From IMG/VR virus record IMGVR_UViG_3300028909_000001: DNA of 64,000 nt. One strand, written 5' to 3'. This document shows, one piece after another, positions 1 through 64,000 of this stretch (position 1 is the stretch's first letter; the number at the start of each line of letters is the position of its first letter). The position numbers and the translations under genes were made by a program. The notes under the pieces are model-generated. The model saw nothing but the letters and a program-made list of their open reading frames with translations. It searched no databases and was not told where the DNA came from. This DNA comes from a virus (lineage: Duplodnaviria > Caudoviricetes).

Positions 1-501
1 GCACATCCTATAAATAGTGCTTCATTAGCTGATAATCAAGGTAAACTTAATGATGTATTTACTAGTTTTCAAAATTTACCTCCTGAACAGCAAGCAGTAG
101 CAATAAATACTATAGGTACTTATCATCCAGATTTAGCCAAATTCTTAAGTAGTCAGATAGAGAGAGGAGCTAAATCCAGTTTTAGTAATGCTTCCTGGTC
201 TGATTTAGGTAGTGCTGCTAAACAAGGCCTAACTGGAGATCATAAAACATTATCTAGTGTGATGATGCAAGATCCTAAAATAAAGTCTCTAGTCACTAAT
301 TCTATGTTAGGGAGGGCTGGAGAACTTAGTGGTCAGTGGTTAAAGAATAATTGGCAGACTCTGGCTAGTGTGATAGGTGGAACAGCTTTGATAGGTTTGG
401 TGTATAGTATTATGAAAAATACCGCAGCCACAGCCCAAGCTACCCAACAAACTCAACAAAATAGTTTACAACCTAGGCTGAATGCTCCACAATCATTATA
501 A
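1..501 (+). CDS. C-terminal part of a hypothetical (probably virion/membrane) protein, truncated by the window start
   Basis: Frame 1 is open from base 1 through the tracked 259..501 ORF. There is a hydrophobic segment (LASVIGGTALIGLVYSIM) near the C-terminus. Confidence 0.7.
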   Translation, partial: AHPINSASLADNQGKLNDVFTSFQNLPPEQQAVAINTIGTYHPDLAKFLSSQIERGAKSSFSNASWSDLGSAAKQGLTGDHKTLSSVMMQDPKIKSLVTNSMLGRAGELSGQWLKNNWQTLASVIGGTALIGLVYSIMKNTAATAQATQQTQQNSLQPRLNAPQSL

Positions 502-503
502 TT

Positions 504-1202
504 GTGAACAATCATATAGATCCATTATATAGTTTGCCTATTCCAAAGAATGTGCGTGGTTTTTTCGATCCAGAGAAGACTAGGGAATGGTTACATACTA
601 AAGCCTTGGATTCTTTTCAGAAGAAGCTTAATACAATTGAAAGTCCAGCCTACAAACTAAAAGTAACAGACTTATCTTATAATGCTCCTGAACATTCTCC
701 AACTTATAAAGAACAAAATAAGGCTATAATGGAGAAAAGAGATTTGTCCACTCCATTACGAGGTACTTTTCAGATGATAGATAAGAAAACTGGTAATGTA
801 TTAGATACCAAAACTACAACTATCGCTCATATCCCCTGGCTTACTGAAAGGAATACAGTAATCTTACATGGTGCGGAATACTCAGTTGCACATCAACAAC
901 GTTTACTACCAGGTGTCTATACTCGTACTAAGGAATCTGGAGAAGCTGAAGCCCACATCAATGTCTTACCTGGAACTGGAGTAGGTGGCAAAGTAATTTT
1001 TTACCCTGACCGTGCATTATTCGTTTATCAAGTTGGAACTACTCAAATTAAGCTATATGGATTACTTAAAGAAATGGGCGTATCTGATAGTGAGATGGAG
1101 AAAGTTTGGGGTTCTGAAATATTCAATAAAAATAAATCTCAATATACTGGACTAGAATTTGATAAATTGTATAATAAAGTCATAGGTAATGAAGAAGAAT
1201 AA
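504..1202 (+). CDS. rpoB: DNA-directed RNA polymerase beta subunit, N-terminal fragment (232 aa)
   Basis: RDLSTPLRGTFQMIDKKTG...IPWLTERNTVILHGAEYSVAHQQRLLPGVYT aligns by eye with the RpoB N-terminal block TYSAPLRV...IPLMTxxGTFIINGxERVIVSQLxRSPGVYF. Confidence 0.85.
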   Translation: MNNHIDPLYSLPIPKNVRGFFDPEKTREWLHTKALDSFQKKLNTIESPAYKLKVTDLSYNAPEHSPTYKEQNKAIMEKRDLSTPLRGTFQMIDKKTGNVLDTKTTTIAHIPWLTERNTVILHGAEYSVAHQQRLLPGVYTRTKESGEAEAHINVLPGTGVGGKVIFYPDRALFVYQVGTTQIKLYGLLKEMGVSDSEMEKVWGSEIFNKNKSQYTGLEFDKLYNKVIGNEEE

Positions 1203-1214
1203 CTACTCAAATAT

Positions 1215-1499
1215 ATGTCGAACGAAACACAATTAGAACAGCAATTGAATGCTGAATGGAGAAAAACTATTAAAGATAATCTTGAAGAACTCAGGACTGG
1301 TCAAAAACAATTAGCTAAGGATATTACTGATATTAAGCTAAGTTGTGCTCAAGCAGATGAAGTAAAAAGTCTGAGAGAAAAGGTCGAAAAACTTGAATTA
1401 TCTAAAGCTAAAACTACTGGAGTATTGGTAGCCGTAAATGTGATATTAATTTTTGCGGGCTGGTGTATTCAGACTTTACTGCTTGTACATCATAGTTAA
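1215..1499 (+). CDS. Coiled-coil protein with a C-terminal transmembrane helix (XhlA/holin-like)
   Basis: Heptad-rich N-terminus followed by hydrophobic GVLVAVNVILIFAGWCIQTLLL. Confidence 0.5.
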   Translation: MSNETQLEQQLNAEWRKTIKDNLEELRTGQKQLAKDITDIKLSCAQADEVKSLREKVEKLELSKAKTTGVLVAVNVILIFAGWCIQTLLLVHHS

Positions 1500-2194
1500 G
1501 CAGGCCTTCTTCTTTCATTTCTTGGTAAGTTGAATTGTAGATATTTCTCATACTTTCTAGTCAGTCCAATTCTGTCTTCTAGAAAGCCTTGATAAATATA
1601 GTTACCGAATTTATAACCACCACAAATGCTAGGTATAACTATTCTAGAACCCTTATGTCCAGTTTTTTTATTAATCTCCCTCCCTATTCTATAATGAATC
1701 TCCATAGGTAATACTAATTTCTCAAAAGCAGACCAATCTTGAGTGTAGGGACCACAAATACTATAAGAACAATGACCATCTCTGGATATACAAAAACAAC
1801 CATCCCCATCACTGTAACCCCTCCACCAGTAATGAGTTAGGTTTTCAGGTATAATGCTTAATATTGTAGGAGCTTGATCTTTACTTCTATAATTGTAACT
1901 AATTAATTTAGTTGCTAATTCTACACTACCTTTTTGAAAACTCATTTGTAATTGCCCTGGTGGATTTGTTTTTTGTATATTTCTACGTATATTCCAATTC
2001 CAGGCTTTCATAAGTGTTGGTTCAATAATTACTGCATCAACTTGTTTTATAGCTATTTTAATTTTATTTTCTTTAGATATAGACCCGTCGGCCCAGATAA
2101 ATCCTAACGTATATGCTGTCTCTGCTGTTATATTAGTTAAATCCATATAATGACAGTACACATTAGCTACCACGCTGTCAATATTATAGCGCAT
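1496..2194 (-). CDS. Free-standing double-motif LAGLIDADG homing endonuclease
   Basis: Two motifs: AYTLGFIWADGSI and YWWRGYSDGDGCF. Confidence 0.85.
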   Translation of the reverse strand: MRYNIDSVVANVYCHYMDLTNITAETAYTLGFIWADGSISKENKIKIAIKQVDAVIIEPTLMKAWNWNIRRNIQKTNPPGQLQMSFQKGSVELATKLISYNYRSKDQAPTILSIIPENLTHYWWRGYSDGDGCFCISRDGHCSYSICGPYTQDWSAFEKLVLPMEIHYRIGREINKKTGHKGSRIVIPSICGGYKFGNYIYQGFLEDRIGLTRKYEKYLQFNLPRNERRRPA

Positions 2195-2201
2195 ATATCT
2201 G

Positions 2202-2230
2202 TTGACTAAACTTATAATAATAGTTAATAT
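2202..2230 (+). promoter_or_regulatory. Sigma70-like promoter upstream of the structural gene at 2281
   Basis: TTGACT-N17-TAATAT. Confidence 0.5.
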
Positions 2231-2280
2231 AGAAATATACGAATAAACAATTATGTTTATTTTAACTAATTATACAATCT

Positions 2281-3414
2281 ATGTCAGACGCCTCTAGTAT
2301 TAGAAGGACATCAGCAGTTTTAGCTCCAACTTCTGGTAATGCTAACCCTAAGCCTGGTACATTGCCTGGAGTTTTGACTCCTGGTTCACAACAAAATAAC
2401 CCTGGTGGTACTGGCTTTGCTGGTGCTCAAGCCACAGCAGCTGGATTTTTTGCTGGTGGTATCAGATTTTGTTTAAATCCATCTGGGTATTATTTCACTT
2501 ATACTGATACAAGTGGTATTAGTAGACTCCGTGAAACTGGTCAGGCTTACATTAATACAGGCACGCAGTGGACTCCAGTTGGTAACAATCCACTAGATAT
2601 CAATGTCCCCCTCGCCGCTAATGCTATTGATCAATATGTTTATGTAGCTGACCGTCCTTATAACGTATTGAGTGGTTCATTTGTATATACTACTCCTGGT
2701 GGCTCTTCTTGTGCACTTCAGTTAGGTGTATGTCCTTTCTCTCAAGGTATATTAGCTGGTGCTGGTACTATTACTACTACTAACTCTTCTGCTACTGTTA
2801 ATGGTGTTAGTACTACATTTACTTCTGCACTAATTGGTTCCGCAATTTTCAGTCCTTCAGGTACTTATATTGGTACAGTCTCAGCTGTAGGTAGCACAAC
2901 CTCTCTTACATTGGCTGTGGCTGCTTCTAATGCATGGGGTGGTGGTACTCAGGTATTGACTGGTTCTGCCTGGAATTACGGCCCTTATCTTACTGGTACT
3001 GGTAACCTTACTGCGTCTACTGCAACTTCTGCTGTGACTGTTACTGCTGCTGGTTTTGCTAGTTCTGTTACAGTTGGTAGTAACTTGTATGATCAATATG
3101 GTAGAACTCTTGGTGTGATTGCTTCCGTTAATAGTACTACATCTCTTACTCTAACCGCCAATGCTGCTTTTAATGCAGCTGCTACAACTTGGTCATATAG
3201 CACCTTGTTTATTGGTGTGCCAGCTTATGGTACTAATGTGTTTACTGCTACCATCCCACTCACTGCAAGTCCGGGTATTGTACAAATTGGTACTTTGAAT
3301 GCCACTATTGCTAATACTCAAATAACTACTGGACAGGCTTTGGCCCTTAGATTTACTGGTACTGTCACAGGTTTGGCTGGGTTGACTGGTACTGTTATCT
3401 TGCAACCTCAGTAA
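2281..3414 (+). CDS. Gly/Thr/Ala-rich virion structural protein (fibre/decoration-like)
   Basis: Beta-strand-rich low-complexity sequence with an internal repeat (GSxIxxxxGxxxGVIxSVxSTTSLTLxxxA twice). It lies in the structural block. Confidence 0.6.
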   Translation: MSDASSIRRTSAVLAPTSGNANPKPGTLPGVLTPGSQQNNPGGTGFAGAQATAAGFFAGGIRFCLNPSGYYFTYTDTSGISRLRETGQAYINTGTQWTPVGNNPLDINVPLAANAIDQYVYVADRPYNVLSGSFVYTTPGGSSCALQLGVCPFSQGILAGAGTITTTNSSATVNGVSTTFTSALIGSAIFSPSGTYIGTVSAVGSTTSLTLAVAASNAWGGGTQVLTGSAWNYGPYLTGTGNLTASTATSAVTVTAAGFASSVTVGSNLYDQYGRTLGVIASVNSTTSLTLTANAAFNAAATTWSYSTLFIGVPAYGTNVFTATIPLTASPGIVQIGTLNATIANTQITTGQALALRFTGTVTGLAGLTGTVILQPQ

Positions 3415-3432
3415 GCTATTTAATCTTATCAC

Positions 3433-3464
3433 AAAGCAACCTATTTACTTAGGTTGCTTTTTTA
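3433..3464 (+). terminator. Rho-independent terminator
   Basis: AAAGCAACCT-N8-AGGTTGCTTT followed by a T run. Confidence 0.75.
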
Positions 3465-3501
3465 TTTGACAACTTTCCTCTATTTTGAAATGATACTAAA
3501 C

Positions 3502-3756
3502 ATGAATGAACAAGCTACGTTAGACACACCAGTGATACCTAATTTTAAGATGTCGACTGAGCAGATAGTTAAGTTATTGCAGGGTTATTTGGCACAAGCA
3601 GATACTAGTTTAACTAGTTTACAATCTAATATAGATGATGCTACAAATAAATTGAATGAATGGAAGAGAATGCAGTTGATTATAGTAGGACAGAAACAAT
3701 TGATACAAGATATACTAAGTAAGACGGTAGACACACCTAAAGAAGAGACTAAATAA
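3502..3756 (+). CDS. Hypothetical coiled-coil protein (likely start ATG 3502 rather than 3454)
   Basis: ATG 3502 follows a TTGACA promoter-like site. The tracked upstream extension runs through the terminator. Confidence 0.6.
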   Translation: MNEQATLDTPVIPNFKMSTEQIVKLLQGYLAQADTSLTSLQSNIDDATNKLNEWKRMQLIIVGQKQLIQDILSKTVDTPKEETK

Positions 3757-3759
3757 ATT

Positions 3760-3954
3760 ATGGCTATAACGCTAAATGACACCAAGACTAGAATATACAA
3801 CCTTTATATAGAACAGTTGGAAGCAGAGGAAGAAAAGAAAGCTACTAGTAAGATGCATTCAGAAAATATTAAACGGATTAAATCTGAAATTAAGGATATT
3901 CTGAATGAAGAAGCAGAAGTTGTAAAGAATGCTCAAAAGAGTATTGACGATTAA
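3760..3954 (+). CDS. Small coiled-coil hypothetical protein
   Basis: 64-aa charged helical ORF tightly packed after the previous gene. Confidence 0.6.
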   Translation: MAITLNDTKTRIYNLYIEQLEAEEEKKATSKMHSENIKRIKSEIKDILNEEAEVVKNAQKSIDD

Positions 3955-3970
3955 ATAGATTGAAGTAATA

Positions 3971-4008
3971 TGAGGCTAGGCTATTTAATGTAGTTTAGCC
4001 TCATTTTA
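3971..4008 (+). terminator. Terminator-like hairpin
   Basis: TGAGGCTAGGCTA...TAGTTTAGCCTCA followed by TTTTATTT. Confidence 0.65.
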
Positions 4009-4013
4009 TTTAT

Positions 4014-4394
4014 ATGATTGATATTTTAATTTCATACCTATTATTAAGTGCAAGTATAGCCATGTTTTTAGTTATATGGTTTAATAATACTTTTGTTGAA
4101 TATATGAATTTACTAAGATTGACTAAGTTCTTTTATATAGAAGAATACAATAATATTACTGTAGATGACCCTAGTTTGTCTTATCTAGAATATTTAGCTG
4201 CTAATCGGTCTAACTTCCTTGTAAAAATTATTAGTTGTCCCAAATGTATAGTAGTCTGGTTATCTATACTATTACATATTCCTATTATCGTATTTATAGA
4301 TTTTCCTTTAATATTTATTCCTGTAAGTATATTTATAGCAGCTTACTTTAGTTTGCTAATGTACTATATTTTGGTTAAACTAATGAATAAATGA
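4014..4394 (+). CDS. Small membrane protein, DUF1360-like
   Basis: Hydrophobic helices flanking a IISCPKCIVVW (CPxCxxxW) motif. Confidence 0.55.
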   Translation: MIDILISYLLLSASIAMFLVIWFNNTFVEYMNLLRLTKFFYIEEYNNITVDDPSLSYLEYLAANRSNFLVKIISCPKCIVVWLSILLHIPIIVFIDFPLIFIPVSIFIAAYFSLLMYYILVKLMNK

Positions 4395-6211
4395 GTAATA
4401 GTTTCATAGATAGCTTGATTGAGGTAACTAATTCTACTAATCATCAAGCACAGTATATACCACAACCGTCTAGTAGTATTCCTAGTTCTGGATGTACTTT
4501 ACCAGCATTGCTCACACCTCCTACTATCGGAGCAGTCACACCACCATCTAATGTAAAAGCTTGTGTACCTTTATTCGTACAATTTCCATTAGTACCAGAA
4601 CCCTTTCCATTACCTGAGAATTGCCCTTCAGGTATTTCATTTACTCCTAATACTCAAGCTATAGGGATATTAAATACTTCTGGAATGATTCCTTATACTT
4701 CTATTACTGTAGGTATAACTCCAGGAGTTGATGTTTGTCATTTTAATTTAGACATCCCACCTACACTAATTATACCTTGCTATCCTACTGGTCCTTTATT
4801 TAGTGGAGTTTTACAGTTTAAGATGGTTGGTGATGGTTCTCCAATTGCAGATGATTTTTCATTAAGCACTACTAGAATTAGTGGAGATATAACCCAGCCT
4901 TGTACCTGGAATATTGATACTATAATAAATCTACCAACCCCTAATTGCGCAGCTGGTATTTCATTTCAGAGCAATGTAACGGTAAATCTAAATAATAGTA
5001 CAGCTCTACCACCAGTAATAACATATTTATATTCAAGGGTTTATTCTATAGGACAGAGCATAATTGATACTAATGGAAATCTACAAACAGTCACTGCTAT
5101 TACTGGTGATGGTACATCCGGTGTAACTGCTCCTACCTGGGCTATATCTGGTACTACTGTAGATCATAATGTTACCTGGACCATGTCTCAAGCATCAATA
5201 AGTAACTATGCTTATGTTGATGTTTTAAGTCAGTATGATTATTATAGATTAATACATGGAATTCCCCCTACTACCAAAGATTGCGGTTCAGTATTGTTAG
5301 GTAATCTTGAATTAGGTATTGTTTGTCCATCAGGTTTAAGTGTAGGAGGTAGTGGGACAGCTACCTTTTTATTCCCTGGTGATATAGGTTATAGTGCTCC
5401 AGTAGGTGATCCAACTATTGCGTTATCTATTAGTTCTTGTAATTTAAATTTTGGTATTACTAATATAAGTTTCCCGGCTTTAAAATGTGCTTCAGGTTAT
5501 ACAGCAAACGCAGTTTCAGTAACTAGTGTAAAGGATGTATTAGGAAATACAGTTAGTCAGACTGGTGGAGGAAATACACCTTTTCAAATAACCCCCTCAG
5601 CTTGTTTAGGATTATCAAATCTAGGTAATCTAATAGTTCCTGGTTGTGCTCCTGGTAATTTTGTTAATTGGTATTTAAATTCTTCTACTTCAGGTGGAAC
5701 TACTACATTATCTATTTCTAGTGGTTCTCCTACTACTAGCAGCTATTTAACTGTAACTCCTACTACTTGTGGTATAACTCCTTCTGGTTCATTTTCATTT
5801 AGCAGTGCTTCAAGTTTAGGAATAACTGATGGTACTACAAGTTTAAGTAATGTATCTAATATTACTTTTAATGGAATGACAGTTGGAGGTACTAGTGGGG
5901 CAGCTACCGTAACTGGAACTAAGTTAACTGATGGCACTACTACATTAAATGGGGCACAGATGCTTACTTTTGTAGGTGGTACTTTAAGTGGTACTACTTC
6001 CAGTGCTACAATTACAATAAGTCCAGCTGGTTCCGGGCTTAATTATCGAGGAGTTTGGAGTGCATTATCTACTTATAATCTTAATGATGTTGCAGTATTA
6101 GGGGCAGGTACTTCGTCTGGTATGTATATATGTTTAATAAATTCTAATACTAATAGTCCTGATACTGGTACTGGCTGGTTTCAAGCCTGTTCTTATGCTA
6201 CCTGGTTATAA
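4391..6211 (+). CDS. Virion structural/tail protein with CBM-like repeats
   Basis: Pro/Cys-rich N-half, a YSIGQSIIDTNGNLQT...PTW...TVDHNVTW module, and a C-terminal YRGVWSALSTYNLND CBM5/12-like motif. Confidence 0.6.
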   Translation: MSNSFIDSLIEVTNSTNHQAQYIPQPSSSIPSSGCTLPALLTPPTIGAVTPPSNVKACVPLFVQFPLVPEPFPLPENCPSGISFTPNTQAIGILNTSGMIPYTSITVGITPGVDVCHFNLDIPPTLIIPCYPTGPLFSGVLQFKMVGDGSPIADDFSLSTTRISGDITQPCTWNIDTIINLPTPNCAAGISFQSNVTVNLNNSTALPPVITYLYSRVYSIGQSIIDTNGNLQTVTAITGDGTSGVTAPTWAISGTTVDHNVTWTMSQASISNYAYVDVLSQYDYYRLIHGIPPTTKDCGSVLLGNLELGIVCPSGLSVGGSGTATFLFPGDIGYSAPVGDPTIALSISSCNLNFGITNISFPALKCASGYTANAVSVTSVKDVLGNTVSQTGGGNTPFQITPSACLGLSNLGNLIVPGCAPGNFVNWYLNSSTSGGTTTLSISSGSPTTSSYLTVTPTTCGITPSGSFSFSSASSLGITDGTTSLSNVSNITFNGMTVGGTSGAATVTGTKLTDGTTTLNGAQMLTFVGGTLSGTTSSATITISPAGSGLNYRGVWSALSTYNLNDVAVLGAGTSSGMYICLINSNTNSPDTGTGWFQACSYATWL

Positions 6212-6214
6212 ATT

Positions 6215-9109
6215 ATGTCTGTAGCTCCTGGTAATAACTTTAAATTAACTGATTTACAAGCATTAGCAACTCAAGCTAATGCAGTCTCATCTACTAGTTT
6301 TGACTTGAGTACATTTTATTATGTGTATCCAATGTTTTATGACTTAAGTAGTAATCCATATGGTTATCGTATTTGTGGTGCTTTTGCTTTAACTGCTAGA
6401 GGAAGTGGTTATGCTGTTGGAGATATAGTAGTTTCCCCAGGCTATACTACATATTTTGAAGTTGGTTCAGTAGATATTACTGGAGCTATTATAGGATTGG
6501 TAACTTATACTAATTCTGCCTTTTCTCCTTCCGGTGATCTGACTACCACACCTCCATTCCCTTCATATACAGACCCTACTCCTGGCGCACTTAATACAGT
6601 AACTGGTTCTGGTACTGGAGCTACTATTACTTTTACTGTTAGTCAAGTAGGCCCTTCTCAAAATTATTCATTTCCAGACTATAATCCTGGTAATGGTTAT
6701 TTTACCGATTTTTATCTTTGTTTTGGAGGTACTGGTTATACTGCTGGCGATAATTTAACTTTGCCTGGAGCTAAGATAGTTGGTGGCAGTCCAGTTCCAG
6801 TACATGTTGTAAGTGTTGATGGTAGTGGCAAGATATTAACATTCACATTACCTAATACTACTTATATAGGATTTCTTCAATACTTATCTAATACTCCACA
6901 ATATTTAGCTGCTAGTGGTGGAACCGGTAGTGGGGCAACTTTTGGTGGTTTGTTTATAGTTCCTCAAAGACCTACTTGGCTAGCTGAACTAAATAGACTT
7001 CGTAGTGCTATTTGGGGGTTGAAGGATTTGGATGATTCTTTTACATTTATGAATGTTACTTCACCTTCATTATTGTGTGTTTCTGGACCCTGGCCTGTAG
7101 GTGGACCAAATGATAATTATGCAAGTACCTGGTTTTATTTTGAAGATACTGGTGGTGGAGCAACAGTTACAATTAGTAGTAATTTCCCTGGTAGTGGTGC
7201 ACCTTTTTCTGCAGGTTTAAGAACTAATGCCGTTTGCAGTATGCTTTTGTCAACGTTTCCACCATCACCATACTATTATCCAGTAACAACAAAGCAACGA
7301 CAAGCCTTTGTGGTTGGTGGTGTTGATTCTCTCTTTGTTAGTGGGACCTTCCATATAACTGCGGAGTATGTGCGTGGAGGGACTGCTGTGATAACATACC
7401 CTGGACCAACCACAACCATTACACCCGATACAGTTGACCCTAATACGCTTTGGTCTGTAAATCTATCTCCTAGTGGTGGTTATAATGCATTTCCTGGTTC
7501 AGTTTCTTATTCTACATTGGTGGCTGATACAGGATTTTGTAGTATTGGGATTGTCGAAATTTCAATAGCGGTGAGCGCGACTCTAGCACCGGGGCGGTAT
7601 GAACTTGAGGTGGACATACCACAATTACCGGATGACACATCAGTTCCTATAACCGGTACACAGACCACATATACACGCCTTTTCCCAAATGGCACTAACC
7701 CACTAGATGATGGCAGCGGCGGCAATGGAAAATTATTTGGCCCTGTCACAGCCAGTATTAGTTATAGTACAGCAGTTACAGCTTATGGAATTGATAATGC
7801 ATGGCCAATTAAAAAGATAAACTTACCTGGTGATGGACTTTCTCACGGCCCAGGATTATTATTTGTGCAGGATATACCTAATAATAATTGGAATTCTGGA
7901 GCTGGCCCTACATTTCCTGCTATTACATATGATCCGGAAAAAATATTTGGTAATGGTTGGAGTATTGGTACTAGTAAGGCTGGATTTTGGTCTTCAATGT
8001 CACCTGCTATTAGTAGTTTAGCTATTCCTAGTTTAACTTCAATGCCTTGGAATTTAACTAGAACTAAATATGCAGTAGCCGGTAATGCTACAGTAAATCC
8101 AATGCTACAAGGTGATTTGGCTCCTAACGGTTCAGGTATGTTTGGTGCTTATGCTCAAGTATCTAACTCATATAATCAACTCAGTCCAGTAGAAAGTCAA
8201 TCCGAGCCTCCTAGTTGGGCTGCTTCTATATATTTTACGTCTGGATTTACAATTATAGATTCTAACGGTAATTATCAAACAGTATTTACAGGTGGTATAT
8301 CTGGCGGTTCACATCCAGTTTGGTCTGGGGCATTTGGTGGATCTACTACTGATAATGGAGTGGTATGGCATTGTTCTAAAGTATTTACTGCACCGGCTAC
8401 TACTTGGATAGCTAGTACAGTATTTCAATCAGGACAAACTATAATAGATTCTAACGGTAATATTGAAACTGCTCAAAATACCGGTACTAGTAATTCATCA
8501 GCACCTGCCTGGCCTGGAACTTTAGGAGGTACAGTAACTGATAATACTATAACCTGGAAATTTACTTCTCGTTATCAAGCTTTCCAACCAGGCCAACATA
8601 GAATCCCACCACTTCCTAGATACCCTGTTTATTGGTATAGTGAGACAATTCCTAGAATGATGCCCCCTACACTTACTAGCGGTAATACTATTTGGGGAGC
8701 TTATGATCAGTGGCAATATAATACTTATAATTCTCCTAGCTTTGATCAAGGTTGGCATCAAGTAGGTCCTACTGATACACCAGCTAAAGGAAAAGCTTAT
8801 GGTTGGTGGATATATAGTGTATCTATTAATAGAATAGCTAGTACTGCTGGAACCGTAGCTGTAACTTTAGGATGTATTAGAAGTAGTGTATTTAGTCCAT
8901 TTGCAACTTATAATACTGGTACAACTAATCAAGTTCTTTGGCCCATATTTACAAGTGATGCCTTAGTATATCAATGTAGTGAAAGAGTTGATGTTCAAGC
9001 ATTAGCTATTGCTTCTACTAATAGTGTATCTCAAGGTCAAGTAGTACAATCTCCTATATGTGCAGCATTTGTTACCGATACTTCAGCTTTAATATCGCTA
9101 ATAACTTAA
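6215..9109 (+). CDS. Large tail fibre/baseplate-associated protein (964 aa)
   Basis: GSGYxVGD / GTGYTAGD repeats typical of phage tail/baseplate proteins, plus two W-anchored modules. Confidence 0.65.
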   Translation: MSVAPGNNFKLTDLQALATQANAVSSTSFDLSTFYYVYPMFYDLSSNPYGYRICGAFALTARGSGYAVGDIVVSPGYTTYFEVGSVDITGAIIGLVTYTNSAFSPSGDLTTTPPFPSYTDPTPGALNTVTGSGTGATITFTVSQVGPSQNYSFPDYNPGNGYFTDFYLCFGGTGYTAGDNLTLPGAKIVGGSPVPVHVVSVDGSGKILTFTLPNTTYIGFLQYLSNTPQYLAASGGTGSGATFGGLFIVPQRPTWLAELNRLRSAIWGLKDLDDSFTFMNVTSPSLLCVSGPWPVGGPNDNYASTWFYFEDTGGGATVTISSNFPGSGAPFSAGLRTNAVCSMLLSTFPPSPYYYPVTTKQRQAFVVGGVDSLFVSGTFHITAEYVRGGTAVITYPGPTTTITPDTVDPNTLWSVNLSPSGGYNAFPGSVSYSTLVADTGFCSIGIVEISIAVSATLAPGRYELEVDIPQLPDDTSVPITGTQTTYTRLFPNGTNPLDDGSGGNGKLFGPVTASISYSTAVTAYGIDNAWPIKKINLPGDGLSHGPGLLFVQDIPNNNWNSGAGPTFPAITYDPEKIFGNGWSIGTSKAGFWSSMSPAISSLAIPSLTSMPWNLTRTKYAVAGNATVNPMLQGDLAPNGSGMFGAYAQVSNSYNQLSPVESQSEPPSWAASIYFTSGFTIIDSNGNYQTVFTGGISGGSHPVWSGAFGGSTTDNGVVWHCSKVFTAPATTWIASTVFQSGQTIIDSNGNIETAQNTGTSNSSAPAWPGTLGGTVTDNTITWKFTSRYQAFQPGQHRIPPLPRYPVYWYSETIPRMMPPTLTSGNTIWGAYDQWQYNTYNSPSFDQGWHQVGPTDTPAKGKAYGWWIYSVSINRIASTAGTVAVTLGCIRSSVFSPFATYNTGTTNQVLWPIFTSDALVYQCSERVDVQALAIASTNSVSQGQVVQSPICAAFVTDTSALISLIT

Positions 9110-9151
9110 TTGAATTGACTGGTATATCAAGTTTGTGTTAGAGTTGGAATT

Positions 9152-9745
9152 ATGGAAACATCTAATGCGATTGATTATAATTCTTGTACTGTTTTAAGAG
9201 GAGCCCAACACACTGAAACTTGTGAAGCTCATGGTGTTTATACTGCTAGATGTATAGACTCTAATAATAATTTAATTTGGGAAGATACTATAGATAATGT
9301 AGTTAATACTGAAGGTAAAAACCTGGCTTTTAATACATTTTTAAACGGCTCTGCTTATACTGTTACTGGGCCTTATATGGGTTTAATTAGTTCAGTATCT
9401 TATTCTACCGTAGCTGCTGGTGATACAGCTGCTCAAATTAATGGTACTAATGGTTGGAAGGAAGCAGGTTCCAGCACTAATTATCCATTATACACTACTC
9501 CTAGAAAAACTTGTGCCTGGTCTGCTGCTTCTGCTGGTTCGATTTCACTTTCCGCAGCTCTAAGTTTTCCTATTATCACTACTGGTGGTACAGTTAAAGG
9601 ATGTTTTATTATCTTTGGCTCTGGTGCTTCGTCCACTATTGCTAATACTTCAGGTACTCTTTGGTCTGCTGGTCTATTCTCAGGTGGTGATAAGATTGTT
9701 AACCCTGGTGATACAATTCAAGTATCATATAGTACTAGCATGTAA
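9152..9745 (+). CDS. Putative minor tail protein
   Basis: HGVYTARCxD...W...NVVxTEG pattern recalled from phage tail proteins. Structural-block context. Confidence 0.55.
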   Translation: METSNAIDYNSCTVLRGAQHTETCEAHGVYTARCIDSNNNLIWEDTIDNVVNTEGKNLAFNTFLNGSAYTVTGPYMGLISSVSYSTVAAGDTAAQINGTNGWKEAGSSTNYPLYTTPRKTCAWSAASAGSISLSAALSFPIITTGGTVKGCFIIFGSGASSTIANTSGTLWSAGLFSGGDKIVNPGDTIQVSYSTSM

Positions 9746-9748
9746 TAT

Positions 9749-12700
9749 ATGGCTTTTGATGCCCATTCAAATCTAGCAATATCACAAGTAGCCACTGCTC
9801 CATCACCACCTACTTCTGGTACTTCACTAACTGTAACTACTGGTCAGGGTGCATTATTTCCTACTCCCCCATTTAATTGCACTGTCTGGCCTTCAGGTGT
9901 TATACCTACTACAGTTAATGCTGAGATTATTAGGGTTACTGCAGTTGCCACTGATACATTTACTATAACTAGAGCACAAGAAGGAACATCTGCTGTATCT
10001 ATTGCTGTAGGATACCAAATAGCCAATACTGTTACTAAAAAGGTAGTTACAGATATTGAAAATGCAATTCCTACTACGTTACCTCCTAATGGTTCTGCTA
10101 GCGGTGATTTATCAGGTAGTTATCCAGGTCCTACAGTAGCAAAGATTAACGGCACTTCTTTAGCAGGATTAGCTACAGGGTTATTAAAGAATACTACTGG
10201 TACTGGTGTTCCTAGTATTGCAGCGTCTGGTGATTTGCCTGGTGGGCCATATTTAGGTGCTACTGCCTCTGCTTCTGGTGATTTATCAGGTAGTTATCCA
10301 GGTCCTACAGTAGCAAAGATTAACGGTACTTCATTAGCAGGTCTTGCTACCGGTATACTTAAAAACACTACTGGTACTGGTGTTCCTAGTATTGCAGCGT
10401 CTGGTGATTTGCCTGGTGGACCTTATCAAACGACAGCATCTTATGGTGTGTTAGGGTTTTCTTCAGTAGCTACAGCTGGAAGTACAACTACATTAAGTGG
10501 ATCAGCTACTAATTATATAATTTTTACTGGTACATTAACTCAGATTTGTGTACTACCTAATGCCACTACACTTTCTAATGGGGCGTCATTCTTTATTGAT
10601 AATAGTTCAACTGGAGCTGTTACTGTAAATATGAATGGTGGAACTACTTTATGGATTGTAGGAGCTGGAGCATTTTTAGAGTTAGTATTAACTAGTAATG
10701 GAACTTCAGCTGGTACCTGGAATACTCAATATTTTGGTAGTACGGTATCAACAGGAAAAGTCATTAACTTAGCTGATAATTTAACATCAGTAGCCAATAC
10801 TCCAGGGGTATTTCAGAATGATGGAAGTGGTAATATATCTTACGGTCCACCACCACCTACTATAACCCAACTTGATCTTTGGGGACATTCCTGGCTTGAT
10901 GATATAGTTTATATTACTGGCGCAAATCAAATTACTGATCCTGCTGAAATATTAAATAACGTACTTACAAATGCTTTGGGAATTTCTCAAGATAGAGTAA
11001 GAAATCATGCTAGGAGTGGTGCAAACCTTACGTCTCAAGGATGTTTAATGGGCGGTTATATGAGGTTTTTAACTGAAATAACTCGTACCAAAAAATATTC
11101 TCCATTTTATCGACAAGGTGGTTTATCTGTAATTGTATATGGTATTAATGATTTAGGTAATAATACATCAGCTAATCAATCATTAATGCGCTCAGTATTT
11201 TCGCAAGCCTTAACCATGGCTATTAGTAGAATAAGAGCTTCAGCTATTTTTCCTTGTGGCACTGGGTTAGCTCAATGGGCTTTTGGTACTAATTATGCAG
11301 CCGGTCCAGTAGCTAACCTTGAGTGGATGTCTACTGTTGGAATGCAAGCAACAGTAGTAGATTCTGGTGGTACTTCTACAGCAACTTTCACCATTCCATT
11401 TGGCTATAAAGGAGAACCAATAGGATTTCTATTAGTTGGTACTTCCGGAGCAACTTCAGGTATTGTTACTTGGGGTGGAAATATTACTGGAACTAGTGGT
11501 ATTATTGGAACTACTACCACTTTAAACTCTACTTCCATAGATGCTCATGGACCTGTATTCGTTAGATGGACTTCTGGTACTAATGGATTATCAGCTGCTA
11601 ATGCTGGTCAGACTATTACTATCAAGGTAACTACTGCGAGTGGGACAGTACAATTAGATTCAGCCTGGATTGAATCTCTTAAACCAAATCCTGTAGTTGT
11701 AGCCAATGTATATCAATGTGATTGTAGAACTATTACTTACGCTTTAGGGGATGGGGTAACTTCTGGTGTTACTACTTCTTTTACTTCTGGTTCAGCCAAT
11801 TTTAATTCAAGTACTGATGCTGGAAATTCAATAACTGAGACTGATGCTCAAGGTGCTTTTACTTCTGGTAAGACTATTTCATCTGTAACTAATGCAACCA
11901 CCATAGTATTATCAGGAAATGCTACTGGTGCTTTTACATCCATTAAATATACTTTTGGGCGTATTTTAAACGGTTACGCTAATTATGCTACTAATACAGA
12001 TTTTAGTGGGGCAACTCCAGCTAGTCATAGTGCAGCAGACACAGATTTACAAAATTTAAATAGCACAATTACTACAGTAGTTAATTCATTCGATTCAATG
12101 GTTCAATTAGCTGACGTAAATACAGCTATGGGGATTGGTGGAACTGGAACTCTGCCTACTAACGTCTATACAACATCTGCTGATGGTTATCATCCTAATG
12201 CGGTTGGAGCAGCTTTGGCAACTAATGCTATATTTGCTGCTATTAAGAAGCTAGTACCTGTTGCTGATGGTTTAGGGACTCTAGGTGTATTAGAGACACA
12301 GACTCCACAAGGTTATCCAGTCGCTCCTAAACGAAATATTATTCGTCCTGGTAGTAATGTTTATTTACCTGAATTTGGTGTTTGGGGTGCTACATATACT
12401 GCAGTTGCTGGTGATACGTTTGCTATTCCTTTCTGGGTATCAGAAGGTGGGGCTAATATTACTGCATTCCAAGTACAACAAACCAATGCTCCTGCTACAG
12501 CTGGATCTAACGTAAGATTTGGTATTTATGATGATACTATGTTTACAGGTTATCCTTGTAACCTTAGATATGAAGTTACATCAGGCGGTGCATTTGCGAT
12601 GGGAACTACTGCAGCTATAAAGACTATTGGAACTAATACTTTTGGATGGCTACGATCAGGACTTTATTGGCAAGTATTTAAGATAGATTCCCTCGGTACA

Positions 12701-12901
12701 ACTGCTAGTATAGTTAATACAATTGGAGGTCCTAGTCCGTATATGCCACAGTGGTTGGCCGCTGGTGGTACTGCTTCACCTATTGCTTGGAAAGTAACTA
12801 GTGTAGCTGCTGGTGCTTTACCTAATGAATTTAGTGCATTAGCTGCTGGTACTGCAGTTACTACAGCTCCAGCTGTAGGAATGACAATAACTGTAACATA
12901 A
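9749..12901 (+). CDS. Tail fibre/spike with an internal SGNH/GDSL hydrolase domain
   Basis: SGNH blocks WGHSW (I), RSGA (II), YGINDLG (III) and DGYHPN (V). The N-terminus has a tandem 58-aa repeat. Confidence 0.75.
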   Translation: MAFDAHSNLAISQVATAPSPPTSGTSLTVTTGQGALFPTPPFNCTVWPSGVIPTTVNAEIIRVTAVATDTFTITRAQEGTSAVSIAVGYQIANTVTKKVVTDIENAIPTTLPPNGSASGDLSGSYPGPTVAKINGTSLAGLATGLLKNTTGTGVPSIAASGDLPGGPYLGATASASGDLSGSYPGPTVAKINGTSLAGLATGILKNTTGTGVPSIAASGDLPGGPYQTTASYGVLGFSSVATAGSTTTLSGSATNYIIFTGTLTQICVLPNATTLSNGASFFIDNSSTGAVTVNMNGGTTLWIVGAGAFLELVLTSNGTSAGTWNTQYFGSTVSTGKVINLADNLTSVANTPGVFQNDGSGNISYGPPPPTITQLDLWGHSWLDDIVYITGANQITDPAEILNNVLTNALGISQDRVRNHARSGANLTSQGCLMGGYMRFLTEITRTKKYSPFYRQGGLSVIVYGINDLGNNTSANQSLMRSVFSQALTMAISRIRASAIFPCGTGLAQWAFGTNYAAGPVANLEWMSTVGMQATVVDSGGTSTATFTIPFGYKGEPIGFLLVGTSGATSGIVTWGGNITGTSGIIGTTTTLNSTSIDAHGPVFVRWTSGTNGLSAANAGQTITIKVTTASGTVQLDSAWIESLKPNPVVVANVYQCDCRTITYALGDGVTSGVTTSFTSGSANFNSSTDAGNSITETDAQGAFTSGKTISSVTNATTIVLSGNATGAFTSIKYTFGRILNGYANYATNTDFSGATPASHSAADTDLQNLNSTITTVVNSFDSMVQLADVNTAMGIGGTGTLPTNVYTTSADGYHPNAVGAALATNAIFAAIKKLVPVADGLGTLGVLETQTPQGYPVAPKRNIIRPGSNVYLPEFGVWGATYTAVAGDTFAIPFWVSEGGANITAFQVQQTNAPATAGSNVRFGIYDDTMFTGYPCNLRYEVTSGGAFAMGTTAAIKTIGTNTFGWLRSGLYWQVFKIDSLGTTASIVNTIGGPSPYMPQWLAAGGTASPIAWKVTSVAAGALPNEFSALAAGTAVTTAPAVGMTITVT
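10103..10426 (+). repeat. Tandem duplication with 174-nt (58 aa) period inside the tail fibre gene
   Basis: GDLSGSYPGPTVAKINGTSLAGLATGxLKNTTGTGVPSIAASGDLPGGPY starts at 10103 and again at 10277. Confidence 0.95.
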
Positions 12902-12905
12902 TGAA

Positions 12906-14669
12906 ATGTTTGGCTCTTCATACTTTGGAGAAGGTTATTTTGGTGGCGATCCTCCATTACCAGATAGGGTAATTGAGGCAGCTAGTGCAGTTGATTCAGT
13001 TAGTGGTATAGCAGTATATAATGTTTCCGTAACAGAAACAGCTTCAGCTTCAGATTCAGTTGATTTAGCAGGTACAGTTTCAGTAACTTTCGGTGGTTTT
13101 TATCTCGCTCAGAATCAATTTGCTGGTGGTACAGCAATTCCTACTTCTCAAACTTATCTAGTTAGTGTAAGTGAATCAGCTTCAGCTCTAGATAGCCCTT
13201 CTAGTATAGCTGTATATGGAGCAAGTGATAGTGAATCTGCATCTGCTACTGATACTCCTAGTTCTACTGCTATATATCCAGGTTCTACTACAGAATCAGG
13301 TAGTGCAGTAGATAGTCCTTCTGTTAATGCTATATTTGCTGCAAGTACTTCAGAAAGTGGTACAGCAACTGACAATCCTTCAGCTAATTCTACTCTTCAA
13401 GCTAGTACTAGTGAATCTAATAGTGCAGTAGATAGTCCTAGTTCAACAGCTACATTTGCAGGGTCCATAACTGAGTCTGCTTCAGCTCTAGATAGTCCAG
13501 CTGGCGGTTATTTAGTAACTATATCTGAATCTGCTTCAGCTACAGAGTCACCCTCAGCTAATGATTTATTAGCAGCAACAGTATCAGAAAGTGGTTCAGC
13601 TTCAGATAATCCTAGTGCTAATGCTTTATTTGCAGGAAGTGTAACTGAATCTGCTAGTGCTTCTGATAACCCTTCTGCTAATGCTATATTTGCAGGTTCA
13701 GTAAGTGAAGCTGCTAGTGCTTCTGATAGTCCTTCATCTACTGCTAAATACAGTGTAAGTATTAGTGAATCTGGTAGTGCAACAGATTCTCCTTCAGCTA
13801 ATTCTACCCTACAAGCTAGTGTAACAGAATCAGCTTCAGCTCTAGATAGTATAGTTGGTGGTTATTTAGTAACTATAACAGAATCAGGAACAGCAACGGA
13901 TAATCCTAGTTCTACTGCTATATATGCATGTTCTACTACAGAATCAGGTAGTGCAGTAGATAACCCTTCAGCCAATGATTTATTAGCAGCTTCTATCACA
14001 GAATCAGTTACCACAATTGATACTCCTAGTTCTACTGCTAATTATAGTGTAACTATATCAGAGTCAGTCTCAGCTAATGACAATCCTTCAGCCAATGATT
14101 TATTAGCAGCTTCTATTACGGAGTCAGGCAGTGCTTCTGATAGTCCTAGCTCAACTGCTACTTATCAAGTTAGTATAAATGAGTCAGGAACAGCCCTAGA
14201 CAGCCCTACAGCTAATTCTACACTATTAGCTAGTATATCAGAGTCAGTCTCAGCTAATGATACTCCTACAGCTAATGATTTATTAACAAGTTCTATTACA
14301 GAGTCAGGTAGTGCAAGTGATTCTAGTTCAGCTTCAGTACTATTCAATACTTCTATTACTGAAACAGCTTCAGCCTTGGATAGTTTATCAGCTATTATAA
14401 GTTCTATAAATAGTGAGTCTGAAAGTGCCTCAGCTATAGATAATACTGATGCCACACTATTAACTCTAGCTAGTGTATTAGAATCTATTACCGCAATTGA
14501 TACAGCTTCAACTAATGCCCCACCTATTATTTATAGTGTAAATGTATTAGAAGCAGCCTTGGCTTTAGACAGTAATATCAACAATAACCCATTTGTTGAA
14601 GGTGTGATTAATAAGAAATTTATAAGTAGATTTCCGGTTCGAAAATCTAAATTATTGGCGAATGTTTAA
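12906..14669 (+). CDS. Ser/Ala/Thr-rich repeat protein (ESxSAxDxPS repeats), probable fibre/structural protein
   Basis: More than 20 imperfect repeats such as SVTESASALDSP and SISESGSATDSPSAN. Confidence 0.7.
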   Translation: MFGSSYFGEGYFGGDPPLPDRVIEAASAVDSVSGIAVYNVSVTETASASDSVDLAGTVSVTFGGFYLAQNQFAGGTAIPTSQTYLVSVSESASALDSPSSIAVYGASDSESASATDTPSSTAIYPGSTTESGSAVDSPSVNAIFAASTSESGTATDNPSANSTLQASTSESNSAVDSPSSTATFAGSITESASALDSPAGGYLVTISESASATESPSANDLLAATVSESGSASDNPSANALFAGSVTESASASDNPSANAIFAGSVSEAASASDSPSSTAKYSVSISESGSATDSPSANSTLQASVTESASALDSIVGGYLVTITESGTATDNPSSTAIYACSTTESGSAVDNPSANDLLAASITESVTTIDTPSSTANYSVTISESVSANDNPSANDLLAASITESGSASDSPSSTATYQVSINESGTALDSPTANSTLLASISESVSANDTPTANDLLTSSITESGSASDSSSASVLFNTSITETASALDSLSAIISSINSESESASAIDNTDATLLTLASVLESITAIDTASTNAPPIIYSVNVLEAALALDSNINNNPFVEGVINKKFISRFPVRKSKLLANV

Positions 14670-14687
14670 GAAGCCCTCTTCTTTCAT

Positions 14688-15374
14688 TTAGTATTCAGGG
14701 ATTAATACTTGTTTATCTAGAATTTCTTTGTGACTCATCCATTTAAGTTTTCCGTGCTTATCCTTCATAATCCTATATAAATTACAATCTGCTCCTTTAG
14801 CTACATTTTGATTTATATAATTAGTAACACCTATCTTCGTGTTTTCTGCAATATGAACGGGATCATAAAAGCCAAAACTAGAAGGACTTACATTTCTAGA
14901 TTCATCTGGTATTGCTGACTCTGATACAATTCCTCCCTGCCCCATCTTAGTTACTTTATGACTATTATCAAAGTGTTCTAATGGATTAATACCTTCAACG
15001 TTATTAGCTAAAGGATTTCCTACAATAACCGACCTGACTTGCTGAGAGAAGAAACCAGGAGTAAGCCAGTTAAGATTCTTTTTCATTTGCATTTTATAAG
15101 CTGCTTTTTGTTGTATTTTACCTGCATCCTTATTTATATGGTCGGCTATAAAATCCTCTAGTCCCATAAATTTGGAGAATTTAAGGTTATCTCGATCATC
15201 ACCTTCAACCTCACCTTTATTAATCTTAATTAATTTTGCTGAACTAGCTAATAAGACTTGGGGACTTATTTTATCCTCATCTACTCCAATATTATTCTTA
15301 ACAATATCTTTATCTAGGGAGGTATGATTTAACCATTCCTTAAATTTAGTTAGTTTCTCGGTTCTAGTTAACAT
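14688..15374 (-). CDS. rpoB: DNA-directed RNA polymerase beta subunit, central (fork-loop/rifampicin-pocket) fragment (228 aa)
   Basis: DDRDNL...INPLEHFDNSHKVTKMGQGGI...ESRNVSPSSFGFYDPVHIAENTKIGVTNYI matches RpoB DDIDHL...NPLxExTHKRRLSALGPGG...EVRDVHxSHYGRxCPIETPEGxNIGLIxSL. Confidence 0.88.
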   Translation of the reverse strand: MLTRTEKLTKFKEWLNHTSLDKDIVKNNIGVDEDKISPQVLLASSAKLIKINKGEVEGDDRDNLKFSKFMGLEDFIADHINKDAGKIQQKAAYKMQMKKNLNWLTPGFFSQQVRSVIVGNPLANNVEGINPLEHFDNSHKVTKMGQGGIVSESAIPDESRNVSPSSFGFYDPVHIAENTKIGVTNYINQNVAKGADCNLYRIMKDKHGKLKWMSHKEILDKQVLIPEY

Positions 15375-15375
15375 A

Positions 15376-16116
15376 TTAATTCTGTACTTGTATAAGGTCA
15401 GCTACTAATTGATCCATATTAAACCCGGAAGGAGATAAACCAGTATTATTAATCCAATCCTGACTAATCAATGCATAAGCTTCCTCAGTCCTATTAGTCA
15501 CCCAATCATAAGTAGCGGATTGTACAGCACCCCAAGTAATATATTCAAAAGTATTCTCTGAAAATGAAAATGATGGTATGGCATGTCCTCCAATTATATT
15601 CCCAGTAGTATATTGCCAGGTAGTTATGCCACTTTCCACAGCATTCATATCATCCTCAGTCAAATCAACCCCAGTATAAACCCCTCCAAATAACCAGATA
15701 GCTATTTTTAGATGAAGTATATTCTTAGGATTAACACTTACGAATGCCCCTATCTTATGATTAGCAATACCTGTAGTTTGCCAGTACTTCAATACCTCAA
15801 GTTCAACTGCTCCATTATCAGTAGCAGGATTATTAGGAGTATAGCCAGTAATTGCTTCATAGGCTCTTAATACATCATCATTAGTAGGTGTGATGAGTGT
15901 AGAACTATTTGCAGTCCAGTTCATAATATAGTGAGCGGCAGCAGCACAAGTACAAATTCCTAGACTATCATTGAGAAACATCTGATAAGGGTTATTACCT
16001 ATTTTAGCCCACCAATTAATAGAAGTTGGTGGTATTAGTGTAGGAGCTAAATACTTTTCTAGTTTAAGCGCCCTCTTATCAAATACAGCCTTATTACGTC
16101 CTAATTTATAGTTCAT
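15376..16116 (-). CDS. Papain-like (C1/C39-type) cysteine peptidase
   Basis: Catalytic Cys in LGICTCAAAAH, His in GGHAI, followed by a TWG motif. Confidence 0.65.
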   Translation of the reverse strand: MNYKLGRNKAVFDKRALKLEKYLAPTLIPPTSINWWAKIGNNPYQMFLNDSLGICTCAAAAHYIMNWTANSSTLITPTNDDVLRAYEAITGYTPNNPATDNGAVELEVLKYWQTTGIANHKIGAFVSVNPKNILHLKIAIWLFGGVYTGVDLTEDDMNAVESGITTWQYTTGNIIGGHAIPSFSFSENTFEYITWGAVQSATYDWVTNRTEEAYALISQDWINNTGLSPSGFNMDQLVADLIQVQN

Positions 16117-16163
16117 AGTATTATTCTACTTTCTTGGAACTACTTAAACAATAAAATAAAGTT

Positions 16164-16192
16164 GACAACATTACCGTACATTTCTAAAGTAG
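16164..16192 (+). promoter_or_regulatory. Sigma70-like promoter
   Basis: TTGACA-N17-TAAAGT immediately upstream of ATG 16197. Confidence 0.55.
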
Positions 16193-16196
16193 TGTT

Positions 16197-16400
16197 ATGC
16201 AATTAGAGATAAATTACGAACCAGAAGATGAGGAAGTCACTATTATAGTTGATAATGCTGACGTTCTTAAAGCTACATTAGGGGAAAAGAATTTACTAGT
16301 GCTTAATAAGAAGTTTAAAGATATAAAAGATGATAACGAGAAACTTTATACTGCACTTAGAAGTATTACCCTGTCTTTAATGGAGCTTACTGAGGTTTAA
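16197..16400 (+). CDS. Hypothetical protein
   Basis: 67-aa ORF with a promoter upstream. Confidence 0.55.
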   Translation: MQLEINYEPEDEEVTIIVDNADVLKATLGEKNLLVLNKKFKDIKDDNEKLYTALRSITLSLMELTEV

Positions 16401-16518
16401 TTAGATATAACAAATTTAACGGTAGGCAAGTAAAAAATTTGCCTAAATCTTCCTTGTCCCTATTCCTAAGGGGCATTTTTTATGATAACTTGATTATTCA
16501 ATCAACAATAATAACTAT

Positions 16519-16845
16519 ATGACAAATGACGAATACTTACAGTTTACAAGAACAACTGCAATCTATCCTAAAGATAGAGAATTAGAATACCTGGGTTTGG
16601 GCTTAGCATCAGAAGCAGGCGAGGTGTGTGGAAAATTAAAGAAAGTGATTAGAGATGATAATGGAGTTTTAAGTGATGTAGTAAAGTTAAGGTTGACAGA
16701 TGAATTAAGTGATGCAGCCTGGTATTTAACTAGACTGGCCGATACTTTAGGTCTTACATTAACTGAATTGTTAGAACATAACTATATGAAACTATCTTCT
16801 AGGAAAGAAAGAGGAACTATAGGTGGCTCTGGGGATTTGCGTTGA
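16519..16845 (+). CDS. mazG: MazG-like all-alpha NTP pyrophosphohydrolase
   Basis: LGLASEAGEVCGKLKK...DELSDAAWY...NxxKLxxRKERGTIGGSGD. Confidence 0.85.
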   Translation: MTNDEYLQFTRTTAIYPKDRELEYLGLGLASEAGEVCGKLKKVIRDDNGVLSDVVKLRLTDELSDAAWYLTRLADTLGLTLTELLEHNYMKLSSRKERGTIGGSGDLR

Positions 16846-17339
16846 TTATGAACTGGGATGAATATTTTATGAGGCGTGCATATTTAGCAGCCGAGATGAG
16901 CAAGGACCCGAGAACTAAAATAGGGGCAGTATTGGTTAGAGATGGTAAGTGGGATATTTCATCAGGTTTTAATGGATTCCCTGCTAAAGTTCAAGATTCA
17001 CCAGAAAGATATAGTGATAGAAATACTAAGCTAAAAATGATAGTACATGCCGAGGCTAATTCTGTACTCCAATGTGCTAAACTAGGTTATTCTAGTTTAG
17101 GAACTACCTTATATACTCTTGGGATGCCTTGTAATGAGTGTATGAAAACAATAATTCAAGGAGGGATTACAAGTATAGTACTTCATAAACAATGGCCAGA
17201 GATGACTTATTCTGGAGATTGGGTTGAAGCTTTTAGAATATCTACAATTATGGCTAGAGAAGCAGAAATAAATATTAGTTACTTAGATAAAGTACTAGGG
17301 ATTAAGGGGTTTTGTGATGGTAAAGAAATGAATGTATAA
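16842..17339 (+). CDS. dCMP deaminase
   Basis: HAEAN and PCNEC zinc motifs, and an SKDPRTKIGAV N-terminus. Confidence 0.9.
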   Translation: MIMNWDEYFMRRAYLAAEMSKDPRTKIGAVLVRDGKWDISSGFNGFPAKVQDSPERYSDRNTKLKMIVHAEANSVLQCAKLGYSSLGTTLYTLGMPCNECMKTIIQGGITSIVLHKQWPEMTYSGDWVEAFRISTIMAREAEINISYLDKVLGIKGFCDGKEMNV

Positions 17340-17342
17340 ATT

Positions 17343-19454
17343 ATGGATAATAAAGATAATATTAACTTTTTAGAAGAAATTGCTAACTTTACTTTCATGA
17401 GTAAATATGCAAGGTATAACTCAATAGCTGAAAGAAGAGAAACTTGGGATGAGTGTGTAGATAGAGTAGAAAGTATGCATCTTCAAAAGTTTAGGAAATT
17501 ACCTAAAGAAGATTTGAATGAAATTAAACAAGCATTCAATTTAGTGAAAGAAAAAGGCCTCACACCATCAATGCGTTCTATGCAATTTGGTGGAAAAGCT
17601 ATTCTTGCTCATAATAGTAGAATGTTTAATTGTGCTGTAAGACATATAGATAGTATTCGTTCATTTTCTGAATCTTTTTATTTACTATTGTGTGGTTGTG
17701 GTGTCGGGTTTGGTATCTCAGATTATTTTCTTAACAGGTTACCCAAATTAGTAAATGAAAAAGATAAGAACGGTATTGTAATAACTTATGTAATCGAAGA
17801 CACAATAGAAGGATGGGCAGACTCTATTGAAGCATTATTGAACTGTTATTTTAAGAACACTGCTTATACTGGTAGGAAGATTGTGTTTGACTATAGTAGG
17901 ATTAGACCTGAAGGTACTCCATTAAAGACCGGCGGCGGCAAAGCTCCTGGTTATAAAGGATTAAAGCAAGCTCACATAAAAGTTAAGAAACTACTAGATA
18001 AAATTATTGAAGAAAATAAGCAAATCAGTCTTAAAACTATTAATGCTTATGATATTTTAATGCATTGTGCTGATGCTGTATTAAGTGGAGGTATTAGAAG
18101 GTCAGCTTGTGCCATTATATTTGATAAAAACGACCAAGATTTGATTAATGCTAAAACATTATTTAAAGTAACTAGGTATAATAAATTTGATTTTGACAAG
18201 GATACTAATAAATATGAAGGAAAAGTTACTGTAGATGGAGAGAAGTATGAAGTTGTTATTGATAAGTTTGAATATGATTTCTTAGTTAAGGATAATACAA
18301 TTAGCTGGATACATATCGAACCTCAAAGAGCTAGAAGTAATAATAGTGTATTATTACTTAGAGCTAGTACTACGTTAGAAGAGTTTACAGATATAATTGA
18401 AAAGACTAAACAGTTTGGAGAGCCGGGGTTTGTTTGGGCGGACCACCCCCATCAATTATTTAACCCTTGTTTTGAGATAGGGTTTATTCCGGTTACTGAA
18501 GATGGTAGATGTGGTGTTCAGTTTTGTAACTTAAGTTCAATTAATGGAGCTAAGGTTAAGAATAAACAAGACTTCTTAAATGCTGCTAAAGCTGCATCGA
18601 TATTAGGTACTTTACAAGCTTCGTACACAGAAGATATGGTTTATTTATCTAGAGTAACTAAAGAACTTACAGAGAAAGAAGCTTTGTTAGGAGTGTCGAT
18701 TACCGGGTTTATGGATTCACCAGATATTCTATTAACTGCTGAAATGTTACAAGAAGGCTCTAAATTAGTTGTTAAGACTAATGAATTATGGGCTAAGAAG
18801 TTAGGTATTAATCCGGCTGCTAGATGTACTTGTGTTAAGCCAGAAGGAACTAACAGTATTGTATTAATGAGTGCTTCTGGTGCACATCCACATCATAGTA
18901 GAAAGTACTTTAGAAGGATTCAATGTAATAAACACGAACCAATCTATAAGTATTTTAAGAGTATAAACCCTCATATGTGTGAGCCTAGCGTATGGAGTGC
19001 TAACAAGACAGATGATGTAGTTATGTTTCCTTTAAGTGTAGACGAAAATGCTATAGTTAAAGAAGATCTAACAGCATTAAAGCATCTTGAATATATAAAG
19101 TTAATTCAGGAAAATTGGGTATTGCCAGGTAGTACCATACATAATGAGAAGAATATTACTCATAATGTATCTTGTACTATTCAAGTAGCTGATGATGAAT
19201 GGGAAGAAGTTACTAAATATATTTATAATAATAAGAAAAATTTTGCAGCGGTTTCCTTTCTAGCTAAGATTGGAGACAAGTTATATAAACAAGCTCCTAT
19301 GGAAAGTGTTTCTACTAAAGAAGATAAAGATAAATGGGATGATATAGTTAGTAATTTTAAGAAAGTAGATTATAAGAAACTTAAAGAAGAGGAAGATACT
19401 ACTGCTTTAATGGCAGTTGCAGCATGTAGTGGTGGAAAATGTGATCTTTTATAA
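17343..19454 (+). CDS. nrdJ: Class II (adenosylcobalamin-dependent) ribonucleotide reductase, monomeric RTPR type
   Basis: FNCA, GGIRRSA, FNPCFEI (thiyl radical Cys), QFCNL, TCVKPEGT and a C-terminal CSGGKC. No NrdB adjacent. Confidence 0.9.
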   Translation: MDNKDNINFLEEIANFTFMSKYARYNSIAERRETWDECVDRVESMHLQKFRKLPKEDLNEIKQAFNLVKEKGLTPSMRSMQFGGKAILAHNSRMFNCAVRHIDSIRSFSESFYLLLCGCGVGFGISDYFLNRLPKLVNEKDKNGIVITYVIEDTIEGWADSIEALLNCYFKNTAYTGRKIVFDYSRIRPEGTPLKTGGGKAPGYKGLKQAHIKVKKLLDKIIEENKQISLKTINAYDILMHCADAVLSGGIRRSACAIIFDKNDQDLINAKTLFKVTRYNKFDFDKDTNKYEGKVTVDGEKYEVVIDKFEYDFLVKDNTISWIHIEPQRARSNNSVLLLRASTTLEEFTDIIEKTKQFGEPGFVWADHPHQLFNPCFEIGFIPVTEDGRCGVQFCNLSSINGAKVKNKQDFLNAAKAASILGTLQASYTEDMVYLSRVTKELTEKEALLGVSITGFMDSPDILLTAEMLQEGSKLVVKTNELWAKKLGINPAARCTCVKPEGTNSIVLMSASGAHPHHSRKYFRRIQCNKHEPIYKYFKSINPHMCEPSVWSANKTDDVVMFPLSVDENAIVKEDLTALKHLEYIKLIQENWVLPGSTIHNEKNITHNVSCTIQVADDEWEEVTKYIYNNKKNFAAVSFLAKIGDKLYKQAPMESVSTKEDKDKWDDIVSNFKKVDYKKLKEEEDTTALMAVAACSGGKCDLL

Positions 19455-19481
19455 TTAAAAACCATATATAACACTTAGCAT

Positions 19482-19510
19482 TGACATATTTTATGTTCTG
19501 TGATATATAT
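19482..19510 (+). promoter_or_regulatory. Sigma70-like promoter of the HNH gene
   Basis: TTGACA-N17-TATATA. Confidence 0.5.
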
Positions 19511-20222
19511 GAGTTATATGACTAAACCTAATTTGATAGGTAAAATATTTGGTAAATTGACAGTTATTTCAAAAGCTGATGAACATAAATTTCATCAACA
19601 ATATTGGAATTGTTTATGTAGTTGCGGTGTTACTACAATAACAACTTCAGCAAAGTTACTTAGTGGGCATACAAAATCTTGTGGTTGTTTACACAGAAAA
19701 GATTTACTAGGTAAAAAATTTGGTAACTTAGAAGTAATTCGTTTTGATAAAGTAGTTATAGGAAATGCTTATTGGTTATGTAAATGTAATTGTGGACGTG
19801 AAGCTTCTATTAGAGGTAGTAGTTTAATTTCTAAACATACTACAACATGTGGTTGTACACATTTAGCAGGTCATACCAATTGTTTATGGGGTGGTGTAGG
19901 GAATATTTCTGGAACGTATTGGTGTACAATGTGTGGAGGAGCTAAGCGCCGTGGTATCCCTGTTGAAATTACAAAACAATATTTGTGGGATGTATTAGTT
20001 AAACAAAATTTTATATGTGCTCTATCTGGTGTTTTGTTGATACTAAATTCAAAAAATGGTTGTTATGATGGAAATGCTTCTATTGATAGAATTGATTCTT
20101 CCAAGGCTTATATTGAAGGAAATATACAATGGGTGCACAAATATGTAAATTTAATGAAATTAGATAAATCCTCAGAAGAATTTATAAGATGGTGTAAACT
20201 CGTAGCAGATAACAACAAATAA
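19500..20222 (+). CDS. Free-standing HNH-type homing endonuclease with N-terminal Cys repeats
   Basis: Repeated GKxFGxLxVI...WxCxCxCG...SCGC modules and a C-terminal CALSG...SIDRIDSSKAYIEGNIQWVHKYVNLMK. Confidence 0.85.
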   Translation: MIYMSYMTKPNLIGKIFGKLTVISKADEHKFHQQYWNCLCSCGVTTITTSAKLLSGHTKSCGCLHRKDLLGKKFGNLEVIRFDKVVIGNAYWLCKCNCGREASIRGSSLISKHTTTCGCTHLAGHTNCLWGGVGNISGTYWCTMCGGAKRRGIPVEITKQYLWDVLVKQNFICALSGVLLILNSKNGCYDGNASIDRIDSSKAYIEGNIQWVHKYVNLMKLDKSSEEFIRWCKLVADNNK

Positions 20223-20271
20223 TTATGAATTATGAATACATGTCAATTAGAACTTAAGAAGAAATAAATAT

Positions 20272-20712
20272 ATGACCAAATATGTACTAGGGTTTTTGTT
20301 TTCTACTGATCTATCTAAGGTAGTACTCATTAGAAAACAGCAACCAGAATGGATGAGGGGATTATTGAATGGAGTAGGCGGTAAGGTCGAATCAAGAGAA
20401 TTTCCTACCGATACTATGGTAAGAGAGTTTGAAGAGGAGGCTGGGGTTAAGATAATTGACTGGAAATATTACAGTATTATGCTTGGTACCGATACTGATA
20501 ATACTCCTTTTACAGTTTATTGTTATTATACAGTAACTGACCCAATTAACGTAAAAACTATGGAAGAAGAGGAAGTTGGAATCTTTGAAGTTAGTGAGGT
20601 AATAGCAGGGAAATTACCGATAATGAAGAATTTGCCTTGGTTGATCACAGCAGCTTTGGATTTTATCACTAATCCAAGGCCGCCAAGTTTTATAACTGCT
20701 AATTATGAATAG
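20272..20712 (+). CDS. Nudix hydrolase
   Basis: Nudix box GGKVESREFPTDTMVREFEEEAG. Confidence 0.9.
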   Translation: MTKYVLGFLFSTDLSKVVLIRKQQPEWMRGLLNGVGGKVESREFPTDTMVREFEEEAGVKIIDWKYYSIMLGTDTDNTPFTVYCYYTVTDPINVKTMEEEEVGIFEVSEVIAGKLPIMKNLPWLITAALDFITNPRPPSFITANYE

Positions 20713-20974
20713 CTTAGAACAAAGTAAATTAGACAAAATTAAACTAGAAATACATCAGGGTTTACTACCATTTATAGGAGAATTTAATACTGAATCATTG
20801 AGAGAATCAATAGAAGGATTTTTACGAGTATTACAGGAAGAATTTAATAAATGTAATGCTAATAATGATACTATAATCACTATTGTTCCAGATACTAGTG
20901 ATTCAAATATAATTAATATAAGTATGTCTTTAACCTATCATAGACCAATAAATAATATAACAATTTACAACTAA
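20705..20974 (+). CDS. Hypothetical protein
   Basis: Overlaps both neighbours, suggesting translational coupling. Confidence 0.6.
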   Translation: MNSLEQSKLDKIKLEIHQGLLPFIGEFNTESLRESIEGFLRVLQEEFNKCNANNDTIITIVPDTSDSNIINISMSLTYHRPINNITIYN

Positions 20975-21675
20975 TGAATAACATACCGATTATTGGTGAG
21001 AAGAGAGGTTTCCTTATTATAGCAGAAGGCGCAGATGCTTCGGGTAAGGATATGCATGTAGACCTGCTTAGACAGGCTTTAAACAAGACTGGATTTAGTG
21101 TGAAGACGTTTAGATCACCGGGTAGTACAGAATTAGGTGAGAAAATTAGAGAGATATTTAAATCTAGCAATACACCAATCTGTCCTGAAGCAGAATTGTT
21201 ACTTATGACTGCTTCTTTCGCACAACTAGTTAAAGATGCTATAAAACCTGCACTACAAGAAGGTAATATAGTTATCTGTAATAGGTTTTATTGGTCCACG
21301 ATTATTTATCAAGGATTCGGAAAGTTTGTAGATAAAGATATTATATCCGCTAATCTACATTTTGTGCTTAATGGTTTGGTTCCAGATTTAACCTTAGTCT
21401 TGCATACTACTGATGAAGAGACGGCTAGAAGAATATCAGAAAGAAAGACTACTGATAGATTTGAGTCTGAAAGTAAAGAATATCATGCCAGAATAAAGCA
21501 AGGTTTTGAATGGTTAATGAGTTTACAAGAAGCTAGTAAGGGAGCTATCATACCAATTGATAGCTCTGGTAGTATAGAAGACACACATAATGAGATATTT
21601 AGATGTGTAGCATTTAAAATAGGACAGTTAAAAGAAGGTACAATAGAAGTGGATTTAGCTAAAAAGATTATTTAA
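20974..21675 (+). CDS. tmk: Thymidylate kinase
   Basis: IIAEGADASGKD P-loop, GxxIREI, and the CNRFYWSTIIYQG motif. Confidence 0.9.
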   Translation: MNNIPIIGEKRGFLIIAEGADASGKDMHVDLLRQALNKTGFSVKTFRSPGSTELGEKIREIFKSSNTPICPEAELLLMTASFAQLVKDAIKPALQEGNIVICNRFYWSTIIYQGFGKFVDKDIISANLHFVLNGLVPDLTLVLHTTDEETARRISERKTTDRFESESKEYHARIKQGFEWLMSLQEASKGAIIPIDSSGSIEDTHNEIFRCVAFKIGQLKEGTIEVDLAKKII

Positions 21676-21679
21676 ATTT

Positions 21680-21889
21680 ATGGGAAAACAACACTTAGAC
21701 AATATAAAGATAGTAAAATCAAAAGAAGCAGAACTAAAAAGAGACAAGTTTATTAAAGAAACTGAAGGTAATCATGCTAGAGTGGAAGATGGAAGAAAAA
21801 CTGAAGTTACCAAAGCTAGATTATCTGATAAAGAAGTTAGTGAGCAGAATAAAGTTACTGAGAACTGGGTTAACCAATACATTAAATGA
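21680..21889 (+). CDS. Hypothetical protein
   Basis: 69-aa ORF coupled to thyX. Confidence 0.55.
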   Translation: MGKQHLDNIKIVKSKEAELKRDKFIKETEGNHARVEDGRKTEVTKARLSDKEVSEQNKVTENWVNQYIK

Positions 21890-22659
21890 ATAAAGGAGAG
21901 ACAATTAACGTTTTAGATCACGGATTTGTAAGATTAATTGATTGGATGGGTAATGATGAACGTATTTGTGAAGCTGCTAGAATAAGCTATAAAGCACCTA
22001 GTAAAGGAATAGAAGGTGACCGTAAACTGATTCAATATCTTTATAAAAATAGGCATACTAGTCCGTTTGAGATGGTAAAGATTACATTAAATATCAAGTT
22101 ACCTCTATTTGTTATGCGTCAATATGTTCGTCATAGGATGCAGAATTTAAATGAAGTTAGTGCTAGATATACAGAATTACCTAATGAGTTTTATATTCCT
22201 TCTAGTTGGAGAGTGCAAGATACTAAAAATAAACAAGGAAGTTTAGTTACTGGAGGTATGGATAACCAAGGTAATCTTATTGATGATAAATGGAATCCAA
22301 TTGTAGAACACTATAATCATATTCCAACTATAGAAGAAAATTATAGTAGAATAGATGTAACAGCTACAGAAGCATTAATAAAACATTGTCACTATTCTTA
22401 TGAGTTATATCAATCAATGTTGGCGCAAGGTATAGCTAGAGAGATGGCTAGGATGGTATTGCCTGTTAATATTTATACAGAAATATATGCTTGCTGGGAT
22501 TTAAAGAATCTACTTCACTTTATTACGTTAAGAGAAGATAGTCACGCTCAAGCAGAAATTCAGGAGTATGGTAAAGCTATTAAATTAATATGTCAGGATA
22601 AGTTTCCTTTAGTAATGGAAGCTTATGAAAAATATAAGTGGGTAGTTTTTGAGTCATAG
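21886..22659 (+). CDS. thyX: Flavin-dependent thymidylate synthase
   Basis: HTSPFE, the RHRMQNLNEVSARY ThyX motif, AREMARMVLP and HAQAEI. Confidence 0.95.
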   Translation: MNKGETINVLDHGFVRLIDWMGNDERICEAARISYKAPSKGIEGDRKLIQYLYKNRHTSPFEMVKITLNIKLPLFVMRQYVRHRMQNLNEVSARYTELPNEFYIPSSWRVQDTKNKQGSLVTGGMDNQGNLIDDKWNPIVEHYNHIPTIEENYSRIDVTATEALIKHCHYSYELYQSMLAQGIAREMARMVLPVNIYTEIYACWDLKNLLHFITLREDSHAQAEIQEYGKAIKLICQDKFPLVMEAYEKYKWVVFES

Positions 22660-22670
22660 CTAAAGAAAAG

Positions 22671-22707
22671 GGTGCTGAGGTTAGGTATTTAACCCAACCT
22701 CAGCATC
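22671..22707. terminator. Hairpin after thyX
   Basis: GGTGCTGAGGTT...AACCTCAGCATC inverted repeat. Confidence 0.7.
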
Positions 22708-22814
22708 TTGTTATTCGTATAACCCGATCGGGTAGGGAGTAGCAGGTCAGAGAAGGTGATAACGGTAAATACGAAAGCCAACGCCAGTACCATCATAATA
22801 AGTTCGTGTATCAT
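22689..22814 (-). CDS. Putative small membrane peptide (41 aa), not in the ORF track
   Basis: Translates as MIHELIMMVLALAFVFTVITFSDLLLPTRSGYTNNKMLRLG, with one hydrophobic helix. Confidence 0.4.
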   Translation of the reverse strand: MIHELIMMVLALAFVFTVITFSDLLLPTRSGYTNNKMLRLG

Positions 22815-23090
22815 AAGTTTAATTTTTAATGTTGCGGTTGTGGTTAAGAACTACTAATCATTTTATTATACCTTAAAATATGATAAATATGATGTAGGGT
22901 CCCCCTCCCTCCCCTCTACCTAACTTAAACTTAAATAGGGTATAATAATTTGAATAACATAAACATTATTCGGAAATTTTTACTTATCTATCATACCCCC
23001 TCCCCTCCACCAGAATTTTGATTAATTATGGTATGATAACTTGATTAGGAGTTTTATAGCTTTTAGTCAAATTTGAATTTCCCACTATAA

Positions 23091-23317
23091 TCCTGGCTAC
23101 AGTCGGTGCAAATCCGAGGCTTGGACAAAGTGGATATGGCCAAAAGCCCGTTGTTCGTCCGCAAAGTAGCTTAGGAGGTGACATCTCTTGAGCCAGGGTG
23201 ACGAATAATGTATCTCTATAGGGAGGGGATTGCGGAAATCTGGCAGAGCGTCAATCTCTGTTACCCAGAATGTATTGTAGGGTTGATCACCTTATTTACT
23301 GATTTCACCACCTCCCT
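23091..23317 (+). ncRNA. Putative structured RNA region (multi-stem element plus degenerate tRNA-like element)
   Basis: GC-enriched non-coding stretch. Pairings: CCTGGCT/AGCCAGG, a TCGG-TGCAAAT-CCGA T-loop hairpin, AGGGAGG/CCTCCCT, and GAAATC/GATTTC-ACCA. Confidence 0.5.
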
Positions 23318-23357
23318 GTTTAATTTCAGTTGCCTTGTTGTGTTGATTGGTCAGAGA

Positions 23358-23395
23358 AGAGGTGGCTTGAATCTTAATTGATTTGGGCCACCTCT
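23358..23395 (+). terminator. Strong hairpin downstream of the putative ncRNA
   Basis: AGAGGTGGC...GCCACCTCT inverted repeat. Confidence 0.6.
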
Positions 23396-23433
23396 ACTTA
23401 AATTCTAAACATACTTAAACTCAATTTTTAGCT

Positions 23434-23997
23434 ATGAACATTAACTGTGAAATAAAAGACGATATAATCTTAATAGGTACCAAGGTATACATTCCCAGAC
23501 CTGTTTTTGGAACTGTAGATGAAGATGAAGTTATTGGTTACTATGGTGTATTAACTAAAGAAGGGGAGCAATATGTATTAACCCCTACTGACTATGTTTT
23601 AAACACTATAAACTTGGACAAGGAAGGTCTAAATTCTGGATGGAAAGCTAGTCAGTTTTTTCTTAGCTATGATGAGGCTAAAGCTCAGGCAGTGGAATAT
23701 TTAGTTGATGCTAGTCAAACTGAATGGTTTAAAGCTATAGGATTAAACCAAGATTCTGATAGGTTATACTATGATGAAAATTGTGAGTTAGCTCCTTGTT
23801 GTAACACTATAAGTAATATCAGGAATATTCTTTTTGATGTTTGTAAAGAAGGATGTATTACTGGAGTTGCTAGACTAGAGTTAATTGAATTACTGGAATC
23901 TCATGAATGCTGTGAACCTAAACCTATATTAGACAGTCTTTTGAGACAACTGAAGATAAAATGGAATGACAAAGCTCCATTTGTAGAATTGCTATAA
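23434..23997 (+). CDS. Hypothetical protein
   Basis: 187-aa ORF with no motif recognised. Confidence 0.7.
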   Translation: MNINCEIKDDIILIGTKVYIPRPVFGTVDEDEVIGYYGVLTKEGEQYVLTPTDYVLNTINLDKEGLNSGWKASQFFLSYDEAKAQAVEYLVDASQTEWFKAIGLNQDSDRLYYDENCELAPCCNTISNIRNILFDVCKEGCITGVARLELIELLESHECCEPKPILDSLLRQLKIKWNDKAPFVELL

Positions 23998-24004
23998 ATT
24001 AAAA

Positions 24005-24033
24005 TCCCTGCCAAAGTTATTATTTGGCAGGGA
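24005..24033. terminator. Bidirectional terminator between convergent genes
   Basis: TCCCTGCCAAA-N7-TTTGGCAGGGA. Confidence 0.75.
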
Positions 24034-24075
24034 CTATACATATAATTAAAAAGGTGGTCCTTGCCGAATAATAAT

Positions 24076-25380
24076 TTATTTCTCCACCCTATTTATCGGA
24101 TTAAACGCATAAATCACGTTTATTAGGTAGTTTCTATAATTAGGCGATACGTTAGGAGGTGTCATACCACTATCCAGCATAATATCAGATAGTTCTTTTA
24201 ACAAAGTATGATGATTCAGAAAAGCCTTCCTCTTTATCTTGAAAGCTGCGGTTTCTCCTTCCTTAATAACTAGTCCAAATTGATAATAAACATCATTTTC
24301 TTTCTTTATCTTGGTTAAATCTAGAGCGAAGTTACTATATTCAATCAGATTCTTACCTGACTGATAATAGTAACGGTCATTGTTTCTAGTAAATCTGGTT
24401 CCGCTAATACTGACTTCACTAGTCTTTGATGACAACCAATATTTCTTTAGATCGGTCTTGGTTACTTGTTCCAGTTCACCTAATTGAGTTATGGTCAAAT
24501 TCCCTAAACAACCTTTTAATTGTTCAGCCAGATTTTGTGATTTAATCAAGGTTAGAGGATTTACATTGGTAGCTAAATTACTTTGATTACTCCAAATCTC
24601 GATACATTGCGTTGGTTGTAGTGAATGATGTAGTGTAAGCTTCTTATCTCCAACCCAATTAACTATCTTATTAGACCAGGTACATCCCTCATTAGTTAAC
24701 AAGTCCCTGATACTACCTACTATATTAGTACCTAGTTTACCATACCAACCAGGCCCATCAGTTTGGAAAATCATCTCATTTATAGACATATCACATATCT
24801 CAAATATCTCCAAAGTTGCAATCTTGTAGTTAGGTGCGAAATAGGTCGGTACTAACAATTTATTAGCATGTCTATTATGCAGTTTAAGACTGGCAAAGTC
24901 TCTACTATTTATCATCTTATAAGTTAACAATCCTACTCCAGTATTGATAAATTGAGTCATCCCTAACTCATTTAACAGTTCATTTAATTTATAGTTTCTT
25001 CCTTTATAAGTTATCAAGTTCTCTAATGCACACATTCTACTATACTTCCACAATTTCTCATTAGTTCTTAATTGTGTATAATCATTAACAATACCGGCTT
25101 CTATATATTCTGCATACTTGGCTGGTACTTCCAACAAGTCTGGATGCTCCTTGATATAATAACGATAGCATCTACTCATCAATAACAAGTCATCATTCCT
25201 AATCTCTTTAGGTTGATTATAAGCGAATAAATCAATGGCATTAAATGTCATTTGCTCATCTTTTGAAAGGGCATACCATCCTAGATTTGGTAGTTTTCTA
25301 TACATTTTAGGAACCTCCCAGCCGAAATGAGCCACAGCTGAAGGTAAATGTACTTTACTACATAAAGATTTGACATCCAT
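24076..25380 (-). CDS. Hypothetical protein (434 aa; minus strand, mislabelled + in the track)
   Basis: The reverse complement of ...GACATCCAT at 25380 gives ATGGATGTC (MDV). The stop is TTA at 24076-24078. Confidence 0.8.
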   Translation of the reverse strand: MDVKSLCSKVHLPSAVAHFGWEVPKMYRKLPNLGWYALSKDEQMTFNAIDLFAYNQPKEIRNDDLLLMSRCYRYYIKEHPDLLEVPAKYAEYIEAGIVNDYTQLRTNEKLWKYSRMCALENLITYKGRNYKLNELLNELGMTQFINTGVGLLTYKMINSRDFASLKLHNRHANKLLVPTYFAPNYKIATLEIFEICDMSINEMIFQTDGPGWYGKLGTNIVGSIRDLLTNEGCTWSNKIVNWVGDKKLTLHHSLQPTQCIEIWSNQSNLATNVNPLTLIKSQNLAEQLKGCLGNLTITQLGELEQVTKTDLKKYWLSSKTSEVSISGTRFTRNNDRYYYQSGKNLIEYSNFALDLTKIKKENDVYYQFGLVIKEGETAAFKIKRKAFLNHHTLLKELSDIMLDSGMTPPNVSPNYRNYLINVIYAFNPINRVEK

Positions 25381-25391
25381 ATTAACAAGTA

Positions 25392-25420
25392 AGTATAGTC
25401 TTGTACTTGTATCAGGTCAA
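25392..25420 (-). promoter_or_regulatory. Sigma70-like promoter for the minus-strand 434-aa gene
   Basis: The minus strand reads TTGACC-N17-TATACT. Confidence 0.65.
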
Positions 25421-25475
25421 CCATATTACTATTAATTTGACTTGTTGATATAATAGATATTGCTATAATAGAAAT

Positions 25476-26516
25476 ATGAAGAAATTTGACATTACTGATG
25501 ACAACTCTTATAGCGAATTGTATAGATTTGTTGATTTAAATACATTGCCAGCCTATGTTAAAGAAGCGGAAGTATTGACTAAAACTGCTACAGAAAGTTT
25601 GCCAGATACTGCTTTTGCTGATCAGATGCATAGAGCTTTTCCCATTAATACTGCTGAAGATACTTATTTGAGTAATGCTTTCTTTATTAATAAAAGGGCT
25701 GAACTTACCAAACTTTGTGGTGAAAAGTATATTAATGAGGTAGGTGTCAGAATTGTTAAAGCTGCTCAGATATTTGATATCTATGATGACATTGCTAATT
25801 ATAATGGTGGTCTGGATGTTAAACAAGCTGCTGATTATACTGAACAGTCCATAGTATCTATTGAGATTGGTGGAAATGAATATGATTTGTTTCCTTATAA
25901 GACTGCTGAAGATCTTAAATTTCAAGCATCAGAATTTGTTAAGAATCTAAACAATTACCCATTTAATTGGCGTACTAAAATAGCTTCAGCTTTCGTTGAG
26001 AAGGCTGTGGAACAGAATATCGAGGATTTACCTGATTTGATTTGTAAGTATGCCGGTCTATTCTATCCAGATACCAGGGAATTTTCTGATACCCTAGCTG
26101 GAAGAATGCATAGGTTGAGTGAAGAGTATCAAACTAAGTATCAACCTATTATAGAGAAGGCAGCTAATATCTCTTCCAAGACTGAGGCCTTTGAACTTTG
26201 TAGTGAAGCTTATAATATAGAAAAATTAGCTGGAGTATATGAAAAACCACTATTATATAGGGAGATGGGAGACTTAGTTGATCGAACCATGACACTAGAT
26301 TTGACCAAAATTGCTGATATGCTGAATGTAGTCAAAATTGGTGGTAGTTGTTATCATATAAATGATTTGCAGAAAGTATCCAAAGATATATATGACAAGG
26401 CTTTTGATTGTGGATTAGACCCAAAGAATGCCAATGAATTAATGGATGTCTTGCCTACTGTCCCTCGTTCAGATTTTGAGCTGTTTAAAGAACTATCCGG
26501 CATAACCGCACTTTAA
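25476..26516 (+). CDS. Hypothetical protein with a duplicated FP-containing module
   Basis: LPDTAFAD..RAFPINTAED and YDLFPYKTAED form an internal repeat. Confidence 0.75.
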   Translation: MKKFDITDDNSYSELYRFVDLNTLPAYVKEAEVLTKTATESLPDTAFADQMHRAFPINTAEDTYLSNAFFINKRAELTKLCGEKYINEVGVRIVKAAQIFDIYDDIANYNGGLDVKQAADYTEQSIVSIEIGGNEYDLFPYKTAEDLKFQASEFVKNLNNYPFNWRTKIASAFVEKAVEQNIEDLPDLICKYAGLFYPDTREFSDTLAGRMHRLSEEYQTKYQPIIEKAANISSKTEAFELCSEAYNIEKLAGVYEKPLLYREMGDLVDRTMTLDLTKIADMLNVVKIGGSCYHINDLQKVSKDIYDKAFDCGLDPKNANELMDVLPTVPRSDFELFKELSGITAL

Positions 26517-26517
26517 A

Positions 26518-27093
26518 ATGTTTGACGCTTCTATCTTAGTCTTAAAAGATAGTTCTAGTCCTGCTTCAGTACTATTAGCTGCAATATTCGATCATTACGG
26601 TACTGAATGCTTTGATTGGAACCCTGATATTCTAGTTACTGAGATTAGAGATGATTTTAATATTACTCTATCTCCTATTCAATCAGATAAGTTACAGGCA
26701 GCTATTATAGTGATGTCAACCAATCAATTTGAAAATGATTGGCATGTTTTTAATAGTTGTGTTCATGGGTTAAACGGTGAACCTTTTGACTATGATGTTT
26801 TCTCTCCTATTGATCCTGAGCAGATTATAGCAGCTTTGCCTGAGATTCAAACTATCAGAACTGGATTTATGGGAGATGAAGTTATTTTCTCAGATGAAGT
26901 AAATGCTTATGCTGGTATTATTTTTTCTGAATATGGTTTAATTTCAGCTCCTAACGAATTTCCTTCCGCAATAATGCCTGATATAACTACTGAGCATTAT
27001 TTAGACAGCCAGTCAGAAAAACAAGCTGCATTGGCTGAAATCTATACTAACAAAAAACAAAAAATCGAAGAATACTTATCTAAGTTCAAATAA
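26518..27093 (+). CDS. Hypothetical acidic protein
   Basis: 191-aa ORF coupled to the previous gene. Confidence 0.7.
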   Translation: MFDASILVLKDSSSPASVLLAAIFDHYGTECFDWNPDILVTEIRDDFNITLSPIQSDKLQAAIIVMSTNQFENDWHVFNSCVHGLNGEPFDYDVFSPIDPEQIIAALPEIQTIRTGFMGDEVIFSDEVNAYAGIIFSEYGLISAPNEFPSAIMPDITTEHYLDSQSEKQAALAEIYTNKKQKIEEYLSKFK

Positions 27094-27102
27094 CATTCTA
27101 AT

Positions 27103-27178
27103 GTGCTTGTGGCAGATTGGAATGCACAAACCAGTTTAAATACTGTTTTGGACAAAGATTCGAATTCTTTCAAGCACA
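27103..27178 (+). tRNA. tRNA-like element with an atypical anticodon arm (possible Leu-TAA-derived/pseudo-tRNA)
   Basis: Perfect 7-bp acceptor GTGCTTG/CAAGCAC, D arm GCAGATTGGAATGC, T arm AAAGA-TTCGAAT-TCTTT. The anticodon arm is irregular and no CCA is encoded. Confidence 0.6.
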
Positions 27179-27184
27179 ACAAAT

Positions 27185-27403
27185 ATGAGTAATCATCTAC
27201 CTGAAAAACTTAATTTATGGGACAGACTCTTCAATCGTTATAAGAAAACTATTCATGCTAGGGGTAGTGAGCAGTGGTTTAAAAGTTGTGGCTATACAGG
27301 ACTCAGAATTCCCGGTTCAGAGTTTCAACGTAACTATGTTGAGTATTTAATTATTGATAGACTTACTGGGTCTGAAAAAATTGAGAAGATATATCTAAAA
27401 TAA
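27185..27403 (+). CDS. Hypothetical protein
   Basis: 72-aa ORF in a tight run of small genes. Confidence 0.6.
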   Translation: MSNHLPEKLNLWDRLFNRYKKTIHARGSEQWFKSCGYTGLRIPGSEFQRNYVEYLIIDRLTGSEKIEKIYLK

Positions 27404-27407
27404 GAAT

Positions 27408-27611
27408 ATGAAAACAAAGAAACCAAAGAAGATTAATTCTGATACTGAAAAGGTTGTACTAGATGAACATTGGAAGAAGTATGCTAAAGATAAAGATCCT
27501 TGTAACATCATCCCTGCTCAATTATTTACAGATGCTTATTATATTGGATTTATGAGAGGTAGAGAGGTTGAAAAAGGTTTAACTGATGGAATTATGATTG
27601 AAGGAGGCTAA
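27408..27611 (+). CDS. Small hypothetical protein, paralog of 28126..28311
   Basis: Shared KTKKxKKI N-terminus and GxxRGRxxEKGxxDGxMIE C-terminus. Confidence 0.7.
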   Translation: MKTKKPKKINSDTEKVVLDEHWKKYAKDKDPCNIIPAQLFTDAYYIGFMRGREVEKGLTDGIMIEGG

Positions 27612-27613
27612 AT

Positions 27614-28120
27614 ATGAATGTTTTAATTAATCATTGCTGGTGTTTTGATTCTATTTGGGGAGGTGTATATGACTGTCAAGTGATTGTTAGTATGGAAAAG
27701 TATGCTTGTAGAGAAGACATATATGCTGGTAAGAATACAACTGATTGGAATACTATATTAGATAAATTTCAGATTGAAGTAGATGAATTTGGACGAAAGA
27801 GAATGGAAGACGTTTATTGTCTCAAACCAGAAGTAGTTCAATGGTTAGATGCGAATGTCAAAGACAAAAATTGCAAAATGGAAGGACGTACCGAGTTATC
27901 CCTTTCTAAAGGATGGGGAGTAGGCACAGACCAATACAATGTGAAAGATCAGATTTCCTTTTCTCTCTTTTTTGAGCGTCCAAAGGATGCACTTGCCTTT
28001 ATCAAACAGTGGAGTGAATACAAAAATCCAGTGGATTATCTCAATTATTTCCAAGATATTAGGCGTAAACTTAATCCCAAAACTGGTAGGTTACAACGAA
28101 TTCCTAGATGGAATAACTAA
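27614..28120 (+). CDS. Hypothetical protein
   Basis: 168-aa ORF with somewhat different codon/GC usage from its neighbours. Confidence 0.7.
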   Translation: MNVLINHCWCFDSIWGGVYDCQVIVSMEKYACREDIYAGKNTTDWNTILDKFQIEVDEFGRKRMEDVYCLKPEVVQWLDANVKDKNCKMEGRTELSLSKGWGVGTDQYNVKDQISFSLFFERPKDALAFIKQWSEYKNPVDYLNYFQDIRRKLNPKTGRLQRIPRWNN

Positions 28121-28125
28121 ACAAT

Positions 28126-28311
28126 ATGAGTACTAAAACAAAGAAACTAAAGAAGATCAGTTTTGAAACTGAACACAAAGAACTAAAAAGACAATGGGAT
28201 AACCTTAAGATTGAAATAGACTTCCTTTCTTTTTCTCTTGGTTATGAGTTAGGGATTGAGAGAGGTAGAAATATCGAAAAAGGTATTAGAGATGGAACTA
28301 TGATTGAATGA
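28126..28311 (+). CDS. Small hypothetical protein, paralog of 27408..27611
   Basis: See the paralog; ends RGRNIEKGIRDGTMIE. Confidence 0.7.
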   Translation: MSTKTKKLKKISFETEHKELKRQWDNLKIEIDFLSFSLGYELGIERGRNIEKGIRDGTMIE

Positions 28312-28314
28312 TAA

Positions 28315-28533
28315 ATGAAGAAACTCACTCCAGCTCAGTTTAAAGAGTATATTTCAAATCCTCTAGTTAATGATAGTAAAGTTCGTAGTTATTGTGATAT
28401 TCCTGAAGATAAGTATTTTACTGTAAGTATCTGGCCTGAAGAAGGAATAGTAAATGAAACAAGAGGGCTTCATAGAGTAGTAAAGACTCCTAAAATCTCA
28501 AAGTCTAATCAATCAAAAACTACAACCATTTAG
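28315..28533 (+). CDS. Hypothetical protein
   Basis: 72-aa ORF converging on terL. Confidence 0.55.
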   Translation: MKKLTPAQFKEYISNPLVNDSKVRSYCDIPEDKYFTVSIWPEEGIVNETRGLHRVVKTPKISKSNQSKTTTI

Positions 28534-30206
28534 ATATTGTGAGTAGTAAAGAAGCTATTACCATTCCAGAGATGAGCAGCACAAGCACACCAAGTAATAC
28601 AATGAAATGCATCATCAGGGTCACGGTGTCTGTAAAATATCTTGCTTCTAAGGTTATCTTCTTTAACTTCAGTAAATATAGAAAGAATATCCTGGCAAGC
28701 CTCACTACTATCCTCCCAGCAAGGTAATAGTATCTTGGATTTCTTTATTAGTTCAAAGGTGAAACTCATTACTTCACTTCGATTAAGACACCATCTAGTC
28801 TGGCTCCAATCCAAAGCATCAGGTGGAAAGTCTGTATATTGAGTTAAATTCATTTCACGGTAACTTACTAATTGTGTCATTGAGCTATTATATAAGTTAC
28901 CCAGCATTTTTCCTCTAATCGGGTCAGGTCCGGAATCAGTGAAGAGAGTTGGCTGATATACCCTACAAATGTCAGCAATCTCTCTTATCTGGAGTTCATA
29001 GTCGGTATTCTTAAAAATCCTGATATAGAACACTTCTAGATAACCATCATGTCTTAAACCCATTAATGTAAACACAGTTCTGGAGCTTTCAGGATTCACT
29101 CCCCAATCAACACCACCAACTATATACTGGTATCTAGTTGCATTACGCTGATAGATGGTATTCATTGGACCTAGCACACATAATGATTTTAAGTGTTCCT
29201 CAGTAATAGGTTTACTACCAATATCATAAGCCAGACCAAATACTTCGTTGTAAACTTGTAGAACACTATAGTTACTATCTATATTATGAACCTTATTATA
29301 TATTTCCTTCCAATCCTTTTCTCTTTGATTGTAATATGGTAGGATAGGTTGAGCTAGATGAAATCCATATAATTCATGTTCCCCTGGGTTAAAGTCAATC
29401 CACTGACCTATATTAGTATTTAGAAGCTTGCTGCACTTACTGCAACTCAACCCTTGTTTAAGAATCATTTTTAGAGGCTCATTAGCTTCTGTAAGTGAAT
29501 TCCAGTGATTGCAGCCTTCACATTTAGTCATCCATTCCATTTGATGCCCCTTCTTCCAGATAGTATTAATAGTATTATCTGTAGTAAGAGGAGTACCAGC
29601 ATATGTTTCTCGTTTAATTGGACTAATAGCCATGGTTTCATTTACAACTGGTATAATATCCAGATTCATCCCCTGGCACTCGTCGAAGATGTTGGAATCC
29701 GTAGCGGGACCTCTAGTACGTGATGCATCCTCACTAGCATAAGTTAGTATGATATTACTATTACTATCAGCTACTTCCTTAACATAGACATCATTTTTAG
29801 ATAGTTTGCTGATGATCTTTTGTAGTGGTGGGCTGGCAAATCTGGCAGTTAAATAATCATGTGAAAATCTTTTTGTAGCCTGTTCGTTAGGTGCAACATA
29901 CATCATTCGATAGTAATTATATCGAACTAAATTCAAAGCTATCATATTACTGACTAACGTTGATTTTAACGTCTTTCTTGAACACTTTAATAATAACTTT
30001 CTTGGTAGTCCGTCATAGATAGACCGCATCATTGGGAATTTATCCAACTTTTGTGGCTGTCCTTCGTTGTTATATAGATAAAGTTCTACGAGCTTGGATA
30101 GAGGACTATTCAAGAATAGCAGCTGTCTTGCTAGAAATCGTGACTTTTGATCCGTCTGTTTAAACAACGCTGCCGCTTGCTGATATATATTATGGATAGA
30201 AAGCAT
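28530..30206 (-). CDS. terL: Terminase large subunit, GpA-like (minus strand, mislabelled + in the track)
   Basis: LKCSRKTLKST Walker A-like motif, SRTRGPAT and IFDECQ Walker B, GTP motif, CxxC..CxxC zinc finger, YNEVFGLAY, and nuclease GGVDWG...DDAFH. Confidence 0.88.
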   Translation of the reverse strand: MLSIHNIYQQAAALFKQTDQKSRFLARQLLFLNSPLSKLVELYLYNNEGQPQKLDKFPMMRSIYDGLPRKLLLKCSRKTLKSTLVSNMIALNLVRYNYYRMMYVAPNEQATKRFSHDYLTARFASPPLQKIISKLSKNDVYVKEVADSNSNIILTYASEDASRTRGPATDSNIFDECQGMNLDIIPVVNETMAISPIKRETYAGTPLTTDNTINTIWKKGHQMEWMTKCEGCNHWNSLTEANEPLKMILKQGLSCSKCSKLLNTNIGQWIDFNPGEHELYGFHLAQPILPYYNQREKDWKEIYNKVHNIDSNYSVLQVYNEVFGLAYDIGSKPITEEHLKSLCVLGPMNTIYQRNATRYQYIVGGVDWGVNPESSRTVFTLMGLRHDGYLEVFYIRIFKNTDYELQIREIADICRVYQPTLFTDSGPDPIRGKMLGNLYNSSMTQLVSYREMNLTQYTDFPPDALDWSQTRWCLNRSEVMSFTFELIKKSKILLPCWEDSSEACQDILSIFTEVKEDNLRSKIFYRHRDPDDAFHCITWCACAAHLWNGNSFFTTHNI

Positions 30207-30457
30207 AAGGTTAATGAAGTAGATAGTTTAGATCTAGGTCTTTCTATTTGTTTTCATTTTCTTAAACTATGCTTAATTGAAATCCTGTCACTTTTAAACA
30301 TCTTACTCAAATAACAACTAATCTTAACTAGCTTTACATCTTATGTCAAGATCTGCTAAAAAATACAATTCTCGATCCAAACCCAAAAAACATTCTAAAA
30401 TTAAAGGAGTGTACGAAACTAATACTGCACCTATACTAAACTCTGCCGCTAAATCGA

Positions 30458-30823
30458 ATGTCAAAAAATCTGATAAATGAAGGAGATACCGTTGTTTTTG
30501 CTCAACGGTATCTCGCTGATGATATATTCTCTACTCTATACGGTAAACAAGGCAAGGTTTTATCTGTAAAAGAAGAATATGCTGTAATAAACTTCAATGA
30601 TGCTGCTGTAGAAGTTTATCTTGAAGATTTGGAAAAGCTTAATACTTCCTCAACCCCAGAATTGGAGAATGAGGAGATTGAAATAGATAGAGTCGATTTG
30701 TTAGAAAACCATGATTGCAGTGGATTACAACCAGCACAATTAATAGCTCATAAACTTTTGGCCCAGGAAACCGATCCTGGACTGAATAACGAAATAACAC
30801 AACTACTAAACATAAACCAGTAA
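30458..30823 (+). CDS. Hypothetical protein with an SH3/KOW-like N-terminus
   Basis: EGDTVVF...GKQGKVLSV..YAVINF pattern. Confidence 0.6.
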   Translation: MSKNLINEGDTVVFAQRYLADDIFSTLYGKQGKVLSVKEEYAVINFNDAAVEVYLEDLEKLNTSSTPELENEEIEIDRVDLLENHDCSGLQPAQLIAHKLLAQETDPGLNNEITQLLNINQ

Positions 30824-30824
30824 A

Positions 30825-31733
30825 ATGCAAAAGATATCGTTTGAAGATAAATTTAAGAACTATCTTCGTGCTAGTTATCCCATCCTTTGGATCAGGACTC
30901 ACGAAGAAAGCAGAGTAACCAGAAGTATCATTAATGCGGTTGCTGATGCTAAACAAATAACCATATATAGTTGGGATTGTAAGAGATTGTTGGAGAAATA
31001 TGTTAAAAATGCTGACAAGTCTGTTATTAACAACTTTGAATCCGTTAAAGGTGGTGTTGGCACAAGTACAGGACCTAATGCAGGACCCAAGGATTATGGC
31101 CTGACTAATGCAATTGAGAGCATTAAAGCGTTGCCTAATGGAACTGGACGGAATATTATCATTATGAAGGATTTCCATCCTTATATTGAAGCTCCTGGGC
31201 AAGTCCGGCCTATTCGTAATGCCATTGATGATTTGAAGTGTAAGGGAAATATGTTGGTGTTTATATCTCCTATCATTAAGATTCCTGTAGAGTTGGAGAA
31301 GGAGATTCAAATTCTGGATTTCCACCTCCCTGATGAAAAGCAATTAGAGGGTATTTTAATGTCCGTAGTAGCCATCTTTAATAAAAAGAATGAGGAGAAG
31401 GGTGAGCCGGAAAAGAAGATTGATCCTGACATTAAGCAAGCTACTATTGAAGCTCTGAAAGGACTTACATTTAGTGAAGCTCATGATGCAGTAAGTTTGG
31501 CTATTATTGAGAATCATGAATTTAATGCTTCTTTCGTCCTTAGTGTATTTAACGAGAAGGTTAAACAAGTCAAGCGTGGTGGTCAGTTACAATATCAACA
31601 ATCTGATATTACTTATGAGCATATTGGTGGTTTGGATGGCTTGAAGAAATGGACAGAAGTGAGATCTAAAGCTTATAGTCAGAAAGCTAGAGATTATCAT
31701 TTGCCGTACCCTAAGGGAGTTCTACTGGCTGGT
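30825..31733 (+). CDS. Ycf46-like AAA+ ATPase, exon 1
   Basis: LRASYPILWIRTHEESRV N-terminus, IMKDFH, DFxLP, and IGGLDGLKKW...PYPKGVLLAG ending just before the Walker A core. Confidence 0.88.
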
Positions 31734-32039
31734 GAATTAAATTGACGAATACCTTTGGTTATGGTAAATAATATATTCGTTAGTTTTTATGCCGGTCGCT
31801 CTAGTAATGGAGCGAAGCTTACAGCGGAAAAAATCGGGGACCCTATTAAAAATGAGGGAATCCGACCTGAAGGTTCTATAGATTATTCTATTTAACCAGG
31901 GGCAGAGCATAGTGGATGTAATAAGCCACCAAGAGACCGCTGCAACCTAGAAATAGGTTGAATATATATGCCGAACTATGTGCGTAAGATACTAAGCCAT
32001 AGAAGTAGAGGATAAAAAGCCTTTACGATAACAAAATTG
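31734..32039 (+). mobile_element. ORF-less group I intron (306 nt) in the AAA+ ATPase gene
   Basis: Exon 1 ends in U (GGT) and the intron ends in G (AAATTG). Removal restores GVLLAG-IPGTGKT. A P7-like pairing CAGAGCATA / TATATGCC is present. Confidence 0.82.
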
Positions 32040-32807
32040 ATACCAGGAACAGGGAAAACAGCAATTGCCAAAGCCACTGCAAATCAGTTTGGCTTTCCGT
32101 TGTTTCAGTTAGATATAGGAAGTTTATTTGGTAAGTATGTGGGTGAAAGTGAGGAAAACTTCCGTAGAGTAATTGAAACAGTTGATAGTATTGGACGGTG
32201 TGTGTTGTTCATCGACGAAATTGAAAAAGGTCTGAATCGTAATGCAGTATCTGGTGCTGGTGACTCAGGTACATCTTCTCGTACGTTTGCTACACTATTA
32301 AGTTGGTTGAGTGATCACAAATCTCCCGTATTTGTTATAGCCACCACTAATGATCATACTAAACTCCCACCCGAGTTTATTCGTAAAGGCAGGTTTGATG
32401 ATGTATTCTGGGTCGACTTGCCTACACTAGCTGAGAGAATATCGATCTTTGATGTGTTAATTAAGCGGTATTTTCGAGAGCCAGCCAAGTATAACCTGGC
32501 TAAACTTGCTGAGAAGACTGAAGGTTTTACTGGTGCTGAAATTGAAGAAGTTATCAAAGGTGCCATGTTTAACCGGTTTGATAAAGATGGTAAGGAATTC
32601 ACTAACACTGACTTGCTGGATGAGATTAACAGTACTCAACCAATCAGCGTTACGTCCAAAGTTGATATTGATGCTATGCGGGAGAAGGCGGTGGGCAAGC
32701 TCAGAGTTGCTAGCGTTAGTGGTTCAGTGAAAATGTTTACCATGGATGAAACTAAGCGAAGAACTGAAGGTAACGGTGAAGACAGAGCGTTAGATCCGTT
32801 TAACTAA
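32040..32807 (+). CDS. Ycf46-like AAA+ ATPase, exon 2
   Basis: IPGTGKT (Walker A), LFIDEIEK (Walker B), ATTND sensor 1, RKGRFD arginine finger and GFTGAEIE. Confidence 0.92.
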   Translation: MPGTGKTAIAKATANQFGFPLFQLDIGSLFGKYVGESEENFRRVIETVDSIGRCVLFIDEIEKGLNRNAVSGAGDSGTSSRTFATLLSWLSDHKSPVFVIATTNDHTKLPPEFIRKGRFDDVFWVDLPTLAERISIFDVLIKRYFREPAKYNLAKLAEKTEGFTGAEIEEVIKGAMFNRFDKDGKEFTNTDLLDEINSTQPISVTSKVDIDAMREKAVGKLRVASVSGSVKMFTMDETKRRTEGNGEDRALDPFN

Positions 32808-32813
32808 AAATAT

Positions 32814-32842
32814 GGGGAAGCTAGCATTAAACTAGCTTCCCC
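32814..32842 (+). terminator. Intergenic hairpin
   Basis: GGGGAAGCTAG-N7-CTAGCTTCCCC. Confidence 0.7.
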
Positions 32843-32851
32843 TATCTATTT

Positions 32852-33262
32852 ATGGGAATGTTCGATCAAATAAAATGCAAATATCCATTACCAGTCACTG
32901 AGTTTCAAAATACTACATTTCAAACCAAAGATACTCCTGCCCAAGCTTGTGATTTATACGAGATTAGGGAGGACGGCACACTTTGGTATGAGAATTATGA
33001 TCAAGAAGATCAGAGTGAACGAGGTATATGGATTAAAAATCATCCTGACCAAGAACCTCCAGAAGAATTAAAGGGGTTGCGAGGATTCATAGGTTGTGGT
33101 GCCAAGGTTAATAGACGGTGGGAACAAGTTATTTTTACCGGAGAGATTTGTTTTTATGAAGCTCTTGGAAAAGATTATACTGGTTGGATAGAGTTTTCCG
33201 CCTACTTCGAAAACGGAAAAGTGGTAAGACTTAATCTTATAGCACATAAAAAACCTGATTAA
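32852..33262 (+). CDS. Conserved phage hypothetical protein
   Basis: MGMFDxIxC...FQTKD...FTGEIxFY...WIEFxAxFxxG pattern recalled from phage hypothetical proteins. Confidence 0.7.
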   Translation: MGMFDQIKCKYPLPVTEFQNTTFQTKDTPAQACDLYEIREDGTLWYENYDQEDQSERGIWIKNHPDQEPPEELKGLRGFIGCGAKVNRRWEQVIFTGEICFYEALGKDYTGWIEFSAYFENGKVVRLNLIAHKKPD

Positions 33263-33264
33263 TT

Positions 33265-34251
33265 ATGAAGAATGTAGCATTGCCTGATTTGGAGAAACGG
33301 ACTAGAAACTTATTTCAATCAGGAAAATTAGTACAAGTACATGTCAGTAAATGGAGTATGATGGTAGGAGCAGATACCAAGGATTTAGGAATCGAGGAAA
33401 AAGATAGTAAAATCCCGGCATTTGTGACTATTGGAAAGAAAGCACTTTTTACTGATGAAGTTAGGTTGGTTTTTTCAAGAATAGAATCGGCAGCCAGGGC
33501 ATACTTGATCCACAATTCACATCAATATCCAATAGCTGATGCTCATTTTGTCCCCACCAAGCTGTTAGAGAAGGTTAGTATAGAATTGGATAAGTACCGA
33601 GCCGAGTTTTTCAAGCAAGTTGATAATCTTATTACTAATTACGAAGTATACAAACAACAAATGCTGGACAAGTACCCGGATTATGAAGATAATCTGTTAC
33701 CTTGTTATCTACCTATAAGTGAAGTTAGAAGCAGGTATAATTTTAGCATAAGTTTGTATGAAGTAGCATTTCCGAAGAAGATGGATAAGGTGACAAGGAC
33801 GGAAATTATTGCTCAAAATTTAGCAGCTGAAAAGGCCTCAGCTAAATATGAGGCACTAATGAAAGAACAATATCAGCATCATTTAACGCAAATGGAATCC
33901 TTTCTTAAAGAGAGTACTTTGGCGTTGCGTGGTGAGATAGTAAAGACTTTCGAAGTGATGGCGCAAAAGATACAAAATAGAGAAGTTATTTCTGGTGCAA
34001 ATTTAAAGACAATGAAGGCAGCTATTGATAGTTTTGATGCCTTGGATTTTCTTGATGACCAGAAAGTTAAACAAAATCTGGCTATTGTAAAGAAGTTGAT
34101 TAGTTCTGGAGCTGATTTTAAATCAGACGCTGAGATTGTGCAAAGGCTTAATACAGCCATTAATACTACCCTTGAAACTGCAAAATCCATTAGTGATATT
34201 GACACCTTGACCGGTGAGTATACTAGAAGATTGGATTTTGATGAACTATGA
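33265..34251 (+). CDS. DUF3150-like protein
   Basis: GKKAL...FSRIESAARAYL...FVP....V..EL.....EF......L..NY pattern. Confidence 0.55.
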   Translation: MKNVALPDLEKRTRNLFQSGKLVQVHVSKWSMMVGADTKDLGIEEKDSKIPAFVTIGKKALFTDEVRLVFSRIESAARAYLIHNSHQYPIADAHFVPTKLLEKVSIELDKYRAEFFKQVDNLITNYEVYKQQMLDKYPDYEDNLLPCYLPISEVRSRYNFSISLYEVAFPKKMDKVTRTEIIAQNLAAEKASAKYEALMKEQYQHHLTQMESFLKESTLALRGEIVKTFEVMAQKIQNREVISGANLKTMKAAIDSFDALDFLDDQKVKQNLAIVKKLISSGADFKSDAEIVQRLNTAINTTLETAKSISDIDTLTGEYTRRLDFDEL

Positions 34252-34254
34252 ATT

Positions 34255-34617
34255 ATGGTAATATTTGAAGGAATGCCATACCCGTTAGATATGGTATATA
34301 TTAAGTTGGCAGGTAAGACAGAAATTGTCAGTATTCCACTTTTTGAAGCAGTGGCAATTCTAAATAATGCTTCTTTTGATTATAACGGTAGTAAGGCAAA
34401 ATCAATAGAAAAAGGAGTTGAAACTTATGTCTTTAAAGGTGATACTAGTAAGGAAAAGAACAAGGTATTCGTAGTGCCTAAAGAAAAGCTTAGAATAACG
34501 TTAGAAGCAGATATTTACGATAACAACAAAGCAGATAGAATAACAGATTTAGCTATACAACCAATGGATGAGTTGTTGGTTAATGAAGTAAAAAAATTAA
34601 TTGAAATTCAACAATAA
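34255..34617 (+). CDS. Hypothetical protein
   Basis: 120-aa ORF inside the operon. Confidence 0.6.
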   Translation: MVIFEGMPYPLDMVYIKLAGKTEIVSIPLFEAVAILNNASFDYNGSKAKSIEKGVETYVFKGDTSKEKNKVFVVPKEKLRITLEADIYDNNKADRITDLAIQPMDELLVNEVKKLIEIQQ

Positions 34618-34635
34618 ACAACACATAAATAACAT

Positions 34636-35028
34636 ATGTCACACACTGTAAAAATCAACACTCAATTCAAAACCGAATTCATGACCTCTTTTCAAAGAGC
34701 GCTTACACATTTCGGTTGGAAGATTGAAAACGACAGCAAAATCAACACTTATCCTAGTGACCCGGCTAGAAATGAGGTTTATCCAATGGTGGCCAAAAAC
34801 CCCAATAATGGATATGATATCGGAATGAAGTTGAACGAGACTACCGGAGAAATCGAACTGTACGGTGATTTCTATGATGGTAGCATCTCCAAGACTTTGG
34901 GTAGTAACTGTGAAGCATTGAAGCAGGAGTATGGTTGCTGTGTCATTGAAGACAAACTAGCTTATGAAGGCTATGTTGCGACCCGGCATGTCCAGGAAAA
35001 TGGCATTGTCGATATTTACGCTGAATAA
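34636..35028 (+). CDS. DUF1257/Ycf35-like protein
   Basis: MSHxxxIxT N-terminus, YDIG....GEIELYGDFY and LKQEY. Confidence 0.75.
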   Translation: MSHTVKINTQFKTEFMTSFQRALTHFGWKIENDSKINTYPSDPARNEVYPMVAKNPNNGYDIGMKLNETTGEIELYGDFYDGSISKTLGSNCEALKQEYGCCVIEDKLAYEGYVATRHVQENGIVDIYAE

Positions 35029-35031
35029 GCT

Positions 35032-35412
35032 ATGGTGAATACTGCTACACAGAAGCAGGGGCAGCAAGGAGCATGGGGTAATACTCATGCTCCTTCCAAG
35101 CCTTTACACAAAAAATATGAAGTTGGCCTGTCTGATAAGTTAAAGAGCAGGGTTGCTAATTTAATTCTTAATTACTTCTTGTTTGAACAGCCACCAGCAC
35201 AAAGTATTAAACTGGTTGACAATTCTTTGCGTCAATTAGATGAAGTTAATAATGTCTGGGCTGCTAGTGTACAAACAATAGTATATTATAAGAAGATAGC
35301 TCCTAGAGTACATACTTCTAGAGTAAGATTCCGCATCCTGTGTGAAAAAGATATCACTAACATCGAAACATCAAAAATTAACATCCACAAAAACCAAGTA
35401 ATATTTATATGA
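35032..35412 (+). CDS. Hypothetical protein
   Basis: 126-aa ORF inside the operon. Confidence 0.6.
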   Translation: MVNTATQKQGQQGAWGNTHAPSKPLHKKYEVGLSDKLKSRVANLILNYFLFEQPPAQSIKLVDNSLRQLDEVNNVWAASVQTIVYYKKIAPRVHTSRVRFRILCEKDITNIETSKINIHKNQVIFI

Positions 35413-35615
35413 ACAAACCAAAAATTCACTTCCAAATTGCCAAAGACGGTAACGTTACTGTCATGGACGTTAAGGGAGCAGGCACTAGTTGTCTGGAAAC
35501 TACTTCAGGTATCGAAAAGGCGTTGGGTATTGTAGACGAGAAGTCTCGGGCTACTAATGCCAGTGCTTATGAAGACCCTGAACAGATTAAACTCGAAAAT
35601 ACCATCACTGAATGA
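35409..35615 (+). CDS. DUF2997-like protein
   Basis: IHFQIAKDGNVTVMDVKGAGTSCLETTSGIEKALG. Confidence 0.75.
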   Translation: MNKPKIHFQIAKDGNVTVMDVKGAGTSCLETTSGIEKALGIVDEKSRATNASAYEDPEQIKLENTITE

Positions 35616-35839
35616 AAATTCGTGTAGGTACTGACGGTGTTATTTCTGCTGTCTATTCTGATAAGTTAATGAACATGAATCTGGGTAAATTGAAAGTTAC
35701 CAGAGCTAGTAATGTTGAGTTTAATGAAACTAGTCAGGAATGGGAAGCTAGAACACCTGAAAATGAGTTGATTGCTCATGGACCTAACCGGGATGCAGTG
35801 ATTAAAGAAGAAGTTAGAGTCATTGAATCTAGGTTGTAA
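35612..35839 (+). CDS. Small conserved protein of Ycf46-type loci
   Basis: IxVxxDGxIxAVYSD.L....LG.L...RASNVEF.....W...........R..AI.EE pattern. Confidence 0.6.
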   Translation: MKIRVGTDGVISAVYSDKLMNMNLGKLKVTRASNVEFNETSQEWEARTPENELIAHGPNRDAVIKEEVRVIESRL

Positions 35840-35845
35840 GTAGTA

Positions 35846-35880
35846 GAGGGAGGTAGGCATTTATTTTGTCTACCTCCCTC
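35846..35880 (+). terminator. Intergenic hairpin
   Basis: GAGGGAGGTAGGCA...TGTCTACCTCCCTC. Confidence 0.7.
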
Positions 35881-35893
35881 AATTTATATTCTT

Positions 35894-36340
35894 ATGAAAA
35901 TAACTAAAAGAGGTAATAGATGGTATGACGAAAATAATAATAGTTGGATAACTGAAGAATCAGCTACTCTATACTCACCTACCCTAACTAATTGTATATG
36001 GTGTAGAGATTGTAGTGATTGTATTAATTGTAGTTATTGTAGTCATTGTATTAGTTGTATTAGTTGTAGTGATTGTAGTTATTGTAGTGGTTGTAGTAAT
36101 TGTAGTAGTTGTAATAATTGTAGTCGCTGTATTAATTGTAGTAGTTGTAGTTATTGTGTTGATTGTAATGATTGTAGAGATTGTATTAGTTGTAGGTATT
36201 GTAGAGATTGTAGTTACTGTGAATCAATTTATGATCTGAGTAATAAGATAAGTTTTGCAGCCCAATTTAAGGATAGACAAGAACCAACTATTAGGGTGGA
36301 AATAGATATTAATGATAGAAAACTGGAACCAGATTTGTAG
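35894..36340 (+). CDS. Cys-rich (CxxCxxC)n tripeptide-repeat protein, paralog 1
   Basis: About 26 consecutive C-x-x units encoded by TGT-based 9-mers. Confidence 0.8.
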   Translation: MKITKRGNRWYDENNNSWITEESATLYSPTLTNCIWCRDCSDCINCSYCSHCISCISCSDCSYCSGCSNCSSCNNCSRCINCSSCSYCVDCNDCRDCISCRYCRDCSYCESIYDLSNKISFAAQFKDRQEPTIRVEIDINDRKLEPDL

Positions 36341-36355
36341 TATAGTTCTTTATTT

Positions 36356-37489
36356 ATGAGTGAAAAAATAGTATTTAATTTAAACAAACCCAGCCCAACT
36401 TTTATAGCTAGTGCAGATATTCATTTAGGTAAGAAATTGTATAATTTCCCTGAACTTGAAGAAGATTTACGAGATAATTTTGTGAGACTAGTAGAATTAG
36501 CTATTGAAAAAGATGTACGGTATTTAATTATTGCTGGTGATCTATTTGAGGATAATAATTATACCAAACCACATACTATAGCCTTCATAGCTAAATTAGT
36601 GGCAAAATTAGCCTTACATGACATTAAACTGATAGGAATTGCAGGAGATCATGATAAGCCCTTAAAAGGTGAAGCCTGGATAAGAATTAGTGATATTCTA
36701 CCAGTTACTATAGAACCATCTTTTACTGGATTGGACTATTTTGATTACTCTTATGTAACTGTCGATGAATTAGTTACAGCTCTTACAGGAGATAAAAATC
36801 CTGAAAATATTAAGTGGATTTTCCTACATTGTCAATTTCCACAGTTATTCAAGATGGCAGAACCCAAGAAACTAATAGATTTCAATAAACTTGAGTTATT
36901 TAAGAATTTCCCTAATTTACAAGGTATAATAGCTGGAGACATTCATTCCGGTCCTGAAACCAAGGCTTATGGTGTTAATAGAGAGGCTTATGTAGGTTAT
37001 ACTGGTAGTTTGGGTATAACGGATATAGCTGAGTCTAGAACTGTAAAGTCAGTGTTATATTGTGATGGAAAGAATCTAATTAGACTTCCATTCCAGCAAA
37101 GAAGAGCCTGGAAAGAAATTAATTTTCAAGGAGAGGCAGCTGTAAATTTTGATGTTTCAGCTGAGTTAGAATGGATAAATAAAGAAAAATTTAAACCAGT
37201 TTTGAAAATAAACTGGGACAATAATAGTGACCCTTATATAAATAAATTAACAGCCTTATATGAAGCGGCATTGGTTAAATTACAACAACATCCAATTGGT
37301 TCGTTAACAAATGATGAATGTGAAGAAGTACTGACTAGTCGATCAGATATTACTACTGACGTTAAAATTGAAAAAGCTCTACATTCTTGCTGTGATGGGG
37401 ATGAGGATTTATATACCTTATCTTTATCTTTGTTAAATAATGATGTCAAAGACACATTAGACCAATTTAAAGCCAAATATGAATTATGA
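36356..37489 (+). CDS. sbcD: SbcD/Mre11-like metallophosphoesterase nuclease
   Basis: ADIHLG, IAGDLFE, AGDHD and AGDIH motifs, upstream of an SbcC gene. Confidence 0.88.
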   Translation: MSEKIVFNLNKPSPTFIASADIHLGKKLYNFPELEEDLRDNFVRLVELAIEKDVRYLIIAGDLFEDNNYTKPHTIAFIAKLVAKLALHDIKLIGIAGDHDKPLKGEAWIRISDILPVTIEPSFTGLDYFDYSYVTVDELVTALTGDKNPENIKWIFLHCQFPQLFKMAEPKKLIDFNKLELFKNFPNLQGIIAGDIHSGPETKAYGVNREAYVGYTGSLGITDIAESRTVKSVLYCDGKNLIRLPFQQRRAWKEINFQGEAAVNFDVSAELEWINKEKFKPVLKINWDNNSDPYINKLTALYEAALVKLQQHPIGSLTNDECEEVLTSRSDITTDVKIEKALHSCCDGDEDLYTLSLSLLNNDVKDTLDQFKAKYEL

Positions 37490-37986
37490 GCAGGCCGGGT
37501 TATTGGAAAACAAAAGATGCTGGTGAAATACCTTATAGTATAATGGAAAATAGCCACGTTAAACATGCATTACGGTACTTACGCAAGACTATATTAGCTA
37601 CAGATACTAAGCCGAATTATAGAGTATATTGTGAAGGTAAGTTAATAGAGTTAGGAGAAGAAGCACAAAGAAGAGGTATAATTACTTCAGAAGATATAAC
37701 TACTGATGCATTAATGGCTCAGATAGAGGTGTGGCAAACTGAATGGGATAGTAGACGAACTGTGATGCCAGTTATACAAAGTTCAATTCATACTCCATCT
37801 AATATTGATTTAAGTAATATATTTAATACAATACCAACTCCTATTAGTATATATAAACCACGCATTTCAGTTATTATAGATGTGGATAAAGAGTTAAGTA
37901 GAGTGACTGGTTTAAGAATATACAACCCTAATAAAGAATATGATGAGGGAATGTTCATTAATAGGAGATTGGATATGGAACTATGA
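37486..37986 (+). CDS. Hypothetical protein
   Basis: N-terminal WKTKDAGEIPYSIMENSHVKHAL phage module. Ends RRLDMEL. Confidence 0.7.
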   Translation: MSRPGYWKTKDAGEIPYSIMENSHVKHALRYLRKTILATDTKPNYRVYCEGKLIELGEEAQRRGIITSEDITTDALMAQIEVWQTEWDSRRTVMPVIQSSIHTPSNIDLSNIFNTIPTPISIYKPRISVIIDVDKELSRVTGLRIYNPNKEYDEGMFINRRLDMEL

Positions 37987-38153
37987 ACACAGATGATTAT
38001 GATTTAATAGAACGGATTATTGTAGTAGGTGATCGACTAGTTAATTATATTGATTATCCTCCAGATAAATATGAAGCTAAAGCATTGGAAGATTGGAAAG
38101 AAGCTACTAGAATATTTAGATCAATTATAGAAGAAAATAAAAGAAATCTATGA
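37983..38153 (+). CDS. Small hypothetical protein (56 aa), not in the track
   Basis: ATG overlaps the previous stop and the stop overlaps the next ATG. Translates MNTDDYDLIERIIVVGDRLVNY...KRNL. Confidence 0.55.
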   Translation: MNTDDYDLIERIIVVGDRLVNYIDYPPDKYEAKALEDWKEATRIFRSIIEENKRNL

Positions 38154-38545
38154 CAATAACAAAAAGAGATAATAGATGGTATGATGAAAACAATAATAGT
38201 TGGAATACTGAAGAAGCAGCTACTATCTATTCACCTACTCTAACTAATTGTAGTAATTGTAGTGATTGTATAGGTTGTAGTGATTGTACTGATTGTAGTT
38301 ATTGTAGAGATTGTAGCTATTGTAATAATTGTAGTGATTGTAGTAGTTGTAGAGATTGTATTTATTGTAGTAGTTGTATTAATTGTAGTAGTTGTAGAGA
38401 TTGTAGTAATTGTAGAAGTTGTATTGATTGTAGTAGTTGTAGTAGTTGTAGTTATCATGGTGATTGGATTGATGATAAGAAATATATACCAGAAGTTAGA
38501 CCGTTTATAGATTGTAGAGATAGACTATTAGACCCTTATTTATGA
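38150..38545 (+). CDS. Cys-rich (CxxCxxC)n tripeptide-repeat protein, paralog 2
   Basis: N-terminus nearly identical to 35894 (ITKRxNRWYDENNNSWxTEExATxYSPTLTNC), followed by about 23 Cxx units. Confidence 0.8.
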   Translation: MTITKRDNRWYDENNNSWNTEEAATIYSPTLTNCSNCSDCIGCSDCTDCSYCRDCSYCNNCSDCSSCRDCIYCSSCINCSSCRDCSNCRSCIDCSSCSSCSYHGDWIDDKKYIPEVRPFIDCRDRLLDPYL

Positions 38546-38555
38546 ATATACAATA

Positions 38556-40616
38556 ATGCAATTATTAGAATTAACATTACATAATTATAAGCTGCATAGA
38601 AACAAAACTTTAGCTTTTGAATCTGGTGTAGTAGGAATAGTGGGAGGTAATGCTAGTGGTAAATCTAGTATTATAAGTGCCATTTGTTTCTTATTTACTG
38701 GGGAAATTGATACACCAAAGAAATCAGATTGTATTACATTAGGAGAAACTGAAGGTTGGGTTAAGGGTAAGTTCTTATTAAATGGAAAGGAAGGTACACT
38801 AGAAAGACATTTAACCGGCTCTAAAGTTATATTAACTTATGATGATGTTGTTTATAATAAGACTACTGAAGTTAATCAGCTTTGGAATGACTTGTTACAA
38901 ATAGACAGCACTATCTTTAATAATGTTATAGTAGCTAAACAAGGTGAAATTCAAAGTTTATTCAGTGATGAAACCGTGGTCAGAGAAAAAATATTTCAAA
39001 AAATATTCATGGTTCCTAATACTGATAAAATAAGAAACACAGTTTGGGATAACTATATAAAAGTATGCCCACCAGAGAAATTAGAGGAAGACGTTCAGTT
39101 ACTTATTGTAGATCAGACTAACGTAGCTATCGAACGTAATAAAGCATTGGCCAAAATAGAAGAATATACTATTGAATTAGTAGATGAACATACTTTAAAG
39201 TGTTTCCAGGATAGGATTAATTTTCTTGAAAAGTGTATTACAGACCTGGATAAAAGGCCGGAATTAGAAAATCAGAAAAACTTATATGAAGTAGAAGTAA
39301 GTCAATTACATCAAATTATTATCGATCTTCAAGGTAGTTTAGAAAATTACCAGTCTAGCCTGGAATTACTCAATAAACTTAATGAATTTGTTGAAACTAG
39401 ATCAGTATTTAACAGGAGTCAATCTATAATATCTGAACTGGATGCTATAACTAAAAATATAGATTTAAATTTGTTGGCAGAGAAAAGGAGTGAGCTTATA
39501 GTTGCTGAAGATAGGAAAACTAGTAATTATGATTATCTACTCGAATGTAATGCTGATTTAAAAGAAGTTTTGAAACAGAAAAACAGTTTATTACAATTAA
39601 AGGGTCATGCTAATTGTCCTACTTGTTATCAAGCATTATCGGATGTTCAACCTTTGTTAATTAATCTACAAGTTACTGAAGATGAATTGACTAGAAAAAT
39701 TAATAAAGCTAATACAAGTTATCAAGTAGATTTAAAAGATGTTCAAAGATTGAATATTGAATTGTCTAAATATGATTCTTTGTTATCTAGAAAAGGTTAT
39801 CTAGAACAAGAGCTGGCCAGGACTAAAAAAGTTACTTATTCTGTACAAGAACATACTAATACTCAAACTTTATTAGATGGTAGGCATGATATAGAAGGTG
39901 AATTGACCAAAGCTAATAATAGGTTAATCGAACTTGATGCTGAAATAAGAGTAATTAATGAAAAGTTAAACAATCTGGCTATTTATGATGGAGAGAAATC
40001 AATAGAAGAGGAATTAGCTATATTACAACAAGTTATAGAGAATAATAATACTACTAAAGATAATATAGCTAATCTACAGTTAATTAGTGGTAAATTAGAA
40101 CATGAGCTGACTTTGTTAGAATCTAGAATAGTTCTTAGCCAGAATAATCATACTTATAATATTAGGAGGAAAACCTACTTAGATAAGTTGAATGCTGTTT
40201 ATGATATGTTTGCAGTTCATAAGTTTCCAAGAAAACTGATTGAAACTTATATGGATAATGTACAAAGCTATATCTCTAACTATCTGGATTACTTTGATCT
40301 ACCTTATACTATAGTAGTAAAAGACGGGTTTAGGATTAGGCTATGTGATAGTGCTAAGAGAGTACTACCCACTGTTTCAGGTGGACAAGAGGTAATGATT
40401 GGGTTAAGTTTGAGACTGGCTTTGCATCGAATGTTTGCCAAAGCGTTCCCTATTCTAATAATAGATGAAGGAACAAATCATTTGAGTGAAGTGAATAGGC
40501 AAAATTATTTTAATTTGATTAATGAACTTAGAAAACAAAAGGTTATCAATCAAATTATAGTAATAGATCATGATGTTGGTTTGAGCACAGTAGTTGACCA
40601 ATTAATGGAATTATGA
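38556..40616 (+). CDS. sbcC: SbcC/Rad50-like SMC ATPase
   Basis: GGNASGKSS Walker A, coiled coils, CPTC zinc hook, SGGQ signature and IIDEG Walker B. Confidence 0.93.
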   Translation: MQLLELTLHNYKLHRNKTLAFESGVVGIVGGNASGKSSIISAICFLFTGEIDTPKKSDCITLGETEGWVKGKFLLNGKEGTLERHLTGSKVILTYDDVVYNKTTEVNQLWNDLLQIDSTIFNNVIVAKQGEIQSLFSDETVVREKIFQKIFMVPNTDKIRNTVWDNYIKVCPPEKLEEDVQLLIVDQTNVAIERNKALAKIEEYTIELVDEHTLKCFQDRINFLEKCITDLDKRPELENQKNLYEVEVSQLHQIIIDLQGSLENYQSSLELLNKLNEFVETRSVFNRSQSIISELDAITKNIDLNLLAEKRSELIVAEDRKTSNYDYLLECNADLKEVLKQKNSLLQLKGHANCPTCYQALSDVQPLLINLQVTEDELTRKINKANTSYQVDLKDVQRLNIELSKYDSLLSRKGYLEQELARTKKVTYSVQEHTNTQTLLDGRHDIEGELTKANNRLIELDAEIRVINEKLNNLAIYDGEKSIEEELAILQQVIENNNTTKDNIANLQLISGKLEHELTLLESRIVLSQNNHTYNIRRKTYLDKLNAVYDMFAVHKFPRKLIETYMDNVQSYISNYLDYFDLPYTIVVKDGFRIRLCDSAKRVLPTVSGGQEVMIGLSLRLALHRMFAKAFPILIIDEGTNHLSEVNRQNYFNLINELRKQKVINQIIVIDHDVGLSTVVDQLMEL

Positions 40617-40632
40617 ATAAAGTGAAAGAATT

Positions 40633-40983
40633 ATGAAGAAACCAAAACCAATAACTGTAAGTCAGTTAGATTGGAGTGAGTGTATAGAATATTTGGAGAA
40701 GAAGTATGATTTTGAATCCCGTAATTATGCCAAGTCTAGTTATAGTACGTTCAATACAAAACCTTATCTAGATTTCTGGCATTATATATGTGATTCTCAA
40801 AATCCTTCTAATGGAGGTACTATTTATTTTGATAAAGATAGTTTGGATATATGTAAGTTTAATCATGAAGACAAAGACTTGCCTAAAGAGTTTAGAGGCT
40901 GGCGAGAGAAGATAATTGGGTATATCCTCAACGAATTCGGGGAAGGGAAAAACAAACAATGTGAATTCAAAACTGAATGGTAA
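40633..40983 (+). CDS. Hypothetical protein
   Basis: 116-aa aromatic-rich ORF. Confidence 0.65.
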   Translation: MKKPKPITVSQLDWSECIEYLEKKYDFESRNYAKSSYSTFNTKPYLDFWHYICDSQNPSNGGTIYFDKDSLDICKFNHEDKDLPKEFRGWREKIIGYILNEFGEGKNKQCEFKTEW

Positions 40984-40990
40984 ATTAATT

Positions 40991-41218
40991 ATGAAAATAA
41001 CAACTAATATATATGGCGTTTTCTTTAAAGGAAACAATGGTAAATGGTCTAAGAACCCGGTTTACGAAGAACTAGTAAATGACAGGGAAATTGCTTCTAG
41101 TAGTGGGCTTGAAGAAACAGCCTCACCTAGAAAGCATAGAATAGCTTATAATAAAGCCTCAGCTAGAAATCTACATAAGAAAACCAAGCTTATGCGGATG
41201 GTTTGGGAAGAAGTTTGA
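40991..41218 (+). CDS. Hypothetical protein (likely start ATG 40991)
   Basis: The ATG follows the previous stop with the TAAATTAATTATG context typical of this genome. Confidence 0.55.
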   Translation: MKITTNIYGVFFKGNNGKWSKNPVYEELVNDREIASSSGLEETASPRKHRIAYNKASARNLHKKTKLMRMVWEEV

Positions 41219-41328
41219 TTATATGTTTTTATCTGGAATAATTGTAGGATTCCTGGTTAGACATATTCTATGGTATTCTGATAAGAGAAAAACGTTAGTC
41301 AATCTGTTTAAACATAATAAAGATAAAG

Positions 41329-42795
41329 ATGAACATTAATATAACTAGAGTTGATGGAGCTATTTTAATAGACCCAGCACCTAGTTATATAACATCTTAT
41401 CTACAATATTCACACAGGAGCTTTGGTTTACAAGGCTATAAGAGAGTTAACAAATTCGAAAAGAAAGAATTGTACACCGCAGCTCCTGAAAGTGGTATTA
41501 TCTCCTTTGCTGGGTTTTTTGACAAAGTTTCTAAGTTAATTGAATCAGAGAATGATACTCTGGTAGTAGATGATTGTAGAACATTTGTTAAAGAACCCAA
41601 CTTAGCAGCAGTAAGAGATATTAACTGGGATGGTATAGACAGTACTGGCTTAAGAGACTATCAGATTCCTTTGTTAGTTGAGTTTTTGTATAAAGCTTGG
41701 GCAGGTAACGGTATTTGTTGTGCAGCTGGTGGTGCTGGTAAAACTATATTAATGGCTTGTACTTATGCTGCTTTTCAAGAAATAGGTCCAACTATTATAG
41801 CTATGCCGTTAAAAACTATATTTGATACAACTTATCTTAAATTTACTAAGCTATTTCCTAACAAGCATATAGGTAGAGTAGGTGGTGGTTTTAATGATAT
41901 TTCAAATGATATTACTATAACTACATATAAATCATTAAAAAATGCTTCATTAGAGAAGTGTAAGTTATTGATAATGGATGAGATACAGAGTACTACTGGT
42001 GAGACAACGGTATCTACATTAAGTAGTATTACCCCAGTCAGAATGTTAGGGTTTACAGCTACAGATAAAAACTTGTTTAATGGCGCTGATAAACTGTTAA
42101 AAGGTTTATTTGGTGAAAGATTAATATATTTCCCTTACGCTGATGCTGAAGCTGCCGGTGCTGTAGTTCCTTGTAATGTATATATGGTTAGAGTTCCAGA
42201 TTCTGCTAGATTTAGTGGAGATAGTATGGATGCTAAGCTGATTAGAGGTATAAAAAAGAATGAGGTTAGGAATAAGTTGATAGGTGAAATTTGTAGTTCC
42301 ATTCCTAACAATTGGCAGAGTTTGACGTTTGTAGATCATATTGCTGACCATCTAATTCCATTATACAATTTCATGCCTTCTGGTACTAATTATGTACATA
42401 GGGGTCAGGGTAAGGAATTTGGAGCCTTTTCTTTAAATGTAAAGACTCAAGATAAAAATTTGAATGACTTTAGAGAAGGAAAATATCAACACCTAATTGC
42501 GACAGATGCTTTGAAAGCTGGTTGTGATTTGCCTGAAATTAGAGTAGTAATTCAAGCTAGTGGTGGAACTAGTGAAGTAGAAATATTACAGGAAGCTTAT
42601 AGAGGGGCAAGAACAGCTCCAGATAAAGAAGGTTTTTTCTTAATAGACTTTCTAGATAACCACAATGAAACGCTTGAAAATATGGCCATGAAAAGAATGG
42701 CTATCTATGAAAAACAAGGTTGGAAAGTTAAGATAGTAAATACTCCTAAAGAAATAGATTGGAGTTGGAATAAAGAAGAATTAAAAGAATTATGA
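41329..42795 (+). CDS. uvsW: SF2 DNA helicase (UvsW-like)
   Basis: LRDYQ, GGAGKT, MDEIQ, GFTAT, GCDLP and QxxxRGAR motifs. Confidence 0.85.
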   Translation: MNINITRVDGAILIDPAPSYITSYLQYSHRSFGLQGYKRVNKFEKKELYTAAPESGIISFAGFFDKVSKLIESENDTLVVDDCRTFVKEPNLAAVRDINWDGIDSTGLRDYQIPLLVEFLYKAWAGNGICCAAGGAGKTILMACTYAAFQEIGPTIIAMPLKTIFDTTYLKFTKLFPNKHIGRVGGGFNDISNDITITTYKSLKNASLEKCKLLIMDEIQSTTGETTVSTLSSITPVRMLGFTATDKNLFNGADKLLKGLFGERLIYFPYADAEAAGAVVPCNVYMVRVPDSARFSGDSMDAKLIRGIKKNEVRNKLIGEICSSIPNNWQSLTFVDHIADHLIPLYNFMPSGTNYVHRGQGKEFGAFSLNVKTQDKNLNDFREGKYQHLIATDALKAGCDLPEIRVVIQASGGTSEVEILQEAYRGARTAPDKEGFFLIDFLDNHNETLENMAMKRMAIYEKQGWKVKIVNTPKEIDWSWNKEELKEL

Positions 42796-42798
42796 TAA

Positions 42799-43731
42799 AT
42801 GAACACAATATTGGAACAACAACTTAAGCTTAAATATAATAAGGTTAAAGTTAGTGGAGATTGGTTTTATATCCCTTGTCCTACCTGTGCACCTCATAAT
42901 AAGAATAAAATGAAAAGATATGTGCCAGCAAATGGATATAATAGTGGTTGTTTCATTTGCGGAATTAAACAGGATGTAGCAACTCTGGTAGATGGTTACT
43001 ATATACCTTCTAATCTAGTAATTGAAGAAAAGGAAGAAGTAAGAGAAATAAACCAACTATCTCTGGTTCTTCCATATAATCATGCTATTCCAGTCAATCA
43101 ATTAGCAGAAGATCATCCAGCAATTCAATTCTTGTATAAAGATGAATTGAGAGACCTGGATACTTATGCTAATGAATACAAGATAGTGTTTGTGCCGTTT
43201 GAAGGTGGTAGGAACTTTCATAATGGTAGAACATATATTACTAGTGCTGAGAGACTTATATTCCCGGTATACTTTAATAATAGTCTGGTAGGTTGGCAAA
43301 TGAGAAGTATTCCTGGTACTATATATGGTGATTTGCAAAATGTTGTAAAGTACTACCATCTATTTCATAAAGGTGATTACTTATATAACTATGACAATGC
43401 TAAAAAGTTTAAGCAAGTAATTGTAGTTGAAGGGGTTAAGAAAGCTTTAAAATTCCCTAATAGTGTGGCTACTTGGGGTTGTTGTATATCCAAGAATCAA
43501 TTAAAGTTGATACAAACCTGGCCGGAAGTAGTTATGTTATTAGATTCAGATAAGAATAATGACAATACGCAAAAGATGGCTAATAAGTTTGTTGATAACA
43601 TTAATTTAGGTGGGAGTTCCAAGGCCATAAATATAGATTTAGCAAAATACGATGCTTCTTCACCAGATGACTTACCTAAGGATATCTTGCAAGAAATAGT
43701 TGATAATGAATGGAGGATAAATGTACATTGA
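42799..43731 (+). CDS. dnaG: DNA primase (Zn finger + TOPRIM)
   Basis: CPTC...CFIC zinc ribbon, GWQMR, VVEG and LLDSD TOPRIM motifs. Confidence 0.82.
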   Translation: MNTILEQQLKLKYNKVKVSGDWFYIPCPTCAPHNKNKMKRYVPANGYNSGCFICGIKQDVATLVDGYYIPSNLVIEEKEEVREINQLSLVLPYNHAIPVNQLAEDHPAIQFLYKDELRDLDTYANEYKIVFVPFEGGRNFHNGRTYITSAERLIFPVYFNNSLVGWQMRSIPGTIYGDLQNVVKYYHLFHKGDYLYNYDNAKKFKQVIVVEGVKKALKFPNSVATWGCCISKNQLKLIQTWPEVVMLLDSDKNNDNTQKMANKFVDNINLGGSSKAINIDLAKYDASSPDDLPKDILQEIVDNEWRINVH

Positions 43732-44278
43732 AAATTCGAATACTGCTTTAATAGAGGAATTTTGCTATGAATTTGCTAAACAATGTAATTATGTGCTTAC
43801 TAAGAGTTTAAAAAGCCAGTTATATAATCCAGTTAGTAAAGCATTGGCTATTAGTAGAGAGTTAGAGGTAGAGCCAAAAGTCTATGTAGCAGCTCATGTC
43901 TATTTCTCTCCTTTATTAAAAGGTTATACTAAACTGACTCCAAATCAGCTGTATACTAGAGATTCCAAGACTTATGTTGAAGAATATCTTAAATTTGACA
44001 GACATATAGATAGAGAGTTTGAGACTCAATGTAGAATATTGGCTGAATGCCTGGATAATGGCTGGAAAGAAAGATTAGCTTTATTAAATTCTACTTTAGA
44101 CTTTTTACCCTGGTTTAGAGTATTAATATCTACGGAAAGAGATGAAGAAATTATTAGAGTATATAGTGATGTAGCTACTAATATGTTAAGAAATGATAAA
44201 CCTCTGCTAAACTATCTTAAGACAATTAAATCAGATAGTGGTCAGGGATTGGATTTTTCAAGGTTACCTAGATTATGA
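43721..44278 (+). CDS. Hypothetical protein between primase and helicase
   Basis: 185-aa helical ORF, translationally coupled to its neighbours. Confidence 0.65.
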   Translation: MYIENSNTALIEEFCYEFAKQCNYVLTKSLKSQLYNPVSKALAISRELEVEPKVYVAAHVYFSPLLKGYTKLTPNQLYTRDSKTYVEEYLKFDRHIDREFETQCRILAECLDNGWKERLALLNSTLDFLPWFRVLISTERDEEIIRVYSDVATNMLRNDKPLLNYLKTIKSDSGQGLDFSRLPRL

Positions 44279-46686
44279 ATGATACAAATTTTACTGAGCC
44301 TTTAACCGATGCTGATTTTTCGGAATTGTTGATTAGGCATATGCTATTATCTCCGGAAGTGAGTAATAAAGCTAAACAATTGAATATTGTAGGAGATGAT
44401 TTAGTATTGGATGATACTTATGGTAATCAAGTATATAAAGAGCTGGTAAATATCATTAATAGTATAGATGTTAGACCAGTGCCAGCTAATACATTGTTGG
44501 ATGGCTTAAAACATAAATTTGAGGATGGAACTTTAATTGATAGTTTAAAAGATAATACACTTGAACTATTTGAGTACTTCTATAATGCAGATAGGTTGTT
44601 GGAGAGTCCTGAGTTCTTTGATAGTAGATTGTTACCTTTCCTAAAGAATAGGAGGGCACAGAAGCTTATTAATAAGTATAGGGATGATGTTCATACCTTA
44701 ACCAGTGAATTAAATAAACTCAATTTAGATTTGGCTGGCGATTCTCCTATGAGCAGGCCTAGGGTGATGAATCCTTTTAGTAGTATCATATTCAAGACTA
44801 AGAGTAGTATGATAGGTACAGGTTTAAGTAAGCTGGATGAGAAGTTGGATGGTGGACTATTATCTAGTGAATATGCTATGTTGCTAGGATTTTCAGGTGG
44901 GGGTAAATGTCATGGAAAAGGTACTAAAATATTAATGTATGACGGTTCAATAAAGAATGTTGAAGATATTAAAGTGGGTGAATTACTAATGGGTAATGAT
45001 TCAACATCTAGAGAAGTACTTAGTTTGGCTAGGGGTAGTGAGCAAATGTATAAGGTAATTCCTGTTAAGGGGGAACCTTGGACTTGTAATGAATCTCATA
45101 TCCTTAGTTTAGTATGTAATACTCAATGTGGTTTTGGTTATCAATATGGTAAGGGAAATATAGTTAATATGACAGTTAAGGATTATTGTGCTCTAATAAG
45201 AACTAAGAAAGATTGTCTTAAATTATATCGAATTGGTGTTGATTATCCTGTTAAACCTTTGAATATGGACCCGTATATCTTCGGTTGTTGGATAGGAGAT
45301 GGAACACGAGCAGCACCGAAGATTACAAATACTGATCCAGAAATTATTAGTGTAATGATGGAATGGGCTAAAATCAATAAATATAAGGTCAGACAGTATG
45401 ATATTACTTATTGTTTTAGTAGAAAACCTGAAATAAATATATTTCGTAATGAAATAAAAAGAGCTAATGGTAATAATCAAAAGAGAATTCCTAGTGATTA
45501 TTTGATTAACTCTGAAAGTAATAGGTTGCAGTTATTAGCTGGTATTATAGATACTGATGGATATCTACATCATAACTTTTATGAAGTTGTAACTAAGTAT
45601 GAAGGTTTGAGTCAAGATATTCTTTATTTAGCTAGAAGTTTAGGGTTCGCAGCATATAGTTATCCTAAAATAGCTACTATGAAAAGAGAGGATGGATCAA
45701 TATACAGATGTAAAGTATATAGAGTTAATATAAGTGGACACGTAAATAAAATTCCATGTAAAGTTATTAGAAAGCGGGCTGGGATAAGACAGCAGATTAA
45801 AGATGTATTACATGTTGGTTTTACTGTTGAGCCTATAAACGATAGAGATTATTATGGTTTTGAATTATCAGGTAATCATCTTTATCTTTTGGGGGATTTT
45901 ACAGTAACACATAATACAGCTGTAGGTACTAATATGGTGGGTATATCTGCGGAAATGGGTAGAAAGGCGGTTTATATATCTTGTGAAGAGCATGAAGATG
46001 ATTTAAGCCAAAGATTCTATTCCAGAGTATTTAGAATACCATATAGACAATTAAGACAAGGTAGTGCTAATATAGAATTGGAATCAAAGTTTAATGAAGA
46101 ATTAACTACTGAGAAAATAAAATTTTTAAAAGATAATCTCTGTTTAATGGGTTTAAAGGGGATTGATGGTGCTATAACTCCTAATCTGCTATATGAATTG
46201 TTAAAACAAAACTATGAAGAAACTGGTTTTATACCAGAACTAGTAATGCTAGATCAATTACAATTCATAACTCCAGATGCACCTATAAGAAAGAATATGC
46301 AGACTTATGAGATTGAAGGTATGACTGCAGCTGAGTTAGACCAATTATCACATAAACAAATAGGTGGTAAAGGATTTGTATTGTGGGTACAGCATCAAGC
46401 TAAAGGCAAGACTAGGGCATATTTTACTATAGATGAAATTCAAGGTTATAAAGCAATAGTAAATAAGCCAGACTTGGTTTTAGGTGTAGGCAGAGCTGGT
46501 GATAAAAGTGATGAGATAAACTTGTTTCCTTTAAAAATAAGACATTCAGCTGACTTTAAAATAACTCTTAAGACTGAATTTGAATATATGACAGTAACAT
46601 CCACGTTAGTTACTAATGACTTACCATATCAAAATTCTACCATGACAGAAGTAGATCGTACTGGTATTAGACCAGTCACTTATTAA
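44275..46686 (+). CDS. dnaB: Replicative DnaB/gp41-like helicase containing an intein
   Basis: LDEKLDGGL, GFSGGGK^T Walker A, YISCEE, MLDQLQFI and VQHQ. Confidence 0.9.
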   Translation: MNDTNFTEPLTDADFSELLIRHMLLSPEVSNKAKQLNIVGDDLVLDDTYGNQVYKELVNIINSIDVRPVPANTLLDGLKHKFEDGTLIDSLKDNTLELFEYFYNADRLLESPEFFDSRLLPFLKNRRAQKLINKYRDDVHTLTSELNKLNLDLAGDSPMSRPRVMNPFSSIIFKTKSSMIGTGLSKLDEKLDGGLLSSEYAMLLGFSGGGKCHGKGTKILMYDGSIKNVEDIKVGELLMGNDSTSREVLSLARGSEQMYKVIPVKGEPWTCNESHILSLVCNTQCGFGYQYGKGNIVNMTVKDYCALIRTKKDCLKLYRIGVDYPVKPLNMDPYIFGCWIGDGTRAAPKITNTDPEIISVMMEWAKINKYKVRQYDITYCFSRKPEINIFRNEIKRANGNNQKRIPSDYLINSESNRLQLLAGIIDTDGYLHHNFYEVVTKYEGLSQDILYLARSLGFAAYSYPKIATMKREDGSIYRCKVYRVNISGHVNKIPCKVIRKRAGIRQQIKDVLHVGFTVEPINDRDYYGFELSGNHLYLLGDFTVTHNTAVGTNMVGISAEMGRKAVYISCEEHEDDLSQRFYSRVFRIPYRQLRQGSANIELESKFNEELTTEKIKFLKDNLCLMGLKGIDGAITPNLLYELLKQNYEETGFIPELVMLDQLQFITPDAPIRKNMQTYEIEGMTAAELDQLSHKQIGGKGFVLWVQHQAKGKTRAYFTIDEIQGYKAIVNKPDLVLGVGRAGDKSDEINLFPLKIRHSADFKITLKTEFEYMTVTSTLVTNDLPYQNSTMTEVDRTGIRPVTY
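44908..45915 (+). mobile_element. Intein (336 aa) with a LAGLIDADG endonuclease domain
   Basis: Starts CHGKGTKILMYDG and ends VTHN followed by T. Contains PYIFGCWIGDG and LAGIIDTDG. Confidence 0.95.
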
Positions 46687-46691
46687 ATTTT

Positions 46692-47111
46692 ATGGGAGAA
46701 ACACTTAATGAAGATACCTTATACTATTTCTTATGCCCATTTAAGGATAGGTACTATACGTTATATTTAGGCTGGTTGAATAAGATACTAATTGAAGCTT
46801 TTAGGAAGTTGGGTGAGGAAGAGGGACATATTTATATACAGAGTGAATTTGAACAACATACTTTCATTAATTATATAGACCAGCCCCTTTTCCTCATCGA
46901 ATTTGATAAAGAAGGCATTGAGAAGTATTATAGTGATGACCATGAATTAGAATTAGAGCCGGAAGAAGGAGAGGTTTATAAAGATAATGAACCTGACACT
47001 ATTAATTATCCAGCTTACTTTACTAAAGGTATTGAATCACTTCTAGATTATAAATTAGGCAAACATTTATATGCTAATGTAGAAGGAGAATGGATACAGA
47101 TAAAATTATGA
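46692..47111 (+). CDS. Hypothetical acidic protein
   Basis: 139-aa ORF between helicase and polymerase. Confidence 0.65.
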   Translation: MGETLNEDTLYYFLCPFKDRYYTLYLGWLNKILIEAFRKLGEEEGHIYIQSEFEQHTFINYIDQPLFLIEFDKEGIEKYYSDDHELELEPEEGEVYKDNEPDTINYPAYFTKGIESLLDYKLGKHLYANVEGEWIQIKL

Positions 47112-49846
47112 TGACAATTGATGAATTTTTAACAGAATATAATACATATAGAGTAGCTGGAGCTTCATTTATACAACCTTCAGGAGATCACGAAGCCAAG
47201 TTGATGTTAGTTCTTAGTTATCCTAGTTATGATGCTCTACAAACTGGTAACTTATTAGCTGGGGATAATGGTGATGAACTTAAAGCAGCCCTGGATTTGG
47301 CCGGCTTTCAAGAATCTGATTATTATTTAACTGCTATGGTTAAATTTGATGTAGGTTCAGCCGGAAAGCCTACTAAACAGATGATTGAACAATGTAGCGG
47401 TGTACTGGATTTTGAGATTAAAACAGTTAAACCTAGATTGATCCTTACTTTAGGAGCTGAGCCGTTTAAAAGGATTAAGAAAGAGAAAAGCAAGGTTACT
47501 AGTTATTTAGGCAATATTATAGATTGTCCTTATGACTGCAAGCTGTTACCTAACTATTCTCCTGGAATGATAGTTGGCCAGGACCCTACACTAAGGTCTG
47601 CATTTAGAGAGGTGTTTACTCTAGCTAAAAGATTTATAGAAGATAAGCTGGATTATACTAGATATGATAAACTAGTAGTAGATGACCCTGAATTAAGTAA
47701 AGTTATTATACAAGAATATATAGATAAGAAGGCATTCCTAGTAGGTTATGATGGAGAATGGAAGGGGAAGAAGATGACTGATGATGAGGTCATGTATACT
47801 TTTCAGTATTCTTGTGAACCTAATGTAGCTATTGTATTGGATATTTCAAAAGATGGTGTAACTGAGAATAAAGAATTACTTGATACAGTAAAGCCATTAT
47901 TAGAACATCCACAAGTACAAAGAATGGGTTGGAATATTAGAGTTGATGATGAAAGGCTTAAATTGAGAGGGTTTAATTTATCTGATGACACTCTATTCTT
48001 TGATGGTATGAAAGCTTGTGGATTCTTAGATAGTAGGTATCCTAAAGGTCTAGAAACTGGTATTAAGTACTTCACTAACTATAAACCTTATTATAAAGAG
48101 ATGCCAGATCTCCTCAAAAAGCATGGGTTGAAGTGGGAAGAGTTAGCCCAATTAAAGTTATTAGAGCCTGATTTCTTTTATGAGTATTGTGGTGGTGATG
48201 CAGTAGCTCATAGGACTGCTTGTTTAGCTATGAAGGAAAGTATGGATAAGTTACCAGAGAAAGTAAGAACTTACTTTTATAATACATATCTACCTTTAAC
48301 TCATTATTTCATGGATTTGGAGTTAGCTGGGATACCTATAGATTTGGTGAAAATGGAAGAAATGACTAATCAATATGTATCTAAATATGAAGAACTTAAA
48401 GATATATTAAAAACTAGATTAACTGGTATCTTCCCAGATTTTAATCCAGCTAGTGCACCTCAAAAGAAGAAGTTATTATATCAAGTACTCGGTTTAGCCC
48501 CAGCCTTTTATACTAAAAAAGGAAAGATTAAACCCAGAGCTTGGTACGATCAACAAAAAGCAGGTACAAAGAAGCATTATTCTCCTAGTACTAATAGTAA
48601 ATCATTAAGTACTATATGTTTCGATCTAGAGAAGGAATTGGAAAAACCACAACCAGATAACTTAATACAGGATAAATATATTATAGTTAAGAATCTATTA
48701 GATTTAACTAGAGTAGGAGTATTTGCTACTAAGTTCTTGTGTAAAACTGGTACTGAGTTTGAAGAAATAGATGAAGCAGATCTGGAAGGTGATGCTGACG
48801 AGGATGCCAAAAAGAGTTCATATTGGGCGGCTATTTGTAAAGATGGCAAGATTCACCCAAGTTTTTATGAATGCTTGGATAACTTTAGAAGTAGTAGCAA
48901 GCCTAATGTACAGAATCCAGCTTCCAAAGTGTTAAGTAATATCCCTAATATATTTGTGCCTGGTTATAGTTTAATGAGTAAAGATGACCAAAAGAAGAAT
49001 TATCATCTAATACCAAGTAATCTTAGACATATATTCTATTCCGGGGACCCTGATTGGTATTGGGCTGAGATCGACATAGCCAGTGCCGACCTCGGAATAT
49101 TAGCATTCCTAAGTAAAGACCCTAAATATATAAATGACATTCTTAGTGGTGGATTTCATTTAACCAAAGCTAGAGAGTATTTCCAAGACCCAAATGTAAC
49201 TAAAAACGATTATTCTAAATATGTGTCAGCAAAGTCTATTACATTTAGAGTATCATACACTTCAGAACTATTAGCTGCCTCAATGCCTATTCAAGCAGAG
49301 ATTTATGCAGAAAGTGGCATTTATCTACCTATTCAACGTATCGAATATGCTTTGAAGACATGGGAGCAATATACACAATATATGGAGTTTAGGAAGCAAT
49401 GTATGCAGCAAGTAGAAGAATATAAGTATATAGAGAATGCTAGAGGTTTAAAATACCATTTCGAAGATAGTGATGACTTTAGAATATTGGCTGGTTGGAA
49501 GAATGAAAGTTTGGCTTTTCCACCTGCTAGTGAATTAGCATTGTTTATGTGGGATATATGTGTAACTATGAAACGTTATCTAGTTAAAGAAGGGGTCTGG
49601 ATGAAGTGGATTAAACCAGTAAATAGTGTTCATGATGCTGCATATTATCTTGTACATAAAGATGTTATGAAAGATAATTGGTTTCCTGAAGTTTGTAAGA
49701 ACTACTTTACTAAAGAATGTAAAATAGCTACTGGTGATACTTTAGGAATGGAAATGTCAGTAGGAGATAGATGGAAATGTAAGGAGGAGGCTTTTCATGG
49801 GGAGACGGTCTGGGACTTCAATAATAAATGCTGGAATTGGAAATAA
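47090..49846 (+). CDS. polA: Family A DNA polymerase with N-terminal UDG-fold and 3'-5' exonuclease domains
   Basis: N-terminal PTxxMIxxC..LxxEIxxVKPRLILTLG (family-4 UDG fold), exonuclease YDGE and YCGGDA, RSSSKPNVQN, and motifs A (EIDIASADL), B (KSITF...Y) and C (VHDA). Confidence 0.88.
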   Translation: MDTDKIMMTIDEFLTEYNTYRVAGASFIQPSGDHEAKLMLVLSYPSYDALQTGNLLAGDNGDELKAALDLAGFQESDYYLTAMVKFDVGSAGKPTKQMIEQCSGVLDFEIKTVKPRLILTLGAEPFKRIKKEKSKVTSYLGNIIDCPYDCKLLPNYSPGMIVGQDPTLRSAFREVFTLAKRFIEDKLDYTRYDKLVVDDPELSKVIIQEYIDKKAFLVGYDGEWKGKKMTDDEVMYTFQYSCEPNVAIVLDISKDGVTENKELLDTVKPLLEHPQVQRMGWNIRVDDERLKLRGFNLSDDTLFFDGMKACGFLDSRYPKGLETGIKYFTNYKPYYKEMPDLLKKHGLKWEELAQLKLLEPDFFYEYCGGDAVAHRTACLAMKESMDKLPEKVRTYFYNTYLPLTHYFMDLELAGIPIDLVKMEEMTNQYVSKYEELKDILKTRLTGIFPDFNPASAPQKKKLLYQVLGLAPAFYTKKGKIKPRAWYDQQKAGTKKHYSPSTNSKSLSTICFDLEKELEKPQPDNLIQDKYIIVKNLLDLTRVGVFATKFLCKTGTEFEEIDEADLEGDADEDAKKSSYWAAICKDGKIHPSFYECLDNFRSSSKPNVQNPASKVLSNIPNIFVPGYSLMSKDDQKKNYHLIPSNLRHIFYSGDPDWYWAEIDIASADLGILAFLSKDPKYINDILSGGFHLTKAREYFQDPNVTKNDYSKYVSAKSITFRVSYTSELLAASMPIQAEIYAESGIYLPIQRIEYALKTWEQYTQYMEFRKQCMQQVEEYKYIENARGLKYHFEDSDDFRILAGWKNESLAFPPASELALFMWDICVTMKRYLVKEGVWMKWIKPVNSVHDAAYYLVHKDVMKDNWFPEVCKNYFTKECKIATGDTLGMEMSVGDRWKCKEEAFHGETVWDFNNKCWNWK

Positions 49847-49890
49847 GTCTGATTCTATAGCAAACAACAAACAATAATAACAACAACTAT

Positions 49891-50673
49891 ATGTTAATAA
49901 TTAATCTAAATACTAAACGTGTCAATCAAAGCACCATTGACCCCGACATTGTAATCTTGACTGGTGCATCACAAGAACTGATTACTAGCCTGCAAAAGCA
50001 TGTATTGTCAGCGTCTGGTACAGCCAAGATTTCAACTAATGAGATTCCGGTAAATACTAATAGGGTTAGTAGGACAGTGCCAGAAAGTACTTATGCTTCA
50101 GCTGATTCAAATTTCACTGAGAACTTTGAGAAGCTGAGTGAGGTAATTGATAATATTACCAACAATGCATTTGAGCCTGCAGTTAAGGTTAAGACTACAA
50201 ACTCAAAGCCTAACCGTACTTTGCTCAGGAATAAGGTTAAGGCTAAGGCTAAGAAGAATGTAGTACCTGCTCCTTATACACGTGACTTGTTGACAGTAAT
50301 TGACGATCTTTTAAGTAATGAAGACTTTGTAAGTGAAGTAAGAGCTACCTATCTTGATAGAGGTAATTTCATTTCTGAGAATACCATTCTTACACCTCAA
50401 AATGTTAAAGTAGCATTGGCTTTGTGGGGGTATTATGGAATACAGAATCCATTTAGCTCTAGTAACGGAGTTGATACTATTAAAAGTAATATCCGGACTA
50501 GCCAAGATACTATTATAAGGTTGAATTCGAAGTTTAAAATTCTTTATGTAGAGGGTGATGGTTCTTCAACCAAATATAGTGTTAGTGAAGAATTCGATCA
50601 GATTGTAAGACTGGTGCTTGCTTCTGACGAATTTATGGATCTTGCTCAAGTCTTGCCAGCCTATAAAAGTTAA
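49891..50673 (+). CDS. Hypothetical protein
   Basis: 260-aa ORF with a basic linker. Confidence 0.7.
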   Translation: MLIINLNTKRVNQSTIDPDIVILTGASQELITSLQKHVLSASGTAKISTNEIPVNTNRVSRTVPESTYASADSNFTENFEKLSEVIDNITNNAFEPAVKVKTTNSKPNRTLLRNKVKAKAKKNVVPAPYTRDLLTVIDDLLSNEDFVSEVRATYLDRGNFISENTILTPQNVKVALALWGYYGIQNPFSSSNGVDTIKSNIRTSQDTIIRLNSKFKILYVEGDGSSTKYSVSEEFDQIVRLVLASDEFMDLAQVLPAYKS

Positions 50674-50685
50674 GTAAATAACCTC

Positions 50686-50719
50686 AGCCCCAATAACATC
50701 TAGTTGTTGGGGCTTTTTC
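50686..50719 (+). terminator. Rho-independent terminator
   Basis: AGCCCCAA...TTGGGGCT followed by TTTT. Confidence 0.7.
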
Positions 50720-50721
50720 TT

Positions 50722-51222
50722 ATGGATGACCCAATTTTATACATAACATTTAAAGATACTGTATCTAGTAGTAATGACAAAGGTTTAGGTATAGTGGTTG
50801 AGAATTTACGTAATCAACTTCTTAATGTAGCAGACAAAATTAAGGCTGATCCTGAAACCATCTATCATTATATTAGACAAGATTTACCTATTCTTCAGAT
50901 TAATTTATCAGCTCCAATAATTGTATCGCCCAGTGCTGGCTGGCCCCCACCTCAAGAAACAAATAATACACAGATTAATGGTGAACAAACTTTAATAGAT
51001 CAAATTTTCAAAGATCTAAAGAAAACCCATAAAAGTGAAGCAATAATCAAATATATGGTTCAAAATTCTGGTATTGACCTTACCGTAGACCAGATAGCCC
51101 AAGGAGCTTCAATAACTAAACAAGAACTGACTTCCTGGTTATCTCAAACAGCTAAAAAGATTCCTGCAATAGAAAATACTTCTAGAGGAATATACAAATT
51201 TAACCCTAATCAATTAACTTAA
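50722..51222 (+). CDS. Protein with a C-terminal winged helix-turn-helix, paralog 1 (likely start 50722)
   Basis: AIIKYM...LTVDQIAQGASITKQELTSWLSQT...IENTSRGIYKFN. Confidence 0.7.
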   Translation: MDDPILYITFKDTVSSSNDKGLGIVVENLRNQLLNVADKIKADPETIYHYIRQDLPILQINLSAPIIVSPSAGWPPPQETNNTQINGEQTLIDQIFKDLKKTHKSEAIIKYMVQNSGIDLTVDQIAQGASITKQELTSWLSQTAKKIPAIENTSRGIYKFNPNQLT

Positions 51223-51225
51223 ACT

Positions 51226-51870
51226 ATGCCTGTCCCAACTAATAAAATCAGCCTCCTATTTACAGTTCCTTTAGAATCGAGTGACTCCAAAGTAGTAAGA
51301 GCTGCTTATAAAGAGCTAGCTTCCCAAGTCCTAAGATTTGCTGAAGCTATTAAAATTGATCCTAATATCATGATTGTACATACTACAGTCTCTGAAGACC
51401 TCAAAGACCTTAAAGCTTGTACTCATACTATAGTTGACCCCAAACTAGCAGAACTCCAAACCATTAATAAGAAAGTAGCTAGTGGTAAGTCTGCGGTAGA
51501 TAATCCTAATCAACCTATTACTGAACTTTCTAAAGGGTTTGAAGATGAACCGGCTAGAGTTACTTCAATGCCTATGTCTGAATGGAAGGAAGAGAAGGAG
51601 GCAGTATCTATTCCAGTAGTAGATGTAGATAAGTTGAAGGAGAAGCTGCTTGAGCAATTTCAAAGATTAACTACCAAGACCAAGGCTGTGATTGAGTTTC
51701 TAGCCAATAATCATGATAAGGAAGTAACTAGTGAAGAGATTGCTACTGGAGCTAAACTAGAAGCTAAAGAGATTACTAGCTGGCTTAGTCAAACTGGTAA
51801 AACAGTTAAAGCACTTGAGAATGTTAAACGTGGTGTTTATAAGCTTAATTCAACTAAGGTGAAGATTTAA
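51226..51870 (+). CDS. Protein with a C-terminal winged helix-turn-helix, paralog 2
   Basis: AVIEFL...VTSEEIATGAKLEAKEITSWLSQT...LENVKRGVYKLN. Confidence 0.7.
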   Translation: MPVPTNKISLLFTVPLESSDSKVVRAAYKELASQVLRFAEAIKIDPNIMIVHTTVSEDLKDLKACTHTIVDPKLAELQTINKKVASGKSAVDNPNQPITELSKGFEDEPARVTSMPMSEWKEEKEAVSIPVVDVDKLKEKLLEQFQRLTTKTKAVIEFLANNHDKEVTSEEIATGAKLEAKEITSWLSQTGKTVKALENVKRGVYKLNSTKVKI

Positions 51871-51876
51871 TTTAGC

Positions 51877-51924
51877 AGCTCCTTAATAGTAAGTATTCAA
51901 TTACTGAAATTAAGGAGCTTTCTT
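51877..51924 (+). terminator. Terminator-like hairpin
   Basis: AGCTCCTTAAT...ATTAAGGAGCT followed by TTCTTT. Confidence 0.7.
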
Positions 51925-51929
51925 TAATT

Positions 51930-52664
51930 ATGTTAAGTACTTTAAAACCATCTAATAATAGCAAAGTTAGATTTATTCCGAATCATAATAATACGTTTGG
52001 ATTGACACACGGTTCACCTAAGAATGGTGGGACATGTATTGGTGCAACTTGTGGTCCTGGCGGTTGTTTGGATATAAGAGATGGGCTTAAACGCCAGACT
52101 TGTTATGTTTCCAAGATTGTGCAGATTTATAAGAATGTGGGAAAAGTTTTAACAAGTAATTCTGAATTATTGGTGGGAAAAACCCAACCAGAAATGACAG
52201 AGTTACTTATTAGAACTTTTCAAACATTCAAAGATAACAATAAGAAGGAGAATTGGTATTATAGACTTCATTGGGCCGGCGATTTCTTTTCCGAAGACTA
52301 TGCCAGGGCTATGGTCGAAGCTTGTAGTACATTCCCAGAAATAAGATTCTGGGTATATACTAGAAGTTTTGACTTTGTACCTATTTTAGTTGAGGCTTCA
52401 AATTTAGCAGTATATCTTAGTTTAGACCCGGTAAATAAGGATAAAGGGTTAAAGATATATGAGGAATTGAGATATAGATATAATAATGTAGGGGTGGCTT
52501 TTATGGGACCTAGAGATGTTACCAATATTAAGTTTATTAATTGCCCGGAAACTCACGGGAAGATAGAAAATACTAAAGATAAAGGAGCTTGTGCCAAATG
52601 TAAGTTGTGTTTCACTTATACAGATAAGATACAACTAAGAAATATAGCATTTAGCTTACACTAA
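51930..52664 (+). CDS. GP88-like (radical-SAM-related, Cys-rich) phage protein
   Basis: TC..AT....C......CY cluster, YRLHWAGDFFS, FWVYTRS and a C-terminal CP...CxxCxxC. Confidence 0.7.
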   Translation: MLSTLKPSNNSKVRFIPNHNNTFGLTHGSPKNGGTCIGATCGPGGCLDIRDGLKRQTCYVSKIVQIYKNVGKVLTSNSELLVGKTQPEMTELLIRTFQTFKDNNKKENWYYRLHWAGDFFSEDYARAMVEACSTFPEIRFWVYTRSFDFVPILVEASNLAVYLSLDPVNKDKGLKIYEELRYRYNNVGVAFMGPRDVTNIKFINCPETHGKIENTKDKGACAKCKLCFTYTDKIQLRNIAFSLH

Positions 52665-52667
52665 ATT

Positions 52668-52937
52668 ATGATAAATGAAGAAACAAGCGTAACAGTGGAT
52701 TACATCAGAGATAATATTGATGAATTATTATCTTTGGCAAAGGAGAAGTTTGACAGGATTTATGGGACAGATGCGCATAGTAGAGAACCGATAGCATTTA
52801 CCCAGTTCGTGCATGCTCTAATATCATTTAGAACTGATATGTTAATTGATTTTTTAGGCAGCAATATAGATGATTTGAGGAAAGCATTCTTCTTAGCAAA
52901 CGAGATAGATTCCGATGACCTGAATTCTATTGATTAA
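52668..52937 (+). CDS. Hypothetical protein
   Basis: 89-aa ORF. Confidence 0.6.
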   Translation: MINEETSVTVDYIRDNIDELLSLAKEKFDRIYGTDAHSREPIAFTQFVHALISFRTDMLIDFLGSNIDDLRKAFFLANEIDSDDLNSID

Positions 52938-52942
52938 TTTAT

Positions 52943-53335
52943 ATGAAAAAACTATACGATTATTTAACCGGAAATTGGGAACATACAGACCTTAGATGTT
53001 CTGTTGCTGAACAATTAAAACATATAGATGAAGAATGTCGGAGTGCTTATGCATTAATACCTAAAGTAACTGAGGTAATTGCTAAGCTACAAAAAAAAGA
53101 AAAATTAAGTGAACTTGATAAAAATATTATAAATCTTGCATCGGCTCAGTATACATTAACTACAATAAATGTTAATAAACGATTTGCATATCTTACAGGA
53201 CAAGGACGAAATATTAATGAGTTTTTAACAAAGGTAATTGTAGGTCTTACTGTTATCTTAGTAGTTATTACAACATATCCTTGTATATTTCATGATATAT
53301 TAGGTTGGTTATATCATATAACAAAAATGTCGTAA
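52943..53335 (+). CDS. Hypothetical protein with a C-terminal TM helix
   Basis: Hydrophobic VIVGLTVILVVITTYPCIF segment. Confidence 0.6.
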   Translation: MKKLYDYLTGNWEHTDLRCSVAEQLKHIDEECRSAYALIPKVTEVIAKLQKKEKLSELDKNIINLASAQYTLTTINVNKRFAYLTGQGRNINEFLTKVIVGLTVILVVITTYPCIFHDILGWLYHITKMS

Positions 53336-53348
53336 ATAACATATCTAT

Positions 53349-53603
53349 ATGGGTAATCAAGTATTAACCAGGGCTAGTTATTGGACATATCTACCTAATT
53401 CGACTAAATCTTATTGGCAGAAGTTGGCAGATAGAAATATAGCTATTATATGTACTCATAGGGCAAGTTCTAGAACTTATCAAGGAGAAACTAGAGTAAG
53501 AATTGCTTCTACTGCTGGTAAATTCGGTAAAGCAGCAAAGATAGTTAATTTAGATATTTTAAAGATGTTAAATGATGGGTATGTCTGGCGAAGCTACCCA
53601 TAA
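53349..53603 (+). CDS. Hypothetical basic protein
   Basis: 84-aa ORF. Confidence 0.55.
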   Translation: MGNQVLTRASYWTYLPNSTKSYWQKLADRNIAIICTHRASSRTYQGETRVRIASTAGKFGKAAKIVNLDILKMLNDGYVWRSYP

Positions 53604-53660
53604 AATCAAAATTCCCCACAAAAAGCACCACAAAATTAAAAGTCTGGTCTAAAATAATTC

Positions 53661-53689
53661 GTGACCTGTTTATCGTGTCGTGATACAAT
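53661..53689 (+). promoter_or_regulatory. Sigma70-like promoter heading the Ubl-E1-JAB operon
   Basis: GTGACC-N17-TACAAT upstream of ATG 53736. Confidence 0.5.
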
Positions 53690-53735
53690 TAATCAATAAA
53701 CAGGATTAACTGACACTAACTAAACACTAATTATT

Positions 53736-54038
53736 ATGAACAAGACTGATACTAAACCTATTATCGTTAAAATCAAGATTCTGGACCAAACTGGACACAC
53801 TACTTTGGAACAGGCTATTGATGATGCAATCAAGACCGCTTTTACCTATAATTTTACAAATGGTAAGAACATTAATGTACGTGGTGAAAACGGAGTAGTT
53901 CCTTTTGAACTATTCGCCAAGGATATTAATGATACGGAAGGATTGCTCAGTGATACGATTAGACTCCATAAAGCTCTCACTCAATTCGAAGACCCTTTAA
54001 TTTTCATTACTGGTGCTTTGGCTGGTGGAGCGAACTAA
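53736..54038 (+). CDS. Ubiquitin-like (beta-grasp, ThiS/MoaD-type) protein with a di-Gly capped by two residues
   Basis: The C-terminus LIFITGALAGG-AN resembles ThiS/MoaD/SAMP ends. N-terminal strand-strand-helix pattern IIVKIKILD / GHTTLE / IDDAIKTAF. Same operon as the E1 and JAB genes. Confidence 0.7.
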   Translation: MNKTDTKPIIVKIKILDQTGHTTLEQAIDDAIKTAFTYNFTNGKNINVRGENGVVPFELFAKDINDTEGLLSDTIRLHKALTQFEDPLIFITGALAGGAN

Positions 54039-54051
54039 ACGCGGAACCCTC

Positions 54052-54082
54052 GGAGCAAATCTAATACTAGTAGGTTTGCTCC
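54052..54082 (+). terminator. Hairpin between the Ubl gene and the downstream genes
   Basis: GGAGCAAAT...GTTTGCTCC. Confidence 0.6.
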
Positions 54083-54097
54083 ACTTAATTTAAACCT

Positions 54098-56083
54098 ATG
54101 TCTTTTATCTCACCTGAAAACTTTCAATATTACGCTAATTACTTTGCTCAACTAACAAAAGCCAAATTAGACTATGAAATAAATAGATCTGAAAAATATG
54201 TTAGTGATGATCAAGGGAATTCAGCATATCAAGTAACCTTTCATCCAATTTTTAAGAATATTACGACTTTAGACCAATTAGCCTCAGTTTGGTCAGCTGC
54301 TCCCAACCCTATACCTGTAGATGCTATTAGAGGTGGGGTTATAACTGATGAGTTGCTTAGAAATCCCAACTGTTGCATAGTTAGTGGAAGTGTGTATAAA
54401 CAAAACATTACTTCAATTAAGTTTTATGCTAATAGTGTGTTTGATTCAACTAATTGTAATGTAAAAATTTACTTAATAAACAATACTGTCCTTGAAAGAG
54501 TGGTAAATGCTAGGACTATCAGAGTATGTAGTTTGGGCAGTCTTTATAACAATGGTAAGATTGTTTTCTGTGGTGATGAAAACACTCCCTGGTTTAATTA
54601 TATAGATAAAGGGCATATCATAATATTTGCTTCTGCTGGAGAACAGATGGAGGGTAATAGCCGTACATTTGTCACAGATGCTATAACTTTGGATATGAAC
54701 TATATAATTGCAGCAGCTTCCATCTATCCTCCCGCCATAGATGATATATTACAGAACAAAGCATTTATTCCTAGTAAGGATAGTAGACTAGCTTTGTTAA
54801 GGGTGGAGAAAGCTATTCCAGCCAGATATCGAGAAGCTTATTTAGCTAGAAAAGCCAAGATACAGGAAGACTTTAGCAAAAATACCACTAATGTAATGAT
54901 TGGTAAATTGACTAGGAAAGAAAGTCCGTTTATTGAGCTTAACGGTATCAAGATAACTGCTACCAAAGCTGATTATATAGCTGGTCATGTAACAATAGAA
55001 GCCAATAATCTAGCTGAAGTTGTCTTTGCTAAACTAAATCCCAATGAAACGGAATGGGATATATTCACATTGATAAACATATATACTGATTGGGTTAATG
55101 AACAATTCAGAAACTTGCCACTTAATGCTGATGGGTCTGGCTGTTCAGCAGCCAAATCGTTCTCATTTAAAATCAATGATATTCCGTTAAAGGTGAGTTG
55201 TTTTACTGAGAATACTAGGAGGGCGGTAAATGATCACTTAATCAATGTAGATGAGCTGAGTGCTGTTCTTAAAAGAGCTAGTTGTTATCAAGCAGTTGAA
55301 GGCGAGGATAATGTAAAGAACTTTGACAAGTTTATTTCTAATGTATCCAGGCATTCATTGAAGATTCGTGATATCTGGTCTAATGGTATGCCAGTTAAAA
55401 CTGTTTACTTAGAGAGTGACAGGAATAGTTACGGTAAACAGGCTACTATGAAGCATCCTAAGCTAAGGTTTATTCATAAAGATAAGAAGGGTTTCTATCT
55501 AATAGTGAATCAATATGATAGTAAGAATAAGTCTAAGATCATTTCGACTAATGAGTATAGAATAGGTAAATTTGCAGCATTCATTAAAAGGGTGGAACAG
55601 GCGAACAGAAGTAATTATATGAATTATGTTCATGATTATAGTCGAAATTCTGAAGGTTACTATCTACCACTATCAGGAACTAACAAATGTGCAACTGAAC
55701 TATTAATTATTTTAGCTGAATTTGCTGGTGATATTACTGAAGAGGATAAGAAGGCATTGATAGGTTCCATTAATTATGAGCTGAGTGAAGCTGAAAAGAA
55801 ATCTGAAGAATTGTTGAAAGAAGCTTGTCAACTAACTAACTCTAAAGAAGGTACTAGAGACGGCAAGGTTGGCTATATAGTACCAGGAAAGATGAGAACT
55901 TATTTCGTTGAAGCTGAAGGTACCCATAAAGTTTACGATAATGACCCCAAAGCTACTAATCCTTATTTCTGTGTAGTTAATAAAGGAGATATGGGTGTAG
56001 GTAGAGATGCATTAGTAGCTCGTATATTCGCGCTACATAATGACCAGATGATGGCTAAACAAATTCACACATTACAAAGATAA
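54098..56083 (+). CDS. Large hypothetical protein (661 aa) in the Ubl-JAB-E1 operon
   Basis: No full-length family recognised. The C-terminus has a PGKMRTY...YFCVV...DALVARIFALHND module. Confidence 0.8.
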   Translation: MSFISPENFQYYANYFAQLTKAKLDYEINRSEKYVSDDQGNSAYQVTFHPIFKNITTLDQLASVWSAAPNPIPVDAIRGGVITDELLRNPNCCIVSGSVYKQNITSIKFYANSVFDSTNCNVKIYLINNTVLERVVNARTIRVCSLGSLYNNGKIVFCGDENTPWFNYIDKGHIIIFASAGEQMEGNSRTFVTDAITLDMNYIIAAASIYPPAIDDILQNKAFIPSKDSRLALLRVEKAIPARYREAYLARKAKIQEDFSKNTTNVMIGKLTRKESPFIELNGIKITATKADYIAGHVTIEANNLAEVVFAKLNPNETEWDIFTLINIYTDWVNEQFRNLPLNADGSGCSAAKSFSFKINDIPLKVSCFTENTRRAVNDHLINVDELSAVLKRASCYQAVEGEDNVKNFDKFISNVSRHSLKIRDIWSNGMPVKTVYLESDRNSYGKQATMKHPKLRFIHKDKKGFYLIVNQYDSKNKSKIISTNEYRIGKFAAFIKRVEQANRSNYMNYVHDYSRNSEGYYLPLSGTNKCATELLIILAEFAGDITEEDKKALIGSINYELSEAEKKSEELLKEACQLTNSKEGTRDGKVGYIVPGKMRTYFVEAEGTHKVYDNDPKATNPYFCVVNKGDMGVGRDALVARIFALHNDQMMAKQIHTLQR

Positions 56084-56089
56084 AAAAAT

Positions 56090-56488
56090 ATGACTCGTGA
56101 AGATTTAACCTTCGCGACCTGTTATCAACTAGCACAACTTATTTCTGAAGACTGGGAAAACCAGCCTTCAGAAGTAAAGCATGCTATTTATCTATTAAAA
56201 CCAATAGATGAACCAGGTGAATTATTTTGGGGAGTTCCTCCAATAGTAAATCCACTTAAGTTAGCAGCGTCAGAAAGGGAACCAGACTCCATAAGATTGA
56301 ATAGAAAACTATATGAACTAGAAGTAGTTTCAAAGTGTTTTAAACTAATAATTGAACATTCTGATCAATGGCAAACACAAAATTCTGACGACCTAAAAAA
56401 GGAAATCATTTCAAGAGTAAAAGAATATGAAGAAGAAATCATTAGCATCTCTAAACCTGTGCCTTTTACATGCCATATCCAAATATGA
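56090..56488 (+). CDS. Hypothetical protein in the Ubl-JAB-E1 operon
   Basis: 132-aa helical ORF overlapping the JAB gene. Confidence 0.65.
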   Translation: MTREDLTFATCYQLAQLISEDWENQPSEVKHAIYLLKPIDEPGELFWGVPPIVNPLKLAASEREPDSIRLNRKLYELEVVSKCFKLIIEHSDQWQTQNSDDLKKEIISRVKEYEEEIISISKPVPFTCHIQI

Positions 56489-56924
56489 TGATGATTTATT
56501 AGAAGAACAAGGTGGATTTATATTAAAAGAAGTTGGTGTGGATAACTATGAATTTGTACCAGTTACTAATGCCTTAACCGGTACGCATGCCGCTAAAGGT
56601 TTGTATATAGCTGAAACAAGTGAATTTAATAATAAGGTTGCAGCTAGAACATTTGATGATACCTGGACTGTCTTTGCTAGTTATCATACTCATCCTTTAG
56701 GTATGCGAGCATTACCTAGCAATACTGATGTCTCAAAATTGTTCACTAATTTCCCGGTTAACTTTATCTATGCTCCTGATAGAGAGTTGAATAGATTTGA
56801 TTATAACCCAAACTATGTTAAAGATGGTTCTGATAGTAAGTGGATTTTTACTAATGTAAGTAACTTTAATGGCTTTAAAGGAGATAATAAAATTGAAAAA
56901 TGGATTGAATCTGAAAATTTATGA
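56427..56924 (+). CDS. JAB/MPN+ (JAMM) metalloprotease
   Basis: Catalytic E in EQGGFIL and a complete JAMM motif YHTHP-x6-SNTD (HxH-x7-S-x2-D). Confidence 0.88.
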   Translation: MKKKSLASLNLCLLHAISKYDDDLLEEQGGFILKEVGVDNYEFVPVTNALTGTHAAKGLYIAETSEFNNKVAARTFDDTWTVFASYHTHPLGMRALPSNTDVSKLFTNFPVNFIYAPDRELNRFDYNPNYVKDGSDSKWIFTNVSNFNGFKGDNKIEKWIESENL

Positions 56925-57202
56925 ATACTGAAACTAATACTGAAACTAAACCTGAAACTAATACTGAAACTAAACCTGTTATAGAAATAGATCCTTCATC
57001 AGTTGGGCATTTTTGTACTGTTAAATATGAGGATGAAGAAGAACCTGTTGATGGAATTATAGTTGAATATAATGATCCATGGTTTCTAGGTGATCCAACC
57101 GTAGCAGTTTTTCTTTTAGATGCGTATATAATTGATGCCTCAGTTGAATTGGACCAGATAATTGAAATAAGAGGGCTTGTAAAATCTGATAAATCTAAAT
57201 GA
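56921..57202 (+). CDS. Small acidic hypothetical protein (SH3/Tudor-like core, N-terminal ETNTETKP repeats)
   Basis: A 24-nt tandem repeat at the start, followed by VGHFCTVKY...VDGIIVE. Confidence 0.6.
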   Translation: MNTETNTETKPETNTETKPVIEIDPSSVGHFCTVKYEDEEEPVDGIIVEYNDPWFLGDPTVAVFLLDAYIIDASVELDQIIEIRGLVKSDKSK

Positions 57203-57810
57203 AATCTAAAGTAAAAATAGATAGGATAGGAATTGCAGGACAAGGCGGAATTGGGGCTTTTTTAACTAGATTCTTGTTTGATTATGGAGCTAAACGTAAT
57301 CAATTTGACTTTAGTGGTTGTACAGTTGATACCTTCGATATCGATATCGTCGACGCCTCTAATCTTCTTCATCAAGATTTTACAGATGATGATATAGGTA
57401 GATACAAAGCTGACATTGTGGCTGAAAAGTGCTTAAATCTTGTAAATCCTAATAAAAGGTTTATGGAGGTTAAGGATTTTGAGAACTATGATGTTATTTT
57501 TAGCGCTGTAGATTCCATGTCCTTCAGGTCTTCACTCTACAAGTATGGATTCGATCACCCTAGTTTGATGTGGATTGATGGAAGATGTAGTTCTAGACAG
57601 GTAGGACTATATCACTCTAAATTGAGTAGAACGGTATTGGAAAAGGCAATTAATGATAGTAAAGAACGTACTGGATGTTTGTTGGAATATGACAAGAAAA
57701 ATAAAACTTCTCATGTAACTCCTCAAATAATCGCTGCTATGATGACTCAAACTTTTCTCAATTATATTAGAGATGAATTACAGCTTGACCCTGTTGTTCT
57801 TCTTTTGTAA
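57199..57810 (+). CDS. ThiF/MoeB/E1-like adenylyltransferase
   Basis: IGIAGQGGIG nucleotide loop, DIDIVDASNLLHQ, GRYKAD, SAVDS, WIDGR and a C-terminal TGC. Confidence 0.92.
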   Translation: MKSKVKIDRIGIAGQGGIGAFLTRFLFDYGAKRNQFDFSGCTVDTFDIDIVDASNLLHQDFTDDDIGRYKADIVAEKCLNLVNPNKRFMEVKDFENYDVIFSAVDSMSFRSSLYKYGFDHPSLMWIDGRCSSRQVGLYHSKLSRTVLEKAINDSKERTGCLLEYDKKNKTSHVTPQIIAAMMTQTFLNYIRDELQLDPVVLLL

Positions 57811-57832
57811 TATGAGATACGAAAATTAAAGC

Positions 57833-57864
57833 GAGGGTTGGCATATAATCTATACCAACCCTTC
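57833..57864 (+). terminator. Hairpin closing the Ubl-E1-JAB operon
   Basis: GAGGGTTGG...CCAACCCTT. Confidence 0.65.
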
Positions 57865-57917
57865 AAAACTAAAATATAAACAATGACAATAAACTAATAA
57901 CTAATAACTAATTAAAT

Positions 57918-58907
57918 ATGGCAATTATTCGTGCAAGTAAAGCGTTTGAAGGTAGTGAACTTACCCAAAAATCTGCAACCTATATCAAGTCCAATACCCG
58001 GATAGTGGATTTTAAGAATAAGGAGAATGGTGTTTACCTATTCCTTTTAGGGGCATATAAAGAAGATAGTGCTGGTAATGGTGTGTGGTATAAACCGGTT
58101 AAGATTCGTGATAATTACGGGGTGAGCATGTATAAAAAGAAATTTGCTATCCAGCCTAACTGTCCAATTGAGTATTTTGCAAATAAAGTGCTGCAATTTG
58201 CTCCTGATATGGCTAAGAGTAGGGAGATCGAGGAAGATGGCAGAAAGAAATGGATTTATCCAGTTTGGGGTAGGACTGCTTGGAGAGTGCTGTATAATGC
58301 TGCTATCTTCAATGATTATGGCGCTGGTGTTCATGTTTTGGATTTGCCTCAATCTGGTGGTGCTAGTGTGATTGATGAACATGTGAGAGGGAAGCAGGCA
58401 GATGGTTCACCAAATCTAGATATTACTGACTATGAGCATGCTGTTCCAATCAATATCAAGCTAGACTTGAAAGTGAAGGGTCAACCGTGGAAAATAGCTA
58501 TTCAGACGCAAAAGACTTATCCTTTGCCTCGTGAATTGGCAGATACTGATTATTTGTATAATCTGGATGAAGTTATTGCATATCCTGATAAACAAGCGCT
58601 TATTGATGAGCTTAAGAGTCTTGTACCTGTGGATATATTTAGAAAGGGCTTGGAAGGTTATTCAGATGGTCTCACTCCTGAATTTACATCTACTCCTGAA
58701 ACTCCAGAAGTAGATGTTAGGTCAGAAGTACCTCCAGTATATGAGAATCCGGTAGCTTCCATACCAAGGTCTAACACAGCTAAAACTGTGGCACCAACTG
58801 TAAGTATTCCAAAAGCTAATACTGAGCCTAAAGCTTCAGAACCAGTAGCTAGTAATAGTGATGTTTTGAAACGGGCGCAGGAATTCTTGAAGAATAAAGT
58901 TAAATAA
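57918..58907 (+). CDS. Putative single-stranded DNA-binding protein (gp32-like)
   Basis: CP helix, RVLYNA, HVLDLPQS and DITDYEHA pattern, a disordered C-tail, and a position directly before recA. Confidence 0.6.
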   Translation: MAIIRASKAFEGSELTQKSATYIKSNTRIVDFKNKENGVYLFLLGAYKEDSAGNGVWYKPVKIRDNYGVSMYKKKFAIQPNCPIEYFANKVLQFAPDMAKSREIEEDGRKKWIYPVWGRTAWRVLYNAAIFNDYGAGVHVLDLPQSGGASVIDEHVRGKQADGSPNLDITDYEHAVPINIKLDLKVKGQPWKIAIQTQKTYPLPRELADTDYLYNLDEVIAYPDKQALIDELKSLVPVDIFRKGLEGYSDGLTPEFTSTPETPEVDVRSEVPPVYENPVASIPRSNTAKTVAPTVSIPKANTEPKASEPVASNSDVLKRAQEFLKNKVK

Positions 58908-58915
58908 GTAACTCT

Positions 58916-58948
58916 GGGAGCACTAATATTAATTAGTGCTCCCTTTTA
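58916..58948 (+). terminator. Intergenic hairpin
   Basis: GGGAGCACTAAT-ATTA-ATTAGTGCTCCC followed by TTTT. Confidence 0.7.
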
Positions 58949-58950
58949 TT

Positions 58951-60147
58951 ATGCCTACAAATAACGACGAAATATTCCAGAAATTGCTGGAAGCTACAGA
59001 ACATCAGTTTAAGAAGAAGTTTAAAGACACCAATGCCAAGTTTATTCTAGCTAGTGAAGAAAAGCCAGCTATTGGATTAATAGTAGATAATCCGGCTCTA
59101 GAATATATATTAGATAGAAGGTTTTTAGCTTACGGCAGATTTTATCTAGTATATGGTAAAAAGAGTTCTTCCAAGACTTCCTTATTCTATGAAATTGCCA
59201 AGATATTTCAAAAGAATAATGGCAAAGTAATCTGGCTTGAGACTGAAAATGCCATTGACTTGGATTACGCTAAGAGCCAGGGTGTGGATTTGGATAGTGT
59301 AATGTTAATTCATCCTCAGACATTGGAAGAAGCATTAAGTATAGCTGAATCATTTATTAGGAATTTAAGTAAGCTAGATCCGGATGGACAGATGCCTATT
59401 TTGATTTGTTTAGATAGTATTGCTGGTAGTACAACTGAATATGAGCAAGACACCTCTAATAATGTAACTGATACAATGCCAGGAGCACATGCTAGACTGC
59501 TAAGTAGGTTTTATCGAGAGATGGAACATCCTTTAGCAAATGAGCGTTGTGTGTTTCTGGCATTGAACCAGTTAAAGAAAGCGGTAGGTGGATTTACTCC
59601 GTTTGGTGGTGAAGCTGAGAGTATGATGGGTGGAGAAGCACCTAGATTTAGCAGTACATATCAAATTAAAATGGAAAAGATTAAGGATTTGACTGCTGAA
59701 GGAAAAGATGATGGTCCTGAGCGGAAATTTGGCTCCATTCATCAAATAACCTGTACTAGAAATAAGTTAGGGAGGGAAGGCAATACCCAAAGAATTAGAT
59801 TCGATCTATATATTGAGGGTGGTATTGATTGGTATTCTCCATTAGTATCTGAAACATTAGCTAAAAGTTATAAAGACTTGGTTACTGCTAAAGGTCCTAG
59901 GTACTCATGGAACATACCTGGAATGACTTATATTGATAAAGATGGTACGGAAAAACCTCTCAGTACTGAAGAAAGTTATTATGATAGGGATTTAGGGTAT
60001 ATGATAGCCCATAGTACACAAGCTAAGGAGGCTATTAGAACTGCTTTTGGAATCAGACCTCTTCCACCTCAAGCAGTAGTGGAAGAAGTTGAAGCTGAAA
60101 GACTTACTAAACGTAAGAAGAAGAAAGATGAAGAGAAATCATTATGA
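58951..60147 (+). CDS. recA: RecA/UvsX-like recombinase (likely start 58951)
   Basis: YGKKSSSKTS P-loop, WLETENA, LDSIAG, ARLLS, LNQLK and GGEAPRF. Confidence 0.9.
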   Translation: MPTNNDEIFQKLLEATEHQFKKKFKDTNAKFILASEEKPAIGLIVDNPALEYILDRRFLAYGRFYLVYGKKSSSKTSLFYEIAKIFQKNNGKVIWLETENAIDLDYAKSQGVDLDSVMLIHPQTLEEALSIAESFIRNLSKLDPDGQMPILICLDSIAGSTTEYEQDTSNNVTDTMPGAHARLLSRFYREMEHPLANERCVFLALNQLKKAVGGFTPFGGEAESMMGGEAPRFSSTYQIKMEKIKDLTAEGKDDGPERKFGSIHQITCTRNKLGREGNTQRIRFDLYIEGGIDWYSPLVSETLAKSYKDLVTAKGPRYSWNIPGMTYIDKDGTEKPLSTEESYYDRDLGYMIAHSTQAKEAIRTAFGIRPLPPQAVVEEVEAERLTKRKKKKDEEKSL

Positions 60148-60560
60148 AGAAATTAATCAAGAAATCTAAAGTAGTTAAACGAATTGTCAAACCAATTGTC
60201 AAACCAGTCAAGGCTAAGGTAAAGACTAAGATAAAATCCAAGACTAAAGCTAAGCTGGTAAGAAAGAAGATCAAAGTAGAGGAACCTATTGAGCCAGTCA
60301 AGTCTCATATTGCAGTGCTTACAAATGTTGAAGTTAAAGTACCTAAGACAGCTGAACAGACTGCAAACTCAAGTACAACTACATTTGAGAAAGTAGTCAG
60401 AATTAGTAGCATGCCATTTGAGCAACAGATGTCAGTAGTCTTTAATCCGTTACAAACCATGACTAAAACTGAATCTCCTCCAAACATAAGTGAGGCCACA
60501 AAAATAATTGAACATCAAAACGAAAATGAAACAACAACTCCTGATAATAACACCCCATAG
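60144..60560 (+). CDS. Lys-rich hypothetical protein
   Basis: Basic histone-H1-like N-terminus VKPIVKPVKAKVKTKIKSK. Confidence 0.6.
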   Translation: MKKLIKKSKVVKRIVKPIVKPVKAKVKTKIKSKTKAKLVRKKIKVEEPIEPVKSHIAVLTNVEVKVPKTAEQTANSSTTTFEKVVRISSMPFEQQMSVVFNPLQTMTKTESPPNISEATKIIEHQNENETTTPDNNTP

Positions 60561-61371
60561 TTTTGTAGACCTTATCACAAATAGTAGTACCGAGCTATTC
60601 GTGTGTAGTACTAAGAAATCAGTTGAAATGGTCGAGGAGCTTTTAAAGAAGCTCCTCCTAAACCATAATGAGATGCTGGATACTCCTAATCAGTATGTTT
60701 TTTCCGAAGTATTTAAGCCAGTGGAAATAGCCAAATATACATATGATAAGGAGTTATTCTCTAAAGATGTAGTAGCTAATTATCATAATTATCATTGGGA
60801 AGACGATAATTATAAATATGTTTCACAAAGGCAAAGGCCCGATTCTTATATCCAAGCTGAAATTGAAGAAAATAAGCTGAGAAAAGAACATCCTGCCATT
60901 GTAAATCGTCGTAAGTATGAGGAGGATGAGACAAAGGAAGAACAGAAAAAACGGGAAGAAGAAAATCGAGATTATTGGAAACAAGAGAATAGAATTTGGA
61001 CTCAGGTAGGTGTAGAAACATTAGGAACTGAAGTTGATTTGTTTATTGAATTCCTTAAATTAAACAAGGCTGAGCAGTATATTGATTTAGTGAATACTTG
61101 GGCAGATAAAGCTAAAGAAGATCACTTAAAAGAGCAAGGAGGTAAGTTTGTTGGGCTTCATAGAATAGTAAGTGAAGCTGAAGCTAACGAGGATAAAATA
61201 CCCAAAGAATTGGCTGAGTTATTTGACTTCTTTACTTTGGTTAACGGATATGAATTTTCTATCCATAAAGGTCAAATTCTAATCTATTCAGCTAATGATA
61301 ACACCATTCCTTATTCATTGTTTGAACAAATAGCTGAATATTTTTCAGCTAGACGATATCACATAGGTTAA
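60526..61371 (+). CDS. Hypothetical protein with an N-terminal HSFVDLITNSSTE motif, paralog 1
   Basis: The motif is shared with the next gene. Likely start ATG 60526. Confidence 0.75.
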   Translation: MKQQLLIITPHSFVDLITNSSTELFVCSTKKSVEMVEELLKKLLLNHNEMLDTPNQYVFSEVFKPVEIAKYTYDKELFSKDVVANYHNYHWEDDNYKYVSQRQRPDSYIQAEIEENKLRKEHPAIVNRRKYEEDETKEEQKKREEENRDYWKQENRIWTQVGVETLGTEVDLFIEFLKLNKAEQYIDLVNTWADKAKEDHLKEQGGKFVGLHRIVSEAEANEDKIPKELAELFDFFTLVNGYEFSIHKGQILIYSANDNTIPYSLFEQIAEYFSARRYHIG

Positions 61372-61375
61372 ATAC

Positions 61376-61777
61376 ATGATAAATACATTAAAGATTACAG
61401 TACATAGTTTCGTTGATCTAATTACGAATAGTAGCACAGAAATCTACATTCAAGCTACACAGAAGACAATAGAATCAATTACCAAACTAGTTGATAATAT
61501 TTTAACTGTGGCTGGTAGTACGTTTAAGTGTGAGGATTTGTTTGATATTACCATAGATAAAGAAAGTTTCTATAAGAATTATTATCATGGTGAGGAGGAA
61601 GGTGAACCTAAAAAGACAGTAGAAGAATTTTTTGACATGGAACTTGAAGCAGATGCATATAGAGATATACATATAACTGTAAAAGCCAAGATTAACACTT
61701 TGGCAGCTAAACAAGCAGCTGAAATATTAAGTAGCTTAACTAGTCTATTTTGTATGGAAGCTCGCTACGATGGATGA
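61376..61777 (+). CDS. Hypothetical protein with an N-terminal HSFVDLITNSSTE motif, paralog 2
   Basis: Identical 13-aa motif. Confidence 0.75.
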   Translation: MINTLKITVHSFVDLITNSSTEIYIQATQKTIESITKLVDNILTVAGSTFKCEDLFDITIDKESFYKNYYHGEEEGEPKKTVEEFFDMELEADAYRDIHITVKAKINTLAAKQAAEILSSLTSLFCMEARYDG

Positions 61778-61783
61778 TTAAAC

Positions 61784-62644
61784 ATGTTAAAAATAAAAAG
61801 AAGAATTGAAAAAGAAGCGAATTATAGTGCGGTATTCTTTGATGGTAAAACATTAAGAATACCGCTTAATCCTTCTAAACCAATCACAGAATTACGATAT
61901 CCAGAATTCTATGACCTTAGTTTTGGTGATAAGTGTGTAACTGGAAAATGTCCATGGTGTTATGCTAAAGGAAATCCTAAAGGTAAGCACTATTCTAATA
62001 TAGTAGGCAAGATTGAGAAGTATTTTGGTTCAATGACAGAGAACCAACGTTGTTTCCAGGTAGCTGTTGGTGGGCAGCAAGAACCATTAGAGCATCCTGA
62101 ATTCTGGGATGCAATGAAGTTGCTAAAAAGTTTGGATATTGTTCCTAACTATACTACTAACGGAGTTCTATTTGATGAAAATGTAGTTAACAAGACTAGA
62201 GAACATTGTGGTGGAGTAGCAATAACTCTACACCCTCATTTAGAAGATGATTGGAGGAAAGCGTTGGATTTGGCTATTAAGTGTAAACTTAAGGTTAATA
62301 TTCATTTTATAGTATCAGATGAAGATTCAGTAGATAGGTTAATTACACTCTATAATGAATATAACGGCAAAATTGATTACTTCGTTCTATTACCTTACAT
62401 GAATGTTGGTTTTGCTGCTAAGAACCCTAAAACCATAGCTTATGATAAACTTGCTGCTTGGTTAGATAGTGTCCAGAATTACGCTAATATTGCTTTTGGT
62501 GCTAACTTCTATAAGTTCCTTAATACTAATAAGAGGTGGGATGTCTCATTATACCCTCCAGAAATCTTGAGTAAATATCTAGTATTAGATGACAATATGA
62601 ATTTGTATAATAACAGTTTTGAAATGAAGCTAGTTAGATATTGA
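61784..62644 (+). CDS. Radical SAM protein with an atypical Cx4Cx2C cluster motif
   Basis: DKCVTGKCPWCY, GGQQEP (GGE-like), NYTTNG and NIHFIV. Confidence 0.85.
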   Translation: MLKIKRRIEKEANYSAVFFDGKTLRIPLNPSKPITELRYPEFYDLSFGDKCVTGKCPWCYAKGNPKGKHYSNIVGKIEKYFGSMTENQRCFQVAVGGQQEPLEHPEFWDAMKLLKSLDIVPNYTTNGVLFDENVVNKTREHCGGVAITLHPHLEDDWRKALDLAIKCKLKVNIHFIVSDEDSVDRLITLYNEYNGKIDYFVLLPYMNVGFAAKNPKTIAYDKLAAWLDSVQNYANIAFGANFYKFLNTNKRWDVSLYPPEILSKYLVLDDNMNLYNNSFEMKLVRY

Positions 62645-62676
62645 CATTAGTGTGTAGTCTGGCATATTAATCAATT

Positions 62677-63204
62677 ATGTCAGACTACATTCTCAGCTTA
62701 GATAATGGTACAGGCAGCACAGGTATCGCTATGTTTGGACCTAATGATTTGGTTAGATACGAAAAGTTCCCTACTAAAAGTACTATAAACTACCAGAAAG
62801 AGGAACAACATATAACTAGAGTGGATGTTCCAGCTCTTAGAATACTATTAGTTAATTGGAACATACCTAAAGATACTATTGTACTGTTAGAAAGACCACT
62901 TATTAATCCTACTAGATTTAAAGCCAGTATATCTGCTGCTAGATGTTTTGAAGCCACTATTATAGTATTAGAAGAATTAGGCCTGGATTATAAAGTGGTT
63001 GATTCGAAAGCTTGGCAGAGAGTATTACTACCTAATATAGAAGGTAGTAATGAACTTAAGAAAGCTTCATTAGAATTAGGAAAGAAATTATTTCCTAACT
63101 TAAAACTAAAGAAAGATGCAGATAGTTTGCTGATTGGATACTGGGCCAAAAATAAAGACAAACTAGAAACAATTAAACCTATTAAAAAGAAAATAAAATT
63201 ATGA
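62677..63204 (+). CDS. ruvC: RuvC-like Holliday junction resolvase
   Basis: ILSLDNG (D), LLERP (E), KAWQR and DADSLLI (D,D). Confidence 0.75.
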   Translation: MSDYILSLDNGTGSTGIAMFGPNDLVRYEKFPTKSTINYQKEEQHITRVDVPALRILLVNWNIPKDTIVLLERPLINPTRFKASISAARCFEATIIVLEELGLDYKVVDSKAWQRVLLPNIEGSNELKKASLELGKKLFPNLKLKKDADSLLIGYWAKNKDKLETIKPIKKKIKL

Positions 63205-63214
63205 AAACTTAACC

Positions 63215-63868
63215 ATGACTAAACCTGAAATTGAACGCTATATCTCTGAAATACCTAGACAAACTGTAACTGAATATATCAACTATTGGAATACTATAAA
63301 ACCTGTAAATAAAGATGAATACTATAATAGATTTGTATTTAGTCATCTTTCTGTGCATTGTAGTTGGCGAGCTAATATAAAAGCTTATAAGATGGTGATA
63401 GGTAGAGTAATACCTGATAAACAAACCTTAAAAGATGTAATATCTTATAGTGGGGTAGGACTTATTAACCTTAGAACCAAAGGTATGTGGGAGTTTAAGG
63501 AATCATTCTATAATAACCCTGCTCAATATTATAAGTCTGAAGCTGAGACTTGGGATTGTTTTCGAGATAGAATAATGAATCTCATACATGGATTAGGATA
63601 TGCTAAAACAGCCTTCGCCCTGGAGTTATGTTATCCTAATGAAGCTGAAGTTACTTGTTTAGATGTGCATATGCTTAGATTATATGGCTATGATAAGTCA
63701 CAAACACCTAATAAAGCTTTATATAAGGAATTTGAAGAGCATTGGGTTAATACTTGTAAGACTAATAATATTCCCCCATTCATAGCTAGATCAATATGGT
63801 GGGATAAAAATCAGGTTAATACTAATGAAAGTTTGGGTAAGTATTGGACTTATGTATTCGAAAAATAA
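63215..63868 (+). CDS. HhH-GPD superfamily DNA glycosylase/lyase (Ogg-like)
   Basis: HhH IHGLGYAKTAF followed by CLDVHMLR. Confidence 0.8.
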   Translation: MTKPEIERYISEIPRQTVTEYINYWNTIKPVNKDEYYNRFVFSHLSVHCSWRANIKAYKMVIGRVIPDKQTLKDVISYSGVGLINLRTKGMWEFKESFYNNPAQYYKSEAETWDCFRDRIMNLIHGLGYAKTAFALELCYPNEAEVTCLDVHMLRLYGYDKSQTPNKALYKEFEEHWVNTCKTNNIPPFIARSIWWDKNQVNTNESLGKYWTYVFEK

Positions 63869-63877
63869 TGAATATTT

Positions 63878-63915
63878 TCTAGTCAGTTAATTAAAACTAA
63901 AGTTAATTGACTAGA
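63878..63915. terminator. Inverted repeat after the glycosylase gene
   Basis: TCTAGTCAGTTAA...TTAATTGACTAGA. Confidence 0.55.
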
Positions 63916-64000
63916 GAGTATATGGATAAACTAACCCAATTCAAAAATCTAACTTGTATTAGAGAGTTACCTATGAGATGTTATAGTAAGAAATTTAGAA

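Follow-up and report, generated by a model that had tools for sequence, protein, structure and literature searches.

The Beta Subunit of a Bacterial-Type Phage RNA Polymerase Is Very Likely Encoded by Three Scattered Genes

Results

Domain Content of the Beta Pieces

It is very likely that the large RNA polymerase (RNAP) subunits of an uncultured jumbo phage from peat, represented by the IMG/VR record IMGVR_UViG_3300028909_000001 are cut into five genes (P1 to P5), three of which encode beta, and that the three beta polypeptides assemble without covalent link into one bacterial-type multisubunit RNAP. The window, the whole 64,000-nucleotide stretch of this 151-kb record that was analysed, contains the first two pieces, P1 and P2. 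They are confirmed to be consecutive parts of the beta subunit of a bacterial-type RNAP. Both ORFs are at the positions and on the strands originally given, and PDB and Pfam matches, orthologues and the alignment to the phage protein Arash gp206 agree with the predicted homology to RpoB. They are 13.5 kb apart on opposite strands, as had been described.

P1 (504..1202, + strand) starts with GTG and encodes 232 aa. It contains a part of the N-terminal protrusion and the first part of the lobe, and extends to about the conserved 'LYRKLRPGEPPT' segment of bacterial beta. A phmmer search against PDB retrieved the N-terminal regions of bacterial RpoB, and the top match was a cyanobacterial beta (8h3v_A, E 2e-7), whose residues 52-222 were aligned with residues 40-209 of P1. 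P2 (14688..15374, - strand; 228 aa) contains the end of the lobe, the remaining protrusion and the fork/Rif-cluster I-II/fork-loop-2 region, corresponding to about residues 380-616 of E. coli beta. Pfam RNA_pol_Rpb2_3 was detected in P2 (E 1.1e-5; 26 bits against a cut-off of 21). P2 is aligned with residues 426-576 of E. coli beta, the segment for Rif clusters I/II and fork loop 2, and the motifs of the fork loop and the Rif region are retained. Positions 119-185 of the Rpb2_2 profile correspond to residues 7-65 of P2. The break between P1 and P2 is thus within the lobe domain. It is not between the protrusion and the fork, as the prediction had implied.

The third piece, P3, is a 931-aa ORF on the - strand, located ~21 kb before the start of the window; it is ~917 aa long if counted from Met15. 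In it, the beta part with the catalytic barrel, flap and clamp is fused to the N-terminal half of beta'. RNA_pol_Rpb2_6, the catalytic hybrid-binding barrel, was found in P3 at 58621-59685 (- strand) of the genome (E 4.8e-45, 154.7-158.3 bits in Pfam), and this is the sole match in the 151-kb record. Rpb1_1 and Rpb1_2 were also found in P3, and its beta' part was aligned to residues 185-459 of E. coli beta', indicating that the fusion reaches the catalytic Asp loop. The Pfam search did not find the catalytic barrel in P1 or P2. The HMM search over the 151-kb record thus agrees with the expectation of at least three beta pieces; the third is outside the window.

P1, P2 and P3 are each present in a single copy in the 151-kb record, as three ORFs on two strands, and no single polypeptide includes protrusion, lobe, fork and barrel. 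No intact rpoB was found in this record, which is 69% complete based on CheckV, and the missing third could hold a second copy. One relative (G001), whose record is also incomplete, has one Rpb2_6 match. In P5, which corresponds to the C-terminal part of beta', residues 24-330 align to residues 10-336 of Synechococcus elongatus beta' (RpoC2), and P5 begins within ~20 residues of where cyanobacterial RpoC2 does. Neither alpha nor omega was found for the phage RNAP. A weak match to Sigma70_r2 in the record (14.8 bits) is below the cut-off.

Tiling on Single-Chain Homologues

Arash gp206 is a single chain of 1525 aa, and the pieces tile it: P1 at 12-227, P2 at 240-469, P3 at 484-1434 and the C-extein of P4 at 1402-1524. 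Just 12-14 residues of gp206 have no match at each of the P1|P2 and P2|P3 junctions. In several fused homologues inspected by eye, the gap between the P1-like and P2-like parts is 6-18 residues and that between the P2-like part and P3 is 11-16 residues. A full chain of beta plus the N-terminal part of beta' was observed in 62 of the 150 best homologue representatives. None of the 150 includes the C-terminal part of beta' (P5), which is always encoded by a separate gene.

Orthologues of P1 and P2, with 63-78% identity and the same ends, were observed in three IMG/VR contigs. These orthologues and the tiling with P3 and P4 on gp206 indicate that the matches of P1 and P2 are not due to chance.

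Conservation and Gene Order

All three beta genes are conserved, and P1 and P2 are better conserved than most of the adjacent genes. In relatives down to 53% identity, the gene lengths and ends are the same, and the pieces have starts and stops of their own, as originally proposed. The dN/dS ratios are 0.047-0.068 for P1 and 0.059-0.067 for P2, although half of the pairs have a saturated dS. Stand-alone P1 homologues form 208 clusters, and those among the 120 listed are 216-260 aa in length. In the P2 tree, stand-alone P2 forms constitute a clade of 12 rows including P2, with a support of 100. The convergent arrangement, with P1 on the + strand, a cassette, and P2 on the - strand, was also observed in six more contigs (L013, L014, L015, L019, L020 and L021), which come from IMG/VR, JGI and NCBI and represent separate samples and assemblers.

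P1 is the last gene of an operon for small proteins that may belong to the virion or to ejection, with a weak Gly-zipper match. The opening gene of the region between P1 and P2 (1215..1499, + strand) encodes a small coiled-coil protein with a C-terminal membrane helix (XhlA/"hemolysin"-like; phrog_937, E 6e-5). It shares the frame of P1 but is unrelated to RNAP; it was tried as a read-through of beta and rejected, the similarity to beta of the Vibrio phage D181 being low complexity only. Its homologues, 32% identical, are located downstream of P1 in L013 and L014. The next gene (1496..2194, - strand) encodes a free-standing LAGLIDADG-type homing endonuclease (phrog_4645, E 1.5e-20; weak match to Pfam LAGLIDADG_3). 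No counterpart was found in L013, L014, L015, L019 or L021, indicating that it was inserted later and did not cause the beta split. The genome as a whole is rich in homing endonucleases and inteins.

Between the convergent P1 and P2 is a variable tail-fibre/receptor-binding cassette (2281..14669, + strand). It includes a 1050-aa ORF similar to tail fibres (phrog_8469/30299, E 8.5e-13), a 377-aa ORF (phrog_1980, E 3.9e-5) and a weak match to GDSL esterase. The conservation of the cassette ORFs among relatives is limited to their N-terminal parts. The region between P1 and P2 is 13.5 kb here, against 5.3-7 kb in relatives. Directly upstream of P2, with a 1-nt gap, is a gene for a 246-aa protein of an unknown family (15376..16116, - strand; phrog_19005, E 1.3e-33). 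Its homologue is beside P2 in L013 only, indicating that it is an inconstant partner of P2.

Transcription and Signals for Joining

RNA-library contigs from three peat metatranscriptome studies fully cover P1 (242-1434) and P2 (14311-15949), and one of them (14939-15949) crosses the junction between P2 and the 246-aa gene. P1 and P2 are in different transcription units. RNA libraries can contain DNA, but the depth of the RNA contigs is uneven (40-85x at 2281-3960 and about 0-3x at 5100-8500), which argues for RNA rather than contaminating DNA. No RNA joint was found in these contigs, which, as Logan contigs, are blind to strand, transcript ends and rare spliced forms.

No Rfam family, including group I and II introns, was found in positions 1-17000 of the window or around P3. 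Against fused homologues, P1 and P2 leave no more than about 15 residues unaligned at their ends, which is too short for intein halves. The ends have neither a Hint-like block nor a Cys/Ser/Thr +1 context such as that at the P3/P4 junction, where the catalytic loop of beta' carries an intein interrupted after its first 13 residues. The prediction that the piece ends lack introns and inteins is thus borne out by the alignment, Rfam and RNA contigs.

The P1+P2 part of the complex, whose modelling had been proposed as a check, gave ipSAE scores of 0.77, 0.77 and 0.75, against 0.00 for the best control. The model has about 360 contacts, at least 94% of which are shared between runs, and a partner pLDDT of at least 81. 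Of 80 solved complexes, 58 reach the ipSAE mark used, as do 2 of 110 mismatched pairs; the score of P1+P2 may reflect the model's memory of solved RNAPs, in which these segments are one chain.

Break Sites

In the P2 tree, the state changed at least 10 times at the P1|P2 junction and at least five times at the P2|P3 junction. The direction, fission or fusion, rests on this tree, which is unrooted and quick, with 228 columns and many weakly supported forks. L025, from a separate lineage, has the same three pieces, but they are adjacent on one strand. P0139 and P0150 have an insert of ~800-1000 aa containing a pyrophosphatase exactly at the P1|P2 junction; a GNAT domain is also present in P0139. 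In the P2 clade, P0127, P0131 and P0132 have intein-like insertions in the stand-alone P2, at the conserved GGI motif of the fork loop, a sign of functional constraint on P2.

Discussion

Assembly of the Pieces and Alternative Explanations

P1 and P2 would be translated from their own start codons on different transcripts. Most likely, the two products fold together and bind to P3 without covalent link, rebuilding the structure that relatives such as Arash make as a 1525-aa chain, and the assembly would be an active enzyme. Both breaks appear to be in permissive loops, which would have been broken repeatedly and independently in this RNAP lineage, and the first of which also takes large inserts. 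Genome rearrangement in the ancestor of the clade probably scattered the pieces, leaving P1 and P2 facing each other across the tail-fibre cassette.

An improbable alternative is that P1 and P2 are functional but optional: the core of P3 to P5 would act alone at one stage, and P1 and P2 would be added for one form, such as a packaged one, an arrangement that would replace the two polymerases of phiKZ-like phages. The location of P1 at the end of the operon of possible virion or ejection genes, with P2 in another unit, and the single polymerase set are consistent with it. However, fork loop 2 and the wall that the Rif region forms in the active-site channel are both in P2, and relatives make the same parts as a single chain. 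In bacterial RNAP, fork loop 2 and this wall belong to the catalytic core. The interrupted intein between P3 and P4 indicates that joining does occur in this enzyme, but it is very improbable that the beta pieces are joined into a single chain by RNA trans-splicing or by split inteins: the alignment of P1 and P2 to fused homologues reaches within about 15 residues of their ends, which carry no intein signature, and neither introns in the Rfam search nor joints in the RNA contigs were found.

It is even less likely that P1 and P2 are what remains of a broken, decaying rpoB in a phage using the host polymerase or another intact copy. The incompleteness of the record and the abundance of homing endonucleases and inteins, which could break genes, leave some room for this. 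Decay is contradicted by the dN/dS of 0.05-0.07, the constant lengths and ends, the more than 200 stand-alone clusters, the retained motifs, the apparent inteins in P2 of clade members and the RNA-library coverage of both genes. Besides, the active-site wall elements supplied by P2 occur nowhere else in the record. It is scarcely credible that the separation and inversion are an artefact and that the real pieces are adjacent or one gene. The record was assembled from a metagenome, and the tail-fibre genes that separate P1 from P2 vary and are in part repetitive, but independent contigs share the layout and each piece has a conserved start and stop. Moreover, positions 1-10000 of the window are complete in 14 peat DNA runs (100% of sampled words), and a 21.9-kb DNA contig extends from 14087 through P2 and onward.

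Beyond three non-covalently assembled pieces, it is tentatively suggested that the ancestral form in this little-studied lineage was a giant chain of beta plus the N-terminal part of beta', from which multi-piece enzymes were repeatedly derived by fission at two or three loops that tolerate breaks, and that the same loops accept inteins and accessory enzymes such as the pyrophosphatase. Split phage polymerases would in that case be derived forms, not relics of a pre-cellular multi-piece enzyme. With P1 moved behind putative ejection proteins and P2 past the tail-fibre cassette, the timing of each piece could then control polymerase assembly, and perhaps capsid loading.

Comparison with Known Systems

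Split RNAP is already known as a habit of large phages; the layout of beta in three scattered genes is new. Among cultured phages, only Arash and the Vibrio phages D69, D148 and D181 show clear matches to P1 and P2. The identity is 24-32% to Arash and the Vibrio phages (27-31% to Arash). On these sequence matches, the RNAP belongs with the Arash/D181 lineage, in which one chain of beta plus the N-terminal part of beta' is the commonest form. The Arash RNAP (gp206 for beta, gp216 for beta', sigma gp10; PMC10585845) shares the fusion of the C-terminal part of beta to the N-terminal part of beta' and the separate gene for the C-terminal part of beta'. In contrast to the three dispersed beta genes described here, beta and the N-terminal part of beta' appear to be one chain in Arash (gp206, one annotated CDS). 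The same is apparently the case in D69, based on adjacent tblastn matches only. In D181 and D148 there is a single cut at a different site, at about residue 47-65 of P3, with a homing endonuclease in the gap; the clade described here has no endonuclease at either break, and its beta pieces are dispersed and inverted rather than adjacent. No other neighbourhood genes of Arash or the Vibrio phages are recognisably shared with this phage. In mass spectrometry of the Arash virion, gp206, the beta homologue, was the most-detected protein, and Arash also packages a sigma factor (PMC10585845). By analogy with these proteomics, the RNAP described here may be packaged in the virion, as was originally suggested.

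This lineage is probably mReC, described as tailed phages from metagenomes, with some genomes above 200 kb and with beta and beta' close enough to their cellular counterparts to be detected by cellular HMMs (Weinheimer & Aylward 2020, PMC7481178). The present contig resembles them, being from a tailed phage based on tail-fibre PHROG matches, with beta and beta' found by Pfam (E 4.8e-45 for Rpb2_6). Neither split genes nor inteins are mentioned in the mReC paper for its own set; it uses "fused" or "fusion" only for crAssphage and excluded RefSeq phage beta' genes fragmented into several genes (PMC7481178).

The enzyme is not of the phiKZ type, to which the prediction had referred, and its lineage is much closer to bacterial RNAP: P3 matches bacterial beta with E 1.5e-43, and no chain of phiKZ or AR9 is among the best 60 PDB matches. 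The enzymes of phiKZ and AR9 (PMC7598289, PMC7824862) are likewise multisubunit phage RNAPs with beta and beta' in several non-joined polypeptides. Their beta' is also broken after the catalytic barrel, a site reported to be common to phiKZ enzymes and cyanobacteria. They differ in having two enzyme sets (virion and non-virion), against one in the 151 kb here and one Rpb2_6 match in G001, both records being incomplete. Beta is broken as N|C or N|middle|C there and as N1|N2|C here, where its C-terminal part is fused to the N-terminal part of beta'. phiKZ-like phages encode no sigma, whereas Arash, a relative of this phage, carries sigma factors.

Genes in pieces also arise in phages through homing endonucleases and mobile elements. 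In cellular organisms, the cyanobacterial rpoC1/rpoC2 is a natural split of an RNAP large subunit, with beta' cut near the same site as here. Large subunits are also split or fused in archaeal B'/B'', in the Helicobacter rpoBC fusion and in engineered E. coli. The phage enzyme would resemble such cases as an essential multi-domain enzyme that is cut at permissive surface sites and whose products reassemble.

P1 and P2 Encode Consecutive Regions of the Beta Subunit

P1 (504-1202, + strand) and P2 (14688-15374, - strand) are real open frames of 232 aa, with a GTG start, and 228 aa, respectively. The original prediction that the two ORFs represent consecutive regions of RpoB was confirmed. P1 corresponds to the N-terminal 220-odd residues of bacterial RNA polymerase (RNAP) beta, with the cyanobacterial 8h3v_A as the top match (E = 2e-7; P1 residues 40-209 against beta residues 52-222). 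P2 passed the cut-off of the Pfam model RNA_pol_Rpb2_3 and aligned to residues 426-576 of E. coli beta, which contain the Rif clusters and fork loop 2. The Rif/fork motifs, such as the DDRD and G-x-GG-I segments, are kept in the P2 family alignments.

The break between P1 and P2 is placed by these comparisons within the lobe domain, not between domains, because residues 7-65 of P2 match the lobe model Rpb2_2 (profile positions 119-185) and because a fused homologue aligns to S. elongatus beta without interruption across the junction, at around residues 225-240 of S. elongatus beta. The E. coli lobe contains a dispensable insert, beta-i4, at residues 225-343 (PMC2939025). In our own reading of the alignments, the P1|P2 break would be some tens of residues past the beta-i4 site. 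The break between P2 and P3, the next piece, comes after the fork, at approximately E. coli beta 616-640 in the alignments of both pieces.

Two P2 homologues, P0139 (1306 aa) and P0150 (1489 aa), are fused P1+P2 proteins with an insert of ~800-1000 aa at the P1|P2 junction. The insert contains an inorganic pyrophosphatase domain (InPase, E ~1e-56), and that of P0139 additionally contains a GNAT acetyltransferase domain. The polymerase lobe of these proteins thus has a PPi-removing enzyme built in. Because the same spot takes the pyrophosphatase insert, the P1|P2 junction is taken to be a permissive loop.

Three stand-alone P2 homologues (P0127, P0131, and P0132; 47-68% identical) have insertions that read as inteins, two of them mini-inteins and one with a LAGLIDADG-type motif. 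They were recognized by reading the sequences; Pfam made no call. All three are at one site, directly after the fork-loop GGI(P/K/G) motif, with Cys at +1 and the end GN|S.

The Remaining Pieces of the Polymerase

The catalytic barrel had been predicted to be located outside the window, and this was the case. The sole match to Rpb2_6 in the record is at genome positions 58621-59685 (- strand), ~21 kb before the window, inside P3. P3 is a 931-aa ORF whose probable start is Met15. Its beta part matches bacterial beta (E = 1.5e-43) over a span that begins at about E. coli residue 640 and reaches almost to the C-terminus. As Rpb1_1 and the start of Rpb1_2 are also present, P3 is a fusion of beta-C and beta'-N. 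The beta' part corresponds to E. coli beta' 185-459, and its end falls within the catalytic Asp loop.

At genome positions 57206-57238, ~23.6 kb before the window start, this Asp loop is broken by a LAGLIDADG intein, whose first 13 residues are at the end of P3. P4 (573 aa) contains the intein followed by the remainder of the Asp loop. P3 and P4 are separated by a stop codon and 31 nt, P4 is in another frame, and no single indel gives one frame. In the related record G001, the Asp loop is intact, without an intein, and P3 is a 985-aa ORF. P5 (genome 50816-53155, - strand; 779 aa) encodes beta'-C with a Hint mini-intein of ~125 aa (~residues 335-470), which is missing in G001 (636 aa). P5 starts at most ~20 residues from the start of cyanobacterial RpoC2. 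A sandwich-barrel insert with weak matches to Peptidase_M23 and biotin-lipoyl domains was also observed in P5. LAGLIDADG inteins in this genome are present in beta', an SNF2 helicase (genome 61060-63960), and an 852-aa ORF (genome 40783-43341).

Each RNAP piece was found once in the 151,189-bp IMG/VR record, whose completeness is 69% according to CheckV and of which the window makes up positions 80898-144897. In this incomplete record, neither the alpha nor the omega subunit was found. The search for Sigma70_r4 in it was negative, with a single sub-threshold Sigma70_r2 match at genome positions 16517-16594.

Conservation of the Split

Three IMG/VR contigs encode orthologues of both P1 and P2, with 63-78% identity and matching starts and stops. 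Their layout is P1 on the + strand, a cassette of 6-7 kb, and P2 on the - strand. The same layout was observed in two more distant lineages, one represented by L021 (67-68% identity) and the other by L019 and L020 (53-58%). The 11-kb contig L024 (46% identity), which does not include P1, is alike at the P2 end, where P2 converges on a large gene. In G001, P3 is 18 kb from P1, and their relative orientation is unchanged. It is unlikely that the split is an assembly artefact, because the layout is repeated in independent assemblies and the region is covered by DNA data: 14 peat DNA runs contain the first 10 kb of the window in full, and a 21.9-kb DNA contig extends from 14087 across P2 and onward.

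Pseudogene decay, which would have spoken against the original prediction, was not seen. For pairs with estimable dS, dN/dS was 0.047-0.068 for P1 and 0.059-0.067 for P2. A word-indexed search revealed 208 clusters of stand-alone P1 homologues, on contigs of up to 293 kb; among the 120 listed, the lengths are 216-260 aa. These comparisons indicate that the split is old, conserved, and under selection.

Genes Between and Beside P1 and P2

The designation of the genes between P1 and P2 as a tail-fibre block is reasonable, based on modest PHROG matches. The first gene of the block encodes an XhlA-like small membrane protein (1215-1499), in frame with P1. Read-through of the P1 stop codon into this ORF was considered, as the tblastn alignment of beta from Vibrio phage D181 crossed the stop; it was rejected, as the stretch aligned past the stop is low-complexity coiled coil and the ORF resembles XhlA. 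In L019 (10678-11337) and L021 (10711-11340), a ~210-aa PAS-domain protein is encoded right after P1, replacing the XhlA-like ORF.

A free-standing LAGLIDADG homing endonuclease gene (1496-2194, - strand) separates the XhlA-like gene from the first tail-fibre-like gene. This endonuclease gene is seen in this genome only and is absent in all six related contigs. As no relative carries it, this endonuclease beside P1 was ruled out as the cause of the split. The tail-fibre-like genes that come next show strong variation among relatives. Within the first 17 kb, a 377-aa ORF and the small genes behind it (2281-3960, + strand) stand out by far in RNA-contig depth: they reach 40-85x in three metatranscriptomes, and most neighbours 10x or less. 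The ranking is rough, since contig depth is a whole-length mean. They probably encode an abundant structural protein.

Upstream of P2 is a gene for a 246-aa protein of phrog_19005 (15376-16116, - strand), which is beside P2 in one relative only. Motifs are visible in this protein near residue 55 (Cys-containing) and near residue 178 (GGH), and Pfam gives no match. The six genes upstream of P1 yielded only a weak Gly-zipper match with Pfam and PHROGs, which leaves their reading as a virion operon tentative.

Joining, Transcription, and Contact of the Pieces

The earlier view that the ends of P1 and P2 show no intron or intein signature was upheld. The unaligned ends are ~15 residues or shorter, too few for intein halves. 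Rfam gave no match in window positions 1-17000 with E up to 1, nor around P3 at the gathering score. Metatranscriptome contigs from three peat studies cover P1 (242-1434, 440-932, and 488-1010) and P2 (14311-14950, 14939-15949, and 14572-15099). No joint was reported in these contigs, which are blind to strand, ends, and rare forms. There is no sign of trans-splicing, which the original prediction had named as a possible refutation. The depth of the contigs is very uneven, from 40-85x at 2281-3960 to ~0-3x at 5100-8500, which favours RNA over carried-over DNA. Over parts of the tail-fibre cassette, RNA contigs are sparse or absent, which is taken as neutral.

When the P1 and P2 family alignments were modelled as a complex, the ipSAE values were 0.77, 0.77, and 0.75, against 0.00 for the best control; 58 of 80 solved complexes and two of 110 mismatched pairs reach this mark. 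Contact agreement between runs was at least 94%, partner pLDDT was at least 81, and ~360 contacts were predicted. Because solved RNAPs hold both segments in one chain, the modelled contact points to likeness to beta and is no proof of binding between these two proteins.

Sites resembling sigma-70 promoters numbered 51 in window positions 1-17000 (shuffle expectation 64), and those resembling terminators 13 (shuffle expectation 9.8). Neither count is informative, and the phage is likely to rely on its own polymerase.

Cultured Relatives and Diversity of Architectures

Among 50,697 phage records, tblastn detected P1 and P2 matches in Salmonella phage Arash and Vibrio phages D69, D148, and D181, where the two matches adjoin on one strand. 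P1 had one further weak partial match (E = 3e-4), in an unannotated 5-kb human-faecal "Bacteriophage sp." contig. Arash gp206, a single 1525-aa protein, is covered by P1 (12-227), P2 (240-469), P3 (484-1434), and the P4 extein (1402-1524). No domain is lost between the pieces, and the P1 and P2 ends have no spare length. No gene neighbourhood shared with Arash or D181 beyond the RNAP genes was detectable by tblastn. In virion mass spectrometry of Arash, gp206 yielded more spectra (3516) than any other protein, and beta' and sigma were detected as well (PMC10585845). By analogy with the Arash proteomics, the RNAP of this phage may be packaged in the virion.

In D181 and D148, a 514-aa gene corresponding to P1+P2 is followed by a homing endonuclease gene (10878-11495 in D181) and then by the rest of the chain (a 1006-aa ORF). 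In the closely related D69, the tblastn matches are continuous, without this gap. The D181/D148 cut is thus read as an independent event at another position, with the homing endonuclease gene in the gap. Set against D69, it has the appearance of a recent gene-in-pieces event.

An exhaustive HMMER search with P2 yielded 1025 representatives, 120 of them with E <= 1e-30, and the best 150 of the 1025 were classified with the pieces of this phage. The full chain of P1, P2, P3, and the P4 extein (1450-3089 aa) was the commonest form (62/150), followed by P1+P2 and the beta part of P3 (27), P1+P2 only (18), P2 alone (17), P2 fused to the rest without P1 (15), P1+P2 and whole P3 without the P4 extein (6), and P2 with the beta part of P3 (5). 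None of the 150 includes beta'-C.

A quick maximum-likelihood tree was built for the P2 region, from 148 rows and 228 columns. In it, the clade of stand-alone P2 sequences to which this phage belongs is one group of 12 rows with a support of 100. State changes number at least 10 at the P1|P2 junction and at least five at the P2|P3 junction. In L025, from a separate lineage (34-37% identity), P1-like (238 aa), P2-like (272 aa), and P3-like (1029 aa) genes are adjacent on one strand. They are cut at the same two places, and the P1 of L025 has an acidic tail end too. The P1|P2 cut in L025 is probably independent, because its nearest relatives in the tree have P1 fused. Given an unrooted tree with many weak forks, fission from a fused ancestor is proposed only as the more economical reading, not as a demonstrated one.

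Significance and Comparison with Known Polymerases

The fragmentation is real, and the original interpretation is supported with refinements. Beta is encoded here by three dispersed genes, within a lineage of bacterial-like phage RNAPs that most often make beta + beta'-N as a single chain. In the Arash-type lineage, beta exists side by side as one chain, in two pieces, and in three pieces that are either adjacent or scattered, and all are readily alignable to bacterial RNAP. As breaks recur at the same loops and all these states are found in an alignable lineage, the direction and mechanism of subunit fission become testable. The recurrent breaks and inserts at the same loops are the part most worth following. 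The two natural sites in beta for cutting or domain loading, inside the lobe and after the fork, are useful for split-polymerase engineering. For annotation, many peat and freshwater jumbo-phage contigs have "hypothetical" genes of ~230 aa beside tail-fibre genes, and these genes can now be labelled RNAP beta pieces.

This phage matches the description of the multi-subunit-RNAP-encoding Caudovirales (mReC; PMC7481178), of which it is a candidate member. Neither split genes nor inteins are mentioned in that study for its own mReC set. Having the large subunits split is characteristic of phiKZ-like phage polymerases; it is disputed whether this state is primitive, as PMC7824862 argues, or derived. 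In phiKZ-like phages, the enzyme forms from its pieces with neither alpha nor omega, and the cut in beta' is close to the cyanobacterial site (PMC7598289). The enzyme of this phage resembles theirs in that it is also in pieces, no alpha or omega was found, and beta' is cut near the cyanobacterial site. Unlike in phiKZ-like phages, only one enzyme set was found, the enzyme shows strong similarity to bacterial beta, beta is cut at other places, and beta-C is fused to beta'-N, with a cultured relative, Arash, carrying sigma factors in the virion. The enzyme is not one of the phiKZ-like polymerases.

Follow-up and report, generated by a model that had tools for sequence, protein, structure and literature searches.

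The window analysed here is a 64,000-nt stretch of DNA (IMGVR_UViG_3300028909_000001) from the 151-kb record of a large uncultured phage, and the genes located below by coordinates all lie on its plus strand. A Ycf46/Cdc48-like AAA+ ATPase is encoded in two parts. Exon 1 (30825..31733; phrog_8638 profile positions 21-312) comprises a degenerate D1-like domain, runs up to the GVLLAG of the Walker A motif and has 67% identity to the uninterrupted 554-aa orthologue of the relative G001, while exon 2 (32040..32807; PF00004, E 1e-30, and AAA_lid_3) carries the active D2, the lid and a predicted disordered tail, read as DRALDPFN (codons 32781-32804). The 306 nt splitting Walker A (31734..32039) are probably an ORF-less group I intron and form no part of the tag; the flanking ORFs match the contiguous profile positions 312/313, relatives have a LAGLIDADG ORF at the same place, and the insert gave no Rfam match at gathering thresholds.

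Downstream lies the gene for a DUF3150 protein (33265..34251; PF11348, E 2e-10), whose tail reads TRRLDFDEL (codons 34222-34248). It is followed by two untagged module proteins, a DUF1257 (Ycf35-like) protein of 130 aa (34636..35028; PF06868 on its homologues, synteny kept in G002 and G004) and a DUF2997-like protein of 68 aa (35409..35615; phrog_23133, PF11211 on positional orthologues), for which about 30 small homologues were aligned. A 75-aa module protein (35612..35839) gives a sixth tag-like end within the interval, RVIESRL (35816-35836), in which Ile replaces Leu; it matches R.[LIM][DE]..[LI]$ and the G002 orthologue has an identical tail. Two Cys-x-x repeat proteins of phrog_15341, with 49-67% identity to each other, end in DRKLEPDL (gene 35894..36340, tag 36314-36337) and DRLLDPYL (gene 38150..38545, tag 38519-38542), and all five paralogues of this family in the record are tagged. 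Between an SbcD-like and an SbcC-like gene, a 166-aa protein matching no Pfam or PHROG family (37486..37986) ends in NRRLDMEL (37960-37983); its detectable G002 homologue (28% identity) finishes in DRNLSFEL, and the ORF that takes its place in L002, of 186 aa, in ERNISFEL.

A Foldseek search assigned the ATPase a p97/Cdc48/Rix7-like tandem D1-D2 fold, with about 580 columns aligned to Rix7, p97, Cdc48, NVL and AFG2 (E 1e-21 to 1e-19), and a profile search of PDB sequences placed its D2 nearest to the D2 of Cdc48/VAT. The D1 has no recognisable ATPase motifs, Pfam AAA being found in the second half only, and the N-terminal 245 residues were modelled as a degenerate AAA-like fold; no ClpX zinc-binding domain was detected with Pfam. 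Homologues of the ATPase are annotated as 'SpoVK/Ycf46/Vps4 family' at source. The Ycf46-type AAA+, DUF1257 and DUF2997 proteins are encoded together, in a gene order kept in G002, G004, L001, L002 and L036.

A shared C-terminal peptide beyond chance

The original prediction held that five unrelated neighbouring proteins share a C-terminal R-x-L-[DE]. The five C-termini given above for the AAA+, DUF3150, Cys-x-x repeat and 166-aa proteins read exactly as it had claimed, with the motif three or four residues from the end in each. The word "unrelated" needed some correction, as the bodies in the interval represent four families (AAA, DUF3150, the two paralogous Cys-x-x repeat proteins and one protein without a family); genome-wide, the tagged proteins belong to eight unrelated families.

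Ends of this type occur far beyond chance. When ORFs were called greedily over the full length of the 151-kb record, R.L[DE].{2,4}$ closed 13 of the 199 proteins against a background expectation of 0.15, and the same set contained just 12 internal copies of R.L[DE] in 47,745 residues, with the stricter R.L[DE]..L never occurring internally. When residue triplets anchored at the C-terminus were counted without bias, R-x-L-[DE] emerged as the top enriched pattern (11 observed, 0.056 expected), and the motif ranked first among C-terminal patterns in three related records. Many unrelated proteins of the phage share one seven-residue C-terminal peptide, encoded by a 21-nt tag and copying the conserved tail of the Cdc48-like ATPase and of the adjoining DUF3150 protein. 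No published description of such a shared C-terminal tag was found in the literature.

Most tags of the phage finish in [DE]-L, two in P-Y-L and that of the ATPase in P-F-N; several read as x-L-x-L-x-L (KLELDL, KLEIDL, RLELEL, KLDLEL). The client consensus is closest to the DUF3150 tail, the AAA+ tail DRALDPFN being the poorer match of the two. The tagged proteins are mostly small, of unknown function and encoded in arrays of the kind usual for early or accessory regions, and the tagged core genes are located among recombination and replication genes. As anticipated by the original prediction, the structural genes are devoid of the motif: none of the ORFs of the structural block (record positions 1-73 kb) is tagged.

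The tag is selected as a peptide. Its Arg is encoded by AGA, AGG, CGG or CGA and its Leu by five codons in genome-typical proportions; third codon positions are 48% identical, compared with 85% for first and second positions. At the DNA level, identity falls from 0.62 within the tag to 0.31-0.32 on either side, close to the 0.27 of random sequence, so that the likeness ends at the borders of the 21 nt. Since the codons vary synonymously and the DNA likeness is confined to the tag, selection must act on the peptide.

Ancestry and concerted change of the tail

The AAA+ and DUF3150 proteins bear the tail in phages of widely differing kinds, those of Mycobacterium and Rhizobium among them. R-x-[LIVM]-x-[LIVMAF] was present within the last 14 residues of 94 of 113 AAA+ homologues (83%), compared with 3.8% of other windows, and the Arg of the AAA+ tail is nearly invariant in an alignment of 76 homologues. 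Near the DUF3150 ends, R-x-Φ-x-Φ reached 72% versus 1.9% in other windows; Y319 and R321 are invariant, and most of 54 homologues finish in TG-x-Y-x-R-[RK]-[LI]-[DE]. Conservation in orthologues, on which the original prediction depended, extended down to 42% identity. Judged from these alignments, the tag is ancestral on the AAA+ and DUF3150 proteins and no free invention. In AlphaFold2 models, pLDDT falls below 50 in the AAA+ tail (residues 537-554 of the orthologue; mean of the protein 89.5) and in DUF3150 residues 323-328, the body of the latter being confident, and we read both tails as probably disordered or flexible.

The tails also change together. Listed in the order AAA+ / DUF3150 / small proteins, they are RALD / RRLD / R[KR]L[ED] in the present phage, RRLD / RRLDT / RRLDT.L in G001 (the last on 11 further ORFs), RKVTV / RRLDV / RNLSF and RNVTL in G002, RSIAI / RRIEV / RRIEL and RRISL in G004, and RKIKT and RKVKT / RKIKV / RRKIKI in L035 and L036. 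The three classes of tail co-vary in five lineages (RxLD..L, RRLDT.L, R[KN]V[TS]., RRIEV and RKIKV). Behind these joint changes stand only a few evolutionarily independent events, and the lineage with basic tails forms a single clade. The small tagged proteins of the present phage and of G001 have no detectable homology, and each set bears its own lineage's version of the tail. Relatives keep the same peptide though their G+C content differs by up to 18 points (35% to 53%). Charge-complementary columns in the N-terminal half of the ATPase were indistinguishable from shared ancestry.

A cultured phage with the same ATPase, Mycobacterium phage Catdawg, has a gp97 finishing in RVLDL, and four other proteins of this phage have [NV]-L-D-[FW] in their last ten residues (5 versus 0.13 expected, for a pattern chosen post hoc). 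Because a gene for the DnaN clamp is present in Catdawg too, a reader within the module and a clamp are not distinguished by the tails of this phage.

Possible readers of the tail

In all likelihood the shared tail labels its bearers for delivery to one common partner. We consider it a nearly even prospect that R-x-L-[D/E]-x-x-L serves as a portable docking tail addressing proteins to the AAA+ module. The original tail bearers are the Cdc48/p97-like (Ycf46-type) ATPase and the adjoining DUF3150 protein of this conserved phage module, both core proteins carrying R-x-Φ-x-Φ on a C-terminal tail that is putatively flexible. In the lineage of the present phage, the tail has come to sit on numerous other proteins that are small, unrelated to one another and fast-turning-over, including those of the Cys-repeat family and the one encoded between the SbcD-like and SbcC-like genes. 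We infer the binding of the tail and its target: one reader, travelling with the module, would bind all the tails, each probably lying extended like a strand and placing every other, hydrophobic side chain in a groove. Candidate readers are the ATPase ring itself (e.g., its degenerate D1-like half) or the DUF1257 and DUF2997 partners, and the tagged proteins may reach the unfoldase as its adaptors, regulators or substrates. Alternatively, the reader could be a conserved protein of the host.

That the tail serves in docking or assembly and is recognised by a partner had been part of the original prediction and is partly supported, as the selection on the peptide, its conservation in orthologues, the low-pLDDT tails and the concerted change all fit. 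Its choice of the AAA+ ring or a partner of the ring as reader gains indirect support, the tag being the AAA+ family's own conserved tail. More tentatively, and with rather low confidence, we propose a private tag-directed protein-handling network, in which a Cdc48-like unfoldase and the DUF3150, DUF1257 and DUF2997 proteins would be joined by changeable small proteins (13 tagged ORFs in the record) plugged in by one C-terminal peptide. If so, the small proteins would be adaptors delivering host targets to the motor, or substrates of the motor.

An unlikely alternative is a degron or timing signal by which the host's own proteolytic or unfolding machinery (ClpXP, ClpAP, Lon, FtsH or a tail-specific protease) would remove early phage proteins after use. 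The position of the tail at the extreme C-terminus, on low-confidence and probably flexible segments, the small bearers in early- or accessory-type arrays and the lineage-specific versions, which could mirror different hosts over the G+C range given above, are all in line with it. However, the motif is also kept on the long-lived-looking AAA+ and DUF3150 core proteins of very different phages, and the swap of tail charge between lineages (D/E to K) would be unexpected because the pockets of host readers are conserved. Known bacterial C-degrons are nonpolar (ssrA LAA) or basic (MuA-type), unlike R-x-L-[DE]-x-x-L, and the tags differ from ssrA-type ends in their charged residues at -1 and -3. 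The analogy to ssrA drawn in the original prediction does not fit the sequence, given the nonpolar ends of such degrons, and no phage-encoded peptidase ring was found (no match to PF00227 or PF00574 in the three related records), though the host might supply one; likewise, no PDZ domain, proteasome, ClpP or phage clamp was found.

Quite improbable, in our estimate, is a sliding-clamp-binding peptide tethering the proteins to replicating DNA via the host clamp, in the manner of T4 gp43, gp33 and gp55 on gp45 or of QL[SD]LF and QLxLxL on the beta clamp. The x-L-x-L-x-L tags resemble QLxLxL, the tagged core genes have recombination and replication genes as neighbours, and Catdawg, with similar tails, encodes DnaN. 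Nevertheless, Gln occurs in none of the 13 tags of this phage, and position 4 is Pro in 5 of the 13 and Thr or Pro in 9 of 10 strict G001 tags, where the clamp pocket needs Leu; RKIKT, RRIEV and RSIAI of the related lineages are not clamp motifs. Neither the N- nor the C-domain of DnaN was found in G000, G001 and G004 (records 62-83% complete), which had no match to gp45 (PF09116) above cut-off, and the clamp-loader profile phrog_168 matched only the Ycf46-like ATPase itself. The phage polymerase is also of family A, and such polymerases, as in T7, usually work without a clamp. The likeness to T4 concerns the architecture, with one short C-terminal peptide on unrelated phage proteins and, in T4, one hub reader.

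We hold as highly improbable that tails bind each other or DUF3150 and so gather the proteins into a single hub, scaffold or condensate that would need neither a separate reader nor the ATPase. Strands could pair through the alternation of charged with hydrophobic residues seen in R-K-L-E-L-D-L, the closeness of the client consensus to the DUF3150 tail would suit this, and concerted drift is expected if tails recognise tails. On the other hand, the all-basic RKIKV, RKIKT and RRKIKI cannot pair by charge, and the motif spans only about five to seven residues on low-confidence segments.

There is very little to be said for a compartment or virion address (capsid cargo, secretion or membrane). 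Shared terminal peptides do sort cargo in encapsulins and T4 heads, but no protein of the structural block is tagged. Those that are tagged comprise an ATPase, proteins of the recombination module and small proteins that look cytoplasmic and lack a hydrophobic stretch behind the tag; nothing indicates an encapsulin-like shell, and the encapsulin analogy of the original prediction does not hold. Finally, a DNA-level by-product without peptide function (recombination joint, mobile 3' cassette or translational coupling) is close to refuted: in 5 of the 13 tagged genes the stop runs into the following start as ATGA, an overlap that favours Leu (TTA or CTA) as the last codon, but Leu also closes genes without this overlap, the flanks are near random, conserved residues use many synonymous codons with divergent third positions, and the peptide persists across the G+C range of the relatives.

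Relation to known systems

The proposed docking of proteins to the AAA+ module finds a parallel in p97/Cdc48, a family that recruits cofactors via short peptides, its own C-terminal tail included, which is bound by cofactors with PUB and PUL domains. The phage ATPase shares with it the tandem D1-D2 fold, a Cdc48/VAT-like D2 and a low-confidence tail with a conserved short motif. It differs in its R-x-Φ-x-Φ end, which in p97 is Leu-Tyr-Gly, and in being without an N-terminal cofactor-binding domain; moreover, unlike here, we know of no description of the p97 tail on many other proteins.

The XB tail of SspB, which docks on E. coli ClpX, offers an analogy for the predicted function, as a short Arg-plus-hydrophobic, strand-type C-terminal peptide on a flexible linker that brings an unrelated protein to an AAA+ unfoldase. 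The reader in ClpX is the zinc-binding N-domain, absent from the ATPase here, no peptidase partner is encoded here, and the tagged proteins are far more numerous. In a similar way, the HbYX/GQYL ends of PAN, Rpt, Mpa, Bpa and archaeal Cdc48 let an AAA+ ring dock by its C-terminal tail, a key that two different proteasomal activators have in common in mycobacteria. The original prediction had named HbYX, a comparison that fails on the detail, since the hydrophobic-Tyr-X end, with its penultimate Tyr, is present in only 2 of the 13 tags, and no 20S, HslV or ClpP is encoded here.

The same three families, Ycf46, Ycf35 (DUF1257) and DUF2997, stand side by side in cyanobacteria and plastids, a neighbourhood for which searchable papers gave no function, partner or tail motif. 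If the proposed network exists, clients copying the tail of the ATPase would account for the orphan Ycf46/Ycf35 module that bacteria, cyanobacteria and plastids possess; in the phage, this module is extended by DUF3150 and by a large number of small proteins with the tag.

A C-terminal tag on a conserved gene block

The five R-x-L-[DE] C-termini of the original prediction proved exact on re-reading of the sequence. ORFs were called across the whole viral record containing the window (151 kb, CheckV completeness 69%; the window corresponds to record positions 80898-144897), and ends formed by R-x-L-[DE] plus two to four residues were counted, a count that is independent of start-codon choice because the stop codon fixes the C-terminus. 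Such ends were found on 13 of 199 proteins, where 0.15 would be expected given that the tetrapeptide occurs 12 times internally in 47,745 residues. In the same whole-record ORF set, the strict form R-x-L-[DE]-x-x-L occurred 11 times at C-termini and never internally, and a blind C-terminus-anchored triplet count ranked the motif top, with 11 occurrences vs 0.056 expected, which places its frequency well above background. The tag had not been noticed at the ends of the structural or dNTP genes, and indeed the structural block, which spans record positions 1-73 kb, has no ORF that carries it.

The tagged genes of the window belong to a conserved gene block adjoining the divergently transcribed large terminase gene. 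The block comprises, in this order, the split AAA+ ATPase gene (30825-31733 and 32040-32807), a 136-aa gene, DUF3150 (33265-34251), a 120-aa gene, DUF1257 (34636-35028), a 126-aa gene, DUF2997 (35409-35615), a 75-aa gene (35612-35839), the Cys-repeat protein 1 (35894-36340), an SbcD-like phosphoesterase, the 166-aa tagged protein, a 56-aa protein, the Cys-repeat protein 2 (38150-38545) and an SbcC-like ATPase. The 306-nt insert at 31734-32039 interrupts the AAA+ gene within its Walker A motif (GVLLAG / IPGTGKT), and the two flanking ORFs align to contiguous stretches of one PHROG profile. No intron family matched the insert at Rfam gathering thresholds; in two related contigs a LAGLIDADG ORF lies at the insert site (L001, 8518-9303; L002, 7410-8228), and the insert is probably an ORF-less group I intron.

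Genes for a helicase, an intein-containing DnaB-like helicase and a family A polymerase that has a UDG-like domain lie 3′ of the block. The intein of the DnaB-like helicase (44275-46686) contains a LAGLIDADG homing endonuclease (Hom_end_hint, Hom_end), and the orthologues in the related records G002 and G004, of about 500 aa, have no intein. In the same region, a 185-aa protein (43721-44278) ends in LDFSRLPRL; at the equivalent position in G004 a 164-aa protein (154503-154997) ends in ELRRIEL, the tag of that lineage.

The remaining eight bearers map beyond the window, to record positions 74.3 kb and 145.8-150.5 kb. In an all-against-all BLASTP comparison, eight families were distinguished among the 13 bearers, namely five Cys-repeat paralogues, one paralogue pair and six singletons. 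The Cys-repeat proteins, three of which are encoded at record positions 74342-74737, 146332-146799 and 149988-150512, share a conserved N-terminus of 35 residues, after which comes a (Cys-x-x)n array that differs in length between them; all match phrog_15341, a family of unknown function, all five are tagged, and no homologue of the family was detected in the related records G001, G002 or G004. Relaxing Leu to Ile adds the 75-aa module protein, which ends in RVIESRL and whose G002 orthologue (67% identical) has the same last 14 residues.

Conservation acts on the peptide and not on the DNA. The tag Arg is written with four codons, the two Leu positions with five and three and the Asp/Glu with all four, in the proportions found genome-wide. 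Among non-paralogous bearers, DNA identity was 0.62 inside the 21-nt tag (random, 0.27), compared to 0.32 in the 42 nt 5′ of it and 0.31 over the 33 nt beginning with the stop codon. In five cases the gene overlaps the next one by ATGA; translational coupling may favour the last Leu codon, but it cannot account for the other tag positions.

Tails of homologues and of other lineages

The tag is conserved in homologues, the tail being kept in both the DUF3150 and the AAA+ families. Most of 54 DUF3150 homologues (36-100% identity) end in TG-x-Y-x-R-[RK]-[LI]-[DE], with up to five residues after it, and have Tyr and Arg invariant in an alignment of 27 of these homologues. Of 113 ATPase homologues, 41-75% identical and annotated at source as SpoVK/Ycf46/Vps4 family, 94 carry R-x-[LIVM]-x-[LIVMAF] within the last 14 residues, vs 3.8% of other 14-residue windows, and the Arg hardly varies in an alignment of 76 sequences. 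In AlphaFold2 models the tails have pLDDT below 50, both in DUF3150 (residues 323-328) and in an orthologous 554-aa ATPase (residues 537-554; model average 89.5). The ATPase aligns over about 580 columns to the D1-D2 tandem of Rix7, p97, Cdc48 and NVL, which makes its first half a degenerate AAA-like domain rather than a classical substrate-binding N-domain. For the DUF3150 fold, Foldseek against the PDB returned nothing at E ≤0.001, and the ESM Atlas matches were other viral DUF3150-like models only. As a separate observation on the module, a DUF2997-like unit of 65 residues occurs in four to eleven tandem copies in giant metagenomic proteins of 1,200-2,200 residues (P0194, P0196, P0197, P0210, P0226) and, judged from this arrangement, may be a repeatable binding unit.

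Relatives of the block were reached only by querying with an alignment of homologues: blastn of the block region against cultured phages gave only short chance matches, and the DUF3150 protein as a single query found no IMG/VR locus and no tblastn match in cultured phages. In the phage under study the ATPase ends in DRALDPFN, DUF3150 in TRRLDFDEL and the others in R-[KR]-L-[ED]-x-[DE]-L. In G001 (DUF3150 64% identical, G+C 42%) the corresponding ends are NRRLDEKFS and TRRLDTEGI, and 11 further ORFs fit a relaxed pattern; nine are small proteins (84-117 aa), most of them ending in R-[RQN]-L-D-[TP]-x-L, and the match RIMDPQQ, at the end of a 299-aa protein, appears fortuitous. G002 has DRKVTVDDL on the ATPase, RRLDVGDDL on DUF3150 and DRNLSFEL and ERNVTLSL on others, while G004 (42% identical, G+C 53%) has LRSIAI, RRIEV and, on others, RRIEL and RRISL, four proteins in total. 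In the contigs L035 and L036 the ATPases end in RKIKT and RKVKT, and DUF3150 in RKIKV in both; a 60-aa protein of L036 ends in RRKIKI. Across the genes of a genome, the hydrophobic residue, the tail position Arg+3 (acidic, neutral or basic by lineage) and the length of the extension therefore shift together, in concerted events of which the independent ones are few, the basic-tail lineage forming a single clade in the tree of the ATPase. No homologues of the small tagged proteins of this phage could be detected in the G001 record, nor of those of G001 in the record of this phage; each lineage has thus put the tail on different proteins.

By tblastn, full-length relatives of the ATPase were found in Cluster O mycobacteriophages and in a Rhizobium phage. 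In Mycobacterium phage Catdawg (NC_022057) the AAA ATPase gp97 ends in RVLDL, and endonuclease VII gp9, HNH gp27, gp28 and gp95 carry [NV]-L-D-[FW] within the last ten residues, giving 5 tails vs 0.13 expected for a pattern picked after looking. These tails go unmentioned in the genome paper on Cluster O (PMC4351075). The DnaN clamp that Catdawg encodes (gp80) makes this phage well suited to weighing the clamp hypothesis against the docking-tail one. In Rhizobium phage vB_RleS_L338C (KF614509, 19779-30427) the AAA+ protein ends in RAGMSLDS, the product of the following gene in RRAVKL and that of gene 060 in ERKLRVEVA; judged by these ends, a second cultured phage may have proteins that share a tail.

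Candidate readers of the tail

Candidate readers within the module are the ATPase itself, DUF1257, DUF2997, DUF3150 and the three small conserved proteins. The 40 C-terminal residues of the 166-aa tagged protein were co-folded with DUF1257, DUF2997 and the orthologous AAA+ protein truncated before its own tail (residues 1-536), an alignment being supplied for each of these three; the score, 0.00, was counted neither way. For covariation, 101 AAA+ homologues were sorted by the charge of the tail residue three after Arg. The most charge-complementary columns of the AAA+ body lie in its N-terminal, degenerate D1-like half (positions 15, 43, 59, 62 and 97 of the homologue P0055) and are basic with an acidic tail and acidic with a basic tail; same-sign differences were nearly as extreme, and the ATPase tree offers only 3-5 well-supported independent contrasts, leaving a sign test without power. 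We regard these columns as a lead, which shared ancestry would also fit.

A reading of the tag as a clamp-binding motif, initially favoured, was later dropped: no tag of this phage has the Gln of such motifs, position 4 is Pro in 5 of the 13, related lineages end in sequences unlike them (RKIKT, RRIEV, RSIAI), and no DnaN or gp45-like clamp was found in three related records that are 62-83% complete. Searches of three related records for a clamp loader, ClpP, proteasome/HslV or a PDZ domain were likewise negative. Because the charge of the tail swaps between lineages whose hosts must be widely different, we infer that a reader travelling with the module would be likelier than a pocket conserved among hosts, for example that of the beta clamp.

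Comparison with known docking tails

The observation behind the terminal docking signal originally predicted was confirmed and extended, and a docking tag is its best supported interpretation. The literature searched on DUF3150, DUF1257/DUF2997, Ycf46 and shared phage C-terminal motifs gave no description of the tail, no functional description of the Ycf46-type AAA+/DUF1257/DUF2997 module, and no account of a phage copying the own tail of an AAA+ family onto a sizeable share of its small genes. The module is widespread and still orphan. If true, docking would provide a first handle on its function, a sequence rule grouping dozens of 'hypothetical' phage proteins in one functional network, and it would direct attention to cultured, genetically tractable systems for testing, such as the Cluster O mycobacteriophages.

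Only a few hubs are known to be served by shared docking tails, namely sliding clamps, ClpX, p97 and proteasome activators. The tail described here behaves like a docking peptide common to the clients of one hub, as do the peptide of the T4 gp45 clients, the SspB tail on ClpX, the p97 tail with its PUB/PUL cofactors and the HbYX tails. It departs from each of them in defining features: three related records gave no match to a gp45-like clamp, Pfam detected no ClpX-type zinc-binding domain on the ATPase, only 2 of the 13 tags have the penultimate Tyr of HbYX, and the tail lacks the Leu-Tyr-Gly end of p97, with which the ATPase shares the D1-D2 tandem fold and a conserved motif on a low-confidence C-terminal tail. 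The evidence best supports a docking tail carried by the clients of one hub and tied to the Ycf46-type AAA+/DUF1257/DUF2997 module.

Follow-up and report, generated by a model that had tools for sequence, protein, structure and literature searches.

The window analyzed here, a 64,000-nucleotide stretch of DNA from a large uncultured phage, carries a gene cassette within a block of DNA-replication and recombination genes. Positions 53736-57810 of the plus strand encode a candidate protein tag, a JAB/JAMM peptidase and a minimal ThiF/E1 enzyme of 203 residues, with hairpins at both sides (Table 1). The original prediction, made from the sequence alone, had named the genes of a GG-tailed protein, a JAB and an E1, and all three were found where it had placed them. 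The unit also holds the genes of the 661-aa, 132-aa and 93-aa proteins, which had been left unassigned. Of its description as a promoter-to-hairpin unit, the hairpins at 54052-54082 and 57834-57862 are real; promoter-like hexamers are not enriched above chance (12 found, 22 expected). The JAB gene overlaps the 132-aa gene by 62 nt, and the 93-aa ORF shares 4-nt ATGA overlaps with each of its neighbours. The latter ORF has no BLAST match in any related locus; in the relatives its slot is occupied by an unrelated ORF of about 60-75 aa or by nothing.

Table 1. Genes and structural elements of the cassette (positions within the window)
Feature	Position	Strand	Remarks
100-aa small protein ending GG-AN	53736..54038	+	Candidate tag, E1 substrate
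12-bp stem-loop immediately 3' of the GG gene	54052..54082	+	
661-aa protein, no known family	54098..56083	+	E1's constant partner; invariant Cys396, Cys625
C-terminal domain of the 661-aa protein (residues 565-661)	55790..56080	+	Probable UBC/E2-like fold
132-aa accessory protein	56090..56488	+	Mostly helical, without invariant Cys; clade-1 loci only
165-aa JAB/JAMM metallopeptidase	56427..56924	+	Prok-JAB match, motif residues
93-aa ORF, variable slot	56921..57202	+	Not conserved in relatives
203-aa minimal ThiF/E1-like adenylating enzyme	57199..57810	+	G14xGGxG19, D105, invariant C160
Palindromic 12-bp hairpin at the close of the unit	57834..57862	.	

Conservation of the gene set

The set recurs in 18 distinct loci of uncultured phages, each of which contains a homologue of the 661-aa protein. 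A ThiF/E1 gene lies within approximately 4 kb downstream of this homologue in 18/18 loci, a JAB is present in 17/18, and a small ORF ending in GG, followed by 0-4 residues, adjoins the homologue in all 15 loci with a readable flank. The pattern spans two clades, whose small proteins have diverged too far for one HMM to link them. This recurrence bears out the proposal that the GG protein, the JAB and the E1 belong together in phages as a single, conserved functional unit.

Among 50,697 phage records, no match was obtained with the operon in blastn or with the 661-aa protein in tblastn, and tblastn with the E1 retrieved only two distant crAss-type ThiF genes (24% identity). No E1 relatives were detected in 185,579 prokaryote genomes, a scan restricted by the patterns it used, and no description of the cassette was found in the literature searched. 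A cultured Bacteroides crAss-like phage (Kolpuevirus, OQ198718.1) carries an analogous group of JAB, ThiF and GG-tailed protein.

Family libraries contribute little to the identification of the other proteins. PHROGs, NCBIfam and PADLOC were of no help with the tag, with the proteins of 661, 132, 93 and 329 aa or with a 193-aa protein of the relatives; no PADLOC model matches the tag, the JAB or the 661-aa protein; and NCBIfam, including its PRTRC models, matches none of the seven proteins scanned besides the E1.

The proteins of the cassette

The tag terminates in ...IFITGALAGG-AN. Its G97-G98 pair, on whose conservation the original prediction had made itself depend, does not vary among 23 homologues (58-79% identity), in which the one or two residues beyond GG differ freely; across the loci the tail beyond GG comprises 0-4 variable residues. 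Every locus in which the tag has an extension also has a JAB, and in the sole JAB-less locus, L009, the small protein ends ...TGG-stop. Judged from the sequences, the variable extension and its constant companion, the JAB, fit the predicted trimming after GG, which would precede adenylation. A strict rule that a JAB occurs only when the tag has an extension is contradicted by locus L016, where a JAB is present although the tag already ends in GG. In addition to trimming, the JAB therefore probably removes the tag from conjugates.

The 100-aa protein had been expected to be a ubiquitin-like protein with a beta-grasp fold. Two independent models (AF2, pLDDT 73; ESM, 0.66) instead predict a beta-alpha-beta-beta-alpha-beta sandwich, and both resemble little-finger/3H-type domains and show no beta-grasp match, so that the structural label 'Ubl' is not supported. 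A ubiquitin fold is not predicted for the tag. Across the loci, the folded domain that would serve as E1 substrate comprises 74-100 residues. A weak Pfam match to iREC (PF22563, E 1.3e-3, 5/23 members) was dismissed as chance, since it is below the cut-off, the models contain no receiver fold and a literature search found nothing.

A hairpin directly follows the stop codon of the GG gene in 11/12 related loci, with z values of -3.3 to -6.2, although without sequence conservation. It may act as a partial terminator or stabilise the 3' end of the mRNA, and its recurrence fits the earlier suggestion that it favours an excess of the small protein.

The JAB matches Prok-JAB (PF14464) with E 5e-5 and 23.6 bits, slightly below the 25-bit cut-off; the JABs of loci L016 and L020 reach 48 bits. 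E26/E27, H87-x-H89, S98 and D101 are invariant in seven relatives. The JAMM motif is intact, as predicted, in a spacing of HxH-x8-S-x2-D rather than x7; in the JAB of locus L006 the spacing is x10.

The E1 matches ThiF (PF00899) over profile positions 18-202 of 238 with 38.9 bits (cut-off 28.1, E 7e-10). GQGGIG, AVDS and ERTGC(160)LL are invariant; the G14-G19 loop and the catalytic D105, which do not vary in seven relatives, are also found in the clade-2 E1s. Of the motifs originally read, GxGGIG is intact and the Cys of RTGCLL invariant, but the supposed SNLxxQ reads NLLHQ. NLLHQ, with an invariant His, is the form of this nucleotide motif in clade 1, and NLxYQ, with Tyr, that in clade 2; the position corresponds to an Arg that is canonical in the SNLxRQ motif of MoeB/ThiF (equivalent to MoeB R73). 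At the level of sequence, the missing Arg is a departure inside the ThiF/E1 superfamily, not an exclusion from it. Both clades retain C160 without exception (ERTGC, EEGSC, EDGSC, KNTSC). It lies 55 residues past D105, a spacing in the sequence that resembles the approximately 57 residues which separate the crossover-loop Cys of MoeB/ThiF from the catalytic Asp. An N-terminal Arg-finger helix of the MoeB type appears to be absent. A complex prediction with two E1 copies and residues 1-98 of the GG protein, run without controls, scored 0.00, a value that speaks neither for nor against binding.

Searches of Pfam, PHROG, NCBIfam and PADLOC retrieved nothing for the 661-aa protein, which belongs to a family with 506 cluster representatives; the C-terminal domain is the part best conserved across them. 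The AF2 model of the protein (pLDDT 84) has no significant Foldseek match in the PDB, and most of the protein is without a known fold. A search of the AFDB clusters with the model returned only uncharacterised relatives, ESM Atlas structure searches were uninformative, and a chimallin match at rank 14 was rejected (TM 0.1). The top structural matches of the C-terminal domain, obtained by two routes and in themselves weak, are E2, UEV and BubB folds, which suggests that the domain probably adopts a UBC/E2-like fold. Cys625 (codon 55970-55972) is invariant in 27 sequences of the family with identities down to 23%; in the model it follows the fourth strand (612-614), in a loop that leads to helix 636-647. 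No HPN precedes Cys625, and no E2 family was matched at E values up to 10 in Pfam and PDB profile searches. The original prediction had named no E2; the gene found most consistently with the E1 encodes a probable E2-like domain with an invariant Cys. Weak DUF7737 matches were also seen on the C-terminal domain.

Proposed pathway and alternatives

The best explanation for the cassette, to which we assign a probability of roughly 50%, is a phage-encoded conjugation pathway with an E1, an E2-like protein, a JAB and a tag of non-ubiquitin fold. What the analysis shows is the genes with their motifs, the conservation of the set as a whole and the association of tail extensions with a JAB; all chemical steps, a function of the 661-aa protein as an E2 and the protein targets themselves are inferred. 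The 100-aa protein, whose gene is followed by the conserved hairpin, would be made in excess, and the JAB peptidase would cut off the 1-4 residues beyond Gly-Gly. The minimal E1 would adenylate the freed carboxylate of Gly98, then hold the tag as a thioester on Cys160 and hand it to Cys625 at the C-terminal, E2-like end of the 661-aa protein. The choice of the acceptor, a host or phage protein to a lysine of which the tag would be attached, would fall to the large N-terminal body of the 661-aa protein, and the JAB could also reverse the linkage. The module is presumably expressed together with the surrounding replication and recombination genes.

Consistent with such a pathway are the intact catalytic residues of the JAMM and Rossmann domains, the invariance of Cys625 and its location in a loop of the domain that matches E2, UEV and BubB, the retention of the E1 Cys in both clades, the co-occurrence at 18 loci, the combination of an invariant GG with a variable tail that is always accompanied by a JAB, the conserved hairpin after the tag gene, and the failure to find sulfur-relay genes in the 151-kb record. 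Arguing against it are the tag models, which are not beta-grasp, the lack of an HPN, of an E3 and of any sequence or profile signal for an E2 family, the presence of His (clade 1) or Tyr (clade 2) at the place of the canonical Arg in the E1 nucleotide motif, and the apparent absence of the MoeB-type Arg-finger helix.

The E1 might also transfer the tag on its own, in the style of archaeal SAMP/UbaA, with the 661-aa protein serving as its principal target or else as a scaffold or adaptor. Archaea and Thermus are known to have systems that combine a JAMM peptidase with an E1 alone, the structural case for an E2 is weak and has no counterpart at the sequence level, and a dedicated substrate would account for the invariable pairing of the 661-aa protein with the E1 as well as an enzyme would. 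Transfer without an E2 is nevertheless considered unlikely: an invariant loop Cys in a compact, highly conserved domain, the best conserved part of a family with 506 representatives, is difficult to explain for a passive target. Rather improbable, too, is sulfur-carrier chemistry, in which the JAB trims, the E1 adenylates and a thiocarboxylate gives its sulfur to a nucleotide, a tRNA or a cofactor, as in QbsCDE, CysO/Mec+ or TtuB/TtuC. A GG protein with a two-residue extension, a JAMM peptidase and an E1 make up the pattern of QbsE/QbsD/QbsC and CysO/Mec+, and the best NCBIfam match of the E1 is ThiF, at 33.7 bits far below the cut-off. Against a role in sulfur transfer, a rhodanese domain is missing from the E1, the models of the tag do not point to a beta-grasp protein of the ThiS/MoaD type, and the family-library scans detected no sulfur-using fold in the product of any neighbouring gene. 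No gene for a PP-loop thiolase (PF01171), a rhodanese (PF00581) or a cysteine desulfurase (PF00266) was detected in the 151-kb record. That record is 69% complete, though, and sulfur could come from enzymes of the host. Within this scope, the original prediction, which had noted no thiamine, MoCo or cysteine-synthase genes next to the cassette, is supported.

In a scenario of counter-defence without tagging, the JAB would strip CBASS- or Bil-type conjugates of the host, and the GG protein and the E1 would act as decoys or competitors for host E1/E2. The CBASS literature mentions Cap3-like JABs of phages, the module occurs in lytic phages among genes presumed to be early or middle, and the JAB is present even where trimming is not needed, as in locus L016. 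A decoy, however, would have no need of a separate E1 whose catalytic residues are intact and whose Cys is conserved, or of a 661-aa partner with an invariant Cys, and PADLOC reveals no similarity of the JAB to those of Cap3 or Bil. This scenario is considered quite improbable. The least probable of the alternatives considered is that the C-terminus is activated for transfer to an acceptor other than a protein or for a peptide natural product, the 661-aa protein ligating it to a nucleotide, a DNA base, an amine or a lipid. The location of the module among DNA-metabolism genes and the 661-aa protein, mostly without a known fold, would be compatible with it. MccB carries an extra N-terminal peptide-binding domain, for which the 203-aa E1 is too short; in addition, the substrate is a folded domain of 74-100 residues, not a short peptide, and the conserved Cys pair better suits a thioester relay. 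ThiF-like enzymes also perform activation of the MccB/PaaA type (review PMC12596934).

Relation to known systems and significance

Bil (BilABCD) and Bub are bacterial ubiquitination-like operons directed against phages (PMC10557695, PMC11601596). They are encoded by the host, in contrast to the cassette of lytic phages, which further differs from them in that its tag is not predicted to be beta-grasp, its E2-like domain forms the tail of a 661-aa protein and its E1 has only 203 residues; moreover, Bub uses Tyr and Ser oxyesters, whereas the cassette keeps Cys residues. In type II CBASS, Cap2 is an E1-E2 fusion and Cap3 a JAB (PMC10097602). This set of E1, E2 and JAB, which activates the C-terminus of a protein without a ubiquitin fold, the CD-NTase, is a precedent for the proposed pathway, and weak PADLOC E1-E2 matches occur on the Rossmann part of the phage E1 (best E 9e-5, 19 bits). 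The cassette differs in having neither a CD-NTase nor an effector, in encoding the E1 and the E2-like domain in separate genes, and in its phage rather than defence setting.

The SAMP/UbaA/HvJAMM1, TtuB/TtuC, QbsE/QbsD/QbsC and CysO/Mec+ systems comprise a small GG protein, in some cases with a JAMM-trimmed extension, and an E1 of MoeB/ThiF size with a crossover-loop Cys. Their tags are beta-grasp proteins and tied to sulfur metabolism. The cassette resembles them in its GG tail, short extension, JAMM peptidase and small E1 with a Cys but differs in the predicted fold of the tag, the sulfur genes, of which none were found, and the additional conserved, Cys-bearing 661-aa partner. PRTRC cassettes, likewise borne by mobile elements, come into view through their ThiF, TIGR03736, the second-best NCBIfam match of the E1, but its 32.8 bits are far from the cut-off of 144.75. 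The tail-assembly proteins I/K of phage lambda are a Ubl and a JAB (PMC1779556) and share with the cassette a phage-encoded GG-type domain accompanied by a JAB; I/K are part of a tail module without an E1, whereas the cassette is part of a replication module with an E1.

Ubiquitination-like conjugation is known from archaeal SAMPylation. In prokaryotes it has also been described for the anti-phage defence of the host, in type II CBASS, Bil and Bub (PMC10097602, PMC10557695, PMC11601596). If the proposed conjugation pathway is correct, the same chemistry would be in the hands of the virus, as a self-contained cassette of lytic phages that would mirror, on the viral side, Bil, Bub and CBASS of the host. 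After the CD-NTases, the tag would be the second non-beta-grasp protein to undergo E1/E2 chemistry, and as a beta-grasp is not predicted for it, the cassette would widen the definition of what an E1/E2 pair conjugates. The 661-aa protein would represent a new, very large family of E2-bearing proteins, with more than 500 cluster representatives. The Kolpuevirus group (OQ198718.1) may offer an experimentally tractable relative. The cassette could serve the takeover of the host, the control of replication and recombination proteins, or counter-defence. Tentatively, it is proposed that lytic phages may run a ubiquitination-like pathway of their own, in which a ferredoxin- or little-finger-like tag with a GG tail is transferred by an E2 that forms the C-terminal domain of a substrate selector of 660-790 residues and marks proteins of replication or defence, of either host or phage, in the course of infection.

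Genomic setting and layout of the cassette

The window, with a GC content of about 34%, belongs to a linear 151-kb IMG/VR record rated 69% complete by CheckV; the small GG-ended protein also occurs in identical form on contigs as long as 218 kb. Genes for a terminase, a helicase, a class II RNR and an SMC-like ATPase also lie in the window, as does a UDG-PolA fusion. The cassette lies in a replication and recombination block; on its 3' side are a 329-aa gene without assignment and the gene of a RecA/UvsX recombinase. The three genes from which the original prediction had deduced a ubiquitin-like conjugation operon, those of the small protein (the candidate tag, below the tag), the JAB protease and the ThiF/E1 enzyme, were confirmed, each at the position listed in the table.

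Features of the cassette and its surroundings (positions in the window)
Feature	Position	Strand	Remarks
803-aa ORF	44275-46686		Hint and homing-endonuclease domains
UDG-domain/family A polymerase fusion	47090-49846		5' of cassette
GP88-family gene	51930-52664		PF17338; upstream of cassette
Tag, 100 aa	53736-54038	+	ends GALAGG-AN
Stem-loop	54052-54082		
661-aa protein	54098-56083	+	
132-aa protein	56090-56488	+	
132-aa/JAB gene overlap	56427-56488		
JAB, 165 aa	56427-56924	+	Pfam Prok-JAB
93-aa ORF	56921-57202	+	
ThiF/E1, 203 aa	57199-57810	+	Pfam ThiF
Stem-loop	57834-57862		

The polymerase fusion and GP88 are found 5' of the cassette in nearly all loci of clade 1, to which the window belongs. 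GP88 probably lies outside the module, because methylase genes stand between it and the cassette in L006, a related locus. The domains of the 803-aa ORF suggest an intein; the ORF occupies the position of the DnaB-type helicase gene of the relatives, a match by position only.

ATGA overlaps link the JAB, 93-aa and E1 genes. The 132-aa and JAB genes share 62 nt, read in different frames; in L006 the shared stretch is 56 nt. The length of this overlap is identical in at least five related loci, in which both frames are conserved, and points to dual coding or to close coupling of translation. The 93-aa ORF, with TETNTETKPE-type repeats at its N-terminus, is unique to the phage of the window: no related locus has a homologue, and the slot is variable or empty there.

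Both of the hairpins noted originally are real. In 11 of 12 loci a stable stem-loop (z -3.3 to -6.2) starts within a few bases of the end of the tag gene; its sequence is not conserved and a U-rich run often follows it. This arrangement fits a stoichiometric tag made in surplus over its enzymes, as had been proposed. Sigma-70-like hexamers occur less often than in shuffled sequence, a count that is uninformative on the presence of a promoter. Neither the tag gene nor the 661-aa gene has a Shine-Dalgarno-like sequence in front of it (53720-53735 and 54083-54097), perhaps a sign of a host in which Shine-Dalgarno usage is weak.

Conservation of the gene set

The 661-aa protein has no match in Pfam, PHROG, NCBIfam or PADLOC, and its family comprises 506 representatives (50% clustering, E <= 1e-3), mostly of 600-790 aa. 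Eighteen distinct loci were compared: the window, L001, L003, L005-L011, L014, L016, L020, L021, L024, L025 and two contigs available as gene tables only. The gene set recurs in other phages: a ThiF gene follows the 661-aa homologue in all 18 loci, JAB is present in 17, and a small ORF ending in GG adjoins in each of the 15 loci with a readable flank. The order in clade 1 is tag, 661-aa, 193-aa, 132-aa, JAB, a variable ORF and E1; in clade 2 it is a ~130-aa gene, a 690-790-aa gene, tag, JAB (not always present) and E1.

The 132-aa and 193-aa proteins are accessory: neither clade 2 nor the contig with P0050 has them. Twelve clade-1 loci with DNA carry the ~193-aa gene (L001:12369-12950 and equivalents), as does one gene-table-only contig; its product lacks Cys and has an invariant FH..RH motif. 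By tblastn this gene is absent from the window, where the neighbouring genes meet at 56083/56090, and from the whole 151-kb record, itself 69% complete. In clade 2 a conserved protein of ~120-147 aa without family assignment, bearing an FxISD...GLWL...LIGK motif, always precedes the 661-aa-type gene (L009:9558-10001, L013:2141-2506, L016:4500-4895, L020:4631-5014).

The candidate tag and its partner proteins

G97-G98 of the tag are kept without exception in 23 homologues of 58-79% identity, as the original prediction required, and the one or two residues that follow vary freely. More distant loci have tails of one residue (V or C) or QPAA. The clade-2 small proteins, of 74-85 aa, end in ...LVGG-stop, ...LTGGQ-stop or ...MTGG-stop; an HMM gives no link to clade 1, and by eye they share an N-terminal strand and then a Gly-His-Thr/Asp-Glu turn. 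AF2, run on the 23-sequence alignment (pLDDT 73), predicts strand, helix, strand, strand, helix, strand and the GG tail, with the highly conserved residues 15-23 in no assigned element. Searches with Foldseek against PDB and AFDB and with VIA-align against 48,161 chains yielded as best matches, none of them strong, little-finger domains of Y-family polymerases and designed alpha/beta sandwiches, with the PB1 (beta-grasp) domains only far down the lists. An independent ESM Atlas model (pLDDT 0.66) matched the same classes (DUF4342, 3H domain, IMS_C; TM 0.50-0.57). The predicted structures thus do not support the beta-grasp fold of the original interpretation, although, given their moderate confidence and the unassigned stretch at residues 15-23, the tag may still have one; the trimming pattern and the tag excess fit that interpretation.

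The JAB protein matches Pfam Prok-JAB with 23.6 bits (cut-off 25), and E26/E27, H87, H89, S98 and D101 of its JAMM motif are invariant in an alignment with six relatives; the motif is intact as described, with a spacer of x8 rather than x7. All loci in which residues follow GG also have JAB, and in L009, the sole locus lacking it over the 22 kb to which a JAB HMM was applied, the small protein ends exactly at GG. Trimming would not be the only role of JAB, because L016 has both a GG-terminal protein and JAB; deconjugation is the obvious second.

The E1 matches Pfam ThiF with 38.9 bits (cut-off 28.1), and G14xGGxG19, K70, D105 and C160 are invariant in the alignment with six relatives. The glycine loop and Cys are thus as first described; the supposed SNLxxQ motif reads NLLHQ, with an invariant His at the position at which Arg is canonical in MoeB/ThiF. 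No E1 relatives were found among 185,579 prokaryote genomes in a scan limited by its search patterns; in isolated phages the only ones were two ThiF genes, distant and of crAss type.

Only two Cys of the 661-aa protein, C396 and C625, are invariant among 27 family members, the most distant at 23% identity. In the AF2 model of the full protein (pLDDT 84), the last 110 residues follow the element order of a UBC domain: a long helix, then four short strands, a loop bearing C625, and helices. A VIA-align search of all PDB cluster representatives matched residues 565-661 to Vps23 UEV (4.5), Tsg101 UEV (4.3), FANCL ELF (4.1), Citrobacter BubB (9eav_D residues 240-360; 3.9), Ubc9 (3.7), Ubc8 (3.5) and BRCC45 UEV (3.3). 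The matched BubB segment contains its catalytic Ser333 (PMC11601596). The domain gives no sequence or profile signal of E2 families and has no HPN motif; we put the probability that it is E2-like at roughly 60%.

Proposed conjugation, its alternatives and related systems

Conjugation by E1 alone, with the 661-aa protein as its target, is unlikely. Sulfur-carrier chemistry is less likely still. QbsCDE and CysO/Mec+ are exact precedents for such a trio of extension, JAMM and E1, but this chemistry leaves the Cys-bearing 661-aa partner without a role. The E1 lacks a rhodanese domain, and the 151-kb record yielded no gene for a rhodanese or cysteine desulfurase and no PP-loop gene. This alternative retains a small share because part of that record is missing and the host could supply the enzymes. 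A decoy or counter-defence function and a non-protein acceptor are minor possibilities.

The original interpretation is thus partly supported, and we read the cassette as a putative variant form of E1/E2/JAB conjugation; literature searches found no description of it. From its genes and models it is likened in its working to Bil, Bub and Cap2-Cap3, but it is not a member by the PADLOC models of those systems, nor of PRTRC by NCBIfam models. It differs from known systems in being phage-borne, in an E1 of only 203 aa with the canonical Arg replaced, in an E2-like domain that forms the tail of a giant protein, and in a tag predicted not to be a beta-grasp. In CBASS, E1/E2 pairs are able to act on a non-ubiquitin fold (PMC10097602).

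In the cultured crAss-like Bacteroides phage Kolpuevirus 'frurule' (OQ198718.1, 2313-6561), the replication module has a group of genes in which a ThiF gene (338 aa, E 9e-20) adjoins a Prok-JAB gene (426 aa, 25.1 bits); the group includes a 388-aa protein of no known function and, two genes upstream, a 261-aa protein ending FGG-WAK. Judged by gene content, this group may be a tagging module analogous to the cassette.
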